64,000 nt of DNA from Candidatus Latescibacterota bacterium (GCA_965248355.1 OZ252098.1:704001-768000), one strand, 5' to 3'; positions 1-64,000 are shown, numbered from the stretch's first letter. Numbers and translations are program-made. The notes: generated by a model not told the origin, from the sequence alone.

Positions 1-352
1 GCAGAAGGTCGAGCTCGCCCAGTACATGGCGACCAGGGCCCGGAAGGACGGGCACGACATCTCCCATCGCCTCGAGTGCATCGAGCAGCAGCTGCTGCTG
101 TTGCAGCAGTTGGGCCGCGTCGACGGCGGCGAAGGGCCCCGGCGCCGCCGCCCGGGCCCGGCGCGGCCGTTGGTCGTCGACTCCCCGTCGCCGGACCCGG
201 TCCCGCCGCCGCCGGCGGAGGCCCCCCTGCTGCTGGAGGCCCGGCGGCTGAAGGCGAGGCAGCAGGAGCTGCGCGAGGTGATGGCCTTCCTGCAGGAGCG
301 CATCGACGCCTTTGGCGAGCGCCTGGCGCAGATCCTCGGTGGCGCCGAATAG
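1..352 (+). CDS. Hypothetical protein, 3' part (coiled-coil segments); probably begins before the window
   Basis: Frame is open from the window start through ATG 26 to TAG 352, with GC-rich codon usage. Confidence 0.5.
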   Translation, partial: QKVELAQYMATRARKDGHDISHRLECIEQQLLLLQQLGRVDGGEGPRRRRPGPARPLVVDSPSPDPVPPPPAEAPLLLEARRLKARQQELREVMAFLQERIDAFGERLAQILGGAE

Positions 353-394
353 GCGCCCCGCGCCTCCCCGTTCCGGGGCTCCGGAGCCGTCCCC

Positions 395-1150
395 TTGACC
401 GACGATTTCACCCGCGCCTTCGAGGAGCTCTGGGTCGAGTTCCGGGCGCGCTGGTGCGATTCCCGCGACCTGGGGGGCGCGCGGGCCTTCCACCACGACG
501 AGGTGAAGATCCCCATGCTGCACCGGGTGGTGCAGGCGAGCGCGGCCGCCGGCGAGACCGACCGGCTCATCGACGCGGCCCTGCGCCACTTCCGGGAGAA
601 GGCCTTCGACTGCGCCTTCACCCTGACGCCGCTGGACCGTCCCGCCGATCTTGGTGACCGCCTGCTGCGGCGGGGGTTCGCCCTCGAGGTCCGGGCCACG
701 GCCATGCTCTGCGACGGTCCCGCCGAGCCGCTGCCGGAGACGGACGTGGAAGTCAGCGTGCCCGAGGCCGGCGAGCACGGCCTCTGGGCCGAGGTCATGT
801 GCCGGAGCTTCGGCCATCCGCCCGAGGCCGGGGAACTCGGCCGGACCGTCCTCGACATCCCCCAGGTGCGGCTCTACCTGGCCCGGCGCGGCGGCGAGCC
901 GGCCGGCACCGCCCTGCTCTACTCGGCCTGCGGCATGGGCTACGTGGACCTGGTGGCCACCCTGCCCGGACACCGCCGCCAGGGGGTCGCCTCGGCCCTG
1001 GTGGCGCGCGCCGCGGAGGACTCCCGGGCCCTGGGCCACCGCTGGACCTCGCTGGAGACCGAGTGCGACAGCGGCGCCGAGAGGGTTTACCGCCGCCGCG
1101 GCTTCCGCCGCATGCACCTCCGTCCGCGCTACGTCCGGGCGGCCGGCTGA
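395..1150 (+). CDS. GNAT family N-acetyltransferase
   Basis: C-terminal acetyl-CoA binding motif VATLPGHRRQGVASAL...VYRRRGF. Confidence 0.85.
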   Translation: MTDDFTRAFEELWVEFRARWCDSRDLGGARAFHHDEVKIPMLHRVVQASAAAGETDRLIDAALRHFREKAFDCAFTLTPLDRPADLGDRLLRRGFALEVRATAMLCDGPAEPLPETDVEVSVPEAGEHGLWAEVMCRSFGHPPEAGELGRTVLDIPQVRLYLARRGGEPAGTALLYSACGMGYVDLVATLPGHRRQGVASALVARAAEDSRALGHRWTSLETECDSGAERVYRRRGFRRMHLRPRYVRAAG

Positions 1151-1178
1151 GCCCCGCGCCGGCCGCCCTGCGCCGCTC

Positions 1179-2012
1179 GTGAACTCCCTGGCCCGACTGC
1201 GGCGCCGACTCGACCCGGGCGGCCCCGTCATCGACGCCCACGTCCACCCCCTCGACAACTTCGGCGGCTTCCCGCTGTCGGGCGCCGCCGAGGACGCCCA
1301 GCGGCTGGGCGCCGCCGCCCGGCGGTCCGGGATCACGCGGGCCGTCCTGTTCTCCCTGCACTCGAGCGTCCCGAGGGAGCCGGCCGCCGCCCAGTGCCGC
1401 CAGGCCAACGACTACGCCCTGGCCATGCGCGACCTCTCGCAGGGCTTCTTCCTGCCCTTCTGCTACGTCACGCCGGCGCACCCCGAGGCGTCGGTGGCCG
1501 AGATCGACCGCTGCGTCGCCGGGGAGGGGATGGTGGGCGTCAAGCTGTGGGTGGCCCGGCGCGCCTGCGAGCCCGGCCTCGACCCGATCCTGGCGCGCTC
1601 GGTGGAGCTCGACGTGCCGGTGCTGCAGCACGCCTGGCGCAAGACCACGGGCAATCTGGCGGGCGAGTCCTTCCCGGGGGACGTGGCCCACCTGGCCCGC
1701 CGCCACCCGCAGGCGCGGATCATCATGGCCCATCTCAACGGCTGCAACCCCCGCGGCATCGAGGACGTGCGGGACTGCGGCAACGTCTTCGTGGACACCT
1801 CGGGAGGCGATCCGGAGAGCGGCATGGTGGAGCTGGCGGTGCGGCGCCTGGGCCCCGGGCGCGTGGTCTACGGCTCGGACGCGCCCATCCGCCACTTCGG
1901 CGTCACCCTGGCCAAGGTCCTGGGGGCCGACCTGGAGGCCGCCGACAAGCGCCGCATCCTGTGGGACAACCTGCTCGGGCTGCTGCCGGCGCGGGCCGGC
2001 CTGGGGGATTGA
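1179..2012 (+). CDS. Amidohydrolase_2 family metal-dependent hydrolase
   Basis: IDAHVH, GVKLW, LQHAW, MAHL and YGSDAP motifs; start set at GTG 1179 after the upstream stop. Confidence 0.85.
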   Translation: MNSLARLRRRLDPGGPVIDAHVHPLDNFGGFPLSGAAEDAQRLGAAARRSGITRAVLFSLHSSVPREPAAAQCRQANDYALAMRDLSQGFFLPFCYVTPAHPEASVAEIDRCVAGEGMVGVKLWVARRACEPGLDPILARSVELDVPVLQHAWRKTTGNLAGESFPGDVAHLARRHPQARIIMAHLNGCNPRGIEDVRDCGNVFVDTSGGDPESGMVELAVRRLGPGRVVYGSDAPIRHFGVTLAKVLGADLEAADKRRILWDNLLGLLPARAGLGD

Positions 2013-2020
2013 GGGGTCCT

Positions 2021-2779
2021 TTGGAGACCGTCGACGTCTGCGCCTGGACCGGCCACTGGGGCGCCCTGCGGCTTCCCGGCGGGCCGGGCCGGGTGGTGGC
2101 CTCCCTGGAGGAGGCGGGGGTGGACCGCGTGCTCCTGTCGCCCCTGGACGCCGCCTTCGCCCACAACCCGCACCTGGCCAACGCCGATGTCTACGAGGCG
2201 GCGGCGCGCTTCGCCCCGGTGCGGCCCGTCCCCGTCCTCGACCCCGGTCTGGCCACCTGGCGCGAGGAGCTGGATCTGGCCGTCGAGCGGGGGGCGCCCG
2301 CCGTGCGCTGGCTGCCGGCCTACGGCGGCTACGACCTGAAGGACGGCGACGAGTGCGCCGCCGCCGTGGGCGAGGCCGGGCTGGTCCTGTTCGTGCAGAC
2401 GCGGCTGGAGGATCCTCGACGGCAGCATCCCGGGGCCGTGGTCCACGACGTGGATCCAGCCGGGATAGCGGATCTGGCGCGGCGGAATCCCGGGGTGCCG
2501 GTGGTCATCGGCGGCGCCACCTGGAAGGCGATCCTCGATCTGGGGCCCCGGATCCTCGCCCTGGACCGGCTCCATGCCGACGTCTCCCAGGCCGACGGCA
2601 TGGACAGCCTGCTGCGCATGGTGGAGGCGGGCCTGACGCCGCGGCTGCTCTTCGGCACCCACGCCCCGTTCTTCGTGCCCCTGGCCGGTCTGGCCCGGGT
2701 CGTCCTCGACCTGGAGGCGGCCCCGGCCGAGGCGATCCTCGGGGGCAACGCCCGGCGGCTGCTGCCTCAGCCGCCCTGA
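2021..2779 (+). CDS. Amidohydrolase-fold protein with degenerate metal ligands
   Basis: TTG 2021 after GAGGGG; VDVCAWTGHW, LLFGTHAP and ILGGNARRLL resemble amidohydrolase_2. Confidence 0.75.
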   Translation: METVDVCAWTGHWGALRLPGGPGRVVASLEEAGVDRVLLSPLDAAFAHNPHLANADVYEAAARFAPVRPVPVLDPGLATWREELDLAVERGAPAVRWLPAYGGYDLKDGDECAAAVGEAGLVLFVQTRLEDPRRQHPGAVVHDVDPAGIADLARRNPGVPVVIGGATWKAILDLGPRILALDRLHADVSQADGMDSLLRMVEAGLTPRLLFGTHAPFFVPLAGLARVVLDLEAAPAEAILGGNARRLLPQPP

Positions 2780-3879
2780 GCCGCGGCCCGCTCCCGTCTC
2801 ACCCGGGCCGGCACGCCGTCCTCGCGGATCTCGGAGGACAGGATGCCCAGGCCGCGGTCGGCCAGGGGCAGGTCGACCTTGACGCCGCCCCGGCGGTGGG
2901 ACTCGCGCAGGGCCACGGCCACCTCCAGCGCCGCCCGGCCGTCGTCGCCGGAGCAGCGCGGGTCGCCGCCGGACTCGACGCAGCGGATCAGGTCGTCGAC
3001 GATGGTCAGGCCCATGCCCTGCATGCGCGCCGGCCAGGGGAAGGGCACCCGCGCCGCCAGTCCGCGGTTGCGGGGGCCCCCCGGCACCGGCTGCCACATC
3101 TCCCAGTCCAGGGCGTTGGACCCCGAGCGCACCCGGCCCCCGGTGCCGATCACGTCCACCTCCCAGGAGGCGAGTCCGCCCTCGGTCGATCGCAGGTAGG
3201 CGCGGACGCCGTTGTCGAAGGCGAGGTAGCCGTTGCCCTGCAGGTCGGTCTCGCCGGCGGCGGCTTCGTCGGACTCCATCTCGCCGAAGACCCAGTTCAC
3301 CTGGCCGCCGGCGAGGTAGCGGATGATGTCGATGGCGTGGGAGCCGTTGTGGGACAGGCCGCACTGGGCGTAGGCCGTGATCTGCAGCAGCCGCCCCAGG
3401 TCCCCGGTCTCGATGCGCCGCCGGGTCTCGGCGAAGAACGGGTTCCAGCGCCGGGCGCAGTTGACGGCCAGGGCGGCGCCGTGGCGGCGGCAGACGGCGA
3501 CCATGTCGTCGGCCTCGGACAGGGTCAGGGCCAGGGGCTTCTCCGCCCAGATGGCCCGCACCCCGGCGGCGGCGCAGTCGAGGACGATGCGGTGGCGGAC
3601 CCGGGCGGTGGTGCACACGCTCACCAGGTCGGGCCGTTCCTCGGCGAGCATTTCCCGGTAGTCGGCGTAGAGGCGGCCGGCCTCCAGGCCCCAGCGCTCG
3701 CCGAAGATGGCCCGCTGCCCGTCGTGGGGGTCGGCGCCGGCCGCCAGCTCGACCTGGGGGTGGGCGTGGTAGCTGGGGCCGTGGCAGTAGGGCAGGAAGA
3801 TCGAGCCGCCCCACTCCATCTCGTCGTCGAAGGTGCTGCCCATGCGGCCGAGGCCGATCACGGCGGCGCGGTACGGCAT
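2767..3879 (-). CDS. Gfo/Idh/MocA family NAD(P)-dependent oxidoreductase
   Basis: AAVIGLGRMG Rossmann motif, AEKPLA, HNGSHAID; GGAGA RBS upstream of ATG 3879. Confidence 0.9.
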   Translation of the reverse strand: MPYRAAVIGLGRMGSTFDDEMEWGGSIFLPYCHGPSYHAHPQVELAAGADPHDGQRAIFGERWGLEAGRLYADYREMLAEERPDLVSVCTTARVRHRIVLDCAAAGVRAIWAEKPLALTLSEADDMVAVCRRHGAALAVNCARRWNPFFAETRRRIETGDLGRLLQITAYAQCGLSHNGSHAIDIIRYLAGGQVNWVFGEMESDEAAAGETDLQGNGYLAFDNGVRAYLRSTEGGLASWEVDVIGTGGRVRSGSNALDWEMWQPVPGGPRNRGLAARVPFPWPARMQGMGLTIVDDLIRCVESGGDPRCSGDDGRAALEVAVALRESHRRGGVKVDLPLADRGLGILSSEIREDGVPARVRRERAAAQGG

Positions 3880-4042
3880 CGGGATTCTCCTCGGAATCGG
3901 GTCCGGTTGAGGGTCACCGGAAGGAAAGCGGCGCCCCTTGCCCCTGTCCACCGGCGGCGGGTACCCTTGCGTCTTCCGCCCTGGCCCCGCTGCCGCGGAC
4001 GGGCGTGTTCCCGCGGCGGCCACGACGACGGCTGAGGACCCC

Positions 4043-4840
4043 GTGCGCATCTACGGCATCTCCGACCTGCACGTCGACTTCGCCGCCAACCTCGAGCAGG
4101 TGGCCTCCCTGCCCGTGGGGCCCCACCGAGGCGACACCCTGCTGGTGGCCGGCGACGTCTCCCACCGCATGGACCGCACCGAGCAGGCCCTCGCCCTGCT
4201 GGCGGCGCGCTTCGAGCGGGTCTTCCTCGTGCCGGGCAACCACGACCTGTGGGTGGAGGACGGGAAGCCCCTCCCGGAGGGGGCGGGGGAGAGCTCCCTG
4301 GACCGCCTGGAAGCCCTGAAGCGCCTGGCCCGCCGGATCGGCGTCGAGATGGGACCGGGCGGCGCCGGTCCGGAGTGGTGGATTCTGCCCCTCCATGGTT
4401 GGTATGAGCCGGGCTTCGGCGCCGACGGCGCCCCGGAGGAGGAGATGTCGCGGCACTGGTCGGACCCCAACCGCTGCCGCTGGCCGCCGGAGCAGTCGAG
4501 CGACGTGGACCGCTGCGCCTATTTCGAGGAGTTGAACGGGCCGGCCCTGGGACCGCCGCCGGGCCGCCGCGTGCTGAGCTTCTCCCACTTCGTACCGCGG
4601 CCGGAGCTGATCCCGCCGCTGGAGGGGCTGCGGTTCAAGCAGTTGCCGCGCGTGGCCGGCACCCTGCGGCTGGACCGCCAGTTGCGCGCCGCGGGGTCGC
4701 GGCTGCACCTCTTCGGCCACACCCACATCCCCTGGGACGCCGTCATCGACGGGGTGCGCTACGTGCAGCGCCCCCTGGCCTATCCCCACGAGCGCGCCCG
4801 CCGGGGCCGGCCGGGGATCGAGCTGCTGCGGCTGGTCTGA
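4043..4840 (+). CDS. Calcineurin-like metallophosphoesterase
   Basis: SDLH, AGDVS, PGNHD, SHF and FGHTH motifs. Confidence 0.9.
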   Translation: MRIYGISDLHVDFAANLEQVASLPVGPHRGDTLLVAGDVSHRMDRTEQALALLAARFERVFLVPGNHDLWVEDGKPLPEGAGESSLDRLEALKRLARRIGVEMGPGGAGPEWWILPLHGWYEPGFGADGAPEEEMSRHWSDPNRCRWPPEQSSDVDRCAYFEELNGPALGPPPGRRVLSFSHFVPRPELIPPLEGLRFKQLPRVAGTLRLDRQLRAAGSRLHLFGHTHIPWDAVIDGVRYVQRPLAYPHERARRGRPGIELLRLV

Positions 4841-4851
4841 GGGGGAGGGGG

Positions 4852-6096
4852 CTACTCGTAGCGCAGGGCGTCGATGGGGTTCAGCAGGGCCGCCTGGCGG
4901 GCCGGGTAGTAGCCGAAGCCGATGCCCACGGCGGCGGCCACTCCGAAGGCGAGGGCGATGGTCCACGGCTGGACGATCGTCTTCCACTCGGCGTAGAGGG
5001 TGATGACCTCGGTCATGAAGTAGCCGAGCAGCACGCCGATGACGCCGCCGATGAGGCTCACCATCACCGCCTCCACCAGGAACTGGGCGAGCACGTCGCG
5101 CCGGCGGGCGCCCAAGGCCCGGCGGATGCCGATCTCCCGGGTGCGCTCGAGCACGGAGGCGAGCATGATGTTCATGATGCCGATGCCGCCCACCATGAGG
5201 GAGATGCCGGCGATGCAGCCCATGACGATGTTGAAGATCGCCTGGGTGCGCTGGCTCTGGCGCATGAGTTCCTCGGGGATGGCGATCTTGAAGTCGTCCA
5301 CCCCGCGGTGGCGCCGCTGCAGGATGGCGCGCACGATGTTGGCCGCCTCCTGCAGGCGGCCGGCCTCCGCCACCTTCACCGTGATCTGGGTCAGCTCGGG
5401 GTCGGTGGGCTCCCACTTGAACCGCTTGAGGATCGTGTTCAGCGGGATGTAGATGTCCTCGTCGGTGTTCCGCACCTCGAGGACGCCGCCGATCTTGCCG
5501 CCGGCCGCGCCCTTGTCCTGGAGGACGCCGACCACGGTGAACCACTGGTCCTGGACCTTGATCGGCTGGCCCAGGGCCTCCTCGAAGTAGAACAGGGCGC
5601 GCTTGGCGTCGCTGCCGAGGACGCAGACGCGCCGCGCCTGCAGCAGGTCCTCCTCCGACAGGAAGACGCCCTCCTTCAGGGTGGCGTCGAGGACCTGGAT
5701 GTACTCGGGGGTGGTGCCCACGAGCATGGTCTGGAAGGAGTTGCTGCGGTGGCGGGCCTTGACCTTCAGCTCCCGCTGGGGGGTCACGGTCCTGGCCAGG
5801 GGGCAGATCTCGCGCACCGCCCGGGCGTCGGCCCGGGTCAGCCCCTGCGACAGGTTGCTGCTGCCGGACTCTCCGCCGGTTCCCTCCTCCTCGGGGTTCC
5901 AGTGCTGCACGATGATGTTGTGGATCCCCATCTGGCTGATCTGGTGCAGGGCCTCCTGCTTGGCCCCCTCGCCGATGGAGAGCATGGCGATGACGGCGCC
6001 GACGCCGAAGATGATGCCGAGCATGGTGAGGACGGTGCGCAGCTTGTGGGACAGAAGTCCCGTCACGGACAGGTCGAAGGTCTCGCGCAGGTCCAC
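4852..6096 (-). CDS. MacB/FtsX-like ABC transporter permease
   Basis: LRTVLTMLGIIFGVGAVIAM and VGGIGIMNIMLASVLERTREIGIRRALGA motifs. Confidence 0.95.
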   Translation of the reverse strand: MDLRETFDLSVTGLLSHKLRTVLTMLGIIFGVGAVIAMLSIGEGAKQEALHQISQMGIHNIIVQHWNPEEEGTGGESGSSNLSQGLTRADARAVREICPLARTVTPQRELKVKARHRSNSFQTMLVGTTPEYIQVLDATLKEGVFLSEEDLLQARRVCVLGSDAKRALFYFEEALGQPIKVQDQWFTVVGVLQDKGAAGGKIGGVLEVRNTDEDIYIPLNTILKRFKWEPTDPELTQITVKVAEAGRLQEAANIVRAILQRRHRGVDDFKIAIPEELMRQSQRTQAIFNIVMGCIAGISLMVGGIGIMNIMLASVLERTREIGIRRALGARRRDVLAQFLVEAVMVSLIGGVIGVLLGYFMTEVITLYAEWKTIVQPWTIALAFGVAAAVGIGFGYYPARQAALLNPIDALRYE

Positions 6097-6101
6097 GGCC
6101 G

Positions 6102-7466
6102 CTACTCCAGCGAGGCGGCGGCCGGCTCCGCCTCCTGCTCCTCCTCGACGCCGCCGAGCTTCTCCAGCACCGCCGTCGGGTCGCGCAGGGCGACCCGGTC
6201 GCTGCCGCCCAGCCCCTCCTCGACGATCACGTAGTTCTCGTTGCGCGATCCCAGGGCGACCTCCTGCTCCACCGGCTGGCCGGCCTGGATCCGGTAGACG
6301 AGGGTGCGGCCGCCCTTCTCGAAGACGGCGTCGATGGGGATGTAGAGGGGGATCCCGGCCACCTCGGTCTCTTCGGCCTCCTCGATCTCGGTGTCGTCCC
6401 GCGCGGGGCGCGGGGGGATGGTCTCGACGATGACCTCGCAGGCGGCGGTCATGCCCGGCTTCAGGCGGGCGTCCTCCTCGTCGATCTCCACGAGGATGTC
6501 GAAGACCTGCACGTTCTTGTCGCCCTCCTTCTCGTGACCGAGGGAGGCGATGTTGGAGATCTTCCCGTGGAAGACCGGCCCGGGCAGGGCGTCGAGGCGG
6601 ATCAGGACCTCGTTGCCCACCTCGAGCTTGTCCACGTCGACCTCGTTGACCCAGGTCTTGACCTGCATGCGCGACAGGTCGGGCAGGGTGATCAGGGTCT
6701 GCCCGCCCCAGGGCTCGTCGCCGACGCGGATCTTCTCGTTCCGGCCACCCTTCCAGACCCTCTGGTAGACCACGAGGCCGGGCTTCCCGGCGTGGATGGT
6801 GAGCGACTCCAGGTCCCTCTGCGCTCTCTCCAGGCCCCGCTCCTCGTCGGCCACGCGCAGCTCCTGCTTGGTGCGCTCGGCCTCGTCCACGATGCGCTGG
6901 GCCTCGATCTTCTTGCGCGCCTGCTCCAGGGCCAGCTCCGCCTGGCGGGTCTTGAGCTTGGCCTCCTCCCGGTCGATGAAGGACTCGAACTTCATCTTCT
7001 CCATCTGCAGCTCGGCCAGGCGGAGGGAGGCTTCCTTGTTCTCGATGTCGGCCTCCTGGCGGGCCATCTCCACCCCCTGGTTGGCCAGGGTCTTGCCCTG
7101 CTCGGCCTTCGCCGCCTGCAGCTCGTGTTCCTCCTCGGTGACCTTCTTCTCGAACTCGACGCGGTCGAACTCGATGACCAGGTCTCCCACCTCCACGATC
7201 TCGCCCTCGGGGAAGAGGTGGGTGATCTTGAGCTGGCCGCGCACCCTGGGGGAGGTGATCTGCTCGGACTTGACCGCCTCCAGCTCGCCGTCCTTCAGGT
7301 GCAGGGAGATGACGAACTCGCCCTGCTTGACGGGGAAGGAGGCGACGGCGGCGGCCTGCTCCTTCAGCAGCAGGTGGGAGGTGGCCACCGCCGCGGCCAC
7401 CAGGAGCAGGATGCCCCCGGCCAGCAGGAGGGTCCGGGTACCGGTGGAGCGGGTCTTCGCGGGCAT
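6102..7466 (-). CDS. Efflux periplasmic adaptor (HlyD/MacA-like membrane fusion protein)
   Basis: N-terminal anchor, coiled hairpin, VNEVDV..L..G, LKPGMTA. Confidence 0.9.
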   Translation of the reverse strand: MPAKTRSTGTRTLLLAGGILLLVAAAVATSHLLLKEQAAAVASFPVKQGEFVISLHLKDGELEAVKSEQITSPRVRGQLKITHLFPEGEIVEVGDLVIEFDRVEFEKKVTEEEHELQAAKAEQGKTLANQGVEMARQEADIENKEASLRLAELQMEKMKFESFIDREEAKLKTRQAELALEQARKKIEAQRIVDEAERTKQELRVADEERGLERAQRDLESLTIHAGKPGLVVYQRVWKGGRNEKIRVGDEPWGGQTLITLPDLSRMQVKTWVNEVDVDKLEVGNEVLIRLDALPGPVFHGKISNIASLGHEKEGDKNVQVFDILVEIDEEDARLKPGMTAACEVIVETIPPRPARDDTEIEEAEETEVAGIPLYIPIDAVFEKGGRTLVYRIQAGQPVEQEVALGSRNENYVIVEEGLGGSDRVALRDPTAVLEKLGGVEEEQEAEPAAASLE

Positions 7467-7476
7467 GACCTCTCTC

Positions 7477-8709
7477 CTACTTCAGGTCCGGATCGCGAAG
7501 GGCGACGGCGTCGCCCTCCTGCAGGCCCTCGTCGATGACGATCCTCAGGCCGTTGGCCTCGCCCACGGACACGTCCACGGCCTCGAAGCCGGCGGACCCG
7601 CGGCGCCAGGCGACGGTGCCCTCGCCCCGCAGGTGGACGGCGCCGAGGGGCAGGGTCAGGACATCGGGCCGGGTCTCGAGAATGACCTCCACCGACGCGG
7701 ACATGCCCGGCAGGAGCCGGTCGTCCTGCTCGGTGATGTCGACGATCATCTCGAAGACCTGCACGTTGGGGGCGCCCTCCTTCTCGGCGGCCATGGGGGC
7801 CACGTCGCGGACGACGCCGTGGAAGACGGGCCCCTGCAGGGCCTCGAGCCGGATCAGGGCCGGGAGCCCCGCCTCCACCGAGTGCACGTCCATCTCGCCC
7901 ACCTGGGACACGACCTGCATGGAGTCGAGCTCCGGCAGGGCCAGCAGGCTCATGCCGCCCCAGACCATGTCGCCTTCCTTCACCTTGCCCCGCCGGCCGG
8001 CCCCGCGCTTGCGGATCACCTCGTGGACGACGATGCCCGGACGGGAGGCGCGCACGCTGAGCCGCTCGTAGTCGGACAGGGCGCGTTCGTAGTCCTGCTG
8101 ACGGTGGGCGATGCGGATCTCCATGTGGGACCGCTCGACGCGCTCCACGATCTCCTGGGCCTCGAGGTTGGCGCGCGCCTGCTTCAGGGCGCGCTCGGCC
8201 TGGCCCACGCCGATGCGGGCCTCCTCGCGCTCGATGGACGAGCCGTACTCCGACTTCTGCAGGCTGATCCGGGACAGCTCGAGGGCCGCCTTCTTCTGCT
8301 CAACCTGCATGGTCAGCTCGGCGCGCTGCCGTTTCTGCACGGCCTCGAACTTGGTCAGGTCGGCCCGGGCCTGCTCGAGCCGGCCGGCCTCTTCCTTCAC
8401 GTCCTCGGCGTGCCGGGTGCGGTCGAACTGGAGGATCAGGTCCCCGGGCTCCACCTGCTCTCCCTCCGGCCACAAGTGCACGATCTTGAGGTCGCCGCGC
8501 ACCCGCGGGGAGACGACCTTCTCGTCCCGGGCGGCGCGCAGCTGGCCGGCCTCCACCTGGGTGCGGCGGAACTCGCCGCGGGTGACGGTGGCCGTGGGCA
8601 CGGCGTCGCCCGCCGGGCCGTCGAAGAAGGCGCTCACGGCGACGGCCGCCCCGGCCAGGCCGGCGGTCACGCACCCGGCGCCGATCCACCGTCTCCCGGC
8701 CGGACCCAC
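7477..8709 (-). CDS. Second efflux periplasmic adaptor (paralogue)
   Basis: SPRVRG.LKI, VGEMDV, LLPGMSA; similar to 6102-7466. Confidence 0.9.
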   Translation of the reverse strand: MGPAGRRWIGAGCVTAGLAGAAVAVSAFFDGPAGDAVPTATVTRGEFRRTQVEAGQLRAARDEKVVSPRVRGDLKIVHLWPEGEQVEPGDLILQFDRTRHAEDVKEEAGRLEQARADLTKFEAVQKRQRAELTMQVEQKKAALELSRISLQKSEYGSSIEREEARIGVGQAERALKQARANLEAQEIVERVERSHMEIRIAHRQQDYERALSDYERLSVRASRPGIVVHEVIRKRGAGRRGKVKEGDMVWGGMSLLALPELDSMQVVSQVGEMDVHSVEAGLPALIRLEALQGPVFHGVVRDVAPMAAEKEGAPNVQVFEMIVDITEQDDRLLPGMSASVEVILETRPDVLTLPLGAVHLRGEGTVAWRRGSAGFEAVDVSVGEANGLRIVIDEGLQEGDAVALRDPDLK

Positions 8710-8712
8710 GCC

Positions 8713-9443
<731 letters not shown>

Positions 9444-9444
<1 letters not shown>

Positions 9445-10124
9445 CAGTCGTTCCCGTGGACCGGGCGCAGGAGGTCGGAGCGCACCCAGCCGGCGGTGGT
9501 GTCGGCGGGCACCCGCACCCTTGTCCAGCCGTCGCGCCCGTCCTCGGACCCCTCCTCGAGCAGCAGCACGGTGGCGGCCTCGAGCCGGGTGCTGTCGGCG
9601 GCGCCGGGGGTGCGGCGCAGACCCGCCGGCCAGGCGAGGTAGACCATGCGCCCGAGGAGGCCGTCCACGGTGCGGCGGAAGCTGTCGAGGGCGTCGCGGG
9701 CGTAGTCGTCGAAGGCGTTCACCGGTTCCGCTGCGAGGCTGTTCAGCCTCCAGGTGACCTCCAGGGTCTCGCCGGCCCGGCGGCGCAGGGCCGGGACGGC
9801 GTCCCCGGCGCCGTCCTCCAGGGAGCGCGGCCCATCGACGAGAAAGCGCGCCGTCACCAGGGCCTCGGTCTCGGGGCTGGCCGGGTTGGGCCGGGCCTGC
9901 CAGCCCTGGAGCCGGGGGTTCTCGAAGGCGGTGAGGGCGTAGGCCCGGGTGACCTCGTCGAAGGAGGCGGTGATCCCCCGGTACTCGCACTCGGCGGCGC
10001 GGACGGACTCCACGTCGAGAGCCGGGAGGCGCTCCACGGGCGTCGGCGGATCGGGGATGAGGGGGATGGCAGCGACGATGAAGAGGGCCGGAATCTGCGT
10101 GACCCGGCGCCGGGGATCGGCCAT
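9444..10124 (-). CDS. Hypothetical exported protein with a possible C-terminal SH3b domain
   Basis: Hydrophobic N-terminus; GWTRVRV...GWVRSDLL; stop overlaps the start of the ABC gene. Confidence 0.55.
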
Positions 10125-10297
10125 CAGCGCCTGGCCAGGCGACGTAAGTGGTTGAATAAGTTGAGGGTAACGGGAGAAGTGATCATGGTCAAGGGCGCGG
10201 CGGCCCGGCTGGGCACAATCATTATTATTGACACCGACGGCCATGAGGAAGTGCAGGCCCTGCTCATCACCCTGACGGTAGATCTCGGAGCGCTGCG

Positions 10298-11545
10298 GTG
10301 AAACCCTCGGAACTACGCGAACTGATAGCCGGCGGCGAGAACTCCGGACTGGAGTTCAAGCGGGATGATCTGCGCCCGGAGCAACTGGCTCGGGATGTGG
10401 TGGCGCTAGCCAACTTCCAAGGGGGCCGCGTCCTTCTCGGCGTGGAAGACGACGGCGCCATCACCGGTATACGGAGAACAGATCTCGAACAATGGGTGAT
10501 GGACTCCGTGTTCGGGCGCCTGGTTCATCCGATGATACTGCCGTTCTACGAGGAAGTTCCGGTCGATGCTGTTCGCCGAGTCGCGGTTGTCACTGTCACC
10601 CAGGGGGCCACCAAACCCTACGTCGTCCGGCATCGCGGCGGAGAAGAGATCTACATACGGGTCGGCAGCACCTCCCGGCGAGCCTCGCGTGAGCAGCAGG
10701 CGCGCCTCTTCGCGGCCGGTGGGTTGATTCACACGGAGCTGTTGCCCGTTTCCGGCAGCGGCCTGTGCGATCTGAGCCGGGAACGGCTGGCGGATTATCT
10801 CACCGCCATCGTCCGCGACCGGGAAGTGCCGGAGGACGACGAGACATGGAACGAGCGGCTCTGCGCGCTGGGATTCATGGCCGAGCGGGAAGACGGCCCG
10901 CCCGTCTGTACGATCGCCGGATTGATCCTGTTCGGCTACCGGCCCCGCCGCCTCCTGCGCCATGCCGGCATCCGCTGGATGTGCTTTGAGGGGCAGGAGA
11001 AGAGCTACGATGCCCTCGACGATCAAGTGATCGAAGGGCCGCTCGTCGATCTTTGGCAGGTGCTCTCAGGGGGGCGTGAACTGGTGGAGAAGGGACTGAT
11101 CGAACGCCTTGCCGATGCGATGCGGCCCTTCGTATCGGAGGAGGCCGGCCAGGTCGCAGAATCGATGCGCCGGGAACGACGCTGGCACTATCCGCTGGAA
11201 GCGCTGCGCGAAGGCGTTGTAAACGCTCTCACTCACCGGGACTGGACGCGGTACGAGGAGATCGAGGTGGTCCGCTACTCGGACCGGTTGGAGATACTCA
11301 GCCCCGGCGCGCTGCAGAACGGCATGACCGTCGAGAAAATGGTCGCCGGCCAGCGGGTGCCCCGCAATCTGCTCATCTCCGAGACCTTGCGGGACTACAG
11401 CTATTCCGATGCGCGCGGCATGGGGGTGCGGAACAAGATCATCCCGTTGATGCGGGCCCACAACGGCGTCGACCCGGAGTTCGAGGCGACGGAGGACTAC
11501 CTGCGGTTGACGCTGAGGCGGGGGTCGGGCAAGGGTTCAGCATGA
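10298..11545 (+). CDS. AlbA_2 (Schlafen-like) domain plus HATPase_c_4 ('RecG C-terminal') protein
   Basis: GENSGLEFKRD, VVALANFQGGRVLLGVEDDG, ALREGVVNALTHRDW, ILSPG, RN..I, RGMG. Confidence 0.88.
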   Translation: MKPSELRELIAGGENSGLEFKRDDLRPEQLARDVVALANFQGGRVLLGVEDDGAITGIRRTDLEQWVMDSVFGRLVHPMILPFYEEVPVDAVRRVAVVTVTQGATKPYVVRHRGGEEIYIRVGSTSRRASREQQARLFAAGGLIHTELLPVSGSGLCDLSRERLADYLTAIVRDREVPEDDETWNERLCALGFMAEREDGPPVCTIAGLILFGYRPRRLLRHAGIRWMCFEGQEKSYDALDDQVIEGPLVDLWQVLSGGRELVEKGLIERLADAMRPFVSEEAGQVAESMRRERRWHYPLEALREGVVNALTHRDWTRYEEIEVVRYSDRLEILSPGALQNGMTVEKMVAGQRVPRNLLISETLRDYSYSDARGMGVRNKIIPLMRAHNGVDPEFEATEDYLRLTLRRGSGKGSA

Positions 11546-11783
11546 GTGGACGTCGGAGCGCGGACAGTCGGTTCCGATCCCACTGTCCCGAGGGCCTTGA
11601 TGACGAGTGAACGCAAGACGCACTCGGCTGGGGCCCGTGTGAGCATGGACGATCGCGGCTGAATGCTGGGAGAATGTCGCCATCGAGAGGCTGTGGCGCT
11701 CCTTCCGTACCCCCGCTCGGTCCCCTCGCTGAGCCGCGCACGGCCAGCTTTCCGTGGGCGAAGGCATGATCTCGTCCGGGAAA

Positions 11784-11811
11784 TTGACCAAGGACTTGCT
11801 CCGCCTATTAT
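11784..11811 (+). promoter_or_regulatory. Candidate sigma70 promoter, probably the original promoter of the SNF2 operon
   Basis: TTGACC-N16-TATTAT, about 65 bp before the IS256 target site that contains the helicase ATG. Confidence 0.4.
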
Positions 11812-12701
11812 CTGGTACCGAAGTCTTTCAGCTACGCGGCGCGACGATAGACTGCCGGGATTGGTCTGCTGCTCCATGCCTAGGGCAAGTCCCATTTTCA
11901 GTTGAAACGTAGCCCAGGCTCGAGTGGATGAGTCAGCCCGTCATCGCGAGCTGTTTGAGGCCGAGTTCGGCTTGGAGCGCTTGTCGGAGCATCGGCAGGT
12001 GGTGGTAACCGTTGATCCGGCGCAGGCGAGGTTCGATGTCGAGCAACGCCGTGGCGACCCAGCGGTGACGCTGCGACGAGTTCGTCCAGCGCCGCACGTT
12101 GTGCGTCAACTGCTCCAGGAGACTGTTGACGTTCTCGATACAGTTGGTGGTACGGAAGGAGGCCTTCAGCATCGGCATCAGGCCCAGGCGGTGGAGCGTG
12201 AGGGTTTCTTGCTGGCCTTCCTCCAAGCTGCGCAGGGCCGACTGGTTCATCAACTGCAACCCCGGTTTCAGCGCCTCCAGGGCGGCTTGGGCCTCCTCGT
12301 ACGTCGAGTGCCCATACGCCGCTTCCAGCTTTCGACGAAGGCCGGCCTGCTCGCTCTTGGGCAGGTACGAGACCACGTTCTGGCGCTTGTGATACTGGCA
12401 TCGCTGCACGCAGGCATGGCCCTGGAGCACCGACCGCACTGCCTTGTACAGGCCCTTGCCTCCATCGATCACCACGAGCAGCCCGGCCTCGTATTGCAGG
12501 CCCCGCTCGACCAACTCCGCCAGGAAGCGACGACAGACGCGCTCGTTCTCGGTCGCCGCCTGCACGAAACCCAGAGGGATCTTGTGTCCTTCCACAGTGA
12601 CGCCCAGGGCGATGAGGATTTCCTCGTCGGCAAAGCTCTTGCCGTCCAGAAACAGCGCCACCAGGTCGTAGCCTTCCAGGGATCGCTGCTGGAATTCGGC
12701 C

Positions 12702-14257
12702 GGGTGTAGCCTTCACTTTACGCAGATTGTCGATAAAAGGGGGACCCCAAGTCCGGGCACGAATGTATCTTTGGGTGTAAGGACTTACGCCCAAACCCGG
12801 AAAGGGGTCCCTGATGGAAGATACGAAGGATTTTCACGCTCGCCTGACAAAGTTCGAGGAAAATGTCCTCCAGTGGGAGCATCGCCCGCAATCCCCGGAG
12901 GCCGGCCCGGAGGACTTTCGCGAGAGGGTGAGCGAGTTGCGAGATGCTTTGGACGACCTCGGTCGAATCGGTTTCCAACGGCTGGCGCAGGCGTGCGAGA
13001 TCGCCGACGACACCGTGGTCCACCACGGTCGGGTCTACCGGTTCAAGCAAGTGGTCCACAAGGAATGGATGACCCTGTGGGGCAAGGTCCAGGTGCCGCG
13101 TCGGCTGTATCAGCCCGATCGGGGCGGCCCCAGCCGGGTGCCCTTGGATGAGCGCTGCGGCATGGTCCACCGATTCATGGTGCCGGCGCTGGAGCGTTTC
13201 ACGGCCTTTCTGGGCGCCCGCCTGGTCCCGGCCGAAGTCGAGGCCAGCTTGGCCGAGCTGTTGCCGGCGTCCCCGTCGCGCACCGCCATTCAGCATCTGT
13301 TGACCACCGTCGGTCAGTACGCCGAGGACCACGCCGAGCAACTCGAGCTGGCCTTGCAGGAGGCGGCGCCCCTAAAGACCGAGGGCGACACCCTGGTGGT
13401 CAGTTGGGACGGCGTCACCGTGCCGCTGCGGGAGCCGGCGCCGAAACGCGGACGGCCCGCCGAACGACCGACGGATCCCGACCCCGACCGCGCGCCCACC
13501 GCCTGGAAGGAGGCCGGGGTAGGGATGGTCGCCACGTATGGGACGCCGCTGGACCCGGCGACGGAAGACCCCCAACGCGTCGATGTGCGCTACGCCGCGC
13601 GCATGCCGGAGCCCAAGATGAAGACCCTGGTCCACGGCTTGGTGGAGGAGACGGCCCGGGCCCTGCAGCGGGGGGAGTATGACCACCGGGTGGTGTTGGC
13701 CGACGGCCAGCGCCAGATCTGGCGCAGCGTGGATCGGCAGCCGGTGTTCGACGGCTTCACCCGGATTCTCGACTTCTATCACGCGGCCCACCACCTGTCA
13801 AAGGCCGCCGAGCCCCTCTTCGGCAAGCGGTCGTCGAAAGCGGCTCGCTGGTACCGATCCTGGCGGCACAAACTGCGTCATGAGCCCGGGGCCGTTCAGG
13901 GCCTGATCCGCTCCCTGGCCTACCACCGCCGCAACCTTCGTCCCGGCTCCCAACGCCATCGTCAGGTGACCACCGAGCTGGGCTACTTCCGGAACAACCG
14001 GGACAAGATGGACTACGCGCGCTATCGCGCTTCGGGGTTGATCCTCTCCAGTGGTCCCGTGGAGGCCGCCGCCAAGACCCTGGTCGGCCATCGACTCAAA
14101 CGCAGCGGCATGCGCTGGACCCGCCAAGGAGGCCAGCAGATCCTCAATCTACGAGTCCACGTGCAATCCCAACGATGGGAGGCCTTCTGGAACTGGTACC
14201 TCCATCAGACTACACAACAGACCGACAAGACGGCTGCGTAAAACCGAGGCTACACCC
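12702..14257 (+). mobile_element. ISKra4/ISLre2-like insertion sequence
   Basis: 24-bp TIRs GGGTGTAGCCT-N4-TTTACGCAG; 8-bp TSD ATTCGGCC at 12694-12701 and 14258-14265. Confidence 0.92.
12814..14241 (+). CDS. ISKra4/UPF0236-type DDE transposase
   Basis: SWDG, LADG..IW, ILDFYHA..HL, SSGPVEAA.K...RLKRSGMRW. Confidence 0.85.
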   Translation: MEDTKDFHARLTKFEENVLQWEHRPQSPEAGPEDFRERVSELRDALDDLGRIGFQRLAQACEIADDTVVHHGRVYRFKQVVHKEWMTLWGKVQVPRRLYQPDRGGPSRVPLDERCGMVHRFMVPALERFTAFLGARLVPAEVEASLAELLPASPSRTAIQHLLTTVGQYAEDHAEQLELALQEAAPLKTEGDTLVVSWDGVTVPLREPAPKRGRPAERPTDPDPDRAPTAWKEAGVGMVATYGTPLDPATEDPQRVDVRYAARMPEPKMKTLVHGLVEETARALQRGEYDHRVVLADGQRQIWRSVDRQPVFDGFTRILDFYHAAHHLSKAAEPLFGKRSSKAARWYRSWRHKLRHEPGAVQGLIRSLAYHRRNLRPGSQRHRQVTTELGYFRNNRDKMDYARYRASGLILSSGPVEAAAKTLVGHRLKRSGMRWTRQGGQQILNLRVHVQSQRWEAFWNWYLHQTTQQTDKTAA

Positions 14258-14872
14258 ATTCGGCCAGCTTGCGCGCCGTGCCTTTCACATACCGGCGAGA
14301 GACCGAGGAACGGGACAGACCGAAGGCTTGCGGGACGGTCTCGGCGCAGGCCTCGTAGTTGCGCGTGGCCAGGCCCTTCAGCACCCGCAACAACAGCCCC
14401 TGATCCATCTGCCTCGGCGTCTGCAGGGCCTGGTAGGCCTCCAGCGGGACCTCGGTGCCGCGGACCACATCGCGCACGCGCGGCACCTCGACCGGCAGTT
14501 TCTGATCGCCCAGGTACACCGACCCGGCCTGCGCCCCCCAGCGGCGCAACGGCTGATCCGGCCCCTTGCGCTGATACCGAGGTCCGGCCAGGGCCTCCAC
14601 GCCCCGTCGCAGCTCCTCCCCAACCGCCTGCAGCCCCAGGGGGATCAGCAGCTGGATGATCTCGATGCGAGTCTCCAGATCGTCCATCGACGCGGTGGCT
14701 TGGCGGTTCACGGGGCCGATGGTCACGGTCCGTTTGACGCCCCTTTTCCGTGCTTGTAGCTTGCTCATGGCAGGCTCCTTGGGTTACCGAATACGAGGCT
14801 TCTTGGCGATTTCTCGTATCAAACGTAACGATGGGAGCCTGTGTTATTTCAACTAAGATCGGGACAATGCCC

Positions 14873-17848
14873 ATGCCTATGCACCCCATCCATCGCCGTT
14901 ACCACGCAGAAGAGTTGGTCCGCCTCCGGCGCGCTGGGGAACGTCGAAGGCAGGTAGCGTCACAACGCCGTGGGCGGATCGACCCCAACCCGCACCAGAT
15001 CGACGCCGTGATGTTCGCGCTCCGCCGCATCCCAGAGGGCGGCTGCATCCTCGCGGACGAGGTCGGGCTCGGCAAGACCATCGAAGCCGGCCTCGTCATC
15101 GCGCAACTGCTGGCAGAGGGGGCCACGCGGATTCTCATCATCTTGCCGCGCCCTCTACTCGGACAGTGGCACCAGGAACTCTACACGCTTTTCGGCATTG
15201 AGGCCGTCGAGGCGACGGATGCCGCTGTGGACATTGCAGGCTCCGGCGTGTTCCTCGTCGGGCGGGAATACGCAGGCGGTAACGCGGGGTTCGAACGCCT
15301 ACGGGGATCCCCGCCGTTCGATCTCTGTCTGATCGACGAAGCCCACGAGGTATTCGCGGGTATCCACCGTCGGTTCGACCGCGACGGAGTTTACGACGAA
15401 GACAGCCGATACGCGCGCACGGCGCATCGGGTGCGAAAAATCATCGGCGCGTCACCGGTACTGCTGCTGACCGCGACGCCAATTCAGAATACGCTCGCCG
15501 AATTGTGGGCGCTTGTCCAATACGTTGATCGTACCGGCACGCTGCTCGGCGCGAAACCCGTGTTCGAAGGTCTTTTCTGCTCCGGCGGCGATGGCCGCGG
15601 CGTCGCTGCGGAACAGGCTCAGGAACTCAAGCGCCGGCTCGGCACCGTCGTTCAACGCACGCTGCGCCGCCAAGCTCAGGATTTCCTTGACAAGCCGTTC
15701 GTCGGCCGCCGGGCTCAGCTCTTCGAGTATCGCATGAGTCCGGCCGAGCGGGCCCTGTACGACGATGTCATCGGGTATCTGTTGAGCCCCAGGCTGTATG
15801 CTTTTCACGGCCGTTCGCGGCAGTTGCTCCTGCTCGGCTTCCACCGACGCATGGCGTCTTCCACGGTCGCGCTGGCCACGAGTCTCGATCGTGTAGCGGA
15901 CCGATTGCGGGCCATGTTGGAGGGCAGCACAGAACAGGGCACGGGTGCTGTTTTTGCGGAAGATCTCGAAGACGATCCGATGGAGGCGCCGGCAAACGAC
16001 AACGTCGACCCGCAAGTCACCGAAGCGGCCAGAGTGACGGCGTTGGACGGCGCCGCGGTGTGCGGAGAGTTGGCGCTCGTGGAAGACTTCGCGCGGCGAG
16101 CCCACGCGCTGCCTCGGGACAGCAAGGCCCAAAGCTTGGTTACTGCGGTGCGCCTCGTCATGGACCGCCCCGAGGATCGGCGCAAGGTGGTGATCTTCAC
16201 GGAATCGCTTACCACTCAAGACTACCTGCGTGGGCTACTTCTCGACCAGACAGAACTCGTGGACGGTGACATCACACTCTTTCGGGGAATCAACGACTCG
16301 CCCCGGGCGCTCACCGCGCTCAAGGTCTGGCGCGAAGAGGTCGAGCCTGACATCGCGCACCACCTACGGCCGAGTCCGACCGTTGCTGTGCGCCTCGCCC
16401 TAGTGCATGAGTTCCGCACACGCTCCGCAGTGCTGATCTCGTCAGAGGCCGGGGCTAAGGGCCTCAACCTGCAGTTCTGCGATACTGTCGTCAACTACGA
16501 TTTGCCGTGGAATCCGCAACGCATTGAGCAGCGCATCGGCCGTTGCCACCGTTACGGTCAGCAGCGCGACGTCACCGTGATCAACTTCCTCGCCAAGGAC
16601 AACGAGGCGGAGCGCCTCACGTTCGACATACTCAGCACCAAACTCGATCTGTTCGGCAAGGTGCTCGACATGTCCGATGTAGTGCTCCAGACGCCGCGCT
16701 CGGATTCGTCCGAGGAGTTGGCCTCGGCGCTCGGCCCGGACTTCGAGGCCGAGGTGCGCCGCATCTGGGACCGGGCGCGGTCGGTGCAGGAGGTCGAGGA
16801 CGAGTTGCGCCGCCTGCGCGACACGCTGGAAGAACGCCGACAAGAACTGGAGCAAGTGCGTGGACGCACGATGGGGCTCATCGAAGAGAGCCTCGACGAG
16901 TCCGTGCGCGAAGTCTTCTGCCGCATCCAATCCGACCTGCCGGCAACCCTCGCCGAACTCGATGAGGAACTCGAGCGCGTGCTAACAGCCTATCTCAATG
17001 CAGCGGGCGTTGCCTGGGGTGCCTCTGAGCGAAACGGGCGCCGGGTGTTCCACATCGGAGCTTCTCGGCGCCTCCCAAGGCACACTGCCGCTGGCGTGAC
17101 GGTGGCCCTCGGCTCTGCGCGTGATCTTGCCGACATCGAGTCGCTGCACCTCGCCCATCCGCTGATCGAAGCTGCGGTCGCCGAAGCCCGCCGGGCTGGC
17201 GCTGGCGCTTTCCGTGTTCGTTTCCGTCTCGGCGCCGACGCTCCCGAAGTATTGCGGCGGCATCTTGGCGCTCGTGGCCGCTTGGCGCTGACGAAGGTCA
17301 TCCATCGCGGTTTCGAGGCGGAGGATCGGCTCCGCGTTACAGCCGTGTTCGAAGATGCGGAAGTCCTGCGTCCGGCGGAGGCGGCACTTGATCTGCTGCA
17401 CCAACATGCCGAAGACGTGGGTGTCTTCGATCCGCCGCTCGCTGTGACCGCCGAACACTTGGACGAGGTAGTCGGCGAGGAGATGTTTCTCGATCACTGC
17501 GTGGTCGCGCCCGGCGACCGCTCGGCCTTTGAGGAGGCCATGGACCAGCTCGACCAGTTCGTTGCCGACCGTGTCCTGGTATTGCGCCGGCTCCGGGACC
17601 AACACGCTAAGCGCCTCGCCGCCGCCGAGCACCAGCGTGATCGGGCACTAGGTTTGGACAACCGGAAAAAGGCAGAGGCGCGTATACGCGCCGAGGAGAC
17701 CAGGATCGATGAACTTGACGCGCAGGTCGCGCAACTTGCCGCGCGCGAAGACGACACGTACCGACGCTGGAAGGAGGCCGCGCACCGTCGCCGCTTTCAG
17801 CGTCCGGAAACAGAGCGGCTGCTGACGGCGGAGTTTGTTATCGAGTGA
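14873..17848 (+). CDS. SNF2/SWI2-family helicase with C-terminal coiled coil
   Basis: PNPHQ, LADEVGLGKTIEAG, IDEAH, LLTATP, EAGAKGLNLQ, YDLPWNPQRIEQRIGRCHRYGQ. Confidence 0.92.
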   Translation: MPMHPIHRRYHAEELVRLRRAGERRRQVASQRRGRIDPNPHQIDAVMFALRRIPEGGCILADEVGLGKTIEAGLVIAQLLAEGATRILIILPRPLLGQWHQELYTLFGIEAVEATDAAVDIAGSGVFLVGREYAGGNAGFERLRGSPPFDLCLIDEAHEVFAGIHRRFDRDGVYDEDSRYARTAHRVRKIIGASPVLLLTATPIQNTLAELWALVQYVDRTGTLLGAKPVFEGLFCSGGDGRGVAAEQAQELKRRLGTVVQRTLRRQAQDFLDKPFVGRRAQLFEYRMSPAERALYDDVIGYLLSPRLYAFHGRSRQLLLLGFHRRMASSTVALATSLDRVADRLRAMLEGSTEQGTGAVFAEDLEDDPMEAPANDNVDPQVTEAARVTALDGAAVCGELALVEDFARRAHALPRDSKAQSLVTAVRLVMDRPEDRRKVVIFTESLTTQDYLRGLLLDQTELVDGDITLFRGINDSPRALTALKVWREEVEPDIAHHLRPSPTVAVRLALVHEFRTRSAVLISSEAGAKGLNLQFCDTVVNYDLPWNPQRIEQRIGRCHRYGQQRDVTVINFLAKDNEAERLTFDILSTKLDLFGKVLDMSDVVLQTPRSDSSEELASALGPDFEAEVRRIWDRARSVQEVEDELRRLRDTLEERRQELEQVRGRTMGLIEESLDESVREVFCRIQSDLPATLAELDEELERVLTAYLNAAGVAWGASERNGRRVFHIGASRRLPRHTAAGVTVALGSARDLADIESLHLAHPLIEAAVAEARRAGAGAFRVRFRLGADAPEVLRRHLGARGRLALTKVIHRGFEAEDRLRVTAVFEDAEVLRPAEAALDLLHQHAEDVGVFDPPLAVTAEHLDEVVGEEMFLDHCVVAPGDRSAFEEAMDQLDQFVADRVLVLRRLRDQHAKRLAAAEHQRDRALGLDNRKKAEARIRAEETRIDELDAQVAQLAAREDDTYRRWKEAAHRRRFQRPETERLLTAEFVIE

Positions 17849-18837
17849 ACGACGCGGCCGGAAAAGTCCAGGATGCAGAGGAGAGAGACGTGGCGCTGAC
17901 GTTGCTGCACACCGCTGACTGGCACCTCGGCCGCCGCTTTCCCGCGTTCGGCCCCGACCAGGAGCTACGTCTGACCCGGGCCCGCTTGGAGGTCGTCGGC
18001 CGCATTCTGGACTTGGCGGACAGCCGCGCGGTCGATGCAGTGCTCTGCGCCGGCGATCTGTTCGATCAACCGGTGCCGGACCGGGAGTGGTGGGACGGCG
18101 TCCTGAAAGAGTTTCAGCGCCGGGATTGGCAGCGCCCGGTGCTGTTGCTGCCGGGCAACCATGACCCGCTAACACCGCGTTCCCTCTATCACCACGACCA
18201 CCCGTTCCGAACCGGACTACCCGGCTACGTGCACATCGTCGATAGGCCAGGGTGGCAACTGCAGCTCGGCGAGAACGCCGACTACCTCGCCATCGGCGAC
18301 ACCCACGCCTTCCGCGATGTTGAGCCGGACGCGCCTAGGCCCACGGTTTACCCGGGCGCGCCGGAAGCCACCAACTTCGGTGAAAAGAACACATGCAACG
18401 TGGCCATCGTCTTCTTCCCTCTTGATCGCCGTCGCCGTGCCTTAGTCCGGCCCGAAGTGGTTGGCTCCTGGACTTGGCGTGAAACGACCTGCCGGTCTAT
18501 GGCGGAACTGCGCGCGCTCAGCGTGGCACCGGATCTGCGCAGGACCGTGCTGCGCCTGACCCTCGACATGGCATTGCCCATGGCCGAGTACGACGAGGCG
18601 GAGCGCATCCTGGGCGAACTCGGTGGCTCCATGGCCACAACGCCGCGGGTCGGCGTCCTCGTCGTGGACCGCACCGGGCTGCGACTCGCCAAGGATGCAC
18701 CCATCGAGTTCGGCACCGAACTGCCGCCCGTCCTGCTCGCCGCCGTGGGCAGGTTGCAAGCTCACGCCGAGAACGAACCCGCGCTTGCAGAGCGTGCCCT
18801 GCACCATCTTTACCGCTTGGCGCGGGAGACAGGTTGA
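17845..18837 (+). CDS. Mre11/SbcD-like (YhaO) metallophosphoesterase nuclease, probably internally deleted
   Basis: HTADWHLG, AGDLFD, PGNHD, DYLAIGDTH, YPGAPE; no motif-IV His segment; GTGA overlap with the helicase stop. Confidence 0.8.
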   Translation: MNDAAGKVQDAEERDVALTLLHTADWHLGRRFPAFGPDQELRLTRARLEVVGRILDLADSRAVDAVLCAGDLFDQPVPDREWWDGVLKEFQRRDWQRPVLLLPGNHDPLTPRSLYHHDHPFRTGLPGYVHIVDRPGWQLQLGENADYLAIGDTHAFRDVEPDAPRPTVYPGAPEATNFGEKNTCNVAIVFFPLDRRRRALVRPEVVGSWTWRETTCRSMAELRALSVAPDLRRTVLRLTLDMALPMAEYDEAERILGELGGSMATTPRVGVLVVDRTGLRLAKDAPIEFGTELPPVLLAAVGRLQAHAENEPALAERALHHLYRLARETG

Positions 18838-21800
18838 CGACATGTGGATCAGACGCCTCCACGTGACCGATTGCGCTGGCATCGCCGATGCCTCCATTGA
18901 CCTGGAATTCGGGCTGAATGTCCTACACGGTCCCAACGAACTTGGCAAATCCAGCTTGGTTAGCGCCGTTCGCGCGGCATTGCTCCTGCAGTCGTCCTCG
19001 TCCGCCGCCGAGCCTCTGCGCGATTGGCACGCAGACGCGGCGCCGGTGGTGGAGCTCACCTTCGAGGAGGAAGCGCAGCGTGTGTGGCGGGTGCGCAAGA
19101 GTTTCGCGAGTAGTGGCGGCTATGCCTATCTCGATTTCTCCCGCGACGGCAGCGAATTCACCCAAGATGGTAGGGGTGGCGAAGTCGACGGGAAGCTTCG
19201 GGATCTCCTGCGCTGGGGTGTCGAAGCACCGGGCGGCCGCCGGGGTCGGCGCGGCATGCCGGAGTCCTTCATCACGACCGCTCTCCTCGGCGAGCAGAGC
19301 GACGTCGTCGCCATCTTGGGGAGCAGCCTCGACAAGGATCCGGACGGCTCGGGCCGCGAACGTCTCACTGAGGCGCTGCAGGCGATGGCGGAAGACCCGC
19401 GCTTCAAGCGGGTTCACGCGGCTGTGCAGCAAAAGGTGGACGAAGCGTTCACCGCCACCGGCCGGAGACGCTCCGGCCGTGCATCGCCTTGGTCGCAGAT
19501 CCGCGAGCAACGCGTCGCCGCCGAAGCGAACGAGCGCAACGTTCACCAGCAGATGGAGGAAAGCGAGGGCGCACGACTGCGCATCGAGGAACTGCACCGC
19601 GAATTGCTGGCGGCGGAGTCGGAGAAGGAACGGACGGCCGGCGTTCTCGCGAATTCTCAAGCTGCCCTCGAACAACGCAGGAAGCGTGCAGCGACCACCG
19701 ACAGCCTTGCCGATGCCCAGGCCGAGTTTGACCGCATTCAGGGGCTATTCGCGAAACGCGACGACAACGTCGACGCTATCAACACCGCAAGAGAGAAGGT
19801 CGCCAAGCTTGAATCCGCCTGCGGAGAAGCCGAAACCGCCGCGGAAGCTCTGGCGCCCCGGGTCGAGGCCGCGCGGCAAGGCGTGCGCCGCCTGGAGACC
19901 GGCGCCGGCGAGCAGCAACGCCGGTTGCGGGAGGAGGAGGCGAAGAATCGCCTCTTGAAGCTGAGACACGACGAGGAAGCACTTGAACGCGACATCGCCC
20001 GGGCCGAGGCCTTGGCCACGCTCGACGAGGAGGTGACCGCGCTAGCGGCCGACATCGAAGAGCGCGAAGCTGCTCTTAATGAGAGCCGAGATCTCTTGGG
20101 CCAAGCGCAGGACGTTACCGACAGTGATCAGGAGGAGATTGTAGGTCTCGAAATCAAGCGTCGCTGTGCCCGCTATCTCGTGGCGTTGGACGCAGCGCGG
20201 GCGTCCACCAAGAAACTCGATACCGCACGGGAACACATCGGGCAGGCGACCGTACTGGAACGCAAGGCCGCCGAGGCGCACGAAGAGGCCAGCAATTTGG
20301 GTGCGCCAGTTGTCGCTGAACTCGATCGGCTCGATCACTTGAGACGGATCGGCGCATCGCCCAAGAGAAACTTGCCGTTGGACTCGTCGTGGGCGTCGAG
20401 CTGAAGCAGGCTGGTGATGCCGAAGTCAACATCGACGGCCAGCCGCGGCAGGTTCGAATCGGGCTCGGCAAACAGGCCAAATTCGAGGCCGAGCGGGAAC
20501 TGCGACTCGACATCGCCGGCATTGGTGCTATCCACGTGCGCGGCGGAGGCCGCGACCTTCTGCGTGCGGCCAAAGCTGCGGAGGATAGCTGGAACGCCGC
20601 TGCGACGCCGATCTTCACCCGTACCGGCTGCGCGGCCCTCGGAGAACTCGAGGATCTGCGCGAGCGCGCCGACGGCTATCGCGAAACAGCCGTCGACCTC
20701 GAACGGCAAGCCGAGCAGGAGCGGGTGCGAGCAGAAGGCGTCGATGAATTCGAACGCGGCGTCGTCGTCGCGAAGGCTGAGGAAGAACAACGCCGCTCTG
20801 CGCTTGCAGAGTTGCTTGAGGAAGACGAATCCGTGGAGGAGTACTTGGAAAGCCTTGACGAGCCGCCGGACGACGAACTCGCCTTGGAGGAGGCCATTGA
20901 GAAGCGTCGCACCGTTATGCAAGATCGCGAGGAGCTCTGTCAGCGAATGGAAAGCAAGGTCACCGATGGGGAAGGGGAGGTTGTGCGTCGAGGCCGAGAA
21001 CTCGCTGGCAAACGGGCGCTGCTGCGTGAGGGATCGGAGATGGACGACTGGCGCGCGTTTCTCGCCGGAGTGGACGCTGAGCGGGACCGCTTGAGTCGGA
21101 GACTCGAAGCAGTCGATGACGAGTTGGCGCTGATCGGGGCCGAAGGGGCCGCCGAAGTCGGTGAGGCGCGGCAGGCACTCAACGATCTCGCCGGCGAGGA
21201 GAATCGGGCCCAAGAAGCGTTGCGCGTGGAAACCGAGCAATTGGCGAACGCCCGCGACGAACTCTCTAGGCTCGAAGGCGAGGCGGCCGGGCTTCGAGCA
21301 GCGACCGAAAACGAGGACTTGGAAGCCGGTGGAAGGTTGCGCGATCAACACCGTGACAAATTGGACGCGCTACCGATTCCGATCGACGACATCGATCCGG
21401 CAGAGCTTCAGGATGTCGAGAGTGCCGCCACCGCTACCGCCGATTGCTTCCGGCAACTCGAGATGCAACTCCGAAACGCCGAAGGTGCGCTCGAACAGGT
21501 GGGCGGCCAGTACATACTGGAACGGGCCGAACAGGCGGGTCAGGCCCTTCGCGCTCTGGCAGAACGTGAAAGCGAGCTCGACTTGGAGTACAGAGCGTGG
21601 CGGCTTTTGCACGAAACCCTCGTGCAAGCCGAAAAGGAAGATGCGGTACATCTCGGCAACGCCTTGGTAAAGCCCGTCAGCGAGCGTATGGCCGCGTTGA
21701 CCGGGGGCCGATATGGCGAGATTGCCATCGGCCCGCAACTCGAGGCCGCCGGAATCCAGTCGGCTGGCTGCGAACGCAAATTCGAGGCCCTGTCCGTCGG

Positions 21801-21883
21801 TACCCTGGAACAGATCGCGCTGTTGCTGCGACTCTCCATCGCTGAAGCCCTCGATAGCTTCATAGTCTTCGACGATCAGCTTA

Positions 21884-23180
21884 GGCACTGCGCAGAAATA
21901 AACGCTGTTCTTTCTGATAGAAAGGTGTTATCCTTGACGGGTGGACACGGAAAGCACCCTGCGGGCGAAATACGAAGCCTTGACGCCGGTGTTGAACGAG
22001 CGCACGCGACGCTTGTGGGCCGCGTCGGAGGCGCAAGCCCTGGGACATGGCGGCATTGCGGTGGTGGCCCGTGCGACGGGCCTGTCGCGGACCCGGATCG
22101 CTCGCGGCCTGCAGGAACTGCGGTCGGACGCCCCGTTGGACTCCGGCCGTGTGCGTCGGCCGGGCGGCGGCCGCAAGCGGCGCGTCGACACCGACGTGAC
22201 GCTGTTGTCGGACCTCAACGCCCTGCTCGAGCCGGTCACCGCCGGGGCGCCGGACGACAGCCCCTTGCGATGGACGTCGAAGAGCATCCGCAAGTTGGCG
22301 GTCGAGTTGCAGGCCCTGGGCCATTCGGTGAGTCCTGGCCTCGTCCACGGACTGTTGCACGAGCTCGGCTACACGCTGCAGGCGAATCGCAAGACGAAAG
22401 AAGGCACGCAACACCCGGATCGGGACGCCCCGTTTCACTACCTCCACGACCAGGTCCGAAGGGCCCAGGCCCAAGGCCAGCCGGTCATTTCGGTGGACAC
22501 CAAGAAGAAGGAGCTGATCGGCGACTTCAAGAACGTGGGTCGCCCATGGCGTCCGAAGGGCGAGCCGGAGCGCGTGAAGGTCCACGACTTCATCATCCCG
22601 GCCCAGGGCCAGGCGATTCCCTACGGGGTCTACGACCTGGGCCGCAACGAGGGCTGGGTCAGCGTCGGCGTCGACCACGACACCGCCCACTTCGCGGTGA
22701 ACGCCATCCGCAGCTGGTGGAAACGCATGGGTCGTCCGGCCTACCCGGCGGCCTCGCACCTGTGGATCACGGCCGATGCGGGGGGCCGCAACGGTCCGAG
22801 ACTGCGGCTGTGGAAATGGGAATGGCAGCGCTTGGCCGATCGCACGGGCCTGACGATCACGGTCTGCCACTATCCTCCGGGCACGAGCAAGTGGAACCGC
22901 ATCGAGCATCGCCTGTTCTCCTATATCGCCATGAACTGGCGAGGCCAACCTCTGGTCAGTCTGGCCACGGTGGTCAACCTGATCGGCCGGACGACAACGA
23001 AGAAAGGGCTTCGCGTGCGCGCCGAGATCGACAAGCGAGCGTATCCCAAGGCCGTGGTCGTCAAGGACGAGCAAATGGAGCGGATCCATCTCTCGCCCCA
23101 TGCGTTCCACGGGGATTGGAACTACACGATCCGGCCGGCCACTGAGGGTTGAAGTGAATCATCTGTTTCGGGACAAAGCC
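21884..23180 (+). mobile_element. ISAzo13-family insertion sequence
   Basis: GGC...GCC imperfect TIRs; TTA duplicated at 21881-21883 and 23181-23183. Confidence 0.88.
21941..23152 (+). CDS. ISAzo13-family transposase
   Basis: LNERTRRLWAASEA, SPLRWTSKS, ISVDTKKKELIG, PPGTSKWNRIEHRLFS, FHGDWNY. Confidence 0.95.
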   Translation: MDTESTLRAKYEALTPVLNERTRRLWAASEAQALGHGGIAVVARATGLSRTRIARGLQELRSDAPLDSGRVRRPGGGRKRRVDTDVTLLSDLNALLEPVTAGAPDDSPLRWTSKSIRKLAVELQALGHSVSPGLVHGLLHELGYTLQANRKTKEGTQHPDRDAPFHYLHDQVRRAQAQGQPVISVDTKKKELIGDFKNVGRPWRPKGEPERVKVHDFIIPAQGQAIPYGVYDLGRNEGWVSVGVDHDTAHFAVNAIRSWWKRMGRPAYPAASHLWITADAGGRNGPRLRLWKWEWQRLADRTGLTITVCHYPPGTSKWNRIEHRLFSYIAMNWRGQPLVSLATVVNLIGRTTTKKGLRVRAEIDKRAYPKAVVVKDEQMERIHLSPHAFHGDWNYTIRPATEG

Positions 23181-23477
23181 TTACGCAATCCGATCCCGTG
23201 CGCATGGTGTGGATGCGGGAACTACTTGAGAGAGCGGCGGAACAGATCCAGGTGGTCGTATTGACATGCCATCCTGAGGATTACACGGTTGGGGATGGGC
23301 AACGTCATGTCGTGGACTTGTCGAGTTGCATTCGGCGGCGGGAGGTCTCGAACGCGCAAGTCGATGACGGGGAGGACGGCCTTGGTTCCGAGGCGCCACA
23401 TGACTCCGCAGTTGAAGTCGACTCAAGTAACGCAGACCCCGCGGAGCAGGCCGATCCTTCCCCGACTCGGCGCTCTA

Positions 23478-24648
23478 GTGTCGCGTCCGACAAATGAGTT
23501 GTAAAAACAGAGTCAAGGCCTTATCTTCAGGCCATGGCCCGCCCGGTGTCCCGCCTTGAGTTGACCGCGTCCGAGCGACAGGAGTTGGAGCGTCGCGTCA
23601 GGGCCCCCTCCGCGTCCCAGCGCGACAGCCTGCGCGCGGCCATCGTCCTGCGCCGGGCCGAAGGGATCAAGCAGGTGCAGGTGGCCGCCGAGTTGGGCGC
23701 CAGTGTGGCGTGTGTGAACAAGTGGTCGCAACGCTTTGATCGCGAGGGTTTGGCGGGACTGAACGACGCCAAGGGCCGGGGCCGGCCGGCGAGCTTGCCG
23801 GCGGACAAGGTCGAGCAGGTCCTCACCGCGGTCACGCAGCCGCCGAAGCCGCGCACGCGCTGGAGCGTGCGCTCGATGGCCCAGGCGGCGGGGATGTCGC
23901 CGGACAGCGTGCACCGGATCTGGAAGGCCAACGACATCAAGCCCCATTTGACCAAGACCTTCAAGGTCTCCACGGACCCGCACTTCGAGGAAAAATTCTG
24001 GGACGTGATCGGGCTCTACCTGGATCCCCCCGAGCGCGCGCTGGTGCTGTGCTGTGACGAGAAGAGCCAGTGCCAGGCGCTGGAACGGACCCAGCCGGGC
24101 TTGCCGCTGGGGATCGGCGACATCCGCACCCGGACCCACGATTACAAGCGCCACGGTACGATCACCTTGTTCGCCGCGCTCAACTACCTCGACGGCAAGC
24201 TCATCGCGCGTCTGGAGGCGCGTCATACCCACGTCGAATGGCTCCGCTTTCTCAAGCAGATCGACCGCGAGACGCCCAAGAACCTGTCGCTGCACCTGAT
24301 CGTGGACAACGCCGGCCCCCACAAGGAGGAGAGCGTGCAGCATTGGTTGTCTCGGCATCGGCGCTTCCATGTCCATTTCACCCCCACCAGTTCCTCCTGG
24401 ATGAACTTGGTCGAACGGTTCTTCGGCGAGCTGACGCAGGATGTGATTCGGGACGGCAGCTTTGCCAGCGTCGGGGAGTTGGTGCGCGACATCGAAGCCT
24501 ACTTGGCGCAGCGGAACTTGGCCCCCAAACCCTACCGCTGGAAGGCCGACGGCGAGACCATCCTGCGCAAGATCCAGCGCGCTCGGGAGACGGTGGCGGC
24601 GACATCGGACAGCCCTTGTTGATTCTTCTTAATTCTCGGACGGGACAC
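23478..24648 (+). mobile_element. IS630-family insertion sequence
   Basis: TIRs GTGTCGCGTCCGACAAAT and GTGTCCCGTCCGAGAATT, flanked by a TA duplication in CTAG sites. Confidence 0.92.
23534..24622 (+). CDS. IS630-family transposase
   Basis: HTH, CDEKSQCQALER, DYKRHGT, IVDN, FTPTSSSWMNLVERFF. Confidence 0.95.
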   Translation: MARPVSRLELTASERQELERRVRAPSASQRDSLRAAIVLRRAEGIKQVQVAAELGASVACVNKWSQRFDREGLAGLNDAKGRGRPASLPADKVEQVLTAVTQPPKPRTRWSVRSMAQAAGMSPDSVHRIWKANDIKPHLTKTFKVSTDPHFEEKFWDVIGLYLDPPERALVLCCDEKSQCQALERTQPGLPLGIGDIRTRTHDYKRHGTITLFAALNYLDGKLIARLEARHTHVEWLRFLKQIDRETPKNLSLHLIVDNAGPHKEESVQHWLSRHRRFHVHFTPTSSSWMNLVERFFGELTQDVIRDGSFASVGELVRDIEAYLAQRNLAPKPYRWKADGETILRKIQRARETVAATSDSPC

Positions 24649-24751
24649 TAGGCCCGCTTCTGCGAAGACGTTTCCCGTGCACTCGGCATCGGGCCCCCGA
24701 CCTCACAGCGAGTCGGCCGCGACGACACCTCCGGGCTGAGAGTCTTCCCTG

Positions 24752-26755
24752 ATGAGAAGCCCCCGGTTCTTCAACGTCGTCCTCGTGTTGATTTCTGCCC
24801 TGCCCGCACAGGAAAGCCGCGCCCAGGACCATACCCGCATGGGTCTGCCCGAAGGGGCTGATGCGCGTCTCGGCAGGGGGTCGCTGTTCGGGATCGGTTT
24901 CCTGCCCGACGGCCGGCTCGCGGCGGCCACCAGTATCGGCGTGTGGCTGTACGACACTCGCACCGGCGGCGAAGTCGCCCTGCTCCCGGGGGAACACAAG
25001 GATGATGTCCATGACGTCGCGTTCTCGCCAGACGGCCGCACCCTGGCTGCCAGCGAGAGCTGGGACCCCACGATCCGGCTGTGGGACGTGGAGAGCGGCC
25101 GCCTGAAGGCGGCCCTGGAGGGGAATGGGGGCGGGGTCTGCTCCGTGGCCTTCTCGCCGGAGGGGAAAGTCCTCGCCGGCGGGGGATTCAACAGCAGGGC
25201 CATTCGGCTGTGGGACGTGGAGAGCGGCCGGTTGAAGGCAACCCTGGATGCTGGCAGGAACGGCACCTGTGCCCTCGCCTACTCGCCGGACGGAAACACG
25301 CTGGCCACCGACGGCCGCGGCGGAATCCTGTTGTGGGATGCCGGGACGGGAGAGCTCAAGGGCATCTTGGAGGGGAACAGGTATGGCGTCAGTTACCTTG
25401 CCTATTCACCGGACGGGAGGATCCTGGTCGGCCATGGAGACGACGGCACGATCCAGCTGTGGGACACGGGCACCGGCGAGCTGAAGGTCGCCATCGAGAG
25501 GCATGAGAGCAGCGTCCGGAGCGTGGCCTTCTCACCCGATGGCCACATCTTGGCAGCCGGCACCTGGGATGGCCCGGTCCAGCTGTGGGACGTGGAGCAC
25601 GGCCACCTGAAGAGCACCCTGGAAGGACATGGGGGCAAGGTCTTCGCCGTGGCCTGGTCGCCCGATGGCCGGACTCTGGCCAGCGCGGGCCGGGACGGCG
25701 CGGTCAGGTTGTGGGACGCCGCGAGCGGAGCACCGACAGCGAACCTCGACGGGCATGGCAGTCCCATCGGTGCTGTCGTGTATTCGCCGGATGGGCGTAC
25801 CCTCGCCAGCGGGAGCAGGGACGGCGTGATCCGGTTGTGGGACACGGACAGCGGCCTCCGCCGAGCGATCTTCAGGGTACATCTGGACAGGATTACGTCC
25901 CTGGCTTACTCGCCGGATGGCAGTACCCTCGCCAGCGGGAGTCGCGACGAGACCATCCACCTGTGGGAACCCGGGACGGGCCACCGGATGGTCATCAGGG
26001 GGACCAGGCACTATCCCTGGTCGCTGGCATTCTCGCCGGACGGTCGGACCCTGGCCAGTGGGGGAGGTGGGTGGGATGGGGAGTCCCGGGTGGCTGGAGA
26101 GACCCGGTTGTGGGACGCTGGCACCGGCCTGCCGGAGACTGTCCTCGACAGGCCTGGAGTCACGGTCTGGTCCGTGACTTTCTCGCCTCATGGTCACATC
26201 CTGGCCAGTGGTCTGGCCGACGGCCGGCTCAAGCTGTGGGACGCCGACACCGGCCGGCTGCTGGCCACCCTCCGGCAAGGCCGGGAGTGGGTCTTCTGTC
26301 TGGCCTTTTCCCCGGACGGCTTCAACCTGGGCCATTGGGCGAGGTCCGTGGCGTTTTCCCCGGATGACGGCACCCTGGCCAGTGGCAGTTGGGACGGCAC
26401 GATCCTGCTGTGGGACATGTCGCCGTACGCCACGCCTGCCCCTGCCGACGCGCCGGAAGCAGGGGAGGAGGAGCCGGCCGCGAGCATCCTGGAGCCCGCC
26501 GCCCCGAATCCCTTCAACATCACCACCCGCATCGCCTACCGGATCGCTACCCCCGGTCCGGTGCGGCTGGAGGTCGTGAATGCTCTGGGGCAGTCGCTGC
26601 ACACGCTTGTGAACGAGGTGCAGGCTCCCGGCTCCTACCAGGTCTACTGGAATGCCCGCAACCAGCGCGGCTCCCCGGTGGCCGCGGGCGTCTACTTCAC
26701 CCGCCTCAGCCACTCCGGCGGGGTGCAGGTGCGGCGGCTGCTCTATCTCAGGTAG
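24752..26755 (+). CDS. Secreted WD40-repeat protein with C-terminal FlgD_ig/T9SS-like domain
   Basis: Signal peptide; about 12 repeats of VAFSPDG..LAS.S.D..I.LWD; PNPFN.TT.I.Y...W.ARN..G..VAAGVYF tail. Confidence 0.9.
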   Translation: MRSPRFFNVVLVLISALPAQESRAQDHTRMGLPEGADARLGRGSLFGIGFLPDGRLAAATSIGVWLYDTRTGGEVALLPGEHKDDVHDVAFSPDGRTLAASESWDPTIRLWDVESGRLKAALEGNGGGVCSVAFSPEGKVLAGGGFNSRAIRLWDVESGRLKATLDAGRNGTCALAYSPDGNTLATDGRGGILLWDAGTGELKGILEGNRYGVSYLAYSPDGRILVGHGDDGTIQLWDTGTGELKVAIERHESSVRSVAFSPDGHILAAGTWDGPVQLWDVEHGHLKSTLEGHGGKVFAVAWSPDGRTLASAGRDGAVRLWDAASGAPTANLDGHGSPIGAVVYSPDGRTLASGSRDGVIRLWDTDSGLRRAIFRVHLDRITSLAYSPDGSTLASGSRDETIHLWEPGTGHRMVIRGTRHYPWSLAFSPDGRTLASGGGGWDGESRVAGETRLWDAGTGLPETVLDRPGVTVWSVTFSPHGHILASGLADGRLKLWDADTGRLLATLRQGREWVFCLAFSPDGFNLGHWARSVAFSPDDGTLASGSWDGTILLWDMSPYATPAPADAPEAGEEEPAASILEPAAPNPFNITTRIAYRIATPGPVRLEVVNALGQSLHTLVNEVQAPGSYQVYWNARNQRGSPVAAGVYFTRLSHSGGVQVRRLLYLR

Positions 26756-26816
26756 GACTCGCTTCGACCGCGTCCTGGTGGCGGGGCGAAGCCGAGGCCG
26801 AGTGTTGGTCCAGCCG

Positions 26817-27554
26817 TCAGAGGTGCCCGGCCAGAAGGGTGCGCGCCTTCTTGGCGGAGGCCACGGGCGTGAGGGTGCAGGCGATGCGGGCGTAGTAGAA
26901 GGCGCTCAGGCCCTCGAATCCGGAGTCGGTGCCGACGATCAGCCACAGCCGGCCCTCGGCGTCGGCGGTGACGGATACCGGACGGCCGGCGTTGTCGAGG
27001 GACTTCACGCGGTACTCCTCGCCGGTCACGGCGGGGTGGGCGACGTTGCCGACGACCACCATCGACTCGCCCCCGTTGGACTGGCCGCTTTCGTCCTCGG
27101 GCGTCACGGGTTCGACGGTGGAGGCTCCCGCCTTCACGAAAACGCTCTCACCCGGAGAACCGCCGATGCCGACGAGGCCGGCGGCCACGTTGGTGGCCAG
27201 CTCCAGGGAGAGGACGGCGGAGTACTCCGCGCCGGGCTTCAGGCCGCCGACCTGCCTCTTGAAGAACATGAAGAGGTCGGCGCTGCGGTTGTGTCCCTGG
27301 ATGTAGAGGCCGTAGCCCTCGAGCCCGTTGGGCAGCGGGCGATGCCCGGAGTCGAGCTCGTAGATCGACGGGTCGAAGTCGACGGGAAGATCCGCGAATC
27401 CGGCGGTCCAACCCTCGGCACCGCCTTCGAAGGAGAAACTGAACTCGGCCTCGACGGCCTCCTGCTCGTCCGCCTCCCGAGTGGAGGTGCAGGATGCGCT
27501 CGCCAGACAGGCGGCGAGAAGGGCGCCAGGGATCCAGCTCAGCCGCCGGGCCAC
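26817..27554 (-). CDS. Hypothetical lipoprotein
   Basis: Lipobox-like LASASC after a hydrophobic stretch; typical codon usage; start uncertain. Confidence 0.6.
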   Translation of the reverse strand: MARRLSWIPGALLAACLASASCTSTREADEQEAVEAEFSFSFEGGAEGWTAGFADLPVDFDPSIYELDSGHRPLPNGLEGYGLYIQGHNRSADLFMFFKRQVGGLKPGAEYSAVLSLELATNVAAGLVGIGGSPGESVFVKAGASTVEPVTPEDESGQSNGGESMVVVGNVAHPAVTGEEYRVKSLDNAGRPVSVTADAEGRLWLIVGTDSGFEGLSAFYYARIACTLTPVASAKKARTLLAGHL

Positions 27555-27881
27555 GTCCCTCGCGGGTGGGTTCGGAGGCAGGTTACGCCGTCGATCGCCA
27601 GCCGGTGAACCTGAGGCACGTTCTCTTCCCACGTCATGGCGATCCCCCTGGGAATGGGGACGCCGGTCCTCTCGTCCCCGGCGGTTGCCCTTGCCCACGC
27701 CACCCCGCATCAGGGCACTCAGCGTCGTTCGTGGCGCCGGATCAGCACGACGAGGCTTTCACCTGCCCAGAGAGCCAGCCGTGCCGCGCCCCTGTCAGCT
27801 TGACCTGAAGCGCTGGCCCCTTTCATCTTGACGGCTCGGCCCCCTTCCCTCGCCTTTCCAACCCCTACATAGGTCGAACCC

Positions 27882-29768
27882 ATGAGCTCCATCCAGATTC
27901 GTGCGGGTCTGCAGAGCGCCTGTCCCGACGTGTACACGCCCGCGGCCTTGGCGGCCCTCGAGGCGCTGGCTCCCTTCAACCAGGAGCAGAAGGCGGTCAT
28001 GGCGGAGAGGATGGAGCGGCGGGCGGCGCGGGCCCGCTACCGGGAGCCCATCGCCTTTCTCGACGAGGATGACTGCATCCCCCGGACCCCCATCCGCGTG
28101 GGCGAGGCCCGGGGGGGCGACTTCATCGGCTCGGAGATCCCAGCCGACCTGCGGCGCCAGTGGATCCAGGGGACCGGCCCCGCGTGCAAGCCCCGGGCCC
28201 CGGTGGAGCGCAGCATCCGCAACGTGGCCTACGCCCTGCTCTCCGGCGCCGACGGCTGGATGTTCGACGGCGAGGACGCCCTCGGCCAGATCACCACCAT
28301 GTCCCTGGACAACCAGCGGAACCTGGCCCTGGCCATCCGCCGGGACCCCGTCTTCCTGCAGGCGGCGGAGCAGGTGGCCGGGGAGATGAACGAGTGGGCC
28401 TCCGGCTTCTTCGGCCGGCGGATCGTCGAGGACTGGGAGGGGCAGCTCGGCTTCACGACGAAGATCTTCCGCGCCCGGGGGCTGCACCTGGACGACCGCC
28501 ACACCCGGGACGGGGAGGGGGTGGCCTTGGCCGCCTCGATCGTCGACCTGGCCCTGTACGTGGCCAACAACCACGAGGAACTTCAACGGGCCGGCTCCTC
28601 CATCGTCCTCTACCTGCCGAAGATCCAGACCGCCGGGGAGGCCGCCCTGTGGGCGGAGATGCTCGACGCCCTGGAGGCCCATCTCGGGCTGCCGCAGGGC
28701 GCCGTCAAGGTCTACGTCCTCGTGGAGCAGCTCGAGGCCACCTTCCAGCTCATGGAGATCCGCGCCGCCCTGGGCCGCCACTTCGTCGGCTTCAACACCG
28801 GCCGCTGGGACTACATCAACAGCGTCTCCGACGCCATGGCCTGGGACCCGGGGTTCGTCAACCCCGACATCGAGGCCATCACCATGACCTACGGGTACAT
28901 GCGCAACTACGAGGACCGCGTCCGCCGGGCCGTCAACACCCCCGACCGGGCCGGCGGCTTCGCCCTCTGGCAGGGCGGCATGGAGCCCAACATCCCGGTG
29001 GGATCGGAGGAGGGGGTGGCGCTCAGCATGGAGAAGGCCGTGGCCGGGGCCGAGCGCGAGCAGCGCGAGGGGGCCAGCGGCAAGTGGGTGGCGCACTGGA
29101 AGATGGTCCACATCGTCCGGCCCGTGTGGGAGAGGGCCTGGGCCGAGAACCAGCTCGGGCGGCGTTTCCCGCCCCTCACCCATACGCAGGACGACGCCGA
29201 CGGCCTGACGTTGCTGGAGCCGGCGCCGCGCACGGTCCGGGGCGCCCGCAACCTGATCAGCGTCGCCGCCCAGTACGGCAACGCCTTCGGCCAGGGGTTC
29301 CAGGCGGCGGCCCTGAAGCCGGCGGACTTCTTCGGCGACGACGACATCCTCTACCTCATGGAGGACATGGCCACCGGCGAGATCCGCCTGAGCATCCTCT
29401 GGGAGTGGCTCCACAAGGGCGGCCGCCTCACCGAGGGCGACGAGGAGACCGGCGCGGGGGAGGGGGAGGTCTTCGGACTGGAGCTGTTCCGCCGGCTGCT
29501 GACCGAGGAATACGGGAAGCTGCAGCAGGCCGGGGACCGGGACGTGCACGACGACTCCAAGGGCTCCACCCTGCCCATCGCCCGGGAGATCGTCGAGAGC
29601 TACGTGCTGTGGGAGGCCAAGACGCCCTGGTACATCGACCTGCTGAACATCAATCTGAACAACCACGATCTGGCGACGGCGAAGGAACGGATCCGTCTGT
29701 ACTCGCAGGCCTTCGCCCGGGACGGCACGAGGATCACGGAGAACCTGGACTTCGAGCCGGCCCGATAG
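27882..29768 (+). CDS. Malate synthase
   Basis: GWMFDGEDA, FRARGLHL, LYLPK, VLVE, GFNTGRWDYINS, GKWVAH, LMEDMATGEI. Confidence 0.92.
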   Translation: MSSIQIRAGLQSACPDVYTPAALAALEALAPFNQEQKAVMAERMERRAARARYREPIAFLDEDDCIPRTPIRVGEARGGDFIGSEIPADLRRQWIQGTGPACKPRAPVERSIRNVAYALLSGADGWMFDGEDALGQITTMSLDNQRNLALAIRRDPVFLQAAEQVAGEMNEWASGFFGRRIVEDWEGQLGFTTKIFRARGLHLDDRHTRDGEGVALAASIVDLALYVANNHEELQRAGSSIVLYLPKIQTAGEAALWAEMLDALEAHLGLPQGAVKVYVLVEQLEATFQLMEIRAALGRHFVGFNTGRWDYINSVSDAMAWDPGFVNPDIEAITMTYGYMRNYEDRVRRAVNTPDRAGGFALWQGGMEPNIPVGSEEGVALSMEKAVAGAEREQREGASGKWVAHWKMVHIVRPVWERAWAENQLGRRFPPLTHTQDDADGLTLLEPAPRTVRGARNLISVAAQYGNAFGQGFQAAALKPADFFGDDDILYLMEDMATGEIRLSILWEWLHKGGRLTEGDEETGAGEGEVFGLELFRRLLTEEYGKLQQAGDRDVHDDSKGSTLPIAREIVESYVLWEAKTPWYIDLLNINLNNHDLATAKERIRLYSQAFARDGTRITENLDFEPAR

Positions 29769-29880
29769 AGCCCGGCGATGCGGCACGTCCACACAGGTGT
29801 GGTTGTGCGAGCCGTTGATGCGGATGCGCTCGCCGGCAACGCGATGCCGCCCGTCGTGCGCCATCGCGGCGGCCGGTACG

Positions 29881-30183
29881 TCAGGCAGCGCTCTGGCGCT
29901 TGATGCGCGCCTCCGTCTCCGGGCTGAGGCCCAGGCGGGCTTGCTTCAGGTCGTAGCAGGCCTGCAGGTTGAGCCAGTATTCCGCGGAGTTCCCGAAGTA
30001 AAGGGACAGCCGCAGGGCCGTGTCCGCGGTAATCCGGCGCCGGTTGTTGACGATGTCGGCGATCCGGTTCGGGGAGATGCCGATGGCGCGGGCGAGCTGG
30101 TTCTGAGACAGCTCGTACTCGGCGAGGAACTCCTCCTTCAAGATCTCCCCGGGAGTGACAGGAGAGAATTCGGGGTCGGCCAT
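29881..30183 (-). CDS. higA: HigA/VapI-family addiction module antitoxin
   Basis: PVTPGEILKEEFL...ITADTALRLSLYFGNSAEYWLNLQ. Confidence 0.92.
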   Translation of the reverse strand: MADPEFSPVTPGEILKEEFLAEYELSQNQLARAIGISPNRIADIVNNRRRITADTALRLSLYFGNSAEYWLNLQACYDLKQARLGLSPETEARIKRQSAA

Positions 30184-30196
30184 GGAAGACTCCCAA

Positions 30197-30289
30197 TCAG
30201 TGGTAGTCGATAATCCGGACGCCATGTGCGTTGCCCGCCTTCCAGCGAAAGACGACGCGCCACTGGTCGTTGATCCGGATCGAGTAGTG
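30197..30289 (-). pseudogene. higB: C-terminal remnant of a HigB toxin
   Basis: Reads HYSIRINDQWRVVFRWKAGNAHGVRIIDYH*, directly upstream of higA; N-terminus missing (in-frame TAA just before). Confidence 0.85.
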
Positions 30290-30304
30290 TTACCGCGTAC
30301 CGGG

Positions 30305-32734
30305 ATGCGGTCAAGTGGGGAGAGTCGGCGAAGATCGGACGTGGTCGCCGTCGACAGCGACGAGCCCGGGGACACCTCGGCCTGGGTCGCCTGGAACCGC
30401 AGCCGCTCCAAGCACCTGACCGAGAACCTGGGCCGCCTGATCCTGGCGGAGTCCGACCTGGGGACCCTGGACGTGCGGGTCCTCTCCTCGGGCGCACCCG
30501 TGGCCGGCGCCCGCCTCGAGCTGTGGCGCGCTGGCGCGCTGGTGCTGGCGGACGAGACCGGCGACAGAGGCCTGGCGCGGCACTGGCTGCCCCCGGGGCG
30601 CTACACCGTGGCCGCCGCTCCGCGGGGGTACCGGCCCTACAGGCGGCAGGTCGAGGTCGCCGCCGGCGGCCTGCAGCAGGTGACCGCGGCCCTCCAGGAC
30701 CGGGGCACGCGGTTTCACGTGGACGACGACGCGCCATCCGGGGGCGACGGCAGCGCCGGGCATCCCTTCGGGACGATCCAGCAGGCCCTGAACGCCGTCA
30801 GCTACGGCGACACCGTGCAGCTGGCGCCCGGTGTCTACCGCCGGCCGGCGGAGCTGATCAGCGGCGTCACCATCCTCGGCCCCGGCCCCGGCCGGACGCG
30901 GGTCACGGGCGAGGCCCACTGGGGCCTGGCCCAGCGTCCCTTCATCCAGTACTACAACGGCCTGTGGAGCGTGAAGCTGCGCGACGTGGTCATGGACGGC
31001 TTCACCCTCGAGGAGGGGGAGAGGTATCCGGCGCGCCCGGCGCGGGAGGTCTCGGACGGCCTCGCCCTGGCCATGGCCGTGAACGCCGCCGACGTGGCCG
31101 CTGTCGAGGCCATCCTGGAACGCTCTCCCCGGGCGGCCTCGGGCCGCATCCTGTCACCCGACGCCGACCCCGGGGGCAGCACGTTCCTGCACCGCATCGT
31201 CAGCGTCTACGCCGACGCCACCGACGCCGAGCACCGGATCGCCCGGCTGCTCATCGAGCACGGCGCCGATGTCAACGCCCTCGGCGGCCAGGCCCGGGGC
31301 CGCGGCGAGACCGCCCTCGGCTACGCCGGTTTCTTCGCCGACTCCCGCCTGGTGGAGCTCTACCTGGCCCACGGCGCGGACCCCAACCACGTCAACCCGA
31401 CGGGAGGGACGCCCGTGGACGCCACCGCCCGCGAGGGGTCGCACCAGCGCAACCGGCCCACCTTCATCCCCGCCTTCGAGGCCCTCGTGCGGGGGGGAGG
31501 CCGCTACCACCTGGGGCACCTGGTCCTGCTGGGACACACGGAGCGCCTCGTGGCCGATCTCGACGAGGACCCCGGACTCGTCGACGCGGTGGTCCCCCTC
31601 CGGTACGAGCCGGACGAGCGCGCCACCCCCCTGCACCAGGCCGCCGCCGTCCACGACGAGGAGATCGCGCGGCTCCTGCTCGACCGCGGAGCCCGTGTGG
31701 ACGCCGTCGACAGTCAGGGGCAGACCCCCCTGCACCGGGCGGCCGGCGGCGGCTCCGCCCCCGGGTTCGTCGAGCTGCTCCTCGACCGGGGCGCCGACCT
31801 GGAGGCCCTCGACGCCGAGGGCCGCTCCCCCCTGCGGCGGGCGGTCCGCAACCGGCGGCAGGAGAAGGCCGCCGTGCTCATGGAGAGGGGAGCCCGGGTC
31901 GACCTGTACTCCGCCGTCGCCCTCGGAGACGCGGGGCGGGTGCGGGCCCTGCTCGCCGGGGATCCGCAGCGGATCCACGGCCGGGATGCGGACGGGAAGT
32001 CGGCTCTGGGCATCGCCCTCGACCATGGCCGGGAAGAGCTGATCGATCTTCTCCGCGAGCACGGGGTCGACGACCCCGCCGCCGAGCGCCGCATTCTGGC
32101 CCTCGCCGCCCTGACCGGGGCCGGGGGTCTGACCGAGGCCATGAGGGCCGGCGACGCGGCCGAAGTGCGGAGCCGGATCGGGGAAGGCGACTGGCTGACC
32201 GTAGGGTCCGGCGGGGCCGAGCTGTTCGACGGGGTGACCCTGCGGGGATGGTGGCCGCTCACCGGCGGCTGGCGCGTCGATGAGGGACGACTCCTGGCGG
32301 CCACTTCTTCGCGCATCCACTTCCTGCTGTCCCAGTGGATCGCGCCCGGCCCCTTCGAGTTGCGCGCCGAGGTGCAACTGCTGGAGCGCGGCCCCAACGA
32401 CGGCAAGATGCTGGGGTTCCTGGACGCCGCCGGCCGCTTCGTGCAGATCACCCTCGACGACGAGCCGGACCGGCTCATTCTCCTGAGCGGGCGCAAATAC
32501 TTCGACGTCGAGGGCATGCACGGCAGGTCGACCGTGGAGAGCGGCGCCGGCCTGCCCATGGAGGCGGGCGCCTGGTACGAGGTGGTCTGCCGGATCGACG
32601 GTTCCACGTTCACGGCCTCGGCCGGAGAGGCGCGGCTGAGCCACCCCTTCGAGGTGGAGTTCCCCGTCTTCCCCTGGCTGGAGGTGCAGCGCACCGGCGG
32701 GGCTTTTCGGGGGCTGAGAATCCAGAAGCTGTGA
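30305..32734 (+). CDS. Multidomain protein: carboxypeptidase-regulatory-like, DUF1565-like, ankyrin repeats, DUF1080-like; possibly 5'-truncated
   Basis: LPPGRYTV; GDGSAGHPFGTIQQAL...LAPGVY; TPLH..A repeats; LFDG.TL.GW...W.V..G. Confidence 0.7.
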   Translation: MRSSGESRRRSDVVAVDSDEPGDTSAWVAWNRSRSKHLTENLGRLILAESDLGTLDVRVLSSGAPVAGARLELWRAGALVLADETGDRGLARHWLPPGRYTVAAAPRGYRPYRRQVEVAAGGLQQVTAALQDRGTRFHVDDDAPSGGDGSAGHPFGTIQQALNAVSYGDTVQLAPGVYRRPAELISGVTILGPGPGRTRVTGEAHWGLAQRPFIQYYNGLWSVKLRDVVMDGFTLEEGERYPARPAREVSDGLALAMAVNAADVAAVEAILERSPRAASGRILSPDADPGGSTFLHRIVSVYADATDAEHRIARLLIEHGADVNALGGQARGRGETALGYAGFFADSRLVELYLAHGADPNHVNPTGGTPVDATAREGSHQRNRPTFIPAFEALVRGGGRYHLGHLVLLGHTERLVADLDEDPGLVDAVVPLRYEPDERATPLHQAAAVHDEEIARLLLDRGARVDAVDSQGQTPLHRAAGGGSAPGFVELLLDRGADLEALDAEGRSPLRRAVRNRRQEKAAVLMERGARVDLYSAVALGDAGRVRALLAGDPQRIHGRDADGKSALGIALDHGREELIDLLREHGVDDPAAERRILALAALTGAGGLTEAMRAGDAAEVRSRIGEGDWLTVGSGGAELFDGVTLRGWWPLTGGWRVDEGRLLAATSSRIHFLLSQWIAPGPFELRAEVQLLERGPNDGKMLGFLDAAGRFVQITLDDEPDRLILLSGRKYFDVEGMHGRSTVESGAGLPMEAGAWYEVVCRIDGSTFTASAGEARLSHPFEVEFPVFPWLEVQRTGGAFRGLRIQKL

Positions 32735-32764
32735 ACCGCAGTCGTGCGGGCCGGAGCAGCGAGT

Positions 32765-33070
32765 CTAGTCCGGACGGCTCTCAGCGGTGTGACGATCGAG
32801 GTCCATGGAGACATGCAGGATCCGGATGATCTGCAGGCAGCCGTCGGCTTCCCGGAAGAGGATGACGTGGCTCTTCTGGGGGTAGGAGCAGACGCCGGGA
32901 CCGAGTTCGGGCCGCTCGTGCCAGAGTCCGGCGTTCCTCGTCAGCCAGGCGATCCGAACCAGGATCGCGTCGATGTAGCAATCGGCCTGCGCCTCGTCCC
33001 ACCGGTCGGCCGAGTATGCCCAGATCGAGAGCAGGTCGTCCTCCGTCGCGGACGACAGGACATACTTCAC
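32765..33070 (-). CDS. parE: ParE/RelE-family toxin
   Basis: YVLS..TEDDL..IW.YS..RW...QAD.Y, RPEL..G, H.I.FR, I.RILH.SMD. Confidence 0.85.
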   Translation of the reverse strand: MKYVLSSATEDDLLSIWAYSADRWDEAQADCYIDAILVRIAWLTRNAGLWHERPELGPGVCSYPQKSHVILFREADGCLQIIRILHVSMDLDRHTAESRPD

Positions 33071-33357
33071 GACGACGCTTGGCGCTCGCGGGCCTTCGCC
33101 TTGACTTTCCCGGCCAGGTGTTTGAGATCGGCCTCTTCGTACTCGGATAAGCCCCCGCGCTCGATGGCGTCAATGCCTCGCTGCACCTCCGCACGGAGCA
33201 TCTCGAGCTTCCTCGCCTGGCTCTCGTCGAACTCTTCCTTCGAAACGAGCACGGCCACGGGACGGCCATGCTTCTCGATCGTCACCGCTTCCATGCGGGC
33301 CGTATCCAGGAGCCGGCCAAAGCGGGCCTTCGCTTCATGGGCTGAGATCACTTGCAT
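33067..33357 (-). CDS. Phd/YefM-family antitoxin with ParD-like C-terminus
   Basis: ISAHEAKARFGRLLD..R.E.V.IEKHGRPVAVLVS; 4-bp overlap with the toxin. Confidence 0.88.
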   Translation of the reverse strand: MQVISAHEAKARFGRLLDTARMEAVTIEKHGRPVAVLVSKEEFDESQARKLEMLRAEVQRGIDAIERGGLSEYEEADLKHLAGKVKAKARERQASS

Positions 33358-33384
33358 TGCGTACCTTTCGCTCGATAGGCTCTA

Positions 33385-33420
33385 ATTGATCAATATAGCC
33401 AAATTGGACCATTCGTTCAA
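33385..33420 (-). promoter_or_regulatory. Sigma70 promoter and operator of the Phd-ParE module
   Basis: TTGAAC-N17-TATATT on the minus strand; palindrome ATTGATCAAT at 33385-33394 overlaps the -10 box and extends downstream. Confidence 0.6.
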
Positions 33421-34507
33421 TGTCGGCAGCATCTTCTGCGAGTACCCAGTCCTGGCCGCCGCGGCCCTCGCGCTGAATGGGCCCGCAGCATCGGAAGGGA
33501 CGAGCGCGGATTCCACCTCTGGAGCAAGGCGCGTGCAGCTCGATCTACAGACCCGGACGACCGGCAGCTTCGCCGGCTGCCTCAGGCCGGCCCTCCGCGC
33601 CGCCGGTGTGGACTGGTCCCTGGATCACCTGCGCGGCTACCTCGGCCCGGCCTTCGCCTTCAGCATGAAGCCCGACGGCGGGCACCTGAACCAGGCCGAC
33701 AACTACGAGTGGTTCTACTTCTACGACATGCTCGACTTCCTCGAGCACGAGAGCATCAGCGTCGCCCTCAAGGGGGTCCTCGAGGTCCCGCCGGAGGAGC
33801 ATGCCGCCGCCAAGGCCCGGGCCTTGGAGATGGTCCGCCGCGCCCTCGACGACGGTTTCCCCGCCATCGTCTGGCAGGCCATGACCGTGGAGACGAGGCA
33901 CTCCGGCCGGCGTCCCATCCCCTTCCTGTGGAGCCTGATCACGGGCTGCGACGAGGAGGCCGAGACCTACAGCGTGCATCACGGGGCCGCCGGGGACTTC
34001 ACCATCGGCTGGGACGCCTTCGGCCACTCCGACCCGGTGAACTGGTTCTGCGTCATGGTCTTCCGTCCCCTCACCGGGCCCTTCGACGGCGCCGCCGCCA
34101 GCCGCAAGGCGGTCGAGCATGCCATCGAGGCCTCCCGTGGGGAGCATCCCGGGGTCAGGGCGCCGGCCCACGGCCTGGCCGCCTGGGAGATGTGGCTCGA
34201 GGCCTTCCGCGAGGGGACCGTCGACGTACATGCCGTCGGAGGCCATGCCGGCTTCCTGGTGCCGGCGCGCCAGGCCGCGGCCGCCTACCTGCGCGACATC
34301 GAGCCCCACTTCCCGCCGGGCGCCGGCGCCCCGCTGCGCTCCGCGGCCGCCAGCTACGATCAGGTGGCGGCCCGGATCTCGGAGCTGCGGGCCCTGTGCG
34401 CGGCCGACGATCCGGACCTGCAGCGGGCGGCCGAAGTCCTGGGCGCCGCAGTCGAGGCGGAACGCGCCGCCCTGGCAGCGCTGCAGCAGGCCCTGGAGGC
34501 CCGCTGA
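33386..34507 (+). CDS. Hypothetical protein; true start unclear, possibly 5'-truncated
   Basis: Long ORF with host-like codon usage from about 33440; the listed start lies inside the TA promoter. Confidence 0.6.
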   Translation: MINIAKLDHSFNVGSIFCEYPVLAAAALALNGPAASEGTSADSTSGARRVQLDLQTRTTGSFAGCLRPALRAAGVDWSLDHLRGYLGPAFAFSMKPDGGHLNQADNYEWFYFYDMLDFLEHESISVALKGVLEVPPEEHAAAKARALEMVRRALDDGFPAIVWQAMTVETRHSGRRPIPFLWSLITGCDEEAETYSVHHGAAGDFTIGWDAFGHSDPVNWFCVMVFRPLTGPFDGAAASRKAVEHAIEASRGEHPGVRAPAHGLAAWEMWLEAFREGTVDVHAVGGHAGFLVPARQAAAAYLRDIEPHFPPGAGAPLRSAAASYDQVAARISELRALCAADDPDLQRAAEVLGAAVEAERAALAALQQALEAR

Positions 34508-34512
34508 CGACC

Positions 34513-34713
34513 ATGGAGACCAACGCCCACCTGCGCATCGCCCAGCTGCTCATCGACCACGGCGCCGACGTGAGCGCCGGCGGCACCGGGTACACCGCCC
34601 TGCGCAGGGCCGCCGAGGCCACCCGCAGCCGCCACCGGTCCGTGGTGGAGAAGGGGCACACCCTGGTGCGGTTCCTGCTCGACCGGGGCGCGGCGCAGGA
34701 CGGCGAAGGATGA
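34513..34713 (+). CDS. Short ankyrin-repeat fragment
   Basis: IAQLLIDHGADVSA..TAL..A...VRFLLDRGA. Confidence 0.5.
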   Translation: METNAHLRIAQLLIDHGADVSAGGTGYTALRRAAEATRSRHRSVVEKGHTLVRFLLDRGAAQDGEG

Positions 34714-37307
34714 AGCTGAAGGACTCCATGGAGCTGGGGGGCCGGCACCTGCTCGGATGGCTCGACCCGGAGAGGGACCACCTGCCAACCGGAAGCTGGG
34801 CGATCACCCACGACCTGGGACGGTGGTGGGACGCCATGCTGCGCCTGGAGGCGGCCACCGGGTTCGTCATCCCCGGCGACCTGGAGGGGGCCAGCCTGCG
34901 GAACCTGCACTGGCTCACCGACAATCCGGACGGGCTGCTGTGGGTGCCCCGCGGGCTGGACTGGCAGAAGATGAAGTTCGAGTTCCACAGCTTCCGCGAG
35001 GGCATCCTGACCTTCGCCGCCCTGGCCCACTTCCGCGGCAGCGCCTGGGCGCGGCAGGCCGGCCGCCGCTACCTCGAGTCGATCGACCGGGCCCTTCGGC
35101 CCGACGGCTCGTGGGACGTGAACGCCTTCGCCTACATCGACGAGTACCGGCGAGGCGACAACCTGGAGCCCGGTCACACGCCGGAGAACGAGACCCGGTT
35201 CCAACTGACCGTCTCCCACGGGCGCTGCATCGAGGCGCTGATCTGGTATCACCGGTGGACGGGGGACCCGCTGGCCATGGATCTGGCCCACCGCCTGGCC
35301 GCGTTCCACCTGTCGTACGCCACCAACGAAGAGGGCACCATCCCGGACCAGCTCGCGGCGGCGGACAGCCCGCAGGGCGACCGGCAGTCCTACCTCTACA
35401 CCTTGTGCGGCCTGCTGCTCTACGGCGTGACCACGGGCCAAGCGGAGTACGTCGACGCCGTGGTGCGCACCTATGGCACCGGGGTGCCGCGGATCGTCAA
35501 CGAGTGCGGCTGGGTGGCTCACGACCTCGGGCGCCTGGTCTTTCCCGACCAGACGGGGAATCCGCTGGCCAACACCGAGTCGACGGGGGCGGCGGCGCGG
35601 CTGGCCTTGTGGATGGCCATCCACCACGACGCCGCCTGCTACGACGACGTGGAGCGCCTGGTGCGGGCCCGGCTCCTTCCCGGACAGACCACCGAAGCGG
35701 ATCAGCGCGACCTGCCCGAGGAGGCCCGCGACACAAAGGCGATCGGAGGGTGGGGGGGCAACGACTACCCGCACGCCGGCAAGGGCTGCAACCCCAGCGG
35801 CACCGCCGAGATCGTGCACACCATGAGCGCCATCTACCAGAACGTGGCGACCTGCGACGAGAGGGGTTTATCCGTCAACCTGCATTTCGACTACGAGGAC
35901 GAGAGCGTGCGAGTCGCCGTTGAGCGCGACGATGCGGCCCGGGTCACGGTCGTGGCCAGGGTCCGCGATGACGTCCGGCTGCGCCTGCCGGGTTGGGCGC
36001 CGGCCGGCAGCGTGCGGATCAGCGTCGACGGCGAGCCCGTGGCCGTGCGCCGGGTCGGTGCCTACGCCTGCCTGACGCGAGAGCAGGTCCGCGCGGGCGG
36101 TGAGATCGTCCTGACCCACGACCTGCCGGTGAGCCGGACGCGGGAGACGATGCCGGCGGGGCAGACCTACGAGTTCGCCTGGAAGGGCGACGAGATCACG
36201 GGGGTGCATCCGAACGAGCACCCCCTGCCGTTCTATCCCACGCTGGACGATCCGCGGGGGACGGAGGAGGGGACCCGCGGGCATGTCGAGACCCCCGGGG
36301 TCGAAGCCTGGTTCGAGGCGGTCCGCTCCAGGGACCTCGACCGGGTGCGGGCGGTCCTCGACGCGGATCCCTCCCTGGTGGACCGGCGCATCGCCGACGT
36401 GTTCGCCGAGACCTGGGAGGCGGCCGCTCCCGGGGACCGGCAGAGCAACACGGCCCTCCACTGGGTGGCCGTGCGCGGCTGGCAGAAGGCGTGCCTCGCC
36501 GGCCTGGCGCAAACCCTCATCGACTACGGGGCCGATGTCGACGCCATGGGCTACAACGGCAACAAGGGGGTGGCGCCAGCCGTGGTCCTGGCCGCCTGGG
36601 AGGGCGACCTCGAGGTGCTGCGCGTGCTGCTGGAGAGCGGCGCCGATCCGAACCGCCCGGCCTCGGCCGAATCGGCCCTCTACTGCGCCATCGAGCACAC
36701 GGAGCCGGATGCGCCCGAGCCCAACAAGGTGAGCCTGCTCCTCGAGCACGGCGCCGAGCACGACATCTTCACCGCGGCCATGACCGGCCGGACCGACCTG
36801 GTGGAGTCGCTGCTGGACGAGTACGAACCCCTGCTCGAGCGCCGCAGCCTCAAGCGCAACCGCACGCCGCTGGAGGAGGCGGTCCACTTCGGGCGCTGGG
36901 AGACGGCGGAGCGGCTTGTCGAGAGGGGGGCGGCCGTCTCCGTACATGCGGCCGCGGCCATGGGCCGCGCCGATCTCCTGGCGCGGATCCTCGATGCCGA
37001 CGGGAAGCTGCTCGAAGCGCGCGACGACAGCCAGGAGACGCCCCTGCTCATGGCCGCCCGCCACGGCCGCGGCGAGGCCGTCGAGTTGCTGCTGCGCCGG
37101 GGAGCGGAGGCCAACACGGAGAACCGCTGGCAGATCAGCGCCCTGCGCGAGGCGGTGACAGGCGGACATGCGCGGACGGCGGAGCTGCTGCTGGCAGCCG
37201 GCGCCGATCCGACGAGAGTCGACCGCGGCGGAAGGACCGCCCGCGACCTGGCCGATCCCGGGGATCGGGCGCTGCTCGACGTGCTGGACCGGAAGGAGAG
37301 GGGATGA
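34710..37307 (+). CDS. GH127-like alpha/alpha-barrel domain fused to ankyrin repeats
   Basis: HDLGRWWDAMLRLE; VNLHFD..; VRLRLPGWA GH127-type beta-sandwich; C-terminal ankyrin repeats; ATGA coupling. Confidence 0.65.
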   Translation: MKLKDSMELGGRHLLGWLDPERDHLPTGSWAITHDLGRWWDAMLRLEAATGFVIPGDLEGASLRNLHWLTDNPDGLLWVPRGLDWQKMKFEFHSFREGILTFAALAHFRGSAWARQAGRRYLESIDRALRPDGSWDVNAFAYIDEYRRGDNLEPGHTPENETRFQLTVSHGRCIEALIWYHRWTGDPLAMDLAHRLAAFHLSYATNEEGTIPDQLAAADSPQGDRQSYLYTLCGLLLYGVTTGQAEYVDAVVRTYGTGVPRIVNECGWVAHDLGRLVFPDQTGNPLANTESTGAAARLALWMAIHHDAACYDDVERLVRARLLPGQTTEADQRDLPEEARDTKAIGGWGGNDYPHAGKGCNPSGTAEIVHTMSAIYQNVATCDERGLSVNLHFDYEDESVRVAVERDDAARVTVVARVRDDVRLRLPGWAPAGSVRISVDGEPVAVRRVGAYACLTREQVRAGGEIVLTHDLPVSRTRETMPAGQTYEFAWKGDEITGVHPNEHPLPFYPTLDDPRGTEEGTRGHVETPGVEAWFEAVRSRDLDRVRAVLDADPSLVDRRIADVFAETWEAAAPGDRQSNTALHWVAVRGWQKACLAGLAQTLIDYGADVDAMGYNGNKGVAPAVVLAAWEGDLEVLRVLLESGADPNRPASAESALYCAIEHTEPDAPEPNKVSLLLEHGAEHDIFTAAMTGRTDLVESLLDEYEPLLERRSLKRNRTPLEEAVHFGRWETAERLVERGAAVSVHAAAAMGRADLLARILDADGKLLEARDDSQETPLLMAARHGRGEAVELLLRRGAEANTENRWQISALREAVTGGHARTAELLLAAGADPTRVDRGGRTARDLADPGDRALLDVLDRKERG

Positions 37308-38404
37308 CACCGGAGCAGACCAAGGGATTCTGGCAGCGGGCCTTCCTCTCCGAGGAGCATCGCCCGCTGACGCCCGCAGAGTCGGAGCTGGTCATCGCCG
37401 CCACCTATGGCGCGGCGTACTCCGCGGAGAAGAGCCTGCACACCTACACGCTGAGGGCCGATCACCTCTCTCCGGACGTCGACCGGATGAAGGAGCTGAT
37501 CGAGGCGGAGCCCGGCCTCCTCGAGTCGATCGGCCCGGCCCTCGCCTGCCTGACCACGACGCTGCCCGGATGCGCGGCGAGCCTGAGAGTGGTGCTGCAA
37601 CGGGGAGTGCCCCTGCGCATCGATCCGGGGAAGTACAACGTCCTCCACGAGGCCAGCGCCGAGACGGCGCGGGTCGTCTTTGAGGCGGGCGCCGCGGATG
37701 CGACCGCCGTGGCGCCCACGGTCCACACCGGTTGGCCGAACAACGTCTCCCTGCTCTACTGGCCCGCCGTCTTCGGCGGCAGCGAGGATGCGGTGGAGCA
37801 CATCGAGGTCCTCCTCGACCACGGCGCCGATCCCGAGGTGAAGATTCAGGGCAACGGCGAGCGCGGGAACACGGTCCTGCAGGAGGCGGTCTCCCCCTAC
37901 GGTCCCGGGCAGAAGGGAAAGCGCCGCGTGGCCCGCAAGCTGGTCGAGCGCGGCGCCTTCTACGACGTGTTCTCCGCATGCGGCCTGGACGACCTGGCCC
38001 GGGTGCGGGAGTGCGCGCGCTCGGCGGACGTCAACGCCTGCCGGGGCGAGGCGGACATGACGCCCCTGCACTGGGCGGCCCGAGCCGGTGCCATGGCCTG
38101 CTCGAGGTGGCTGCTGGACCGGGCCGCCGAGGTCGATGCCGTCACCCGGGCCGGCAACACCCCGCTGCACCTGGCGGCGGACCGGGGCTGGCCCGAGGCC
38201 GTGTGGCTGCTGGTCGGCCGCGGCGCCGACATGAGCGCCCAGGACCGGAAGGGCCGCACCCCCCTGCACCGGGCCGCGTACAACGGCCACGTCGACGTCG
38301 CCGAGGTGCTGATCGTCTGCGGCGCCGACACGAGGATCGAGACGAGGACGGGCAAGACGCCGCTGCAGGTGGCCCGGCTGGACTGCAAGTTCCTGCGGGC
38401 CTGA
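37304..38404 (+). CDS. Ankyrin-repeat protein
   Basis: TPLHWAA, TPLHLAA and TPLHRAA repeats; ATGA overlap with the upstream gene. Confidence 0.88.
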   Translation: MTPEQTKGFWQRAFLSEEHRPLTPAESELVIAATYGAAYSAEKSLHTYTLRADHLSPDVDRMKELIEAEPGLLESIGPALACLTTTLPGCAASLRVVLQRGVPLRIDPGKYNVLHEASAETARVVFEAGAADATAVAPTVHTGWPNNVSLLYWPAVFGGSEDAVEHIEVLLDHGADPEVKIQGNGERGNTVLQEAVSPYGPGQKGKRRVARKLVERGAFYDVFSACGLDDLARVRECARSADVNACRGEADMTPLHWAARAGAMACSRWLLDRAAEVDAVTRAGNTPLHLAADRGWPEAVWLLVGRGADMSAQDRKGRTPLHRAAYNGHVDVAEVLIVCGADTRIETRTGKTPLQVARLDCKFLRA

Positions 38405-38441
38405 TGACGGAATCCCGGGTGCCCCCAGGCGCAAAGGGGAA

Positions 38442-39968
38442 TCACCCCCGCGCCGGCGCCAGGGTCCATGACTGCAGCGACCTCACCCTCGCCTGACCCC
38501 CGCGCGCGAACAGGCTGACGCCGGTGCTGTCGGTCCGCGTCGGATAGATACGCTGGGTCACGCACTGCCGGCGGTTGGCGAAGACCTCGAGGATCGAGCG
38601 GTCGAGAAAGATGCGCAGGGTCAGCAACTCCCCCGGCGTCAGCTCCAACGGCCCTTCCTGGGCGGTGACGTGCTGTTCGCTGTCGGCCAGATGCGGCTGC
38701 GGCGTGCGGTAGCGGGTGTAGCGGATCTCCCGGTCGAGCGACGAGCGGCTGACCTCCACCCGCAACGCGGCGGCCACGGCATCCCAGGAGACGGCCGTCT
38801 CTTCCTCGCCTCCAGGAGAGCGCCGCACCTTCAGTCCCACCTCCCTCGCTTCGAGCGGATCGATCTCGACGGCCAGCTCCAGGCAGTCGCCGCGAATTCG
38901 CTCGACCGTCAACTCGGAATCAGCGGCCAGGTCGATGGATCCCATCCGGACGTGATCCACCCGCAGCACCTCCAGCTCGGGCACGGGATCGATCCGCAGG
39001 TGACCGTCGGAGTCCAGCGACAACAAGCGTGGAGCGCTCATGACGCCCGACCAACCGGACGCCCGCTCCCGCTCGACCCCGCGCAGCTCGCGGATCCAGT
39101 CGAAGAAGATGCGCCGGCCTCCTGCGTCCAGCAGGGTTCTCGGGCCGCCGAGATGCCCCCCTTCCCAGCTCATGCGGCCGTGAACGTCCGGGTAGAACCG
39201 TTCCTGGCGGAACTGGCCGATGTAGTACTGGGTCCCCTGCAGGTGGCTGCAGAAGAGCAGCATGTGGCGGTCGCCGAGAGGGAAGAAGTCGGGCACGGCG
39301 CAGTCTTCACCCCCTTCCGTCCACTCCCGCCGCGACTGGTAGAACAGGCCGGCGAACTCCCAGCTCTTCAGGTCCGCGGATCGGAACAGGTAGGCCCCAT
39401 CCCCCTGGTCTTGAGGGTCGCGTTTGTTGACCGCGGCGTAGTAGAGGTCGTCCTCCAACCATCCGCAGGGGTCGTGGATGGTGTAGCGGCCATGGTCGGG
39501 GCTCCCTTCTTCCGGCTGGGGGATCACCGGATTGTCCGGGTCCTTCGTCCACTCGAGCAGCAGATCGTCGCTGCTGCGGGCGAGGCAGAGGCCGTCGGGG
39601 TTGCCGTAGTAGATCAGCGTCGGGACCCCTTCCTTGTCGACCAGGGCCCCGCCGCTGTAGCAGCCGATGCGGTCCGGTCCGTCCGCTTCCGGCGTCAGCG
39701 CCACCGGATGGTGGACCCAGTGCACGAGGTCGGCGCTGGAGGCGTGACCCCACTGGATGCGGTTCCAGTAGGCGCCCTCGGGGTTGAGCTGGTAGAAGAT
39801 GTGGCAGCGCCCCTTCCAGTAGAGGGCGCCGTTGATGTCGTTCATCCAGGCGGCTGGAGGGGTGAAGTGCCAGGCCGGCCGGTGCGGATCACGGGCGAAG
39901 GCGGAAGCGAGCTCGCCCGCCTCCCGGATCCGCGCTTCCATTCGTTCTATCGGGTCGTCAGCGGTCAT
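38442..39968 (-). CDS. Glycoside hydrolase family 32 protein with non-canonical motifs
   Basis: WMNDING, WGHASS.DL.HW, YSGG, HDP, LRIFLDRSILEVFAN. Confidence 0.88.
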   Translation of the reverse strand: MTADDPIERMEARIREAGELASAFARDPHRPAWHFTPPAAWMNDINGALYWKGRCHIFYQLNPEGAYWNRIQWGHASSADLVHWVHHPVALTPEADGPDRIGCYSGGALVDKEGVPTLIYYGNPDGLCLARSSDDLLLEWTKDPDNPVIPQPEEGSPDHGRYTIHDPCGWLEDDLYYAAVNKRDPQDQGDGAYLFRSADLKSWEFAGLFYQSRREWTEGGEDCAVPDFFPLGDRHMLLFCSHLQGTQYYIGQFRQERFYPDVHGRMSWEGGHLGGPRTLLDAGGRRIFFDWIRELRGVERERASGWSGVMSAPRLLSLDSDGHLRIDPVPELEVLRVDHVRMGSIDLAADSELTVERIRGDCLELAVEIDPLEAREVGLKVRRSPGGEEETAVSWDAVAAALRVEVSRSSLDREIRYTRYRTPQPHLADSEQHVTAQEGPLELTPGELLTLRIFLDRSILEVFANRRQCVTQRIYPTRTDSTGVSLFARGGQARVRSLQSWTLAPARG

Positions 39969-40120
39969 GGGTGTGCTCCCGGGTTGCCCGCCCGCTCTCG
40001 GGCGGCGCCATACTTCATTCCTGTTCCGGGACGATAGGTACTGGCGGGCCTCGGTGCGTCCGGGGGAACGTTCCCCCGGCATCCTCCGTCAAACTCCGAC
40101 ATATGAAGGGTTGCCGATCC

Positions 40121-41476
40121 ATGACGAGAGGGAACACCAGCAACTGTACGGAAGCCCGGATCGCGGAGTGGCGCGCCCATGTGGGCCGCGGCCTTTCCGC
40201 CTCCGAGCTGGAAGAGCAGGAGCGCCGCCTGCGGGACGAAGTGTCCTCCCTCGAGCGCGCCGGCCTCGACTCGGAGGAAGCCTTCCTGGTGGCGGTCGGA
40301 CGGATCGGCCGCCCGGACTCCGCGTCGGGCCGGTTCGCGCCGGCGGACGCGGGCGGCCTGTGGAAGCAGCTCGTCGCCGGCCCCGGGGCGGCGGCCCGGA
40401 CCACGCGGCGGGAGCTTCTGGTCGTCCTCGGGCTCGCCGCGGCGTCGGCGGCCGCGGTGAAGGTCCCCGAGCTGTTCGGCTGCCGGATGTTCGAGGGCTG
40501 CGGAAGCTTCTACGCCCGCAACCTCAGCCTGTTCTCCCTGCCCCTGCTGACCGGTTACTTCGCCTGGAAACGCGGGCTGGGTGCGGGCGGCTGCCTGTGG
40601 CTCGCCCTGCCATTCCTGGCGGCGGCCCTCTTCGCCAACATCTACCCCTTCTCGCCGGGCGGCTCCACCGAGGGGCTCACGGCGCTGCACCTGCCGATCG
40701 TCCTGTGGCTGGCCGTCGGGGTCGCCCACGCCGGAGGCCGATGGGGGTCTCCGGGCCGGCGCATGGAGTTCGTGCGCTTCTCCGGAGAGCTGTTCATCCT
40801 CTACGTGCTCATCGCCCTTGGCGGCGGCGTGCTGACCGGGGTCACGGGGATGATGTTCGCCGGCATCGGTCTCGACGTCGAGTGGCTGGGGCCCTGGCTG
40901 CTGCCGTGCGGGGCCCTGGGGGCGGCCGTCGTCGCCGCCTGGCTGGCCGAGGCGAGGCAGGGGGTCGCCGGGAACATCGCCCCCCTGCTGACGCGCCTGT
41001 TCACGCCCCTTTTCGCCCTGGTGCTGCTCGCTTTCCTGGGAGCCATGGCCTGGACCGGCAGCGGCATCGAGGTGAGGCGGGAAGTCCTCATCGGCTTCGA
41101 CCTGCTGCTGGCGCTGGTCCTCGGCCTGCTGTTGTACGGGGTCTCGGCCCGGGAGCCCGGGGCGCCTCCCGGCCTCTTCGATCTGCTTCAACTGCTGCTG
41201 CTGGTGGCCGCCCTCGCGGCCGACGCCGCGGCCCTGGCGGCGATCGCGGCGCGCATCTCCGAGTTCGGCTTCAGCGCCAACAAGGCGGCCGCCCTCGGGG
41301 AGAACCTCGTCCTGCTCGTCAACCTGGGCTGGTCCGCCTGGCTGTACGTCCGGTTCCTGCGAGGCCGCGGCCCCTTCGCCGCCCTGGAGCGCTGGCAGAC
41401 CGCCTACCTGCCCGTCTACGCTGTCTGGGCGGGGATCGTCGCCATCCTCTTCCCGCCGCTGTTCGGCTACGGCTGA
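40121..41476 (+). CDS. Multi-pass membrane protein (permease-prefix-domain type)
   Basis: ELE..LRDEV..L...GL..EEAFLVAV.RIG prefix followed by many TM helices. Confidence 0.75.
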   Translation: MTRGNTSNCTEARIAEWRAHVGRGLSASELEEQERRLRDEVSSLERAGLDSEEAFLVAVGRIGRPDSASGRFAPADAGGLWKQLVAGPGAAARTTRRELLVVLGLAAASAAAVKVPELFGCRMFEGCGSFYARNLSLFSLPLLTGYFAWKRGLGAGGCLWLALPFLAAALFANIYPFSPGGSTEGLTALHLPIVLWLAVGVAHAGGRWGSPGRRMEFVRFSGELFILYVLIALGGGVLTGVTGMMFAGIGLDVEWLGPWLLPCGALGAAVVAAWLAEARQGVAGNIAPLLTRLFTPLFALVLLAFLGAMAWTGSGIEVRREVLIGFDLLLALVLGLLLYGVSAREPGAPPGLFDLLQLLLLVAALAADAAALAAIAARISEFGFSANKAAALGENLVLLVNLGWSAWLYVRFLRGRGPFAALERWQTAYLPVYAVWAGIVAILFPPLFGYG

Positions 41477-41502
41477 GACAAGGGCCCCGCCGGCGGGAGC
41501 CG

Positions 41503-42279
41503 TCAATCCGGCTGCACGATGAAGCGGGCCAGTTCCCTGCCGCGGAGGGACAGGGTCTCGTAGAGCTTGCGGGGCAGCGAGGGACTCAGGCCGGGCAGGC
41601 GAAACCAGGGCGCCAGGTACCCCACACTGGTCATCGGCCGGATCTCATCGGAGTCGTTGGCCGTGCCGCCGTGCCAGCATCGCACATCCCGGATCAGCGC
41701 CGTTCCGGCGGGGGCGCAGACGATCGACTCCTTCATGCGCCCGGGTTCCTCCTCCATCGTCGGGACCCGCTGGCGGGTCCGATGGGTACCGGGCACGAAC
41801 CGGATGGCGCCGTTGACCTTCCTGAATTCGACCATCAGGAAGTTCACGACGATGTACGGGGTCGGCACATCGTGGATCGTCACCTGACCCAGCGGATCCT
41901 TGAAGAGATCCCCGATATCAGCGTGCAGGTGTTGCTCCTTTGCACCGGGAACGGAGTAATCGCCGCCGCCGCCGGAACAGATGAAATCCGGGCTTCCCCA
42001 GATCGCCTCCACTATGGGAAGGATGGTCGACAGGTCGATGAGCTGGACCCATTCCGGGTGATGGAGCTGCGGCCCGAAGGAGTAGCGGGCATGGCCCCGG
42101 TTGGCCCGCTCGAGTGGAATGTCCGCCATCTGCTGCGCCATGACGCGGGCAGCACCCGATTGGGCTGATGCAAGCTGTTCGGGATCGAGCGCATCGCCGA
42201 TGGGAACGAACCCGTCCCGATGGAAGATCGCTGCTGCTCTTTCGACTTCAGAAGGATCGAGGATTTCGACATCGAGCAT
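41503..42279 (-). CDS. Phytanoyl-CoA dioxygenase (PhyH) family 2OG-Fe(II) oxygenase
   Basis: FHRDGF, QHLHAD, NGA.RFVPGTH, WHGGTAN.S...R. Confidence 0.9.
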   Translation of the reverse strand: MLDVEILDPSEVERAAAIFHRDGFVPIGDALDPEQLASAQSGAARVMAQQMADIPLERANRGHARYSFGPQLHHPEWVQLIDLSTILPIVEAIWGSPDFICSGGGGDYSVPGAKEQHLHADIGDLFKDPLGQVTIHDVPTPYIVVNFLMVEFRKVNGAIRFVPGTHRTRQRVPTMEEEPGRMKESIVCAPAGTALIRDVRCWHGGTANDSDEIRPMTSVGYLAPWFRLPGLSPSLPRKLYETLSLRGRELARFIVQPD

Positions 42280-42423
42280 GGCGGATCGCGGCTTCGTGGC
42301 AGGCCTGGTCCGAGGACTCAGTCCTCGTCGAGGATCCCCTGGATCATCGCGTCCAGTAGTATAGCTTGATCACGGATTCCTCGGCGCCGACCCGCGCCTC
42401 TCGAACCTTTACCGGAGGACCAC

Positions 42424-43689
42424 ATGGCCAACGACGACCGGGTGGGCGATGACGTCACCCGCGAGACCCACATCGCCCACGATGGGCGCCACGCCTTCTA
42501 CGCGGGGGGGCAGACCTACGCCGGCGCAGAGGGGACGGCGATCCTGGAGATGGTCACCACCGAGATGCTCCACTGGGTGACCCACGACGACGGCCGCACC
42601 ACCCTCGACGCCTGCTACGACGGCACCTGGCTGCGGCGGTCGGAGGACAACGGCTCCACCTGGAGGGACGTGGAGGCCAGGGCGGCCTTCGACACCGCCC
42701 TGGAGGGGGAGCAGCTCATCCCCTCGGGCCTGACCCTCGACGAGGGCACCGACACCCTGGTGCGCTTCCACCAGGGCCAGAAGGCCGACAAGAGCTGCTA
42801 CGGGTACATCAACCAGGGCGCCTACCGGGTGTTCTGCTCGATCTCCAGGGACCGGGGCGCCACCTGGAGCGAGCCGGTGCCGATCGTCGACCGCCGGGCA
42901 GGATACGACGAGCGGCGGTGGGGCCCGGAGCTCGACTACGGGACCCGCGGCGCCATCCTCAACGGGGCCGCCTGCCGCTGGATGGACGACGGCTCCCTCA
43001 TGGCGCCCTTCACCGGGTACGAGCGCCTCGACGGGACCCGGCCCTGGTACTTCCGCGTCATCTGCGCCCGCGGCGAGTGGAACGCCGACCGCACCGCCCT
43101 CGAGTGGGAGTTCGGCAGCTACTTCGAGGTCGGCCCCGAAAAGGCCGCCGGGGGCTGCTGCGAGCCCTCCATCGCCTCCCTCGGCGGCGACCGGCTGTTC
43201 ATGACCACCCGCTGCCAGGGGGACGAGGCCGAGGGCCTCCATTCCACCCGCTACACCGCCCTCTCCGAGGACGCGGGCATGACCTGGTCGGGTCCGGAGC
43301 CCCTGCTCTACGACGACGGCACCCCCGTGCACACGCCGGCCTCCTCCTCCGACTTCGTCACCACCTCGACGGGCCGGACCTGGTGGCTGGGCAACATCCT
43401 CGAGGCGCCGGTCTTCGCGCAGACGCCCCGGTACCCGCTCAAGCTGGCCGCCTTCGACAGCGGCCGCGCCTGCCTGATCAGGGACTCGGTGCGCCTTGTG
43501 CAGGACCGCCCGCGCGGGGCCCACGAGCTGGTGAGGTACACCAACTTCGGCAGCTACGAGGAGCGCGGCACCGGCCACCTCGTCATCACCCTGCCCGAGC
43601 AGTACCGCTACAAGGGCTGGGACGAGATGGAGCAGCCGGAGGACTTCGCCGCCGACTGCATCAAGTACACCGTCGAGCTGGAGGGGTAG
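42424..43689 (+). CDS. Sialidase/BNR (Asp-box) family protein
   Basis: Asp-boxes SEDNGSTW, SRDRGATW, SEDAGMTW; CEPSIA. Confidence 0.8.
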   Translation: MANDDRVGDDVTRETHIAHDGRHAFYAGGQTYAGAEGTAILEMVTTEMLHWVTHDDGRTTLDACYDGTWLRRSEDNGSTWRDVEARAAFDTALEGEQLIPSGLTLDEGTDTLVRFHQGQKADKSCYGYINQGAYRVFCSISRDRGATWSEPVPIVDRRAGYDERRWGPELDYGTRGAILNGAACRWMDDGSLMAPFTGYERLDGTRPWYFRVICARGEWNADRTALEWEFGSYFEVGPEKAAGGCCEPSIASLGGDRLFMTTRCQGDEAEGLHSTRYTALSEDAGMTWSGPEPLLYDDGTPVHTPASSSDFVTTSTGRTWWLGNILEAPVFAQTPRYPLKLAAFDSGRACLIRDSVRLVQDRPRGAHELVRYTNFGSYEERGTGHLVITLPEQYRYKGWDEMEQPEDFAADCIKYTVELEG

Positions 43690-43693
43690 AGGC

Positions 43694-44704
43694 TCAGCCC
43701 GACCGGTAGTGGGCGACGGCGTCCTCGTCGAGCGCCACCCCCAGGCCGGGTCCCTCGGGCACGACGAACTCTCCCGAGTCGAAGGTCAGGGAGCCGCCGA
43801 GCAGGTCGTTCTCCCGGACGAAGGGCAGCTCGTCGCAGGGTCTCAGATCGTTGGTCAGGGTCGCCTGCAGGTGGATGGAGAAGGCGGTCTGGATCCCCAG
43901 GCAGAGGCCGCCCATCTGCAGCCAGACCGGGCAACCGGCGACCTCGGCGATGGCGGCGCTGCGCTTCACGGCGGCCACGTTGCCGCTGAGGTTGAACCGG
44001 TCGACGGCCTCGGCCTTGACCGCCCGCAGAACGTCGTACGGCTCGATGAGGTGCAGGGCCTGGGGGATGTCGGTCTTGTAGCGCAGCAGGCAGTACCAGG
44101 CGTGGTTGACGTTGACCTTCTCCACCGGATCCTCGAAGCAGTCGATGTCGTAGGGGCCCAGCTCCCTGGCGAGACGGACCGATGTGGGCACGTCCCGGAA
44201 CCCGCAGTTGGGATCGACGCGGATGGCGTACTCCACCCCCGCCGTGGCCGCCGTCATGCACTCCGCCTGCCGCACGATGTCGTCGGACCGCGCCTTGAGC
44301 TTGTGCACCCTGAACCCGAGGGCCGCGGCCTTCTCCGCCTCTCTCGCCGTCTCCTCCGGCTCCAGGTGGCAGGACCAGTAGGCCGCCGGCACCCGCTGGC
44401 GGACCCGGTCGCCCATGAGCCTCCACACGGGCACCCCCCGGGCCTGGGCGGCGATGTCGTAGAGGGCGCACTGCCACGGCTCGGCGGCGCTCTCCAGGTC
44501 CATGGCCAGCGGGTCCGAGCCGACGAGGGCCTCCACGCCGGGGCGCACGGCCTCGCACGGCTGCCAGATCTCCCCCAGACCGGTCAGGCCTTCGTCGGTG
44601 TGGACCTTGACGATGGTGTGCTCCCAGTCGGAGTGGCCGACGTTGCGGATGGGGGCGATGTAGGGGACGTCCACCTCGATGAGCTCGATGCGGGTGATCT
44701 TCAT
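43694..44704 (-). CDS. Mandelate racemase/muconate lactonizing enzyme (enolase superfamily)
   Basis: IVKVHTDEGLTGLGE, HKLKA, RVDPN, FEDP, VPEGPGLGVALD. Confidence 0.9.
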   Translation of the reverse strand: MKITRIELIEVDVPYIAPIRNVGHSDWEHTIVKVHTDEGLTGLGEIWQPCEAVRPGVEALVGSDPLAMDLESAAEPWQCALYDIAAQARGVPVWRLMGDRVRQRVPAAYWSCHLEPEETAREAEKAAALGFRVHKLKARSDDIVRQAECMTAATAGVEYAIRVDPNCGFRDVPTSVRLARELGPYDIDCFEDPVEKVNVNHAWYCLLRYKTDIPQALHLIEPYDVLRAVKAEAVDRFNLSGNVAAVKRSAAIAEVAGCPVWLQMGGLCLGIQTAFSIHLQATLTNDLRPCDELPFVRENDLLGGSLTFDSGEFVVPEGPGLGVALDEDAVAHYRSG

Positions 44705-44718
44705 TTGCGGCTCTCGAT

Positions 44719-46725
44719 CTACACCCAGTAGAGGCCGTGCCCCTGGGCGCCGGTTATGACGTCGATGACCAGCCAGAAGGCGATGACGGCGAACTGGCCG
44801 AGGATGAAGCCGAGGAAGAAGGGGCGCACCCGCCGCAGCAGGTTCGGCCCCCCGTAGCGGATCAGGGCCGCCTTGACCAGCCACACGAGGAAGACGCTGA
44901 ACCACATGTGACGGGTCAGCATCATCTGCGACACCGCCAGCCCCATGGGATGGACGGGGAAGGAGAGCAGGTGGGCGCGCACCCAGTAGAGGGCGAGCAT
45001 GACCGCCCCGCCGGCGCCGATCAGGGCCAGGCCGGGCAGGTCGGGGCCGACGGGCTCGCGCAAATACCTGGCGGCGAAGTCGATGGTGTAGCGGGGCCCG
45101 CCGAGGAAGAACCAGGCGTTGGCGTTGTTGGCGCCCGACTGGTAGGCGTAGTAGAGGGTCGTCCACACCGACACCCCCACCCCCAGGATCACGGCCAGGA
45201 TCATGCTCCACAGCAGGACGCCCTTGCGGGTCACCGACTCGGCCACCTTGAGGCCGTTGGCCGCCGAGGCCATGACGAAGGTGCGCACGTCGCTCATCCA
45301 GACCTGGCCCAGGGCCAGCACGCTCACCGCCCCGGGACCGCCCAGCAAGGCGGTGCCGTAGACGGTGCGCACCACGGTGGGCGTGATCAGCTGGGCCCGC
45401 GTCGCCGCCAGGCCCGACTCGCACAGGATGCGGGTGATGCCCAGGAAGGTGGCCGCCGCCACCAGCACGAAGGTCACCGAGGCCCACCAGGGCACCCCCG
45501 CGGCGATGAACCACCCCGTCATCAGCACCAGCCCCAGGATCAGCTGCGCGTAGACGCTGCGCATGGAGAACTCGCCGGGGTCGCCTCCGCCGCGCCGGAA
45601 GGCCCCCCGCCAGGTCCGCTTCAGGTATCCCCGCGCCGTCCACAGGGTGTAGCCGGTCAGCGCCATGAGGGCGCCGAACTGCACGTACGAGAGGATCGGA
45701 CCGCCGTCGCTCTGGGCGTAGATGTCCAGGTTCAGGGTGCGGGTCAGGCCGATGTAGGTGAGGTAGCCCTTGAGGGCGTAGCCGAGCAGGTAGAACAGCC
45801 AGATGCTCAGGGTCACCTCCTGGTGGGTCAGGTAGGCGAAGCCCATCATGGGAAAGCTGACGACCACCGAGAGGGACTCGAGGTTGGGCAGGATGGGGAT
45901 GCCCGTCGACAGGCTGATGCCGGGGATGAAGTGGTGGTAGGCGTGCAGCCCGTTCATGGAGGTGACGATGAAGGGCACGGCGAACCCGGCCCACATGACG
46001 GGGTTGCGGAAGAAGGCGTTGAGGGCCCGGCCCCGCTCCTGGGAGCACATGACCAGGGGCAGCTGGGCCAGGGGATAGGCCAGGCGCTCGTGCTCCATCC
46101 ACTGGCGGCGGAAGAGCACGGCCAGGGAGATCATCACCAGGTAGAGGCCGAGGAGGACGGGGATCCAGGCCAGCAGCGGCTTGATCCACACCATCCACGG
46201 AATCGCCTCGCCCCGCGCCACCCCCTCGTAGAAGCCCTGGATGGCGTCCTCCCCCTGCGGCACCAGCCAGTGCGGCACGTACGGCTGGATGTCCTGGGCC
46301 CACTCGTTCTCCGGGGTGGCCAGGTAGTAGATGGCGGGCAGGATGGGGATCAGGTAGAGGGTCAGCCCCATGGTGCAGATCGAGCAGGCGATCGCCGCCA
46401 TCAGGTAGGTGACGGCCATCTCCCCCGTGGTCAGGGAGAGGGAGGGCAGCAGGCGCCGCAGGGAGGTGTTGACGACCAGGGCCAGCATGAAGAGCAGGAG
46501 GATGGCGGCGGCGGTGGTGAAGTCGATGGTCAGGTACGAGCCGCGCACCATCAGGCTGTTGTAGGGCCCCCAGAAGGCGACGGCGGCGCTCAGGAGCGAG
46601 CCCGCCAGCAGGGCCCGCGCCGGGCGCACGTGGCCCGGGTCCGTGTCAGGACCCGCGTCTCGCGCCCGTCCGGTGCGCCGGCGAAAGGCGGCGATGGCGC
46701 CGGCGGCGGTGGTCTGCGTGGTCAC
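44719..46725 (-). CDS. Large polytopic membrane protein (DUF6785/6784-like putative transporter)
   Basis: RRQWMEHERLAYPL, ITRILCESGL, FPVHPMG, RYGG...RPFFLG.ILG; start uncertain. Confidence 0.7.
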   Translation of the reverse strand: MTTQTTAAGAIAAFRRRTGRARDAGPDTDPGHVRPARALLAGSLLSAAVAFWGPYNSLMVRGSYLTIDFTTAAAILLLFMLALVVNTSLRRLLPSLSLTTGEMAVTYLMAAIACSICTMGLTLYLIPILPAIYYLATPENEWAQDIQPYVPHWLVPQGEDAIQGFYEGVARGEAIPWMVWIKPLLAWIPVLLGLYLVMISLAVLFRRQWMEHERLAYPLAQLPLVMCSQERGRALNAFFRNPVMWAGFAVPFIVTSMNGLHAYHHFIPGISLSTGIPILPNLESLSVVVSFPMMGFAYLTHQEVTLSIWLFYLLGYALKGYLTYIGLTRTLNLDIYAQSDGGPILSYVQFGALMALTGYTLWTARGYLKRTWRGAFRRGGGDPGEFSMRSVYAQLILGLVLMTGWFIAAGVPWWASVTFVLVAAATFLGITRILCESGLAATRAQLITPTVVRTVYGTALLGGPGAVSVLALGQVWMSDVRTFVMASAANGLKVAESVTRKGVLLWSMILAVILGVGVSVWTTLYYAYQSGANNANAWFFLGGPRYTIDFAARYLREPVGPDLPGLALIGAGGAVMLALYWVRAHLLSFPVHPMGLAVSQMMLTRHMWFSVFLVWLVKAALIRYGGPNLLRRVRPFFLGFILGQFAVIAFWLVIDVITGAQGHGLYWV

Positions 46726-46847
46726 CGCTGGCCTCGTGAGAGGCGAACCGCCGGGTGCGGCCCGGGTCCGCAAGGACGGCCGGGTGGCTTTCCTCCGAGG
46801 TCCTCAGGCCGTAATTTGGATACAGGACCTCCAAATTTGGACCGAAA

Positions 46848-47999
46848 ATGGAGATCATACAGCGATTCTTCCGTCCGCCGGAGCGCAGCTTCTTTCTCTT
46901 CGGCCCCCGCGGCACCGGCAAGTCGACATGGCTCCGCCAGCGATTCCCGGAAGCGCTCTGGGTGGACCTGCTCCAGCCCGAGGTCCATCGAGACCTGCTG
47001 GCCCGCCCCGAGCGCCTGCGGGACCTCGTCCTGGCCGCCGAGGGAAGGCCCGTCGTCATCGACGAGGTGCAGAAGGCGCCGGAGCTGCTCGACGTCGTCC
47101 ACGCCCTCATCGACGCCAGGAGCACCGTCTTCGCCCTCACCGGCTCCAGCGCCCGCAAGATCCGCAGGGCCGGGGTCGACCTGCTCGGCGGCCGGGCGGC
47201 GCGGCGGATCATGCCGCCCTTCATGGCGGCCGAGCTGGGCGGCCGTTTCGACCTCCAGCGCGCTCTGCGCGAGGGCATGCTGCCCCTGGTATGGGGCTCC
47301 CCCGAGGGCCCGGACGCGCTGCGGGCGTATGCCTCCCTCTACCTTCGGGAGGAGGTCCAGGCGGAAGGACTGGTGCGCAACATCGGCCAGTTCTCGCGTT
47401 TCCTCGAAGCGATCTCCTTCGCCCACGGCGCTCTGCTGAACGTCACCAACCTGTCCCGCGATTGCGCCGTGGGACGCAAGAGCGCCGAGGGCTACGTCGA
47501 GATCCTCGAGGACCTGCTCCTCGCCTTCCGCCTGCCCGTCTTCCGCCGCCGCGCCGGCCGCCGGGTCACGGCCCGGCCGAAGCTCTACCTCTTCGACGCC
47601 GGCGTCTTCCGCTCCCTGCGGCCCACGGGCCCCCTCGACCGTCCGGAGGAGATCGAAGGCGGCGCCCTCGAAGGGCTGGTGGCCCAACATCTGCGGGCCT
47701 GGGTCGACCTGACTCCGGAGGAGCACAGCCTCTCCTTCTGGCGCACGTCCTCCGGGACCGAGGTCGACTTCGTGGTCTACGGCGAGCAGGGGCTGTGGGC
47801 CTTCGAGGTCAAGAATTCGGCCGCCGTCCGGGGCTCGGATCTGCGGGGCCTGCGGGCCTTTTGCCAGGACTACCCCGAGGCCCGGCCCGTCCACCTGTAC
47901 CGCGGCGCCGACCGCCTGCGCGTGGACGGCGTCCTGTGCCTGCCCGTGGACGACTTCCTCCGGCAACTGAGACCGGAGCGGCCGCCCTGGCCGGACTAG
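46848..47999 (+). CDS. AAA_14 ATPase with DUF4143 domain
   Basis: GPRGTGKST, IDEVQK.P, LTGSS, KLYLFDAG, FWRT..G.EVDFV, EVK. Confidence 0.92.
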   Translation: MEIIQRFFRPPERSFFLFGPRGTGKSTWLRQRFPEALWVDLLQPEVHRDLLARPERLRDLVLAAEGRPVVIDEVQKAPELLDVVHALIDARSTVFALTGSSARKIRRAGVDLLGGRAARRIMPPFMAAELGGRFDLQRALREGMLPLVWGSPEGPDALRAYASLYLREEVQAEGLVRNIGQFSRFLEAISFAHGALLNVTNLSRDCAVGRKSAEGYVEILEDLLLAFRLPVFRRRAGRRVTARPKLYLFDAGVFRSLRPTGPLDRPEEIEGGALEGLVAQHLRAWVDLTPEEHSLSFWRTSSGTEVDFVVYGEQGLWAFEVKNSAAVRGSDLRGLRAFCQDYPEARPVHLYRGADRLRVDGVLCLPVDDFLRQLRPERPPWPD

Positions 48000-48086
48000 C
48001 CGCCGGACCGGGTCTTCCCCCTGACGGCCGCGGCCCTCAGGGGACCACCCGCCACCCTCCGCAGTTCTCTTCAAGGGGTCCTGCCC

Positions 48087-49109
48087 TCAGAACCCGAGGA
48101 CCATGACCCAGAAGGGGGCCTCGCCCACCTCGCGCTCGTCGAACTGCGTCAGGCCGCCGGTGGCCGGATCGACGCGGAAGGAGCGCATGCGGCCGGCGAC
48201 CTCGCCGGCGCAGTAGCAGAACCGCCCCGTGGGATCGATGTTGAACGAGCGCGGGCTGGAGGGCACGGGGAAGTGGCCGAAGGGGCTCAGGCCGCCGTCG
48301 GCGGCGATCTCGAAGCCGGCGATGCTGTCCCCGGGACCGCGGTTGGAGGCGTAAGCCCAGCGGCCGTTGGGGTGGACCTCCACATGGGCGGTGTGGCTCA
48401 CCTCCGCGTAGCCCTCGGGCAGGGTGGAGACCTCCTGCACCGGCTCGAGGGTGCCGGCCTCGCCGTCGTAGCGGTGCACGGTGACCGTGTTGCCCTGCTC
48501 GTTGACGGTGTAGACGATCCCGGCGACCGGGCCGAAGCACATGTGCCGGGGGCCGGTGTACTCCCCGGCGGGGACCACCTCGGAGGGGTCGTTGGGGGTC
48601 AGCCGGCCCGTGGCGGCGTCGTAGCGGAACTGGGAGGTCTTGTTGTTGGGGCAGACGTGGGGGATGAAGACGAAGCGGTCGTCGTCGATGAGCACGGCGT
48701 GGGCCTTGGGCCCCGTGTCGACGTACTCCACCTGCTCGCCGATGGAGCCGTCTCCGGCGATGCGGTGCACGGTGACGCCGCCGCCGGTGTAGTAGCTGGC
48801 GATCAGGTGGCGCCCGGCCCCGTCGGTGACCGCCAGGGCCGGCGTGGCCAGGCCCGTGTCGACGGAGTTGACGTGGTCCAGGGCGCCGGTGGCGGTGTCG
48901 AGGCGGTAGCTGGACAACTCCGTGGACTGCACGTGGGCGCCGTAGACCATGTTCGTGGGCCGGTGCAGGTGCAGGGAGCCGATGGGGCCGTGGGCGTCGC
49001 TGACGGTTTGCAGCTCCAGGGCGCCGGTGGCCGGGTCCATCGACCAGGCCTGGATCTGCCGGTCGCCGGTGAGGGCGACGAAGACGAAGTAGCGGGATGC
49101 GTCCGCCAT
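48087..49109 (-). CDS. Lactonase family beta-propeller (6-phosphogluconolactonase-like)
   Basis: KAHA, GPRH..F, VNE, YASNRG, PRSFNIDPTG. Confidence 0.88.
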   Translation of the reverse strand: MADASRYFVFVALTGDRQIQAWSMDPATGALELQTVSDAHGPIGSLHLHRPTNMVYGAHVQSTELSSYRLDTATGALDHVNSVDTGLATPALAVTDGAGRHLIASYYTGGGVTVHRIAGDGSIGEQVEYVDTGPKAHAVLIDDDRFVFIPHVCPNNKTSQFRYDAATGRLTPNDPSEVVPAGEYTGPRHMCFGPVAGIVYTVNEQGNTVTVHRYDGEAGTLEPVQEVSTLPEGYAEVSHTAHVEVHPNGRWAYASNRGPGDSIAGFEIAADGGLSPFGHFPVPSSPRSFNIDPTGRFCYCAGEVAGRMRSFRVDPATGGLTQFDEREVGEAPFWVMVLGF

Positions 49110-49247
49110 GGGCTGGCCTTTCCGTGTTGGGTTTGCAGGTCGGGCACCAAACTACGACGACCCCGGAGGCGTCCGCCACGCGGGCCGGCGCCTCCGCCGG
49201 AATCCCCGAGCGAGCATGACGGACAGTGCCGCCCCGCTTCGCCCGGC

Positions 49248-49412
49248 GGGGATCTCATCGTCCTGCTCATCGAGGCGGGGGCCGACGTCGACGCCCAGGA
49301 CGCCAAGGGCCGCACGTCCCTGTTCCTCGCCTCCTCGGCGCCCGGACCTCGATCCGCAACCGCAAGGGGAAGACGCCCCTGGACGTGGCCGCCAAGGGAT
49401 GTCTCTATCTGA
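49248..49412 (+). pseudogene. Ankyrin-repeat gene remnant
   Basis: LLIEAGADVDAQDAKGRTSLFLA, then GARTSIRNRKGKTPLDVA in another frame. Confidence 0.6.
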
Positions 49413-49437
49413 AGGGGACACGGCGCATCAAGGCGAC

Positions 49438-49500
49438 ATAGCACATGCTATAAGATGATTGACAATTCACGCCACCATGGGGTACACTATGATGTAATCA
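49438..49500 (+). promoter_or_regulatory. Promoter and candidate operator of the defence operon
   Basis: Palindrome ATAGCA-CA-TGCTAT at 49438-49451; TTGACA (49459)-N18-TACACT; AGGAGG upstream of ATG 49529. Confidence 0.6.
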
Positions 49501-49528
49501 AATCTACCGCAGGAGGATAGCAGGCAGA

Positions 49529-52500
49529 ATGTCATCCGTTCTCTCGGACATGCTTCCCGGAGATTACCCCCGTAGGATCAAGAGCATCCGGGGCCTCCGC
49601 GGTCTGACGCAGGCGCAGTTCGCCGAACTCGTCGGCGTCTCCTTTGCCTCCGTCAACCGCTGGGAGAACGGACAGTCCCGCCCCAACAACCTGGCCTGGC
49701 GGCGCGTCGTCGAGTTGGAGAACCTGCCGGCAGACGGGGCGGACAAGCCCTCGGCCGACGAAGTACCCCAGTCCCCGAGCATGGACTTCTCAGCCGATCC
49801 CGAGGCGGTCTCCGCCGTCGCCGAGGCCCATCGCCTCGCCAGCGGCCACCTCTTCAACCCCGCCTTCGCCACCGAGACATCGCTGATCGACCCGCTCCCG
49901 CATCAGCGCATCGCCGTGTATCAGCGAATGCTCCAGCAGTCCCCCCTGCGATTCCTGCTGGCCGACGACGCCGGCGCCGGCAAGACCATCATGACCGGTC
50001 TGTACGTGCGCGAGATGCTGTCCCGCCGACTTCTGCGCCGCGTGCTCGTCGTGCCCCCGGCGGGCCTGGTCGGCAACTGGGAGCGGGAGATGCGCACCCT
50101 CTTCCGCCTGGCCTTCCGCATCGTGGGCGGGGCCGACGCGCGCGCCGGCAACCCCTTCCTCGGCCCCGAGAGCGACCTCGTCATCGTCAGCGTCGACACC
50201 CTGGCCGGGGAGCGCATGTTCGGCCACCTCAAGGATCCGCAGACCAACCCTTACGACCTCGTCGTCTTCGATGAGGCCCACAAGCTGTCCGCGGACCGCC
50301 AGCCCGACTTCCGGGTGCGCAAGACAGGCCGATACCGGCTGGCCGAGGCCCTGGCCTGCGCCCCGTCCGACGACAAGGACCGGTGGGAGCTGCCCTGGAC
50401 CGCGCAGCACCTGCTGCTGCTGACGGCCACTCCGCACATGGGCAAGGACCACCCCTACTACTACCTGTGGCGCCTGCTGCTGCCGGACGCCCTCTCCACC
50501 TTCGACGCCTTCGAGGAGTTCCCCCCGGACTCCCGGCAGCGGCACTTCATCCGCCGCACCAAGGAGGAGATGGTCCACTTCGACCGTCGGCCCCTCTACC
50601 CGCAGCGCAACTGCGACACCCTGAGCTACGAGTTGTCCCAGGGACCGGACGGCGAGCAGGAGCTGTACGACGAGACCACCGAGTACATGCGCTATCACTA
50701 CAACTGGGCCAAGGCGCTGAACCGTTCCGCCGCCCGCCTGGCCATGAGCGTCTTCCAGCGCCGCCTGGCCAGCTCCACCTATGCCCTCCTGCGCTCCTTC
50801 GAGCGCCGCCTCGAGAAGCTGGAGAGGCTCATCGACGACATCCGCAGCGGGCGCCTCACCGAGGAGCAGCTCGCGAGGCAGCAGCGACATCTGGGAAGGC
50901 TCGACGACTTCTTCGAGACGCGCACTCCCGACGAGGAGGCGGCCAGCGAGGACGGGGAACAGCACGAGGAGTTCGAATCCCGGGCCCTCGAAGGCACGGT
51001 GGCGGTCAACCTCGCGGAGCTGGAGGCGGAGCGTGTCAAGGTCGCCGGGTTGCTCGAGAAGGCCAAGAAGCTCTTTGACGCCGGCGAGGAGTCCAAGTTC
51101 GAGAAGCTGCGTGAGGTGCTCGCGGCGCCGCACTACCGCGACGAGAAGCTCATCATCTTCACCGAGCACCGGGATACGGCGGCATTCCTGGTCCGTCGCC
51201 TCGAAGGCCTCGGCTACACCGGCCGCGTCGCCCTGATCCACGGCGGCCTGGCCTACCCCGAGCGGGAGCGCCAGGTCGAGCTGTTCCGCCGGCCCGCCGA
51301 TCAGGGCGGGGCCAGCTATTTGGTGGCCACCGACGCCGCCGGCGAGGGGATCAACCTCCAGTTCTGCTGGCTCATGGTGAACTACGACATCCCCTGGAAC
51401 CCGGCCCGGCTGGAACAGCGCATGGGCCGCATCCACCGCTACGGCCAGAAGCACGATCCGGTGGTCATCGTCAACCTCGTGTCCGCCGGCACGCGCGAGG
51501 GCCGGGTGCTCAAGACGCTGCTCGACAAGCTCGAGGCGATCCGCCAACAGCTCAGCTCGGACAAGGTCTTCGACGTGGTGGGCCGTCTCTTCGAGGGGCT
51601 GTCCGTGCGGGACTACCTGGAGCAGGCGGTGACCGGTGAGGACGGCGGCCAGGCCGCAGCCAGTCAGATGGAAGGCCACCTCACCGAAGAGCAGGTCCTG
51701 GCCCTCGCGGCGAAAGAGCGCTCCCTCTACGGGGACGGCGGCGAGGTCCGCGGCCGGCTGGACGAACTCAACGAGGAGATGGAGCAGGAGAACTACCGCC
51801 GCCTGCTGCCCGGGTACGTGCGCCGTTTCGTCGAGAGATCAGCGCCGCTCCTCGACCTGCGCCTCGAAGGGGATCCGGGGGGCGCCTTCACCCTGGTCCC
51901 GGACCGGCCCCGCGCGGCCGATCCCCTGTTTCCGGCCCTCGAAGCCTACCCGGACGAGGCGAGGGAGCGGCTGACCGTGTACAAACCCGAGAGCCGCGAA
52001 GAAGCGATCTGGCTGCACCCCGGCGAGCCGGTCTTCGACAGCCTCTCGGCCTCGGTCCGGGAGCGTCTCGGGGCCGAAGGGCTTCGCGGCGCCGTGTTCA
52101 GCGACCCTTATGCCAGCGACGCGTACCTCTTCCACATCGCCCGGGTCAGCGTCCAGCAGCATCCTCCCGGGGATGGTCGCGCAGGGGATGGGCGCGGGGA
52201 GCCTGAAGGGGCCCCGCAACTGGTGGAGTCGCGCCTCGTCGGGCTGCGCCAGACCAGCGACGGCGCCGTGCAGGAGTGCCCCGTCGAGCACCTGCTCCTG
52301 CTGCGCGGAGCCGGCGGCATCGCCCCCGGCGGGGTGCCCCTGGCCACCCTGGCCCGCGGCATGGCCGGAGAGGCGGAAGATTTCCTCGAGGAGGAGGTGA
52401 ACGAGCAGATCGTGCAGACGCACCGCCAGCGCCGCTTGGACGATCTGCCCAGGCGCCTGGAGTTCGTCAACCGAGGCTTCGACTATCAGGCCGCGGAGCT

Positions 52501-53125
52501 GGCCGCCGCCCGGTCCAGTCTCAGGGAGAAGGCAGGTGCCGGGGACCGCCAGGCCGCCGAAGAGCTGGCCAAGGTCAGGGAACGGCAGCGAAGCCTCAAC
52601 GCCCAGCGCGCCCGCAGGCTCGCCGAGCTACGGGCCGAGGCGGACCTCATCCGGGCCGGGGAGGCCGAGTTCCTCGTGCACGCCCTGGTGGTGCCGGCCC
52701 AGGACGCCGGGGAGGTGGAGCGCTACGACGCCGATGTCGAGGCCATCGCCATGGCCGTGGCCGCCGGCTTCGAGGAAAGCCGGGGTGCCGAGGTGCGGGA
52801 CGTTTCCAAGCCCGAGCTGGCGAGGCGAGCCGGACTGCCTGACTGGCCGGGCTTCGACCTCCTGTCCCGGCGCGAGGGCATGGAACCGAGAGCCATAGAA
52901 GTCAAGGGACGGGCGGACACCGGCGGCGTAGAGTTGAGGGAGAACGAATGGGCCAAGGCCTGCAACCTGAGAGAGAGGTACTGGCTCTACGTCGTTTTCG
53001 ACTGCGCCACGCCCCGCCCCCGACTGGTGCGGGTGCGGGACCCCTTCGCCAAGCTGCTCGTTGGGGAACGAGAGTCCCGTGTCTTCGCCATCACGGCGGG
53101 GGCGGTAATGGCGGCGTCGGAATAG
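49529..53125 (+). CDS. XRE-HTH, SNF2 helicase and DUF3883 (PD-(D/E)xK-like) nuclease fusion
   Basis: LTQAQFAELVGVSFASVNRWENG; PLPHQ, LADDAGAGKT, DEAH, LLTATPH, GEGINLQ, EQRMGRIHRYGQ; GFDLLS...IEVKG...ENEW. Confidence 0.92.
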   Translation: MSSVLSDMLPGDYPRRIKSIRGLRGLTQAQFAELVGVSFASVNRWENGQSRPNNLAWRRVVELENLPADGADKPSADEVPQSPSMDFSADPEAVSAVAEAHRLASGHLFNPAFATETSLIDPLPHQRIAVYQRMLQQSPLRFLLADDAGAGKTIMTGLYVREMLSRRLLRRVLVVPPAGLVGNWEREMRTLFRLAFRIVGGADARAGNPFLGPESDLVIVSVDTLAGERMFGHLKDPQTNPYDLVVFDEAHKLSADRQPDFRVRKTGRYRLAEALACAPSDDKDRWELPWTAQHLLLLTATPHMGKDHPYYYLWRLLLPDALSTFDAFEEFPPDSRQRHFIRRTKEEMVHFDRRPLYPQRNCDTLSYELSQGPDGEQELYDETTEYMRYHYNWAKALNRSAARLAMSVFQRRLASSTYALLRSFERRLEKLERLIDDIRSGRLTEEQLARQQRHLGRLDDFFETRTPDEEAASEDGEQHEEFESRALEGTVAVNLAELEAERVKVAGLLEKAKKLFDAGEESKFEKLREVLAAPHYRDEKLIIFTEHRDTAAFLVRRLEGLGYTGRVALIHGGLAYPERERQVELFRRPADQGGASYLVATDAAGEGINLQFCWLMVNYDIPWNPARLEQRMGRIHRYGQKHDPVVIVNLVSAGTREGRVLKTLLDKLEAIRQQLSSDKVFDVVGRLFEGLSVRDYLEQAVTGEDGGQAAASQMEGHLTEEQVLALAAKERSLYGDGGEVRGRLDELNEEMEQENYRRLLPGYVRRFVERSAPLLDLRLEGDPGGAFTLVPDRPRAADPLFPALEAYPDEARERLTVYKPESREEAIWLHPGEPVFDSLSASVRERLGAEGLRGAVFSDPYASDAYLFHIARVSVQQHPPGDGRAGDGRGEPEGAPQLVESRLVGLRQTSDGAVQECPVEHLLLLRGAGGIAPGGVPLATLARGMAGEAEDFLEEEVNEQIVQTHRQRRLDDLPRRLEFVNRGFDYQAAELAAARSSLREKAGAGDRQAAEELAKVRERQRSLNAQRARRLAELRAEADLIRAGEAEFLVHALVVPAQDAGEVERYDADVEAIAMAVAAGFEESRGAEVRDVSKPELARRAGLPDWPGFDLLSRREGMEPRAIEVKGRADTGGVELRENEWAKACNLRERYWLYVVFDCATPRPRLVRVRDPFAKLLVGERESRVFAITAGAVMAASE

Positions 53126-53165
53126 CGCAGGCCAACCTCCTGGACCACTCGATGGAGAGCCCACC

Positions 53166-54476
53166 ATGCTGAAACGAATCCATATCCAAGGATACAAGTC
53201 TCTCGAGGACGTCGAAGTAAGCCTGTGCCCGCTCGTGGTTCTGTTCGGGCCAAACGCCGCCGGCAAGAGCAATTTGCTCGATGCCCTGCAACTGCTGTCG
53301 AAGCTGGGGACGAGCCGTACCCTGAAGGAAGCTTTCGATCCACCCTATCGCGGCAAGCCCCTCGAATCCTTCACCATCGGGAGCAAGGGAATCAAGGGCC
53401 TGCTCGAGCAGGACAGGCTTTCTTTTTCGATCGAGGCCGACTTGAGCCTCTCGGATGCGGTCGTCGAGGCTGTCAACCGACAAATACGAGAGATGCGCCG
53501 TCCACACGGGGAGGTCGGGTCTGAAGGGGAAGTCAAGGCTCCTACTCGAGTCCGCGAGCGGGAACTCCGCTATCGGATCGAAGTGGAGATGCTGCCCAGA
53601 TCCGGCATTCTGCGGGTAGCGGATGAATACCTGGCCGCCTTGAACAGCAAGGGTGAACCCACGGGAAAACGCAAACCCTTCTTTGAGCGGCAGGGAGAGA
53701 GGATCCATCTTCGGCATGAGGGCCAGGCGCATCCGACCTATTTCGACCGTTCCCTCGACCACAGCATCCTCTCCATGCCGCACTATCCGCCGCACTATCC
53801 GCATCTGGTGGCGGCTCGTCACGAGCTGGAGAGTTGGCTGTTCTTCTACTTCGAGCCCCGCGAACGCATGCGCGCCTCGAACCCGGTCAAGGAGGTTCGC
53901 CATATCGGCATGATGGGCGAAGAATTGGCGGCCTTCCTCAATACCATGAAGGCAACCGATGCCCGGAGGTTCAGGGGAGTCGAGAAGGCTCTGCATACCC
54001 TGATGCCGAACATCGATGGAATCGAGGTCGAGGTAAGTGATCTCGGCGAGGTTGAGATCCGTCTCAAGGAGGGTGGGGTGGCCATTCCCGCCCGTGTGCT
54101 CTCCGAAGGCACTCTGAGGATGCTTGGCCTCCTCGCTCTTACAGGGGTAGACGAAGGTCCGGCCCTGCTGGGGTTCGAGGAGCCGGAGAACGGAGTCCAC
54201 CCGCGGCGAATTGAGTTGATCGCCGAGTTGCTGAGGACCCAGGAGAGCCTGAACCAGATCCAGCATATCATCACCACACACTCCCCGATCCTGCCTGATC
54301 TGCTGGACGACGAGTCGCTGTTCGCCGTTCGCCGGCTGAACGGCCAGACTCACATAGATCCGTTTTCGACCTGGGGCCCGCTGAAGCGAAAGCAGGACAT
54401 CCGCCAAGCCTTCGCCGATGAGGAAGAGCGCCTGCCGGTTTCGGCGCGCATAATGAGAGGCGACTTCGATGCGTGA
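53166..54476 (+). CDS. ABC-type (AAA_21/AAA_15) ATPase no. 1
   Basis: GPNAAGKSN, LSEGT, FEEPENGVHP, TTHSP. Confidence 0.9.
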   Translation: MLKRIHIQGYKSLEDVEVSLCPLVVLFGPNAAGKSNLLDALQLLSKLGTSRTLKEAFDPPYRGKPLESFTIGSKGIKGLLEQDRLSFSIEADLSLSDAVVEAVNRQIREMRRPHGEVGSEGEVKAPTRVRERELRYRIEVEMLPRSGILRVADEYLAALNSKGEPTGKRKPFFERQGERIHLRHEGQAHPTYFDRSLDHSILSMPHYPPHYPHLVAARHELESWLFFYFEPRERMRASNPVKEVRHIGMMGEELAAFLNTMKATDARRFRGVEKALHTLMPNIDGIEVEVSDLGEVEIRLKEGGVAIPARVLSEGTLRMLGLLALTGVDEGPALLGFEEPENGVHPRRIELIAELLRTQESLNQIQHIITTHSPILPDLLDDESLFAVRRLNGQTHIDPFSTWGPLKRKQDIRQAFADEEERLPVSARIMRGDFDA

Positions 54477-55050
54477 GGTCGCCCTCTTCGTCGAGGACTA
54501 CGCACATCGGCAGGTCATCGGCGCTTTGGTTGAAAGGATAGCGGGGGACTGCTGTATCGGTGTACGACTCGATTGGAGGAATGCGGTAGGAGGCCACGGC
54601 AAAGTCGTCACGGAGCTTGAAGATTACATGCGAAACCTGTTGGCACAAGGCGGCCCCTTTCCCGATCTGGTAGTCGTTGCTACCGACGCGAACTGCAGGG
54701 GGTTGAACGATCGGCTTCAAGAGATCGGAGCGTGGGATATCCCAGCGCCCGTGATCCTGGCCGTACCCGATCCGCACATCGAACGCTGGCTGCTGCTCGA
54801 TGGAGCAGCCTTCAAGGCAGTCTTCGGCAAGGGGTGTGACGCCCCCGACCAGAAGTGCGACCGGAGGCGGTACAAGGAGCAGCTGATCAAGGCCATCCAT
54901 GCCACCGGAACCGTACCCCGGCTCGGAGGCATGGAATACGCCGAGGACATTGTGCAGGAGATGGATATCGAGCGCGTCGCCCAGCTGGACAGGTCCTTCA
55001 GGCGTTTCGTCACGGCTTTGCGAAACAGGTTCGGAGGCTGGCAATCATGA
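54469..55050 (+). CDS. TOPRIM-like partner protein (DUF4276/RloB-like) no. 1
   Basis: FVED, ATDAN, HIERWLLLD; overlaps the ATPase stop. Confidence 0.65.
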   Translation: MREVALFVEDYAHRQVIGALVERIAGDCCIGVRLDWRNAVGGHGKVVTELEDYMRNLLAQGGPFPDLVVVATDANCRGLNDRLQEIGAWDIPAPVILAVPDPHIERWLLLDGAAFKAVFGKGCDAPDQKCDRRRYKEQLIKAIHATGTVPRLGGMEYAEDIVQEMDIERVAQLDRSFRRFVTALRNRFGGWQS

Positions 55051-58000
55051 TTTCCGAGGACAAACGCCTCATCGAAGTCGCCTTCCCTCTGAAGCAGGTC
55101 TCCCTCGACTCCGTGCACGAGAAGAACGTGCGCCATGGCCACATCTCCACGCTGCATATCTGGCCCGCGCGCAGGCCGCTGGCGGCCTGCCGGGCGGCCC
55201 TGATCGCCACGCTGCTGCCCGACCCGGGCAATCCCGAGGAGCGCAAGGCGATTCTTGAACGCATGGCCGGGCGGATCATCGGGAGGCCCGAGCGCAAGCG
55301 CGTGAACGGCCGCGTGGTCGAGCGGGTCAAGGAGGAGACGGAGGGCGGTATCCTCCACTGGGGCCGGGAGAGAGAGCCGGATCTGGAATGGTTCCGTGCC
55401 GAGATCCGCAAAGCCTACGGCGGCAGGGCGCCCAAGGTGCTCGACCCCTTTGCGGGCGGCGGCGCGATTCCCCTCGAAGCGATGCGCCTGGGGTGCGAGG
55501 TGACGGCCATGGACATCAACCCGGTGTCCTGGTTCATCCTCAAGTGCACCCTGGAGTACCCCCAGAGGCTGGCCGGCCAGACCCGGCCGCTGCCCGGGTT
55601 CGCGCTGCAGGACCGGGAATTCATGCAGGCCTTCCTGAAGGCCAAGGGCTTCAAGGGCACCCGGCTGCGGAGTCTGCTGGATCGCCTTGGACACGGCGAC
55701 GGCAGCGACGTGCAGCTCGACGCTCTTCCCAGTGGGGACCGAATTGCCGATGCGGATCTCGCCTGGCACGTGCGCGCCTGGGGCCGGTGGGTGCTGGCGA
55801 GGGCGCGCAAGGAGCTGGCCTCCTGCTACCCGACCTATGCCGAGTTCGAGGCGCTGAAGCCGGGCGGGGACTTCGAGCCCCGGCGCATGCGGCTGCTGGA
55901 GGTCGACGACGCGGGCGCGCCCCAGGTCGATCCCCTCAACGCCGAATTCGACGAGGACTATCTGAAGAACCAGCACAACCCGCGCTGGGTCGCCAAGCTG
56001 GCGGTGGCCTATCTCTGGGCGCGGACCGTGGCCTGCAAGCAGTGCCGGGCCGAACTGCCCCTGTTGAAGACCCGCTGGCTGTGCAGGAAGGACCGCAAGC
56101 GGGTGCTGCTGACCATGGAGCCGAAGGCCGACCGGAGCGGCGTGGTCTTCGGCGTGCAGAGCGATGTGCCGCAGAACGGAGGCAACGGGGCGCAACGGCG
56201 GGAGCACGACCGGAGCCTTGGCGCGGGTACCATGTCGCGTACGGGTGCGGCCTGCCCTTGCTGCGCCGCCATCGCGACCATGGAGGACATCCGCTTGGAG
56301 GGTCGGGCGGGACGGTTGGGTGCGGTGATGACGGCCGTGGTCGTGGACGGACAGAATGGGAAGGAATACCGCCTGCCTAGGGACCATGAGCGGGCGGTGG
56401 CGGAGGTGACCGAGGAACGGCTGCAGGCGCTCTATGCGGAGATACCGTTCGGGTTGCCGGAGGAGCCTTTGCCACGCAGAGGAGCTCTGGGGTTCCGTGT
56501 TCCGTTGTATGGCTTCGACACGTGGCGGAAGCTGTTTACGAACCGGCAGCTGCTGGCCCTTGGGGAATTCGTTCGGAGCCTTCGAAGCCTGATGAAGGAA
56601 CTCGACGACTGGCCTGAGGATTGGCGCGAGGCCGTGATCGCGAATCTCGCGCTCGTCAACGACCGGCTAGCTGACTACTCCAGTTCGATCTGTTCCTGGA
56701 TCAATGGCGGCGAGATTCTTGGACACACCTTTGCACGCTTTGCACTTCCGATCATCTGGGACTACGCCGAGGTAAATCCGCTATCCAATTCATCTGGCAA
56801 CTTCATCGGGGCAGTTGAATGGGTTTCACGTTTCGGCGTACATGTTCAGGGAGCCGTTCAATCAGCGGAGGCGGCACGGGTACGGGGCCTCAGTGCAACA
56901 GAGGTGTCGGGCAAGTACGATGTGATCCTCACGGATCCGCCGTACTACGACGCCATCCCCTACTCCGATCTGATGGACTTCTTCCATGTGTGGATACGAA
57001 GGGCCACACAAGGCCTTCGCCACGAGTTGGACGTTGCCTTTCGCGACCCTCTGGGCCCCAAGTGGGACCACGCGAGCGGCGACGGGGAGCTCATAGACGA
57101 CGCTGGCAGATTCGGCGGCGACAAGGAGCGCTCCAAGCAGAACTACGAAGACGGCATGGCTCGCTCGTTCCGCTCGTGTAATGCTGCCTTGCGGCCGGAC
57201 GGGCGGCTCGTGGTCGTGTTTGCGAACAAGAATCCCGACGCTTGGGAGACTCTGGTCGCAGCGCTGATTCGGGCTGGCTTCGTCGTCAACGGCTCCTGGC
57301 CTATCCAGACAGAGAGAACTGCCAGGACTCGATCGATGGCTTCGGCTGCTCTCGCCTCTTCCGTATGGATCGTCTGCAAGAAGCGGTCCGCCTCCCGCCC
57401 CGGCTGGGACAACAAGGTCCTCGACGAAATGCGCGAGAACATCACCCGGCAGCTCCACGACTTCTGGGACGCCGGCATCCGCGGCCCCGACTTCGTGTGG
57501 GCCGCTACCGGACCGGCCCTCGAAGCCTTCAGCAAGTATCCCGTGGTCAAGAAGGCGAATTCCCCGGGCGAGCAGATGTCCGTTTCCGAGTTCCTGCGTC
57601 ACGTGCGCCGCATGGTCGTCGATTTCGTGGTCGGGCGAGTTCTGATCCCGGACGACGCCGCACCGACGGCGGATGGGCAGGAGGCTGAGACCGGCCTCGA
57701 CGACGTCACCACCTACTACCTGCTCCACCGCAATGACTTCGGCATGGGGGAGGCACCGGTCGGCGGCTGCATCCTCTACGCCCTGTCCTGCAACCTCTCC
57801 GACTCCGCCCTGGTCAACCAGCACGACCTCCTGACCCAGGCGGGCAAGCGGGGAGCCGTGGACGAAGACGATGAGGAGGAGGACGCGCCCGAAGAGGCCG
57901 AGGAGACGGGCGGCGGCGCCAAGGTGAAGTTGAAGCCTTGGCAGCGGAGGAAGGGCCGCAACCTCGGCTTGGAGGGGCAGGGGGGACGGCCAGCGCCCCT

Positions 58001-58271
58001 CATCGACCAGGTGCACAAGCTCATGCATCTCTGGCGCGCCGGGGACCAGGTGAAGGTGAACGAATACCTCGACACCCGCGGCCTGCCCCGCAGTGCCCTG
58101 TTCAACCAGATCCTCCAGGCGCTCATCGAGCTGGCCGCCGAAGGCTCGGAGGAGCGCTCGCTCCTGGAGTCGGTGAGCAACCACGCGGCCGGCCGCGGGG
58201 GAGTGCAGGCACGGAGGCAGAGGCAGTTTCAGTTCGAAAGAGCTGAGCCCGGACCGGAGGAAATCCGATGA
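55047..58271 (+). CDS. DUF1156-domain adenine DNA methyltransferase
   Basis: HISTLHIWPARRPLAACRA, LDPFAGGGAIPLEA (motif I), CKQC/CPCC Zn ribbon, TDPPYYD (motif IV). Confidence 0.93.
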   Translation: MISEDKRLIEVAFPLKQVSLDSVHEKNVRHGHISTLHIWPARRPLAACRAALIATLLPDPGNPEERKAILERMAGRIIGRPERKRVNGRVVERVKEETEGGILHWGREREPDLEWFRAEIRKAYGGRAPKVLDPFAGGGAIPLEAMRLGCEVTAMDINPVSWFILKCTLEYPQRLAGQTRPLPGFALQDREFMQAFLKAKGFKGTRLRSLLDRLGHGDGSDVQLDALPSGDRIADADLAWHVRAWGRWVLARARKELASCYPTYAEFEALKPGGDFEPRRMRLLEVDDAGAPQVDPLNAEFDEDYLKNQHNPRWVAKLAVAYLWARTVACKQCRAELPLLKTRWLCRKDRKRVLLTMEPKADRSGVVFGVQSDVPQNGGNGAQRREHDRSLGAGTMSRTGAACPCCAAIATMEDIRLEGRAGRLGAVMTAVVVDGQNGKEYRLPRDHERAVAEVTEERLQALYAEIPFGLPEEPLPRRGALGFRVPLYGFDTWRKLFTNRQLLALGEFVRSLRSLMKELDDWPEDWREAVIANLALVNDRLADYSSSICSWINGGEILGHTFARFALPIIWDYAEVNPLSNSSGNFIGAVEWVSRFGVHVQGAVQSAEAARVRGLSATEVSGKYDVILTDPPYYDAIPYSDLMDFFHVWIRRATQGLRHELDVAFRDPLGPKWDHASGDGELIDDAGRFGGDKERSKQNYEDGMARSFRSCNAALRPDGRLVVVFANKNPDAWETLVAALIRAGFVVNGSWPIQTERTARTRSMASAALASSVWIVCKKRSASRPGWDNKVLDEMRENITRQLHDFWDAGIRGPDFVWAATGPALEAFSKYPVVKKANSPGEQMSVSEFLRHVRRMVVDFVVGRVLIPDDAAPTADGQEAETGLDDVTTYYLLHRNDFGMGEAPVGGCILYALSCNLSDSALVNQHDLLTQAGKRGAVDEDDEEEDAPEEAEETGGGAKVKLKPWQRRKGRNLGLEGQGGRPAPLIDQVHKLMHLWRAGDQVKVNEYLDTRGLPRSALFNQILQALIELAAEGSEERSLLESVSNHAAGRGGVQARRQRQFQFERAEPGPEEIR

Positions 58272-59566
58272 TTACGTCGATTCGACTCGTGAACTTCAAG
58301 AACTTCGCCGACGAGACCCTGCGCGTCGGCCCGTTTACAGTAATCGTGGGCGCGAACGCCAGCGGCAAGAGCAATATCCGCGACGCCTTCCGCTTCCTGC
58401 ACGGCATCGGCCGGGGCTATACGCTGGCGGAGATCATCGGAGGTAAGTTCGGCCCTGGCGGACAGCGGGAATGGGAGCCGATCCGGGGTGCCCCGAACGA
58501 GATCGTAAGGCTTGAGCAAGCTGCCTCTGCGGTGTCCAATTCGGCGAAGGTGCCCTTCCACCGATCCTACCAGACATCTGAGTTCGCCATTCATCTCGAA
58601 TTCAAGTGGGAGGAGGGGGTTAGGATATGCTATTTGATCAGGGTGGGATCTGATCCACAGAGTCCTGAGGGGTTTAAGGTTCTAGAAGAAACGTTGACGA
58701 AGAGACCAGATACTGGGACCGAAGTGCCTCATCTCCCGGAGAAAAGTTGCGATCTGGGCCTATGTCTATTAAAGGGAACAGATTCCGGTGTGGAGATCGC
58801 AAGCCCGTCCATACCGAGCCTGACCCGAGTGCAGGAAAGTGATGTAGGAGAAGAGATGTGGCATGTGGCTGACGAGTTGCATTATACTCTTTCCCAGATG
58901 GGATTCTCGGAACTGTCTCCCGAGCGGATGCGGGAGCCTTCCTTTCCTGGTGCCAACATTCTGGGGCCATCGGGAGAGAATCTTCCGACGGTAATGGAGG
59001 GGATTTGCGCATCACCTGGGAAGAGAAGGGTTCTGGCGGAGTGGCTCGGAGAACTGACTCCAATGGATGTCCAGGATTTCGTTTTCCCTCGTGATCCCAG
59101 CGGGCGGGTCCATCTCATGATCCGCGAGACAAGTGGAAGAACTGTTTCCGCCTACAGTGCTTCGGATGGCACGCTCCGGTTCCTTGCCCTGCTGGCAATG
59201 TTGCTCCGGGACAGTTCCAAGGGCTTGTATTTCTTCGAGGAGATCGACACGGGCATCCACCCAGCGCGTCAATCGCTCTTGCTGGAACTGATCGAGAAGC
59301 AGGCTACAAAAGGGGGAGTTCAGATGATCACCACCACCCATGCGCCGGATCTGCTGACCCTTGTCAACGACACCACCTTCGAGGACATGTCCATCGTTTG
59401 CCGGTTGGAAGACTCGGACGACGCCATCATTCGTCAGGTGGCTGAACTGCCCAACGCGAGGAGATTGCGTAAGTCCGGAAGCGGGCTGGGAGGGCTGCTC
59501 ATCGAAGGCTGGATGGAAACCGCACTGGCTTTCACTGAGAAGAACGACAAGGGGGATGGAGGGTGA
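58268..59566 (+). CDS. ABC-type ATPase no. 2
   Basis: GANASGKSN, ASDGT, FEEIDTGIHP, TTHAP; ATGA coupling. Confidence 0.9.
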   Translation: MITSIRLVNFKNFADETLRVGPFTVIVGANASGKSNIRDAFRFLHGIGRGYTLAEIIGGKFGPGGQREWEPIRGAPNEIVRLEQAASAVSNSAKVPFHRSYQTSEFAIHLEFKWEEGVRICYLIRVGSDPQSPEGFKVLEETLTKRPDTGTEVPHLPEKSCDLGLCLLKGTDSGVEIASPSIPSLTRVQESDVGEEMWHVADELHYTLSQMGFSELSPERMREPSFPGANILGPSGENLPTVMEGICASPGKRRVLAEWLGELTPMDVQDFVFPRDPSGRVHLMIRETSGRTVSAYSASDGTLRFLALLAMLLRDSSKGLYFFEEIDTGIHPARQSLLLELIEKQATKGGVQMITTTHAPDLLTLVNDTTFEDMSIVCRLEDSDDAIIRQVAELPNARRLRKSGSGLGGLLIEGWMETALAFTEKNDKGDGG

Positions 59567-60135
59567 ACGTCCTTATCATCCCCGAAGATTTCCGCAATGA
59601 TCAGTACATCCTGAAGCCTCTCTTCTCGCGGTTCTTTCGATCTATTGGGAAGTCTCGTGTGCGTGTCAGAGTCTGCCGTGATCCTCTGCTTGGCGGCTAC
59701 GTGGAAGCGTTAAGGTCAGAGCGTATCGCGGAGGTCGTCAGAAGGCATTGGGGAATGACGGATGTCTTCGTCCTTATCATAGATCGTGACGGGGACAGGA
59801 ATCGGCGCCAGAGTCTCGATCGCCTCGAAGAGCAATTTGGCTGCGAGCAGATCTTCCTGGGGGAGAATGCCTGGGAGGAGATCGAAACCTGGGTCCTCGC
59901 GGGCCTGGACTTGCCGGGTGATTGGAGCTGGGCGGAGGTCCGCTCGGAGATCCACGTGAAGGAAGAGTACTTCGACCGGCTTGTCGTCGAACGCGGCTTG
60001 TCAGACGCGCCCGGCGGTGGCCGTAAGCCTCTGGGAGAAGAGGCATCGCGCCGGATCGATGCGATCCGACAGAAGTGCCCCGAGGACTTCGATGCACTTG
60101 CCAAGCGTCTGGGGACCGCTGCCGGCGTCACATGA
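59563..60135 (+). CDS. TOPRIM-like partner protein no. 2
   Basis: IPED, IDRDGD, EIETWVLAG; GTGA coupling. Confidence 0.65.
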   Translation: MNVLIIPEDFRNDQYILKPLFSRFFRSIGKSRVRVRVCRDPLLGGYVEALRSERIAEVVRRHWGMTDVFVLIIDRDGDRNRRQSLDRLEEQFGCEQIFLGENAWEEIETWVLAGLDLPGDWSWAEVRSEIHVKEEYFDRLVVERGLSDAPGGGRKPLGEEASRRIDAIRQKCPEDFDALAKRLGTAAGVT

Positions 60136-60147
60136 GGAGAGCATCAA

Positions 60148-60458
60148 GTGCTTGATCAGAACACCCTGGATGACATCATCCGGCGCATCGTGGAGGTCGC
60201 GCAGCCGGAGCGCATCGTCCTCTTCGGGTCCGCCACCGGGGCGTCATGACACGGAACAGCGATGTGGATCTTCTCATCATCAAGGAGGGGGGGGACGCGA
60301 ATCTCAGGACCCGGATCTACGAGAAGCTGTACGGCGTTCCCGTCGCGGTCGATGCGATCCTGGTTTCGCCGGCGGACGTAGAGCGCTACAAGGACAGCCA
60401 TGCGTTGGTCATCAAGCCGGCGCTGGAGGAGGGAAGGGTGGTCTATGAGTCCACCTGA
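60148..60458 (+). pseudogene. Minimal nucleotidyltransferase (MNT) antitoxin, frameshifted
   Basis: IVLFGSA, then a frameshift at about 60238, then (RG)VMTRNSDVDLLII...EG.VVYE. Confidence 0.8.
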
Positions 60459-60585
60459 GCGGTTTCCGCGGGATGATCCGCGCTGTCCAGGCCTTGACCG
60501 GCCGGTGTCCGAAGAGGCGCACCAGGATGCGACAGAGATCGCTCAGGCTGTAATCCAGTGGGCGGAGGAGCGGCTGCCAAGATGA
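60445..60585 (+). pseudogene. HEPN toxin remnant with a large internal deletion
   Basis: Only N-terminal MSPPERFPRDDPR and C-terminal PGLDRPVSEE...IAQAVIQWAEERL remain (46 aa). Confidence 0.65.
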
Positions 60586-61865
60586 TCACATTGGTCGAAG
60601 CCTTGAATTATCGATGCCTCCGGTACGTCTCGAGGCCGCTCGGTCCGTTCCACGTCCTCGTTGGGCCGAACGCTTCCGGCAAGACGACCTTTCTCGATGT
60701 CGTCGGCTTTTTTCGGGACCTGATGTCGGAAGGGCTGGATGAGGCGGTCTCGAGCCGGACCAGGAATCCGAAGGACCTCCTCTTCTTGCGTTTGGGCGAC
60801 AGGTTTGAGTTGGCCCTCGAGGCACGTATCCCCGATGAATTGCGTGAGCGGACGGCGAGACCGGAGCTGGACACGGCTCGGTATGAGGTCGCGGTCGGTT
60901 TCGACGAAACGCAGCGCCAGTTCGAGCTGAAGGCCGAGAAGTTCCTGCTCAAGGGAAGGCAGGAGGTGGAACTACCACCGCGCTCCCTGTTTCCCATGTC
61001 TTCCCGCCCACCCGATTCCCTGCTGCGGCCTGAGGGACTTGGGGATAGAATGGTCGTTTCCAATAGAGCACCGCATGAGGGACTGCAGAATGATATGGTG
61101 CTTTACGGGGAGACCGAGGATACCGAGGGGCAGGGTTTCAACCTCTGGTTCAAACTCGGAGCGAGGAACTCGGGGCTCGGCAATCTCCCGGAGGACACGA
61201 ACTCCTTTCCTGTTGGAGTGTGGTTCCGCGAACTACTGGGCACGGGTGTGCAGCAGTTCGTCCTCAACAGCTTGGCCATCAGAAAACCGAGCCCGCCGAT
61301 CCGGGTCACGGGGTTTTCCCCCGACGGATCGAATCTGCCCTGGGTCGTGGACCGTCTGAGGCAGGAGAATGGGGCCAGGTTCCAGGACTGGATGAACCAC
61401 CTGCGAACGGTGCTCCCGGATCTGGAGGAGATCTCGACGGTTGAACGCCCGGAGGACAGGCATTGCTACATGGTCTACGAGTACCATGGCGGGCTGAAAG
61501 TCCCTTCCTGGCTGGTATCCGACGGCACCCTCCGGCTGACAGCGCTGACCCTTCCCGCCTACCTGGAGGATCTCCAAGGGATCTTCCTGGTCGAGGAGCC
61601 CGAGAACGGGATCCATCCAGGCGCCGTAGCCGCCGTGCATGACTCCCTTTCCTCCATCTATGGTGCTCAGGTTCTGCTGGCGACTCATTCTCCGCTGCTA
61701 TTGAACGCCGCTGGATCGGGTGACGTGCTGTGCTTTGCCAAGGCTGACAGGGGAGCGACCGACATCGTGCTGGGTACCGAACATCCCATGCTCCAACAGT
61801 GGCGTGGAGACGTCAATCTCGGCACGCTGCTCGCGTCGGGGATTCTGGGGGGACTGAAGAAATGA
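60582..61865 (+). CDS. ABC-type ATPase no. 3 (resembles MADS Mad3), with no partner gene
   Basis: NYRCLRY, VGPNASGKTTFLD, VSDGTLRL, EEPENGIHP, ATHSP, W.G.V.LGTL.ASG.LG tail. Confidence 0.85.
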   Translation: MITLVEALNYRCLRYVSRPLGPFHVLVGPNASGKTTFLDVVGFFRDLMSEGLDEAVSSRTRNPKDLLFLRLGDRFELALEARIPDELRERTARPELDTARYEVAVGFDETQRQFELKAEKFLLKGRQEVELPPRSLFPMSSRPPDSLLRPEGLGDRMVVSNRAPHEGLQNDMVLYGETEDTEGQGFNLWFKLGARNSGLGNLPEDTNSFPVGVWFRELLGTGVQQFVLNSLAIRKPSPPIRVTGFSPDGSNLPWVVDRLRQENGARFQDWMNHLRTVLPDLEEISTVERPEDRHCYMVYEYHGGLKVPSWLVSDGTLRLTALTLPAYLEDLQGIFLVEEPENGIHPGAVAAVHDSLSSIYGAQVLLATHSPLLLNAAGSGDVLCFAKADRGATDIVLGTEHPMLQQWRGDVNLGTLLASGILGGLKK

Positions 61866-63184
61866 CCAAGATAGAGGGGTTTCGAGTAAGAAACTTTAAG
61901 CTGCTCAAGGATGTGACATTGGGCCGCTTGTGGAACCAGCGGGAGGAGCGGCCTCTCACTCCCATGACGGCGGTAATCGGCAGGAACGGAGTAGGGAAGA
62001 GTGTTCTCTTCGATGCATTCGGATTCCTCGCCGACGCCTTGAGACTCGGTGTCGAAGAGGCTTGCGACGCCCGCGGTCGCGGCGGCTTCGAGAAGCTGCG
62101 GACCCAGGGAGAGACGGGGCCTATCGAGTTCGAGGTGTACTATCGGGAACATGGCAACGCCCGGCCGATAACCTATGAGATCGCCATTGAAGCAGACGAG
62201 TCGGGGCGTCCCTGCGTGTCGCGGGAGCGTCTCAGGCAGAGAAGGAGAAACCAGAGCTATGGTCGACCGTTCTCGTTCCTGTGGCTGAATGACGGCCGGG
62301 GTGTGGCATGGAAGGGAGAGGAGGGGTACGAAGCGAAGGACATCCACATGAGGGGCTTGGTGGACGAAGCAATCGCGGAAGAGGATATCGAGAAGAAGCG
62401 ATCGAAGGTGGAAGAGCTGATAAGGCTGATCAGGGAGGAGGAGCCCAACGAGACCGAACAGATCGAGTTGGAGGACCCCCACAGGCTTGGCATTGCTACG
62501 GTTGGCGCCTTGAAGCAACATCCGAGAATCTCCGCATTCCGCCGCTTTATCGAAGGATGGTACCTGAGTTACTTCACTCCGGCCGCGGCTCGCAGCTTGC
62601 CCTTGGCCGGCCCTCAGAAGCATCTGAATATCCAGGGTGACAATCTCGGCAACGTCGTGCAATTCCTGGAGCGCGAACATCCGCAACGTTTCAAGGCCGT
62701 CCTGAAGGAGATTGCCGGAAGGATTCCGGGCATAAACGAAATCGACACGGAACCAACCAGTGACGGCAGGCTGCTCCTGCGGTTCAACGACAGGAGCTTT
62801 CAGGATCCCTTCTATGCCCAGGAAGTATCCGATGGAACGCTGAAAGTATTCGCCTACCTGCTGCTGCTCGAAGATCCGGATCCGGCCCCGTTTCTCTGCA
62901 TCGAGGAGCCGGAGAACGGCCTCTATCACAAGCTCCTGGAGACCTTGGCCAACGAATTCCGGGAACATGCGAGCGGAAGCAAAGGCTCGCAGGTCTTCGT
63001 TACGACCCACCAGCCGTATTTCGTGGACGCACTCTCCCCGGAGGAGGTCTGGATCCTGGAGAAGGGTGAGGATGGTTTTTCAAAGATTCGACGAGCCAGC
63101 GACGATCCAACTGTGAACAACATGGTCGAGGAAGGATTGCCGTTGGGCGGTCTTTGGTTCAGCGAGTACCTCGACGCGAGGTGA
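61862..63184 (+). CDS. ABC-type ATPase no. 4
   Basis: GRNGVGKS, VSDGTLK, IEEPENGLYH, TTHQP; ATGA coupling. Confidence 0.9.
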   Translation: MTKIEGFRVRNFKLLKDVTLGRLWNQREERPLTPMTAVIGRNGVGKSVLFDAFGFLADALRLGVEEACDARGRGGFEKLRTQGETGPIEFEVYYREHGNARPITYEIAIEADESGRPCVSRERLRQRRRNQSYGRPFSFLWLNDGRGVAWKGEEGYEAKDIHMRGLVDEAIAEEDIEKKRSKVEELIRLIREEEPNETEQIELEDPHRLGIATVGALKQHPRISAFRRFIEGWYLSYFTPAAARSLPLAGPQKHLNIQGDNLGNVVQFLEREHPQRFKAVLKEIAGRIPGINEIDTEPTSDGRLLLRFNDRSFQDPFYAQEVSDGTLKVFAYLLLLEDPDPAPFLCIEEPENGLYHKLLETLANEFREHASGSKGSQVFVTTHQPYFVDALSPEEVWILEKGEDGFSKIRRASDDPTVNNMVEEGLPLGGLWFSEYLDAR

Positions 63185-63855
63185 TCAGAGTGCACTTCGA
63201 GATCCTTGTCGAAGATATTTCGGGCAAGCGAGCGCTGGAGATCCTGGTTCCGAAGATCGTGGACGACCAGCACACCTTCCGGGTTCATGCGTACAGAGGA
63301 GTCGGGCGCATTCCAAGGGGGTTGACGCGTGGAACTGAGGCAAAGTGGCGCTTCCTGCTCGACCAGCTTCCGAGGTTGCTCGGGGGATATGGGAGGACAT
63401 TTGCCGGGTATCCCGCCAACTACCGCGCCGTGGTGATCGTGGTCTGCGACCTGGATGACAGGTGCCGGAGAGCCTTCCGTCGCGAGCTCCTGGAAGTCCT
63501 GGAGGACTGTAGCCCGAGACCGGAGACCCGCTTCTGCATCGCCATAGAAGAGGGGGAGGCCTGGCTGCTGGGCGACCTTCCCGCGATCAAGGCAGCCTAT
63601 CCGCAGGCCAGGGAGGACGTCCTCAAGCGTTACAGGAACGACTCGATTTGCGGAACCTGGGAATGTCTCGCGGACGCCGTCTTCAGGGGCGGATCGAGTG
63701 TGCTGAAAGGGAAGGGGTGGTGGGCAGTGGGCGGGCAAAAGTCAGCATGGGCGGAGAGAATCGTCCCGGAGATGGACGTCGAAAACAACGCGTCGCCCAG
63801 TTTTCGGTACTTCAAGGAGAAGATCATGGAGCTTGCCAAGGAGCGGACGACATGA
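63181..63855 (+). CDS. TOPRIM-like partner protein (DUF4276-like) no. 3
   Basis: ILVEDISG, VCDLDD, IEEGEAWLLGD, N.SPSF..F. Confidence 0.75.
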   Translation: MIRVHFEILVEDISGKRALEILVPKIVDDQHTFRVHAYRGVGRIPRGLTRGTEAKWRFLLDQLPRLLGGYGRTFAGYPANYRAVVIVVCDLDDRCRRAFRRELLEVLEDCSPRPETRFCIAIEEGEAWLLGDLPAIKAAYPQAREDVLKRYRNDSICGTWECLADAVFRGGSSVLKGKGWWAVGGQKSAWAERIVPEMDVENNASPSFRYFKEKIMELAKERTT

Positions 63856-64000
63856 CAACCAAGACATCCCGGAAGCCCTGGCACGAGGTGGTGCAACTGC
63901 GCGACGACCTGAAGACGGGGGAGCTGTCCCTGGCTGTCTTCGCCGCTGACCTCTACGACGTGGTCATGCAGAGGGGGCAGCGGCCGGTGTACGAGCAGCC
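63852..64000 (+). CDS. DUF499 AAA+ ATPase, N-terminus only (cut off by the window end)
   Basis: MTTKTSRKPWHEVVQLRDDLKTGELSLAVFAADLYDVV matches the PW..V...R.D...G.....FAADL start of DUF499 proteins; ATGA coupling. Confidence 0.8.
   Translation, partial: MTTKTSRKPWHEVVQLRDDLKTGELSLAVFAADLYDVVMQRGQRPVYEQ

Follow-up and report, generated by a model that had tools for sequence, protein, structure and literature searches.

The window analysed here, 64,000 nucleotides of Candidatus Latescibacterota bacterium (GCA_965248355.1 OZ252098.1:704001-768000), holds most of an 18-kb accessory island with one Hma system, which is a Type-1 BREX-related system. The bounds of the island, at about 49189/49208 and 67275, were taken from empty sites in two other genomes (G073 and G068). 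The operon is an Hma copy with several separable ATPase and nuclease defence modules between its three core genes, all on one strand and in the following order:

49459..49494, + strand: overlapping pair of sigma-70-like promoter matches, 35-70 nt ahead of hmaA
49529-53125, + strand: HmaA, with XRE-type HTH, SNF2 helicase and C-terminal PD-(D/E)XK nuclease (NOV_C/DUF3883)
53166-54476, + strand: ATPase1, ABC (AAA_21) ATPase, HEC-01A-like
54469-55050, + strand: TOPRIM1, DUF4276-like small partner
55047-58271, + strand: HmaB, DUF1156 amino-methyltransferase (N6-type)
58268-59566, + strand: ATPase2, ABC ATPase, PDC-M07A-like (PADLOC PDC-M07A 6.1e-55)
59563-60135, + strand: TOPRIM2, small partner whose family has no Pfam model; motif and fold resemble MAD4/DUF4276
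60148..60458, + strand: MNT nucleotidyltransferase pseudogene, in frames 60148-60249 and 60246-60458
60445..60585, + strand: HEPN stub, 46 codons long, which has lost 254 bp internally
60582-61865, + strand: ATPase3, MAD3-family ABC ATPase without MAD4 partner
61862-63184, + strand: ATPase4, HEC-01A ABC ATPase (PADLOC PDLC04182 1.1e-190)
63181-63855, + strand: TOPRIM3, HEC-01B, DUF4276-like (PADLOC HEC-01B 2.7e-91)
from 63852, + strand: HmaC, DUF499 AAA+ ATPase, of which only the N-terminus (63852..64000) lies inside the window

Gene calls and profile searches bore out the gene order and single strand given in the original prediction, and all seven ATGA/GTGA overlaps that it named (at 55047, 58268, 59563, 60582, 61862, 63181 and 63852) are present. 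ATPase1 and TOPRIM1 overlap by 8 nt, and gaps occur only between HmaA and ATPase1 (40 nt) and between TOPRIM2 and MNT (12 nt). GC3 is 0.80-0.89 in the core genes, falls to 0.66-0.73 in the cassettes and reaches 0.90-0.97 in the flanks. The promoter matches number two in 19 kb, no excess over shuffles (1.7 +/- 1.3), so that only their position is suggestive. Contigs of run X1 bridge every junction from HmaB/ATPase2 through TOPRIM3/HmaC with 0 differences; X1 is possibly the source sample, and its contigs therefore give no independent support.

The three Hma core proteins are encoded together: an SNF2 helicase with a NOV_C nuclease, a DUF1156 methyltransferase and a DUF499 ATPase. HmaA matches the PADLOC HmaA model at 5.8e-160 over residues 84-1157, contains the Pfam domains HTH_3, SNF2-rel_dom, Helicase_C and NOV_C, and by pattern search has the motifs GAGKT, DEAH and D1105...E1124-x-K1126. 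HmaB (PADLOC HmaB 7e-118; Pfam DUF1156 9.9e-19) carries DPFAGGG at residue 133 and DPPY at residue 630. The hmaC gene, read from the genome, ends at 67166, beyond the window; it is co-directional with the rest of the operon, shares an ATGA overlap with TOPRIM3, and at full length (L001 14853-18167) encodes a protein matching PADLOC HmaC at 3e-73 and Pfam DUF499 at 3.2e-16. The PADLOC matches for HmaA, HmaB and HmaC uphold the earlier recognition of a BREX-related core, which was there left without a name and is the named Hma system.

The four ATPases are mutually only 20.2-27.8% identical in global alignments, and so are not recent duplicates, as had been predicted; all four keep Walker A, the S(D/E)GT signature, Walker B and the H-loop. 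Four families of small partners align on the common acidic motifs (E/A)D, DxD/E/N and ExW. The parts had been named correctly, with a qualification for the three TOPRIM partners: TOPRIM1 and TOPRIM3 match Pfam DUF4276 at 7.5e-6 and 7.9e-6, below the cut-off (26.7 bits against 30.2), and TOPRIM2 has no Pfam match. None of TOPRIM1-3 matches a PADLOC AriB model at E <= 0.01 or the MAD4 model NF047734 at 0.01, and against the ATPases the PADLOC AriA models give 1e-29 to 1e-41, weaker than other families do.

By these profiles, ATPase4/TOPRIM3 belongs strongly to the HEC-01 family, being a HEC-01A ATPase followed by a HEC-01B TOPRIM-like protein, and ATPase1/TOPRIM1 weakly (ATPase1, PADLOC HEC-01A 3.6e-56 and Pfam AAA_21 3e-29; TOPRIM1, PADLOC HEC-01B 2.2e-4). 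The second acidic motif of TOPRIM1 is D-A-N, against DxD in relatives, and this protein may lack cleavage activity; the same D-A-N is found in all five aligned orthologues.

ATPase2 contains a hypervariable central insert (residues 81-215). Among 13 orthologues the mean identity is 33% in the insert, 90% in residues 1-80 and 72% in residues 216-432; the same dip is seen with 27 homologues, and identities of 7-18% in the insert occur between orthologues that are 70-98% identical elsewhere. Variability restricted in this way looks like selection rather than decay. Its partner TOPRIM2 gave no Pfam, NCBIfam or solid PADLOC match, and a Pfam domain was found in 0 of the 120 listed among its 2555 homologues. 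Across 69 sequences E8, D13 and E108 are invariant and D74, D76 and E106 at least 90% conserved, and these acidic residues align with the motifs of MAD4-family proteins. The AF2 model (pLDDT 97.4) gives middling matches, among unrelated Rossmann-like ones of similar Z, to the OLD C-terminal region 6nk8_B (Z 8.3, 155 residues), to the AriB chain 8v46_D (Z 6.7), to 6p74_A (Z 6.5) and at Z 6.1; Foldseek returned nothing at E <= 0.001. Motifs and fold match together suggest that TOPRIM2 is TOPRIM-like. A PDC-M07 pair was rejected, as TOPRIM2 and two orthologues match no PDC-M07B model; true PDC-M07B partners were found in G011, G075 and G016b.

An ATPase2 homologue lies directly upstream of the TOPRIM2 homologue in 23 of 24 places in the phylum. 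This is the most constant cassette, occupying the hmaB-hmaC interval of most orthologous cores, and 14 of the 24 places have an Hma gene within 1.5 kb. Such constancy would be expected if the pairs, or at least ATPase2/TOPRIM2, were integral effector arms of this Hma clade, needed for core restriction, rather than independent guards. The literature gives further points for such arms: Liu et al. (PMC11232893) describe that every Halomonas hma locus has, between hmaB and hmaC, an AAA_21 ATPase and a partner without annotation, and the HEC-01 representative tested by Payne et al. (bioRxiv 10.1101/2024.01.29.577857) gave, alone, no protection in E. coli against any phage tried. However, the short flanks show no Hma gene at the other 10 places, 37.3% of Hma systems are free of embedded genes (bioRxiv 10.1101/2024.01.29.577857), and HmaA alone defended against phage T4 (PMC11232893). 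Together with the evidence of ATPase3 and of the orthologous cores below, this makes integral arms unlikely.

The MNT-HEPN pair downstream is dead, as predicted, and an intact toxin-antitoxin pair was rejected. The MNT gene has a 1-nt deletion near 60236 relative to all three aligned relatives, and a Polbeta match of 0.002 falls on its second piece; the extra base is present at 60233-60235 in contigs of runs X5 and X8, not X1. In the HEPN stub, the joint at window positions 60483/60479 connects positions 5458 and 5712 of L034, within the intact HEPN gene of G012 (150 aa, Pfam HEPN 5.3e-25). Intact MNT-HEPN copies are found in G012 and G011.

ATPase3 matches the NCBIfam MAD3 equivalog NF047739 with 457.5 bits, against a cut-off of 420, over model positions 1-427. 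G012 and G011 lack window positions 60573-61847 and have GCAACCTGCC in their place, and the same ATPase3-less joint is found in runs X5, X8 and X10. Judging from these breakpoints, ATPase3 arrived as one gene alone, in a short-homology event within the last codons of HEPN, and the ATGA coupling to ATPase4 was preserved across the insertion. We found neither this mode of entry nor the hypervariable ATPase2 insert described in the accessible portions of the literature on Hma embedding.

No MAD4 gene is adjacent to ATPase3, as ATPase4 follows directly, and none was detected in the genome by profile search or by tblastn (best E 0.17). Directly downstream of the ATPase3 homologue stands a MAD4-family gene in 37 of 44 loci (partial in 4, absent in 3), and the three such partners tested all score 195-209 bits against the MAD4 cut-off of 160. 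Three TOPRIM partners for four ATPases do not point to a special design: ATPase3 is an orphan without its usual partner. A whole eight-gene MADS system (mad1-mad8) was rejected, since beyond mad3 only weak mad2 (1.3e-9, HmaB) and mad4 (0.001, TOPRIM1) matches occur among the PADLOC matches listed, which for the ATPases are the best 25 families. An Hma gene lies within 7 kb of the ATPase3 homologue in only 8 of the 44 loci, and the 36 outside Hma speak against integral arms; among 10 sampled non-Hma loci, two are in Type I R-M operons and seven have no PADLOC neighbour at 1e-12. In the other direction, MAD3 and MAD4, which form a 2:2 complex with ATPase and DNA-cleavage activity, are required parts of MADS defence (PMC13662399), which argues against module independence, at least for this family.

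Thirteen orthologous cores were found in 12 genomes of the same family, with HmaB 74-86% identical. In this synteny comparison, cassette content varies at the same two junctions in all 13, and includes SPARTA-like TIR with short pAgo, CBASS, Avs2, other pAgo and Schlafen. The G047 core is free of ABC ATPases at both junctions, and ATPase2 is missing from G075 and G079, again counting against integral arms. Three Binatia-labelled MAGs have all four of these ATPase families within one Hma, in a different order and with a divergence near that of the core (HmaB 73-76%, ATPases 58-84%), and this joint travel counts in favour of them. The cassette number, for which the prediction named no described precedent, is high, but it is not unique given these three genomes. 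The operon is of mosaic origin in its identified parts, and some of these have decayed.

Decay is also seen in relatives, where TOPRIM3 is truncated (G012), ATPase3 frameshifted (G016a), ATPase1 fragmented (G011), hmaB and hmaC broken (G049), and IS transposases have entered (G055 and G050). With the MNT frameshift, the HEPN deletion, the orphan ATPase3 and the D-A-N of TOPRIM1, these cases would fit the 'genomic sink' hypothesis discussed by Payne et al. (bioRxiv 10.1101/2024.01.29.577857), by which the cassettes would be passengers, several of them inactive, that accumulate and degenerate in an operon that tolerates them, functionally unconnected with Hma. We consider this improbable: the three pairs have frames of full length, with every ATPase motif and the start/stop overlaps still in place, one orientation is kept throughout, the ATPase3 insertion left the coupling to ATPase4 intact, the same four families recur with Hma under another phylum-level label, and the hypervariability confined to the ATPase2 insert resembles selection.

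The reading that we prefer, with a probability of about 0.7, is an Hma core with accreted, separable ABC-ATPase/TOPRIM-like defence modules, mosaic and partly decayed. By their families, HmaB (DUF1156 methyltransferase, DPPY) would mark host DNA, and HmaC (DUF499 ATPase) and HmaA (SNF2 translocase, PD-(D/E)XK nickase) would target incoming DNA that lacks the mark. In the Halomonas homologue (Halomonas meridiana), for which anti-phage activity of Hma was described, the helicase and nickase of HmaA were required against T4, and HmaB-dependent protection of T4 was not seen (PMC11232893), so that methylation-based self-marking is unproven. Between the core genes three intact pairs (ATPase1/TOPRIM1, ATPase2/TOPRIM2 and ATPase4/TOPRIM3) have accreted, together with the MAD3-type ATPase, which arrived without its MAD4 nuclease, and the MNT-HEPN pair, now decayed. 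By analogy with MAD3-MAD4, each pair may be an ATPase-nuclease complex that is active only once assembled and, as in PARIS, the variable insert of the ATPase may recognise a phage product and free the nuclease to act as a second barrier. A single promoter upstream of hmaA probably reads all genes, with the start/stop overlaps serving as translational coupling. Complex formation, triggers, co-transcription and any synergy with the core are what we infer here.

From the recurrence of the four families in the Binatia-labelled MAGs, with core-like divergence and in different order, a bolder extension can be drawn, which we regard as doubtful. Rather than random passengers, the four ATPases might be sensors that one Hma clade has selected jointly and that move with the core between phyla, each variable insert, most extremely that of ATPase2, detecting a different phage product; new sensors might be added one gene at a time by short-homology events without loss of the start/stop coupling, making Hma an integrase-free cassette rack, and the orphan ATPase3 might borrow TOPRIM3 as a shared effector.

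The prediction of a core carrying sensor-effector modules fits the evidence and is not new, as it appears in the 2024 preprint of Payne et al., in Liu et al. 2024 and in NAR 2026 (PMC12839542). Payne et al. (bioRxiv 10.1101/2024.01.29.577857) defined Hma-embedded candidates, the commonest family being ABC ATPases with TOPRIM, NERD or PIN partners, and proposed a back-up role for embedded modules against anti-restriction proteins; embedded genes occur in 62.7% of 1,485 Hma systems, and 96.7% of them are co-oriented with the flanking system. For OLD-ABC/TOPRIM modules the same embedding and back-up idea is put forward, in BREX as well as in BREX-related systems (PMC12839542). With its layout already published, the locus is a richly loaded yet ordinary example and leaves the knowledge of Hma unchanged. 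What it adds is a natural series of 13 orthologous cores in one family and 4 under another phylum-level label, with reshuffled cassettes, one insertion with base-resolved breakpoints, and an ATPase with a putative sensor insert that is hypervariable among closely related orthologues. With this series one could address two points raised by earlier publications: if embedded pairs of ABC ATPase and TOPRIM protein protect their host system or act by themselves, and by what route genes become embedded. Annotation that allows no more than three embedded genes per junction would overlook loci of this kind.

Compared with known systems, the operon has the same three genes, domains and order as Hma (helicase-nuclease, DUF1156 methylase, DUF499 ATPase), co-directional and with guests at both internal junctions. 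Hma goes by this name in PADLOC and in Payne et al. 2021/2024, and as the Type-1 DUF499-centred BREX-related system in PMC12839542. HmaA has here an N-terminal XRE-type HTH that some orthologues lack (match start at residue 83-85 in G047, G055, G050 and G054), HmaC lacks the N-terminal HEPN of the fused variant found in 1370 of 2446 taxa (PMC12839542), and six reading frames lie between hmaB and hmaC, against a maximum of three in the screen of Payne et al. Like HEC-01, ATPase4/TOPRIM3 and ATPase1/TOPRIM1 are Hma-embedded pairs of an ABC ATPase and a TOPRIM/DUF4276 protein, although TOPRIM1 differs in its weak match and its D-A-N motif. The split OLD-like ATPase and TOPRIM logic of MAD3-MAD4 fits all pairs here, whereas ATPase3 has no MAD4, no other mad genes beyond the weak mad2 and mad4 matches stand among the PADLOC matches listed, and the context is Hma, not MADS. 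PARIS (AriA/AriB), PrrC in EcoprrI and Gabija are ABC ATPase sensors paired or fused with nucleases, some triggered by anti-restriction proteins. In contrast to PARIS, the AriA models score here far below the HEC-01 and PDC-M07 models and no AriB model matches a TOPRIM partner at E <= 0.01; the ABC ATPase and TOPRIM architecture is common to these systems and our pairs, which also share with PrrC and embedded PARIS the position in a restriction-type operon and the proposed back-up role.

The window's own genome (G000) is a single contig (C1) of 5.5 Mb, of which the window covers 704001-768000 and in which all genes of the locus, from 49529 to the window end, lie on the + strand (unlabelled positions are window coordinates). 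Their order, obtained from Pfam, PADLOC and NCBIfam scans, places guest genes at the two internal junctions of a core formed by HmaA, HmaB and HmaC.

Genes of the Hma locus (coordinates, strand, identity)
49529-53125, +, HmaA (HTH_3, SNF2/Helicase_C, NOV_C)
53166-54476, +, ATPase1, an ABC (AAA_21) ATPase
54469-55050, +, TOPRIM1, small partner
55047-58271, +, HmaB (DUF1156)
58268-59566, +, ATPase2
59563-60135, +, TOPRIM2
60148-60458, +, MNT, broken
60445-60585, +, HEPN stub
60582-61865, +, ATPase3
61862-63184, +, ATPase4
63181-63855, +, TOPRIM3
63852 to window-equivalent 67166 (beyond the window, traced in the genome), +, HmaC, 1104 aa

The scans and the sequence confirm the gene order, strand and overlaps of the original prediction, including all seven of its ATGA/GTGA overlaps; ATPase1 and TOPRIM1 overlap by 8 nt, and short gaps occur at only two junctions. 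The core genes match the PADLOC models (HmaA 5.8e-160, HmaB 7e-118, HmaC 3e-73) and contain GAGKT, DEAH and a D...ExK nuclease pattern in HmaA, DPFAGGG and DPPY in HmaB, and a P-loop and LVLLDE in HmaC. By these models and expected motifs the core is identified as an Hma system, renamed Type-1 BREX-related system (PMC12839542). In the Halomonas homologue the helicase and nickase of HmaA are required against T4, and the same study refers to the hma region as a hotspot of insertion (PMC11232893). Contigs of the sequencing run X1 span each junction from HmaB/ATPase2 through TOPRIM3/HmaC with 0 differences, and a chimeric assembly was rejected as far as these contigs reach; since X1 is possibly the source sample, this support is not independent. 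Two sigma-70-like promoter matches are present directly upstream of hmaA, a count not above chance, and a terminator scan gave fewer matches than in shuffled sequences. HmaA carries a fused XRE-type HTH (residues 1-83, window 49529-49780), which may be an autoregulator. The orthologues of four relatives (G047, G055, G050 and G054) have no fused HTH, their matches beginning at residue 83-85, and in G038 the HTH is a separate gene beside hmaA.

The limits of the island are given by an empty site in the genus-mates G073 and G068, where both flanks are 0.8-0.9 kb apart, and homology to the window stops at 49188/49207 and restarts at 67275; in G075 the same site holds a 24.9-kb island. The empty site (L134 in G073, L135 in G068) is filled by other DNA (~0.8-0.9 kb) containing small ORFs, one of which resembles, by eye, the DUF5615 gene (Pfam) adjoining hmaC in G016b. 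GC3 falls from 0.90-0.97 in the flanking genes through 0.80-0.89 for hmaA, hmaB and hmaC to 0.66-0.73 for the cassettes. Upstream, within 44719-47999, lie genes for a DUF6785/DUF6784 protein (1.3e-113, - strand) and an AAA_14/DUF4143 ATPase (+ strand), both with host-like GC3 and outside the island.

All four ATPases have complete ABC motifs. Their pairwise identities are 20.2-27.8%, and those of the three TOPRIM proteins 22-34%; recent paralogy of the ATPases was rejected at 20-28% identity. ATPase4/TOPRIM3 is the Hma-embedded candidate HEC-01A/B (PADLOC 1.1e-190 and 2.7e-91), ATPase1 is HEC-01A-like (3.6e-56) with a weak HEC-01B match for TOPRIM1 (2.2e-4), and ATPase2 resembles PDC-M07A of a PADLOC candidate family (6.1e-55). 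The second acidic motif of TOPRIM1 is D-A-N in all five orthologues aligned. ATPase3 scores 457.5 bits against the NCBI model of MAD3, a protein of the methylation-associated defence system, and clears the equivalog cut-off of 420; in a PDB sequence search its matches are confined to P-loop stretches in an OLD nuclease and in PtuA, a MAD4-like partner gave nothing meaningful, and the MAD3-MAD4 structures were not retrieved by sequence in the PDB copy searched. G000 is rich in AAA_21-type ATPases: the MAD3 model has 33 matches there, with ATPase3 alone above the cut-off and well over ten sub-cut-off matches outside the island (for example at C1:3493459, 3049141, 319832, 4315382, 2414670 and 2738385).

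Neither Pfam nor NCBIfam gives a match for TOPRIM2, and PADLOC gives no firm one; the protein belongs to a large family (2555 matches, a Pfam domain being present in 0 of the 120 listed; 551 cluster representatives at E ≤ 0.001). An alignment of 69 members shows no variation at E8, D13 and E108, and at least 90% conservation at D74, D76 and E106. Its AF2 model (pLDDT 97.4) gave nothing at E ≤ 0.001 in a Foldseek search of the PDB. Compared with fold representatives, it matches the C-terminal TOPRIM region of B. pseudomallei OLD (6nk8_B, Z 8.3, rmsd 4.1, 155 aligned), AriB (8v46_D, Z 6.7), Ts OLD (Z 6.5) and GajA (Z 6.1), intermixed with unrelated Rossmann-like folds of like Z. A joint alignment of the three TOPRIM proteins with MAD4-family partners reveals shared acidic motifs, (E/A)D, DxD/E and ExW, which, read by pattern, would correspond to the MAD4 residues D12, D81/E83 and E119/E121 (named in PMC13662399). 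TOPRIM2 genes occur at 24 places in 22 of the 168 genomes of the phylum, with an ATPase2 homologue directly upstream in 23 of the 24. We take TOPRIM2 as a MAD4/DUF4276-like partner, which the fold matches alone do not decide. A complex prediction for ATPase2 (13-row alignment) with TOPRIM2 (69 rows), run with no controls, reached 0.03 against a mark of 0.32 and weighs neither way.

The history of the second junction can be read at the level of single bases. A 1-nt deletion near 60236, judged against all three relatives aligned, has broken the MNT gene in two, and the HEPN stub is missing 254 bp that are present in the intact 150-aa gene of G012. When compared with G012 and G011, ATPase3 is an insertion (window 60573-61847) that stands in place of ten bases, GCAACCTGCC, inside the last HEPN codons; its last four codons and stop derive from the end of HEPN, and the ATGA overlap with ATPase4 is retained. 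Contigs of the runs X5, X8 and X10, from three studies, show the joint in its form without ATPase3, with the ten bases unchanged, and those of X5 and X8 also have the extra MNT base (60233-60235) and an intact MNT frame, so both states coexist in nature.

Homologues of ATPase3 (55-84% identical) at 44 loci are followed directly by a MAD4-family gene in 37 (the query's own source locus included), by a partial one in 4 and by none in 3, and the three downstream partners tested reach 195-209 bits with the MAD4 model (cut-off 160). In G000 a family search, whose controls were also silent, gave no MAD4-family gene; its absence is judged by tblastn (best E 0.17), which leaves ATPase3, though full-length, an orphan. 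The 2:2 complex formed by MAD3 and MAD4 has ATPase and DNA-cleavage activity, MAD3 by itself being inactive and MAD4 by itself insoluble (PMC13662399), and by analogy with this biochemistry ATPase3 would be inactive on its own. A conserved ATPase3-ATPase4-TOPRIM3 unit was rejected: it is present at 0/44 ATPase3 loci, and G012 and G011 have ATPase4/TOPRIM3 without ATPase3.

HmaB matches (E ≤ 1e-30) were found in 28 of the 76 genomes of the order and 2 of the 10 of the genus. We compared 13 places in 12 genomes, with HmaB 74-86% identical, plus two degraded ones, and in none of the 13 are the core genes contiguous. The embedded ORFs (112 scanned by Pfam, 18 by PADLOC) were picked by a home-made GC3 filter that dropped those below 90 aa, so small genes were possibly missed. 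They include TIR with short pAgo (pAgo_I 2.8e-167) in G016a (L035) and G011 (L038), a CBASS cyclase (1e-112) with Cap15 in G075 (L039) and G038 (L048), Cap15 adjoining an IS element in G055, Avs2 in G016b (L052; E = 0), true PDC-M07 A+B in G011, G075 and G016b, a long pAgo with a PD-(D/E)XK gene in G038, Schlafen in G075, and GHKL-type ATPases in G054 and, within proteins that carry a PD-(D/E)XK domain as well, in G047 and G038. MNT-HEPN is intact in G012 and G011; HigB, STAND-like ATPases and transposases are found as well. AAA_21 genes number 4 each in the window and G011 (in G011 one of them is a fragment), 3 each in G012 and G016a (in G016a one of them is frameshifted), 2 each in G075, G016b, G055 and G031, 1 each in G038 and G054, and 0 in G047. 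In G050 the operon is apparently split over two places of one contig (L045/L046 and L064), with hmaA-hmaB at ~3.08 Mb, where three kinds of transposase genes adjoin hmaB, and ATPase3-MAD4-MNT-ATPase2-TOPRIM2-hmaC at ~3.78 Mb. G047 has a 51-residue TOPRIM2-like fragment directly upstream of hmaA (L042 9215-9367 / L131), away from the usual junctions.

Hma cores with HmaB 73-76% identical are also present in four MAGs labelled Candidatus Binatia, three of which (G076, G077 and G078) have all four ATPase families in one Hma, in the order HmaA-ATPase1-...-HmaB-ATPase2(-TOPRIM2)-ATPase4-TOPRIM3-ATPase3-MAD4-HmaC. The cassette load of the window is therefore recurrent. At two Binatia-labelled loci GC3 is 0.60-0.74 in the cassettes, similar to those of the window, and 0.72-0.80 in the core.

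An Hma gene lies within 7 kb at only 8 of the 44 ATPase3 loci. Ten of the other 36 were sampled (ORFs of roughly 230 aa or more only): two are inside Type I R-M operons, a mad2-like methylase lies close to one, and the remaining seven lack any PADLOC neighbour at 1e-12. ATPase2/TOPRIM2 is tied to Hma more than ATPase3 is, with an Hma gene within 1.5 kb at 14 of 24 places. One alternative, in which the pairs are arms integral to the core, would fit this tie and the recurrence of the four families, and fits poorly with the ATPase3 loci that show no Hma gene within 7 kb; we consider it improbable. The pairs could also be passengers in a genomic sink, which would suit the decayed MNT-HEPN and would sit less easily with the retained overlaps; this too seems unlikely. 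We favour, with a probability of about 0.7, a restriction-like Hma core with accreted, separable ABC-ATPase/TOPRIM modules, all read from one promoter, which would lie upstream of hmaA.

Averaged over all pairs of 13 ATPase2 orthologues, identity is 90% over residues 1-80, 33% over 81-215 and 72% over 216-432. Against 27 homologues, this central insert (residues 81-215, window 58508-58912) is 7-18% identical to the window's protein, and the flanks 70-98%. The insert may act as a sensor domain that is subject to diversifying selection or to segment swapping. Milder dips are seen in ATPase3 (to 27-38%) and ATPase4 (to 29-33%). Among otherwise 70-90% identical orthologues, HmaB and HmaC fall to 30-39% at residues ~585-615 (window ~56800-56890) and ~1005-1035 (beyond the window), respectively; these may be the specificity regions of the methylase and the DUF499 C-terminal domain, and for HmaC the dip is in line with the domain that PMC12839542 names 'hypervariable C-terminal'.

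Complex formation, triggers and guarding of the core are inferred by analogy with MAD3-MAD4, PARIS and PrrC. Payne et al. (bioRxiv 10.1101/2024.01.29.577857), who defined the Hma-embedded candidates, report embedded genes in 931 of 1,485 Hma systems, from a screen that allowed up to three between hma genes. The commonest family is ABC ATPases with TOPRIM, NERD or PIN partners, and the HEC-01 representative tested gave, in their account, no defence. They propose that embedded ABC-ATPase systems act as back-up once phage anti-defence proteins disable the host system, and PMC12839542 likewise presents OLD-ABC/TOPRIM modules, in at least 1242 taxa, as a layer of back-up. The original prediction, that several sensor-effector guards accompany the core, coincides with the hypothesis of Payne et al. 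and is not new, because this back-up role had already been proposed. The locus is a heavily loaded example of the known Hma layout, to which it adds a base-level insertion history and a hypervariable ATPase insert.
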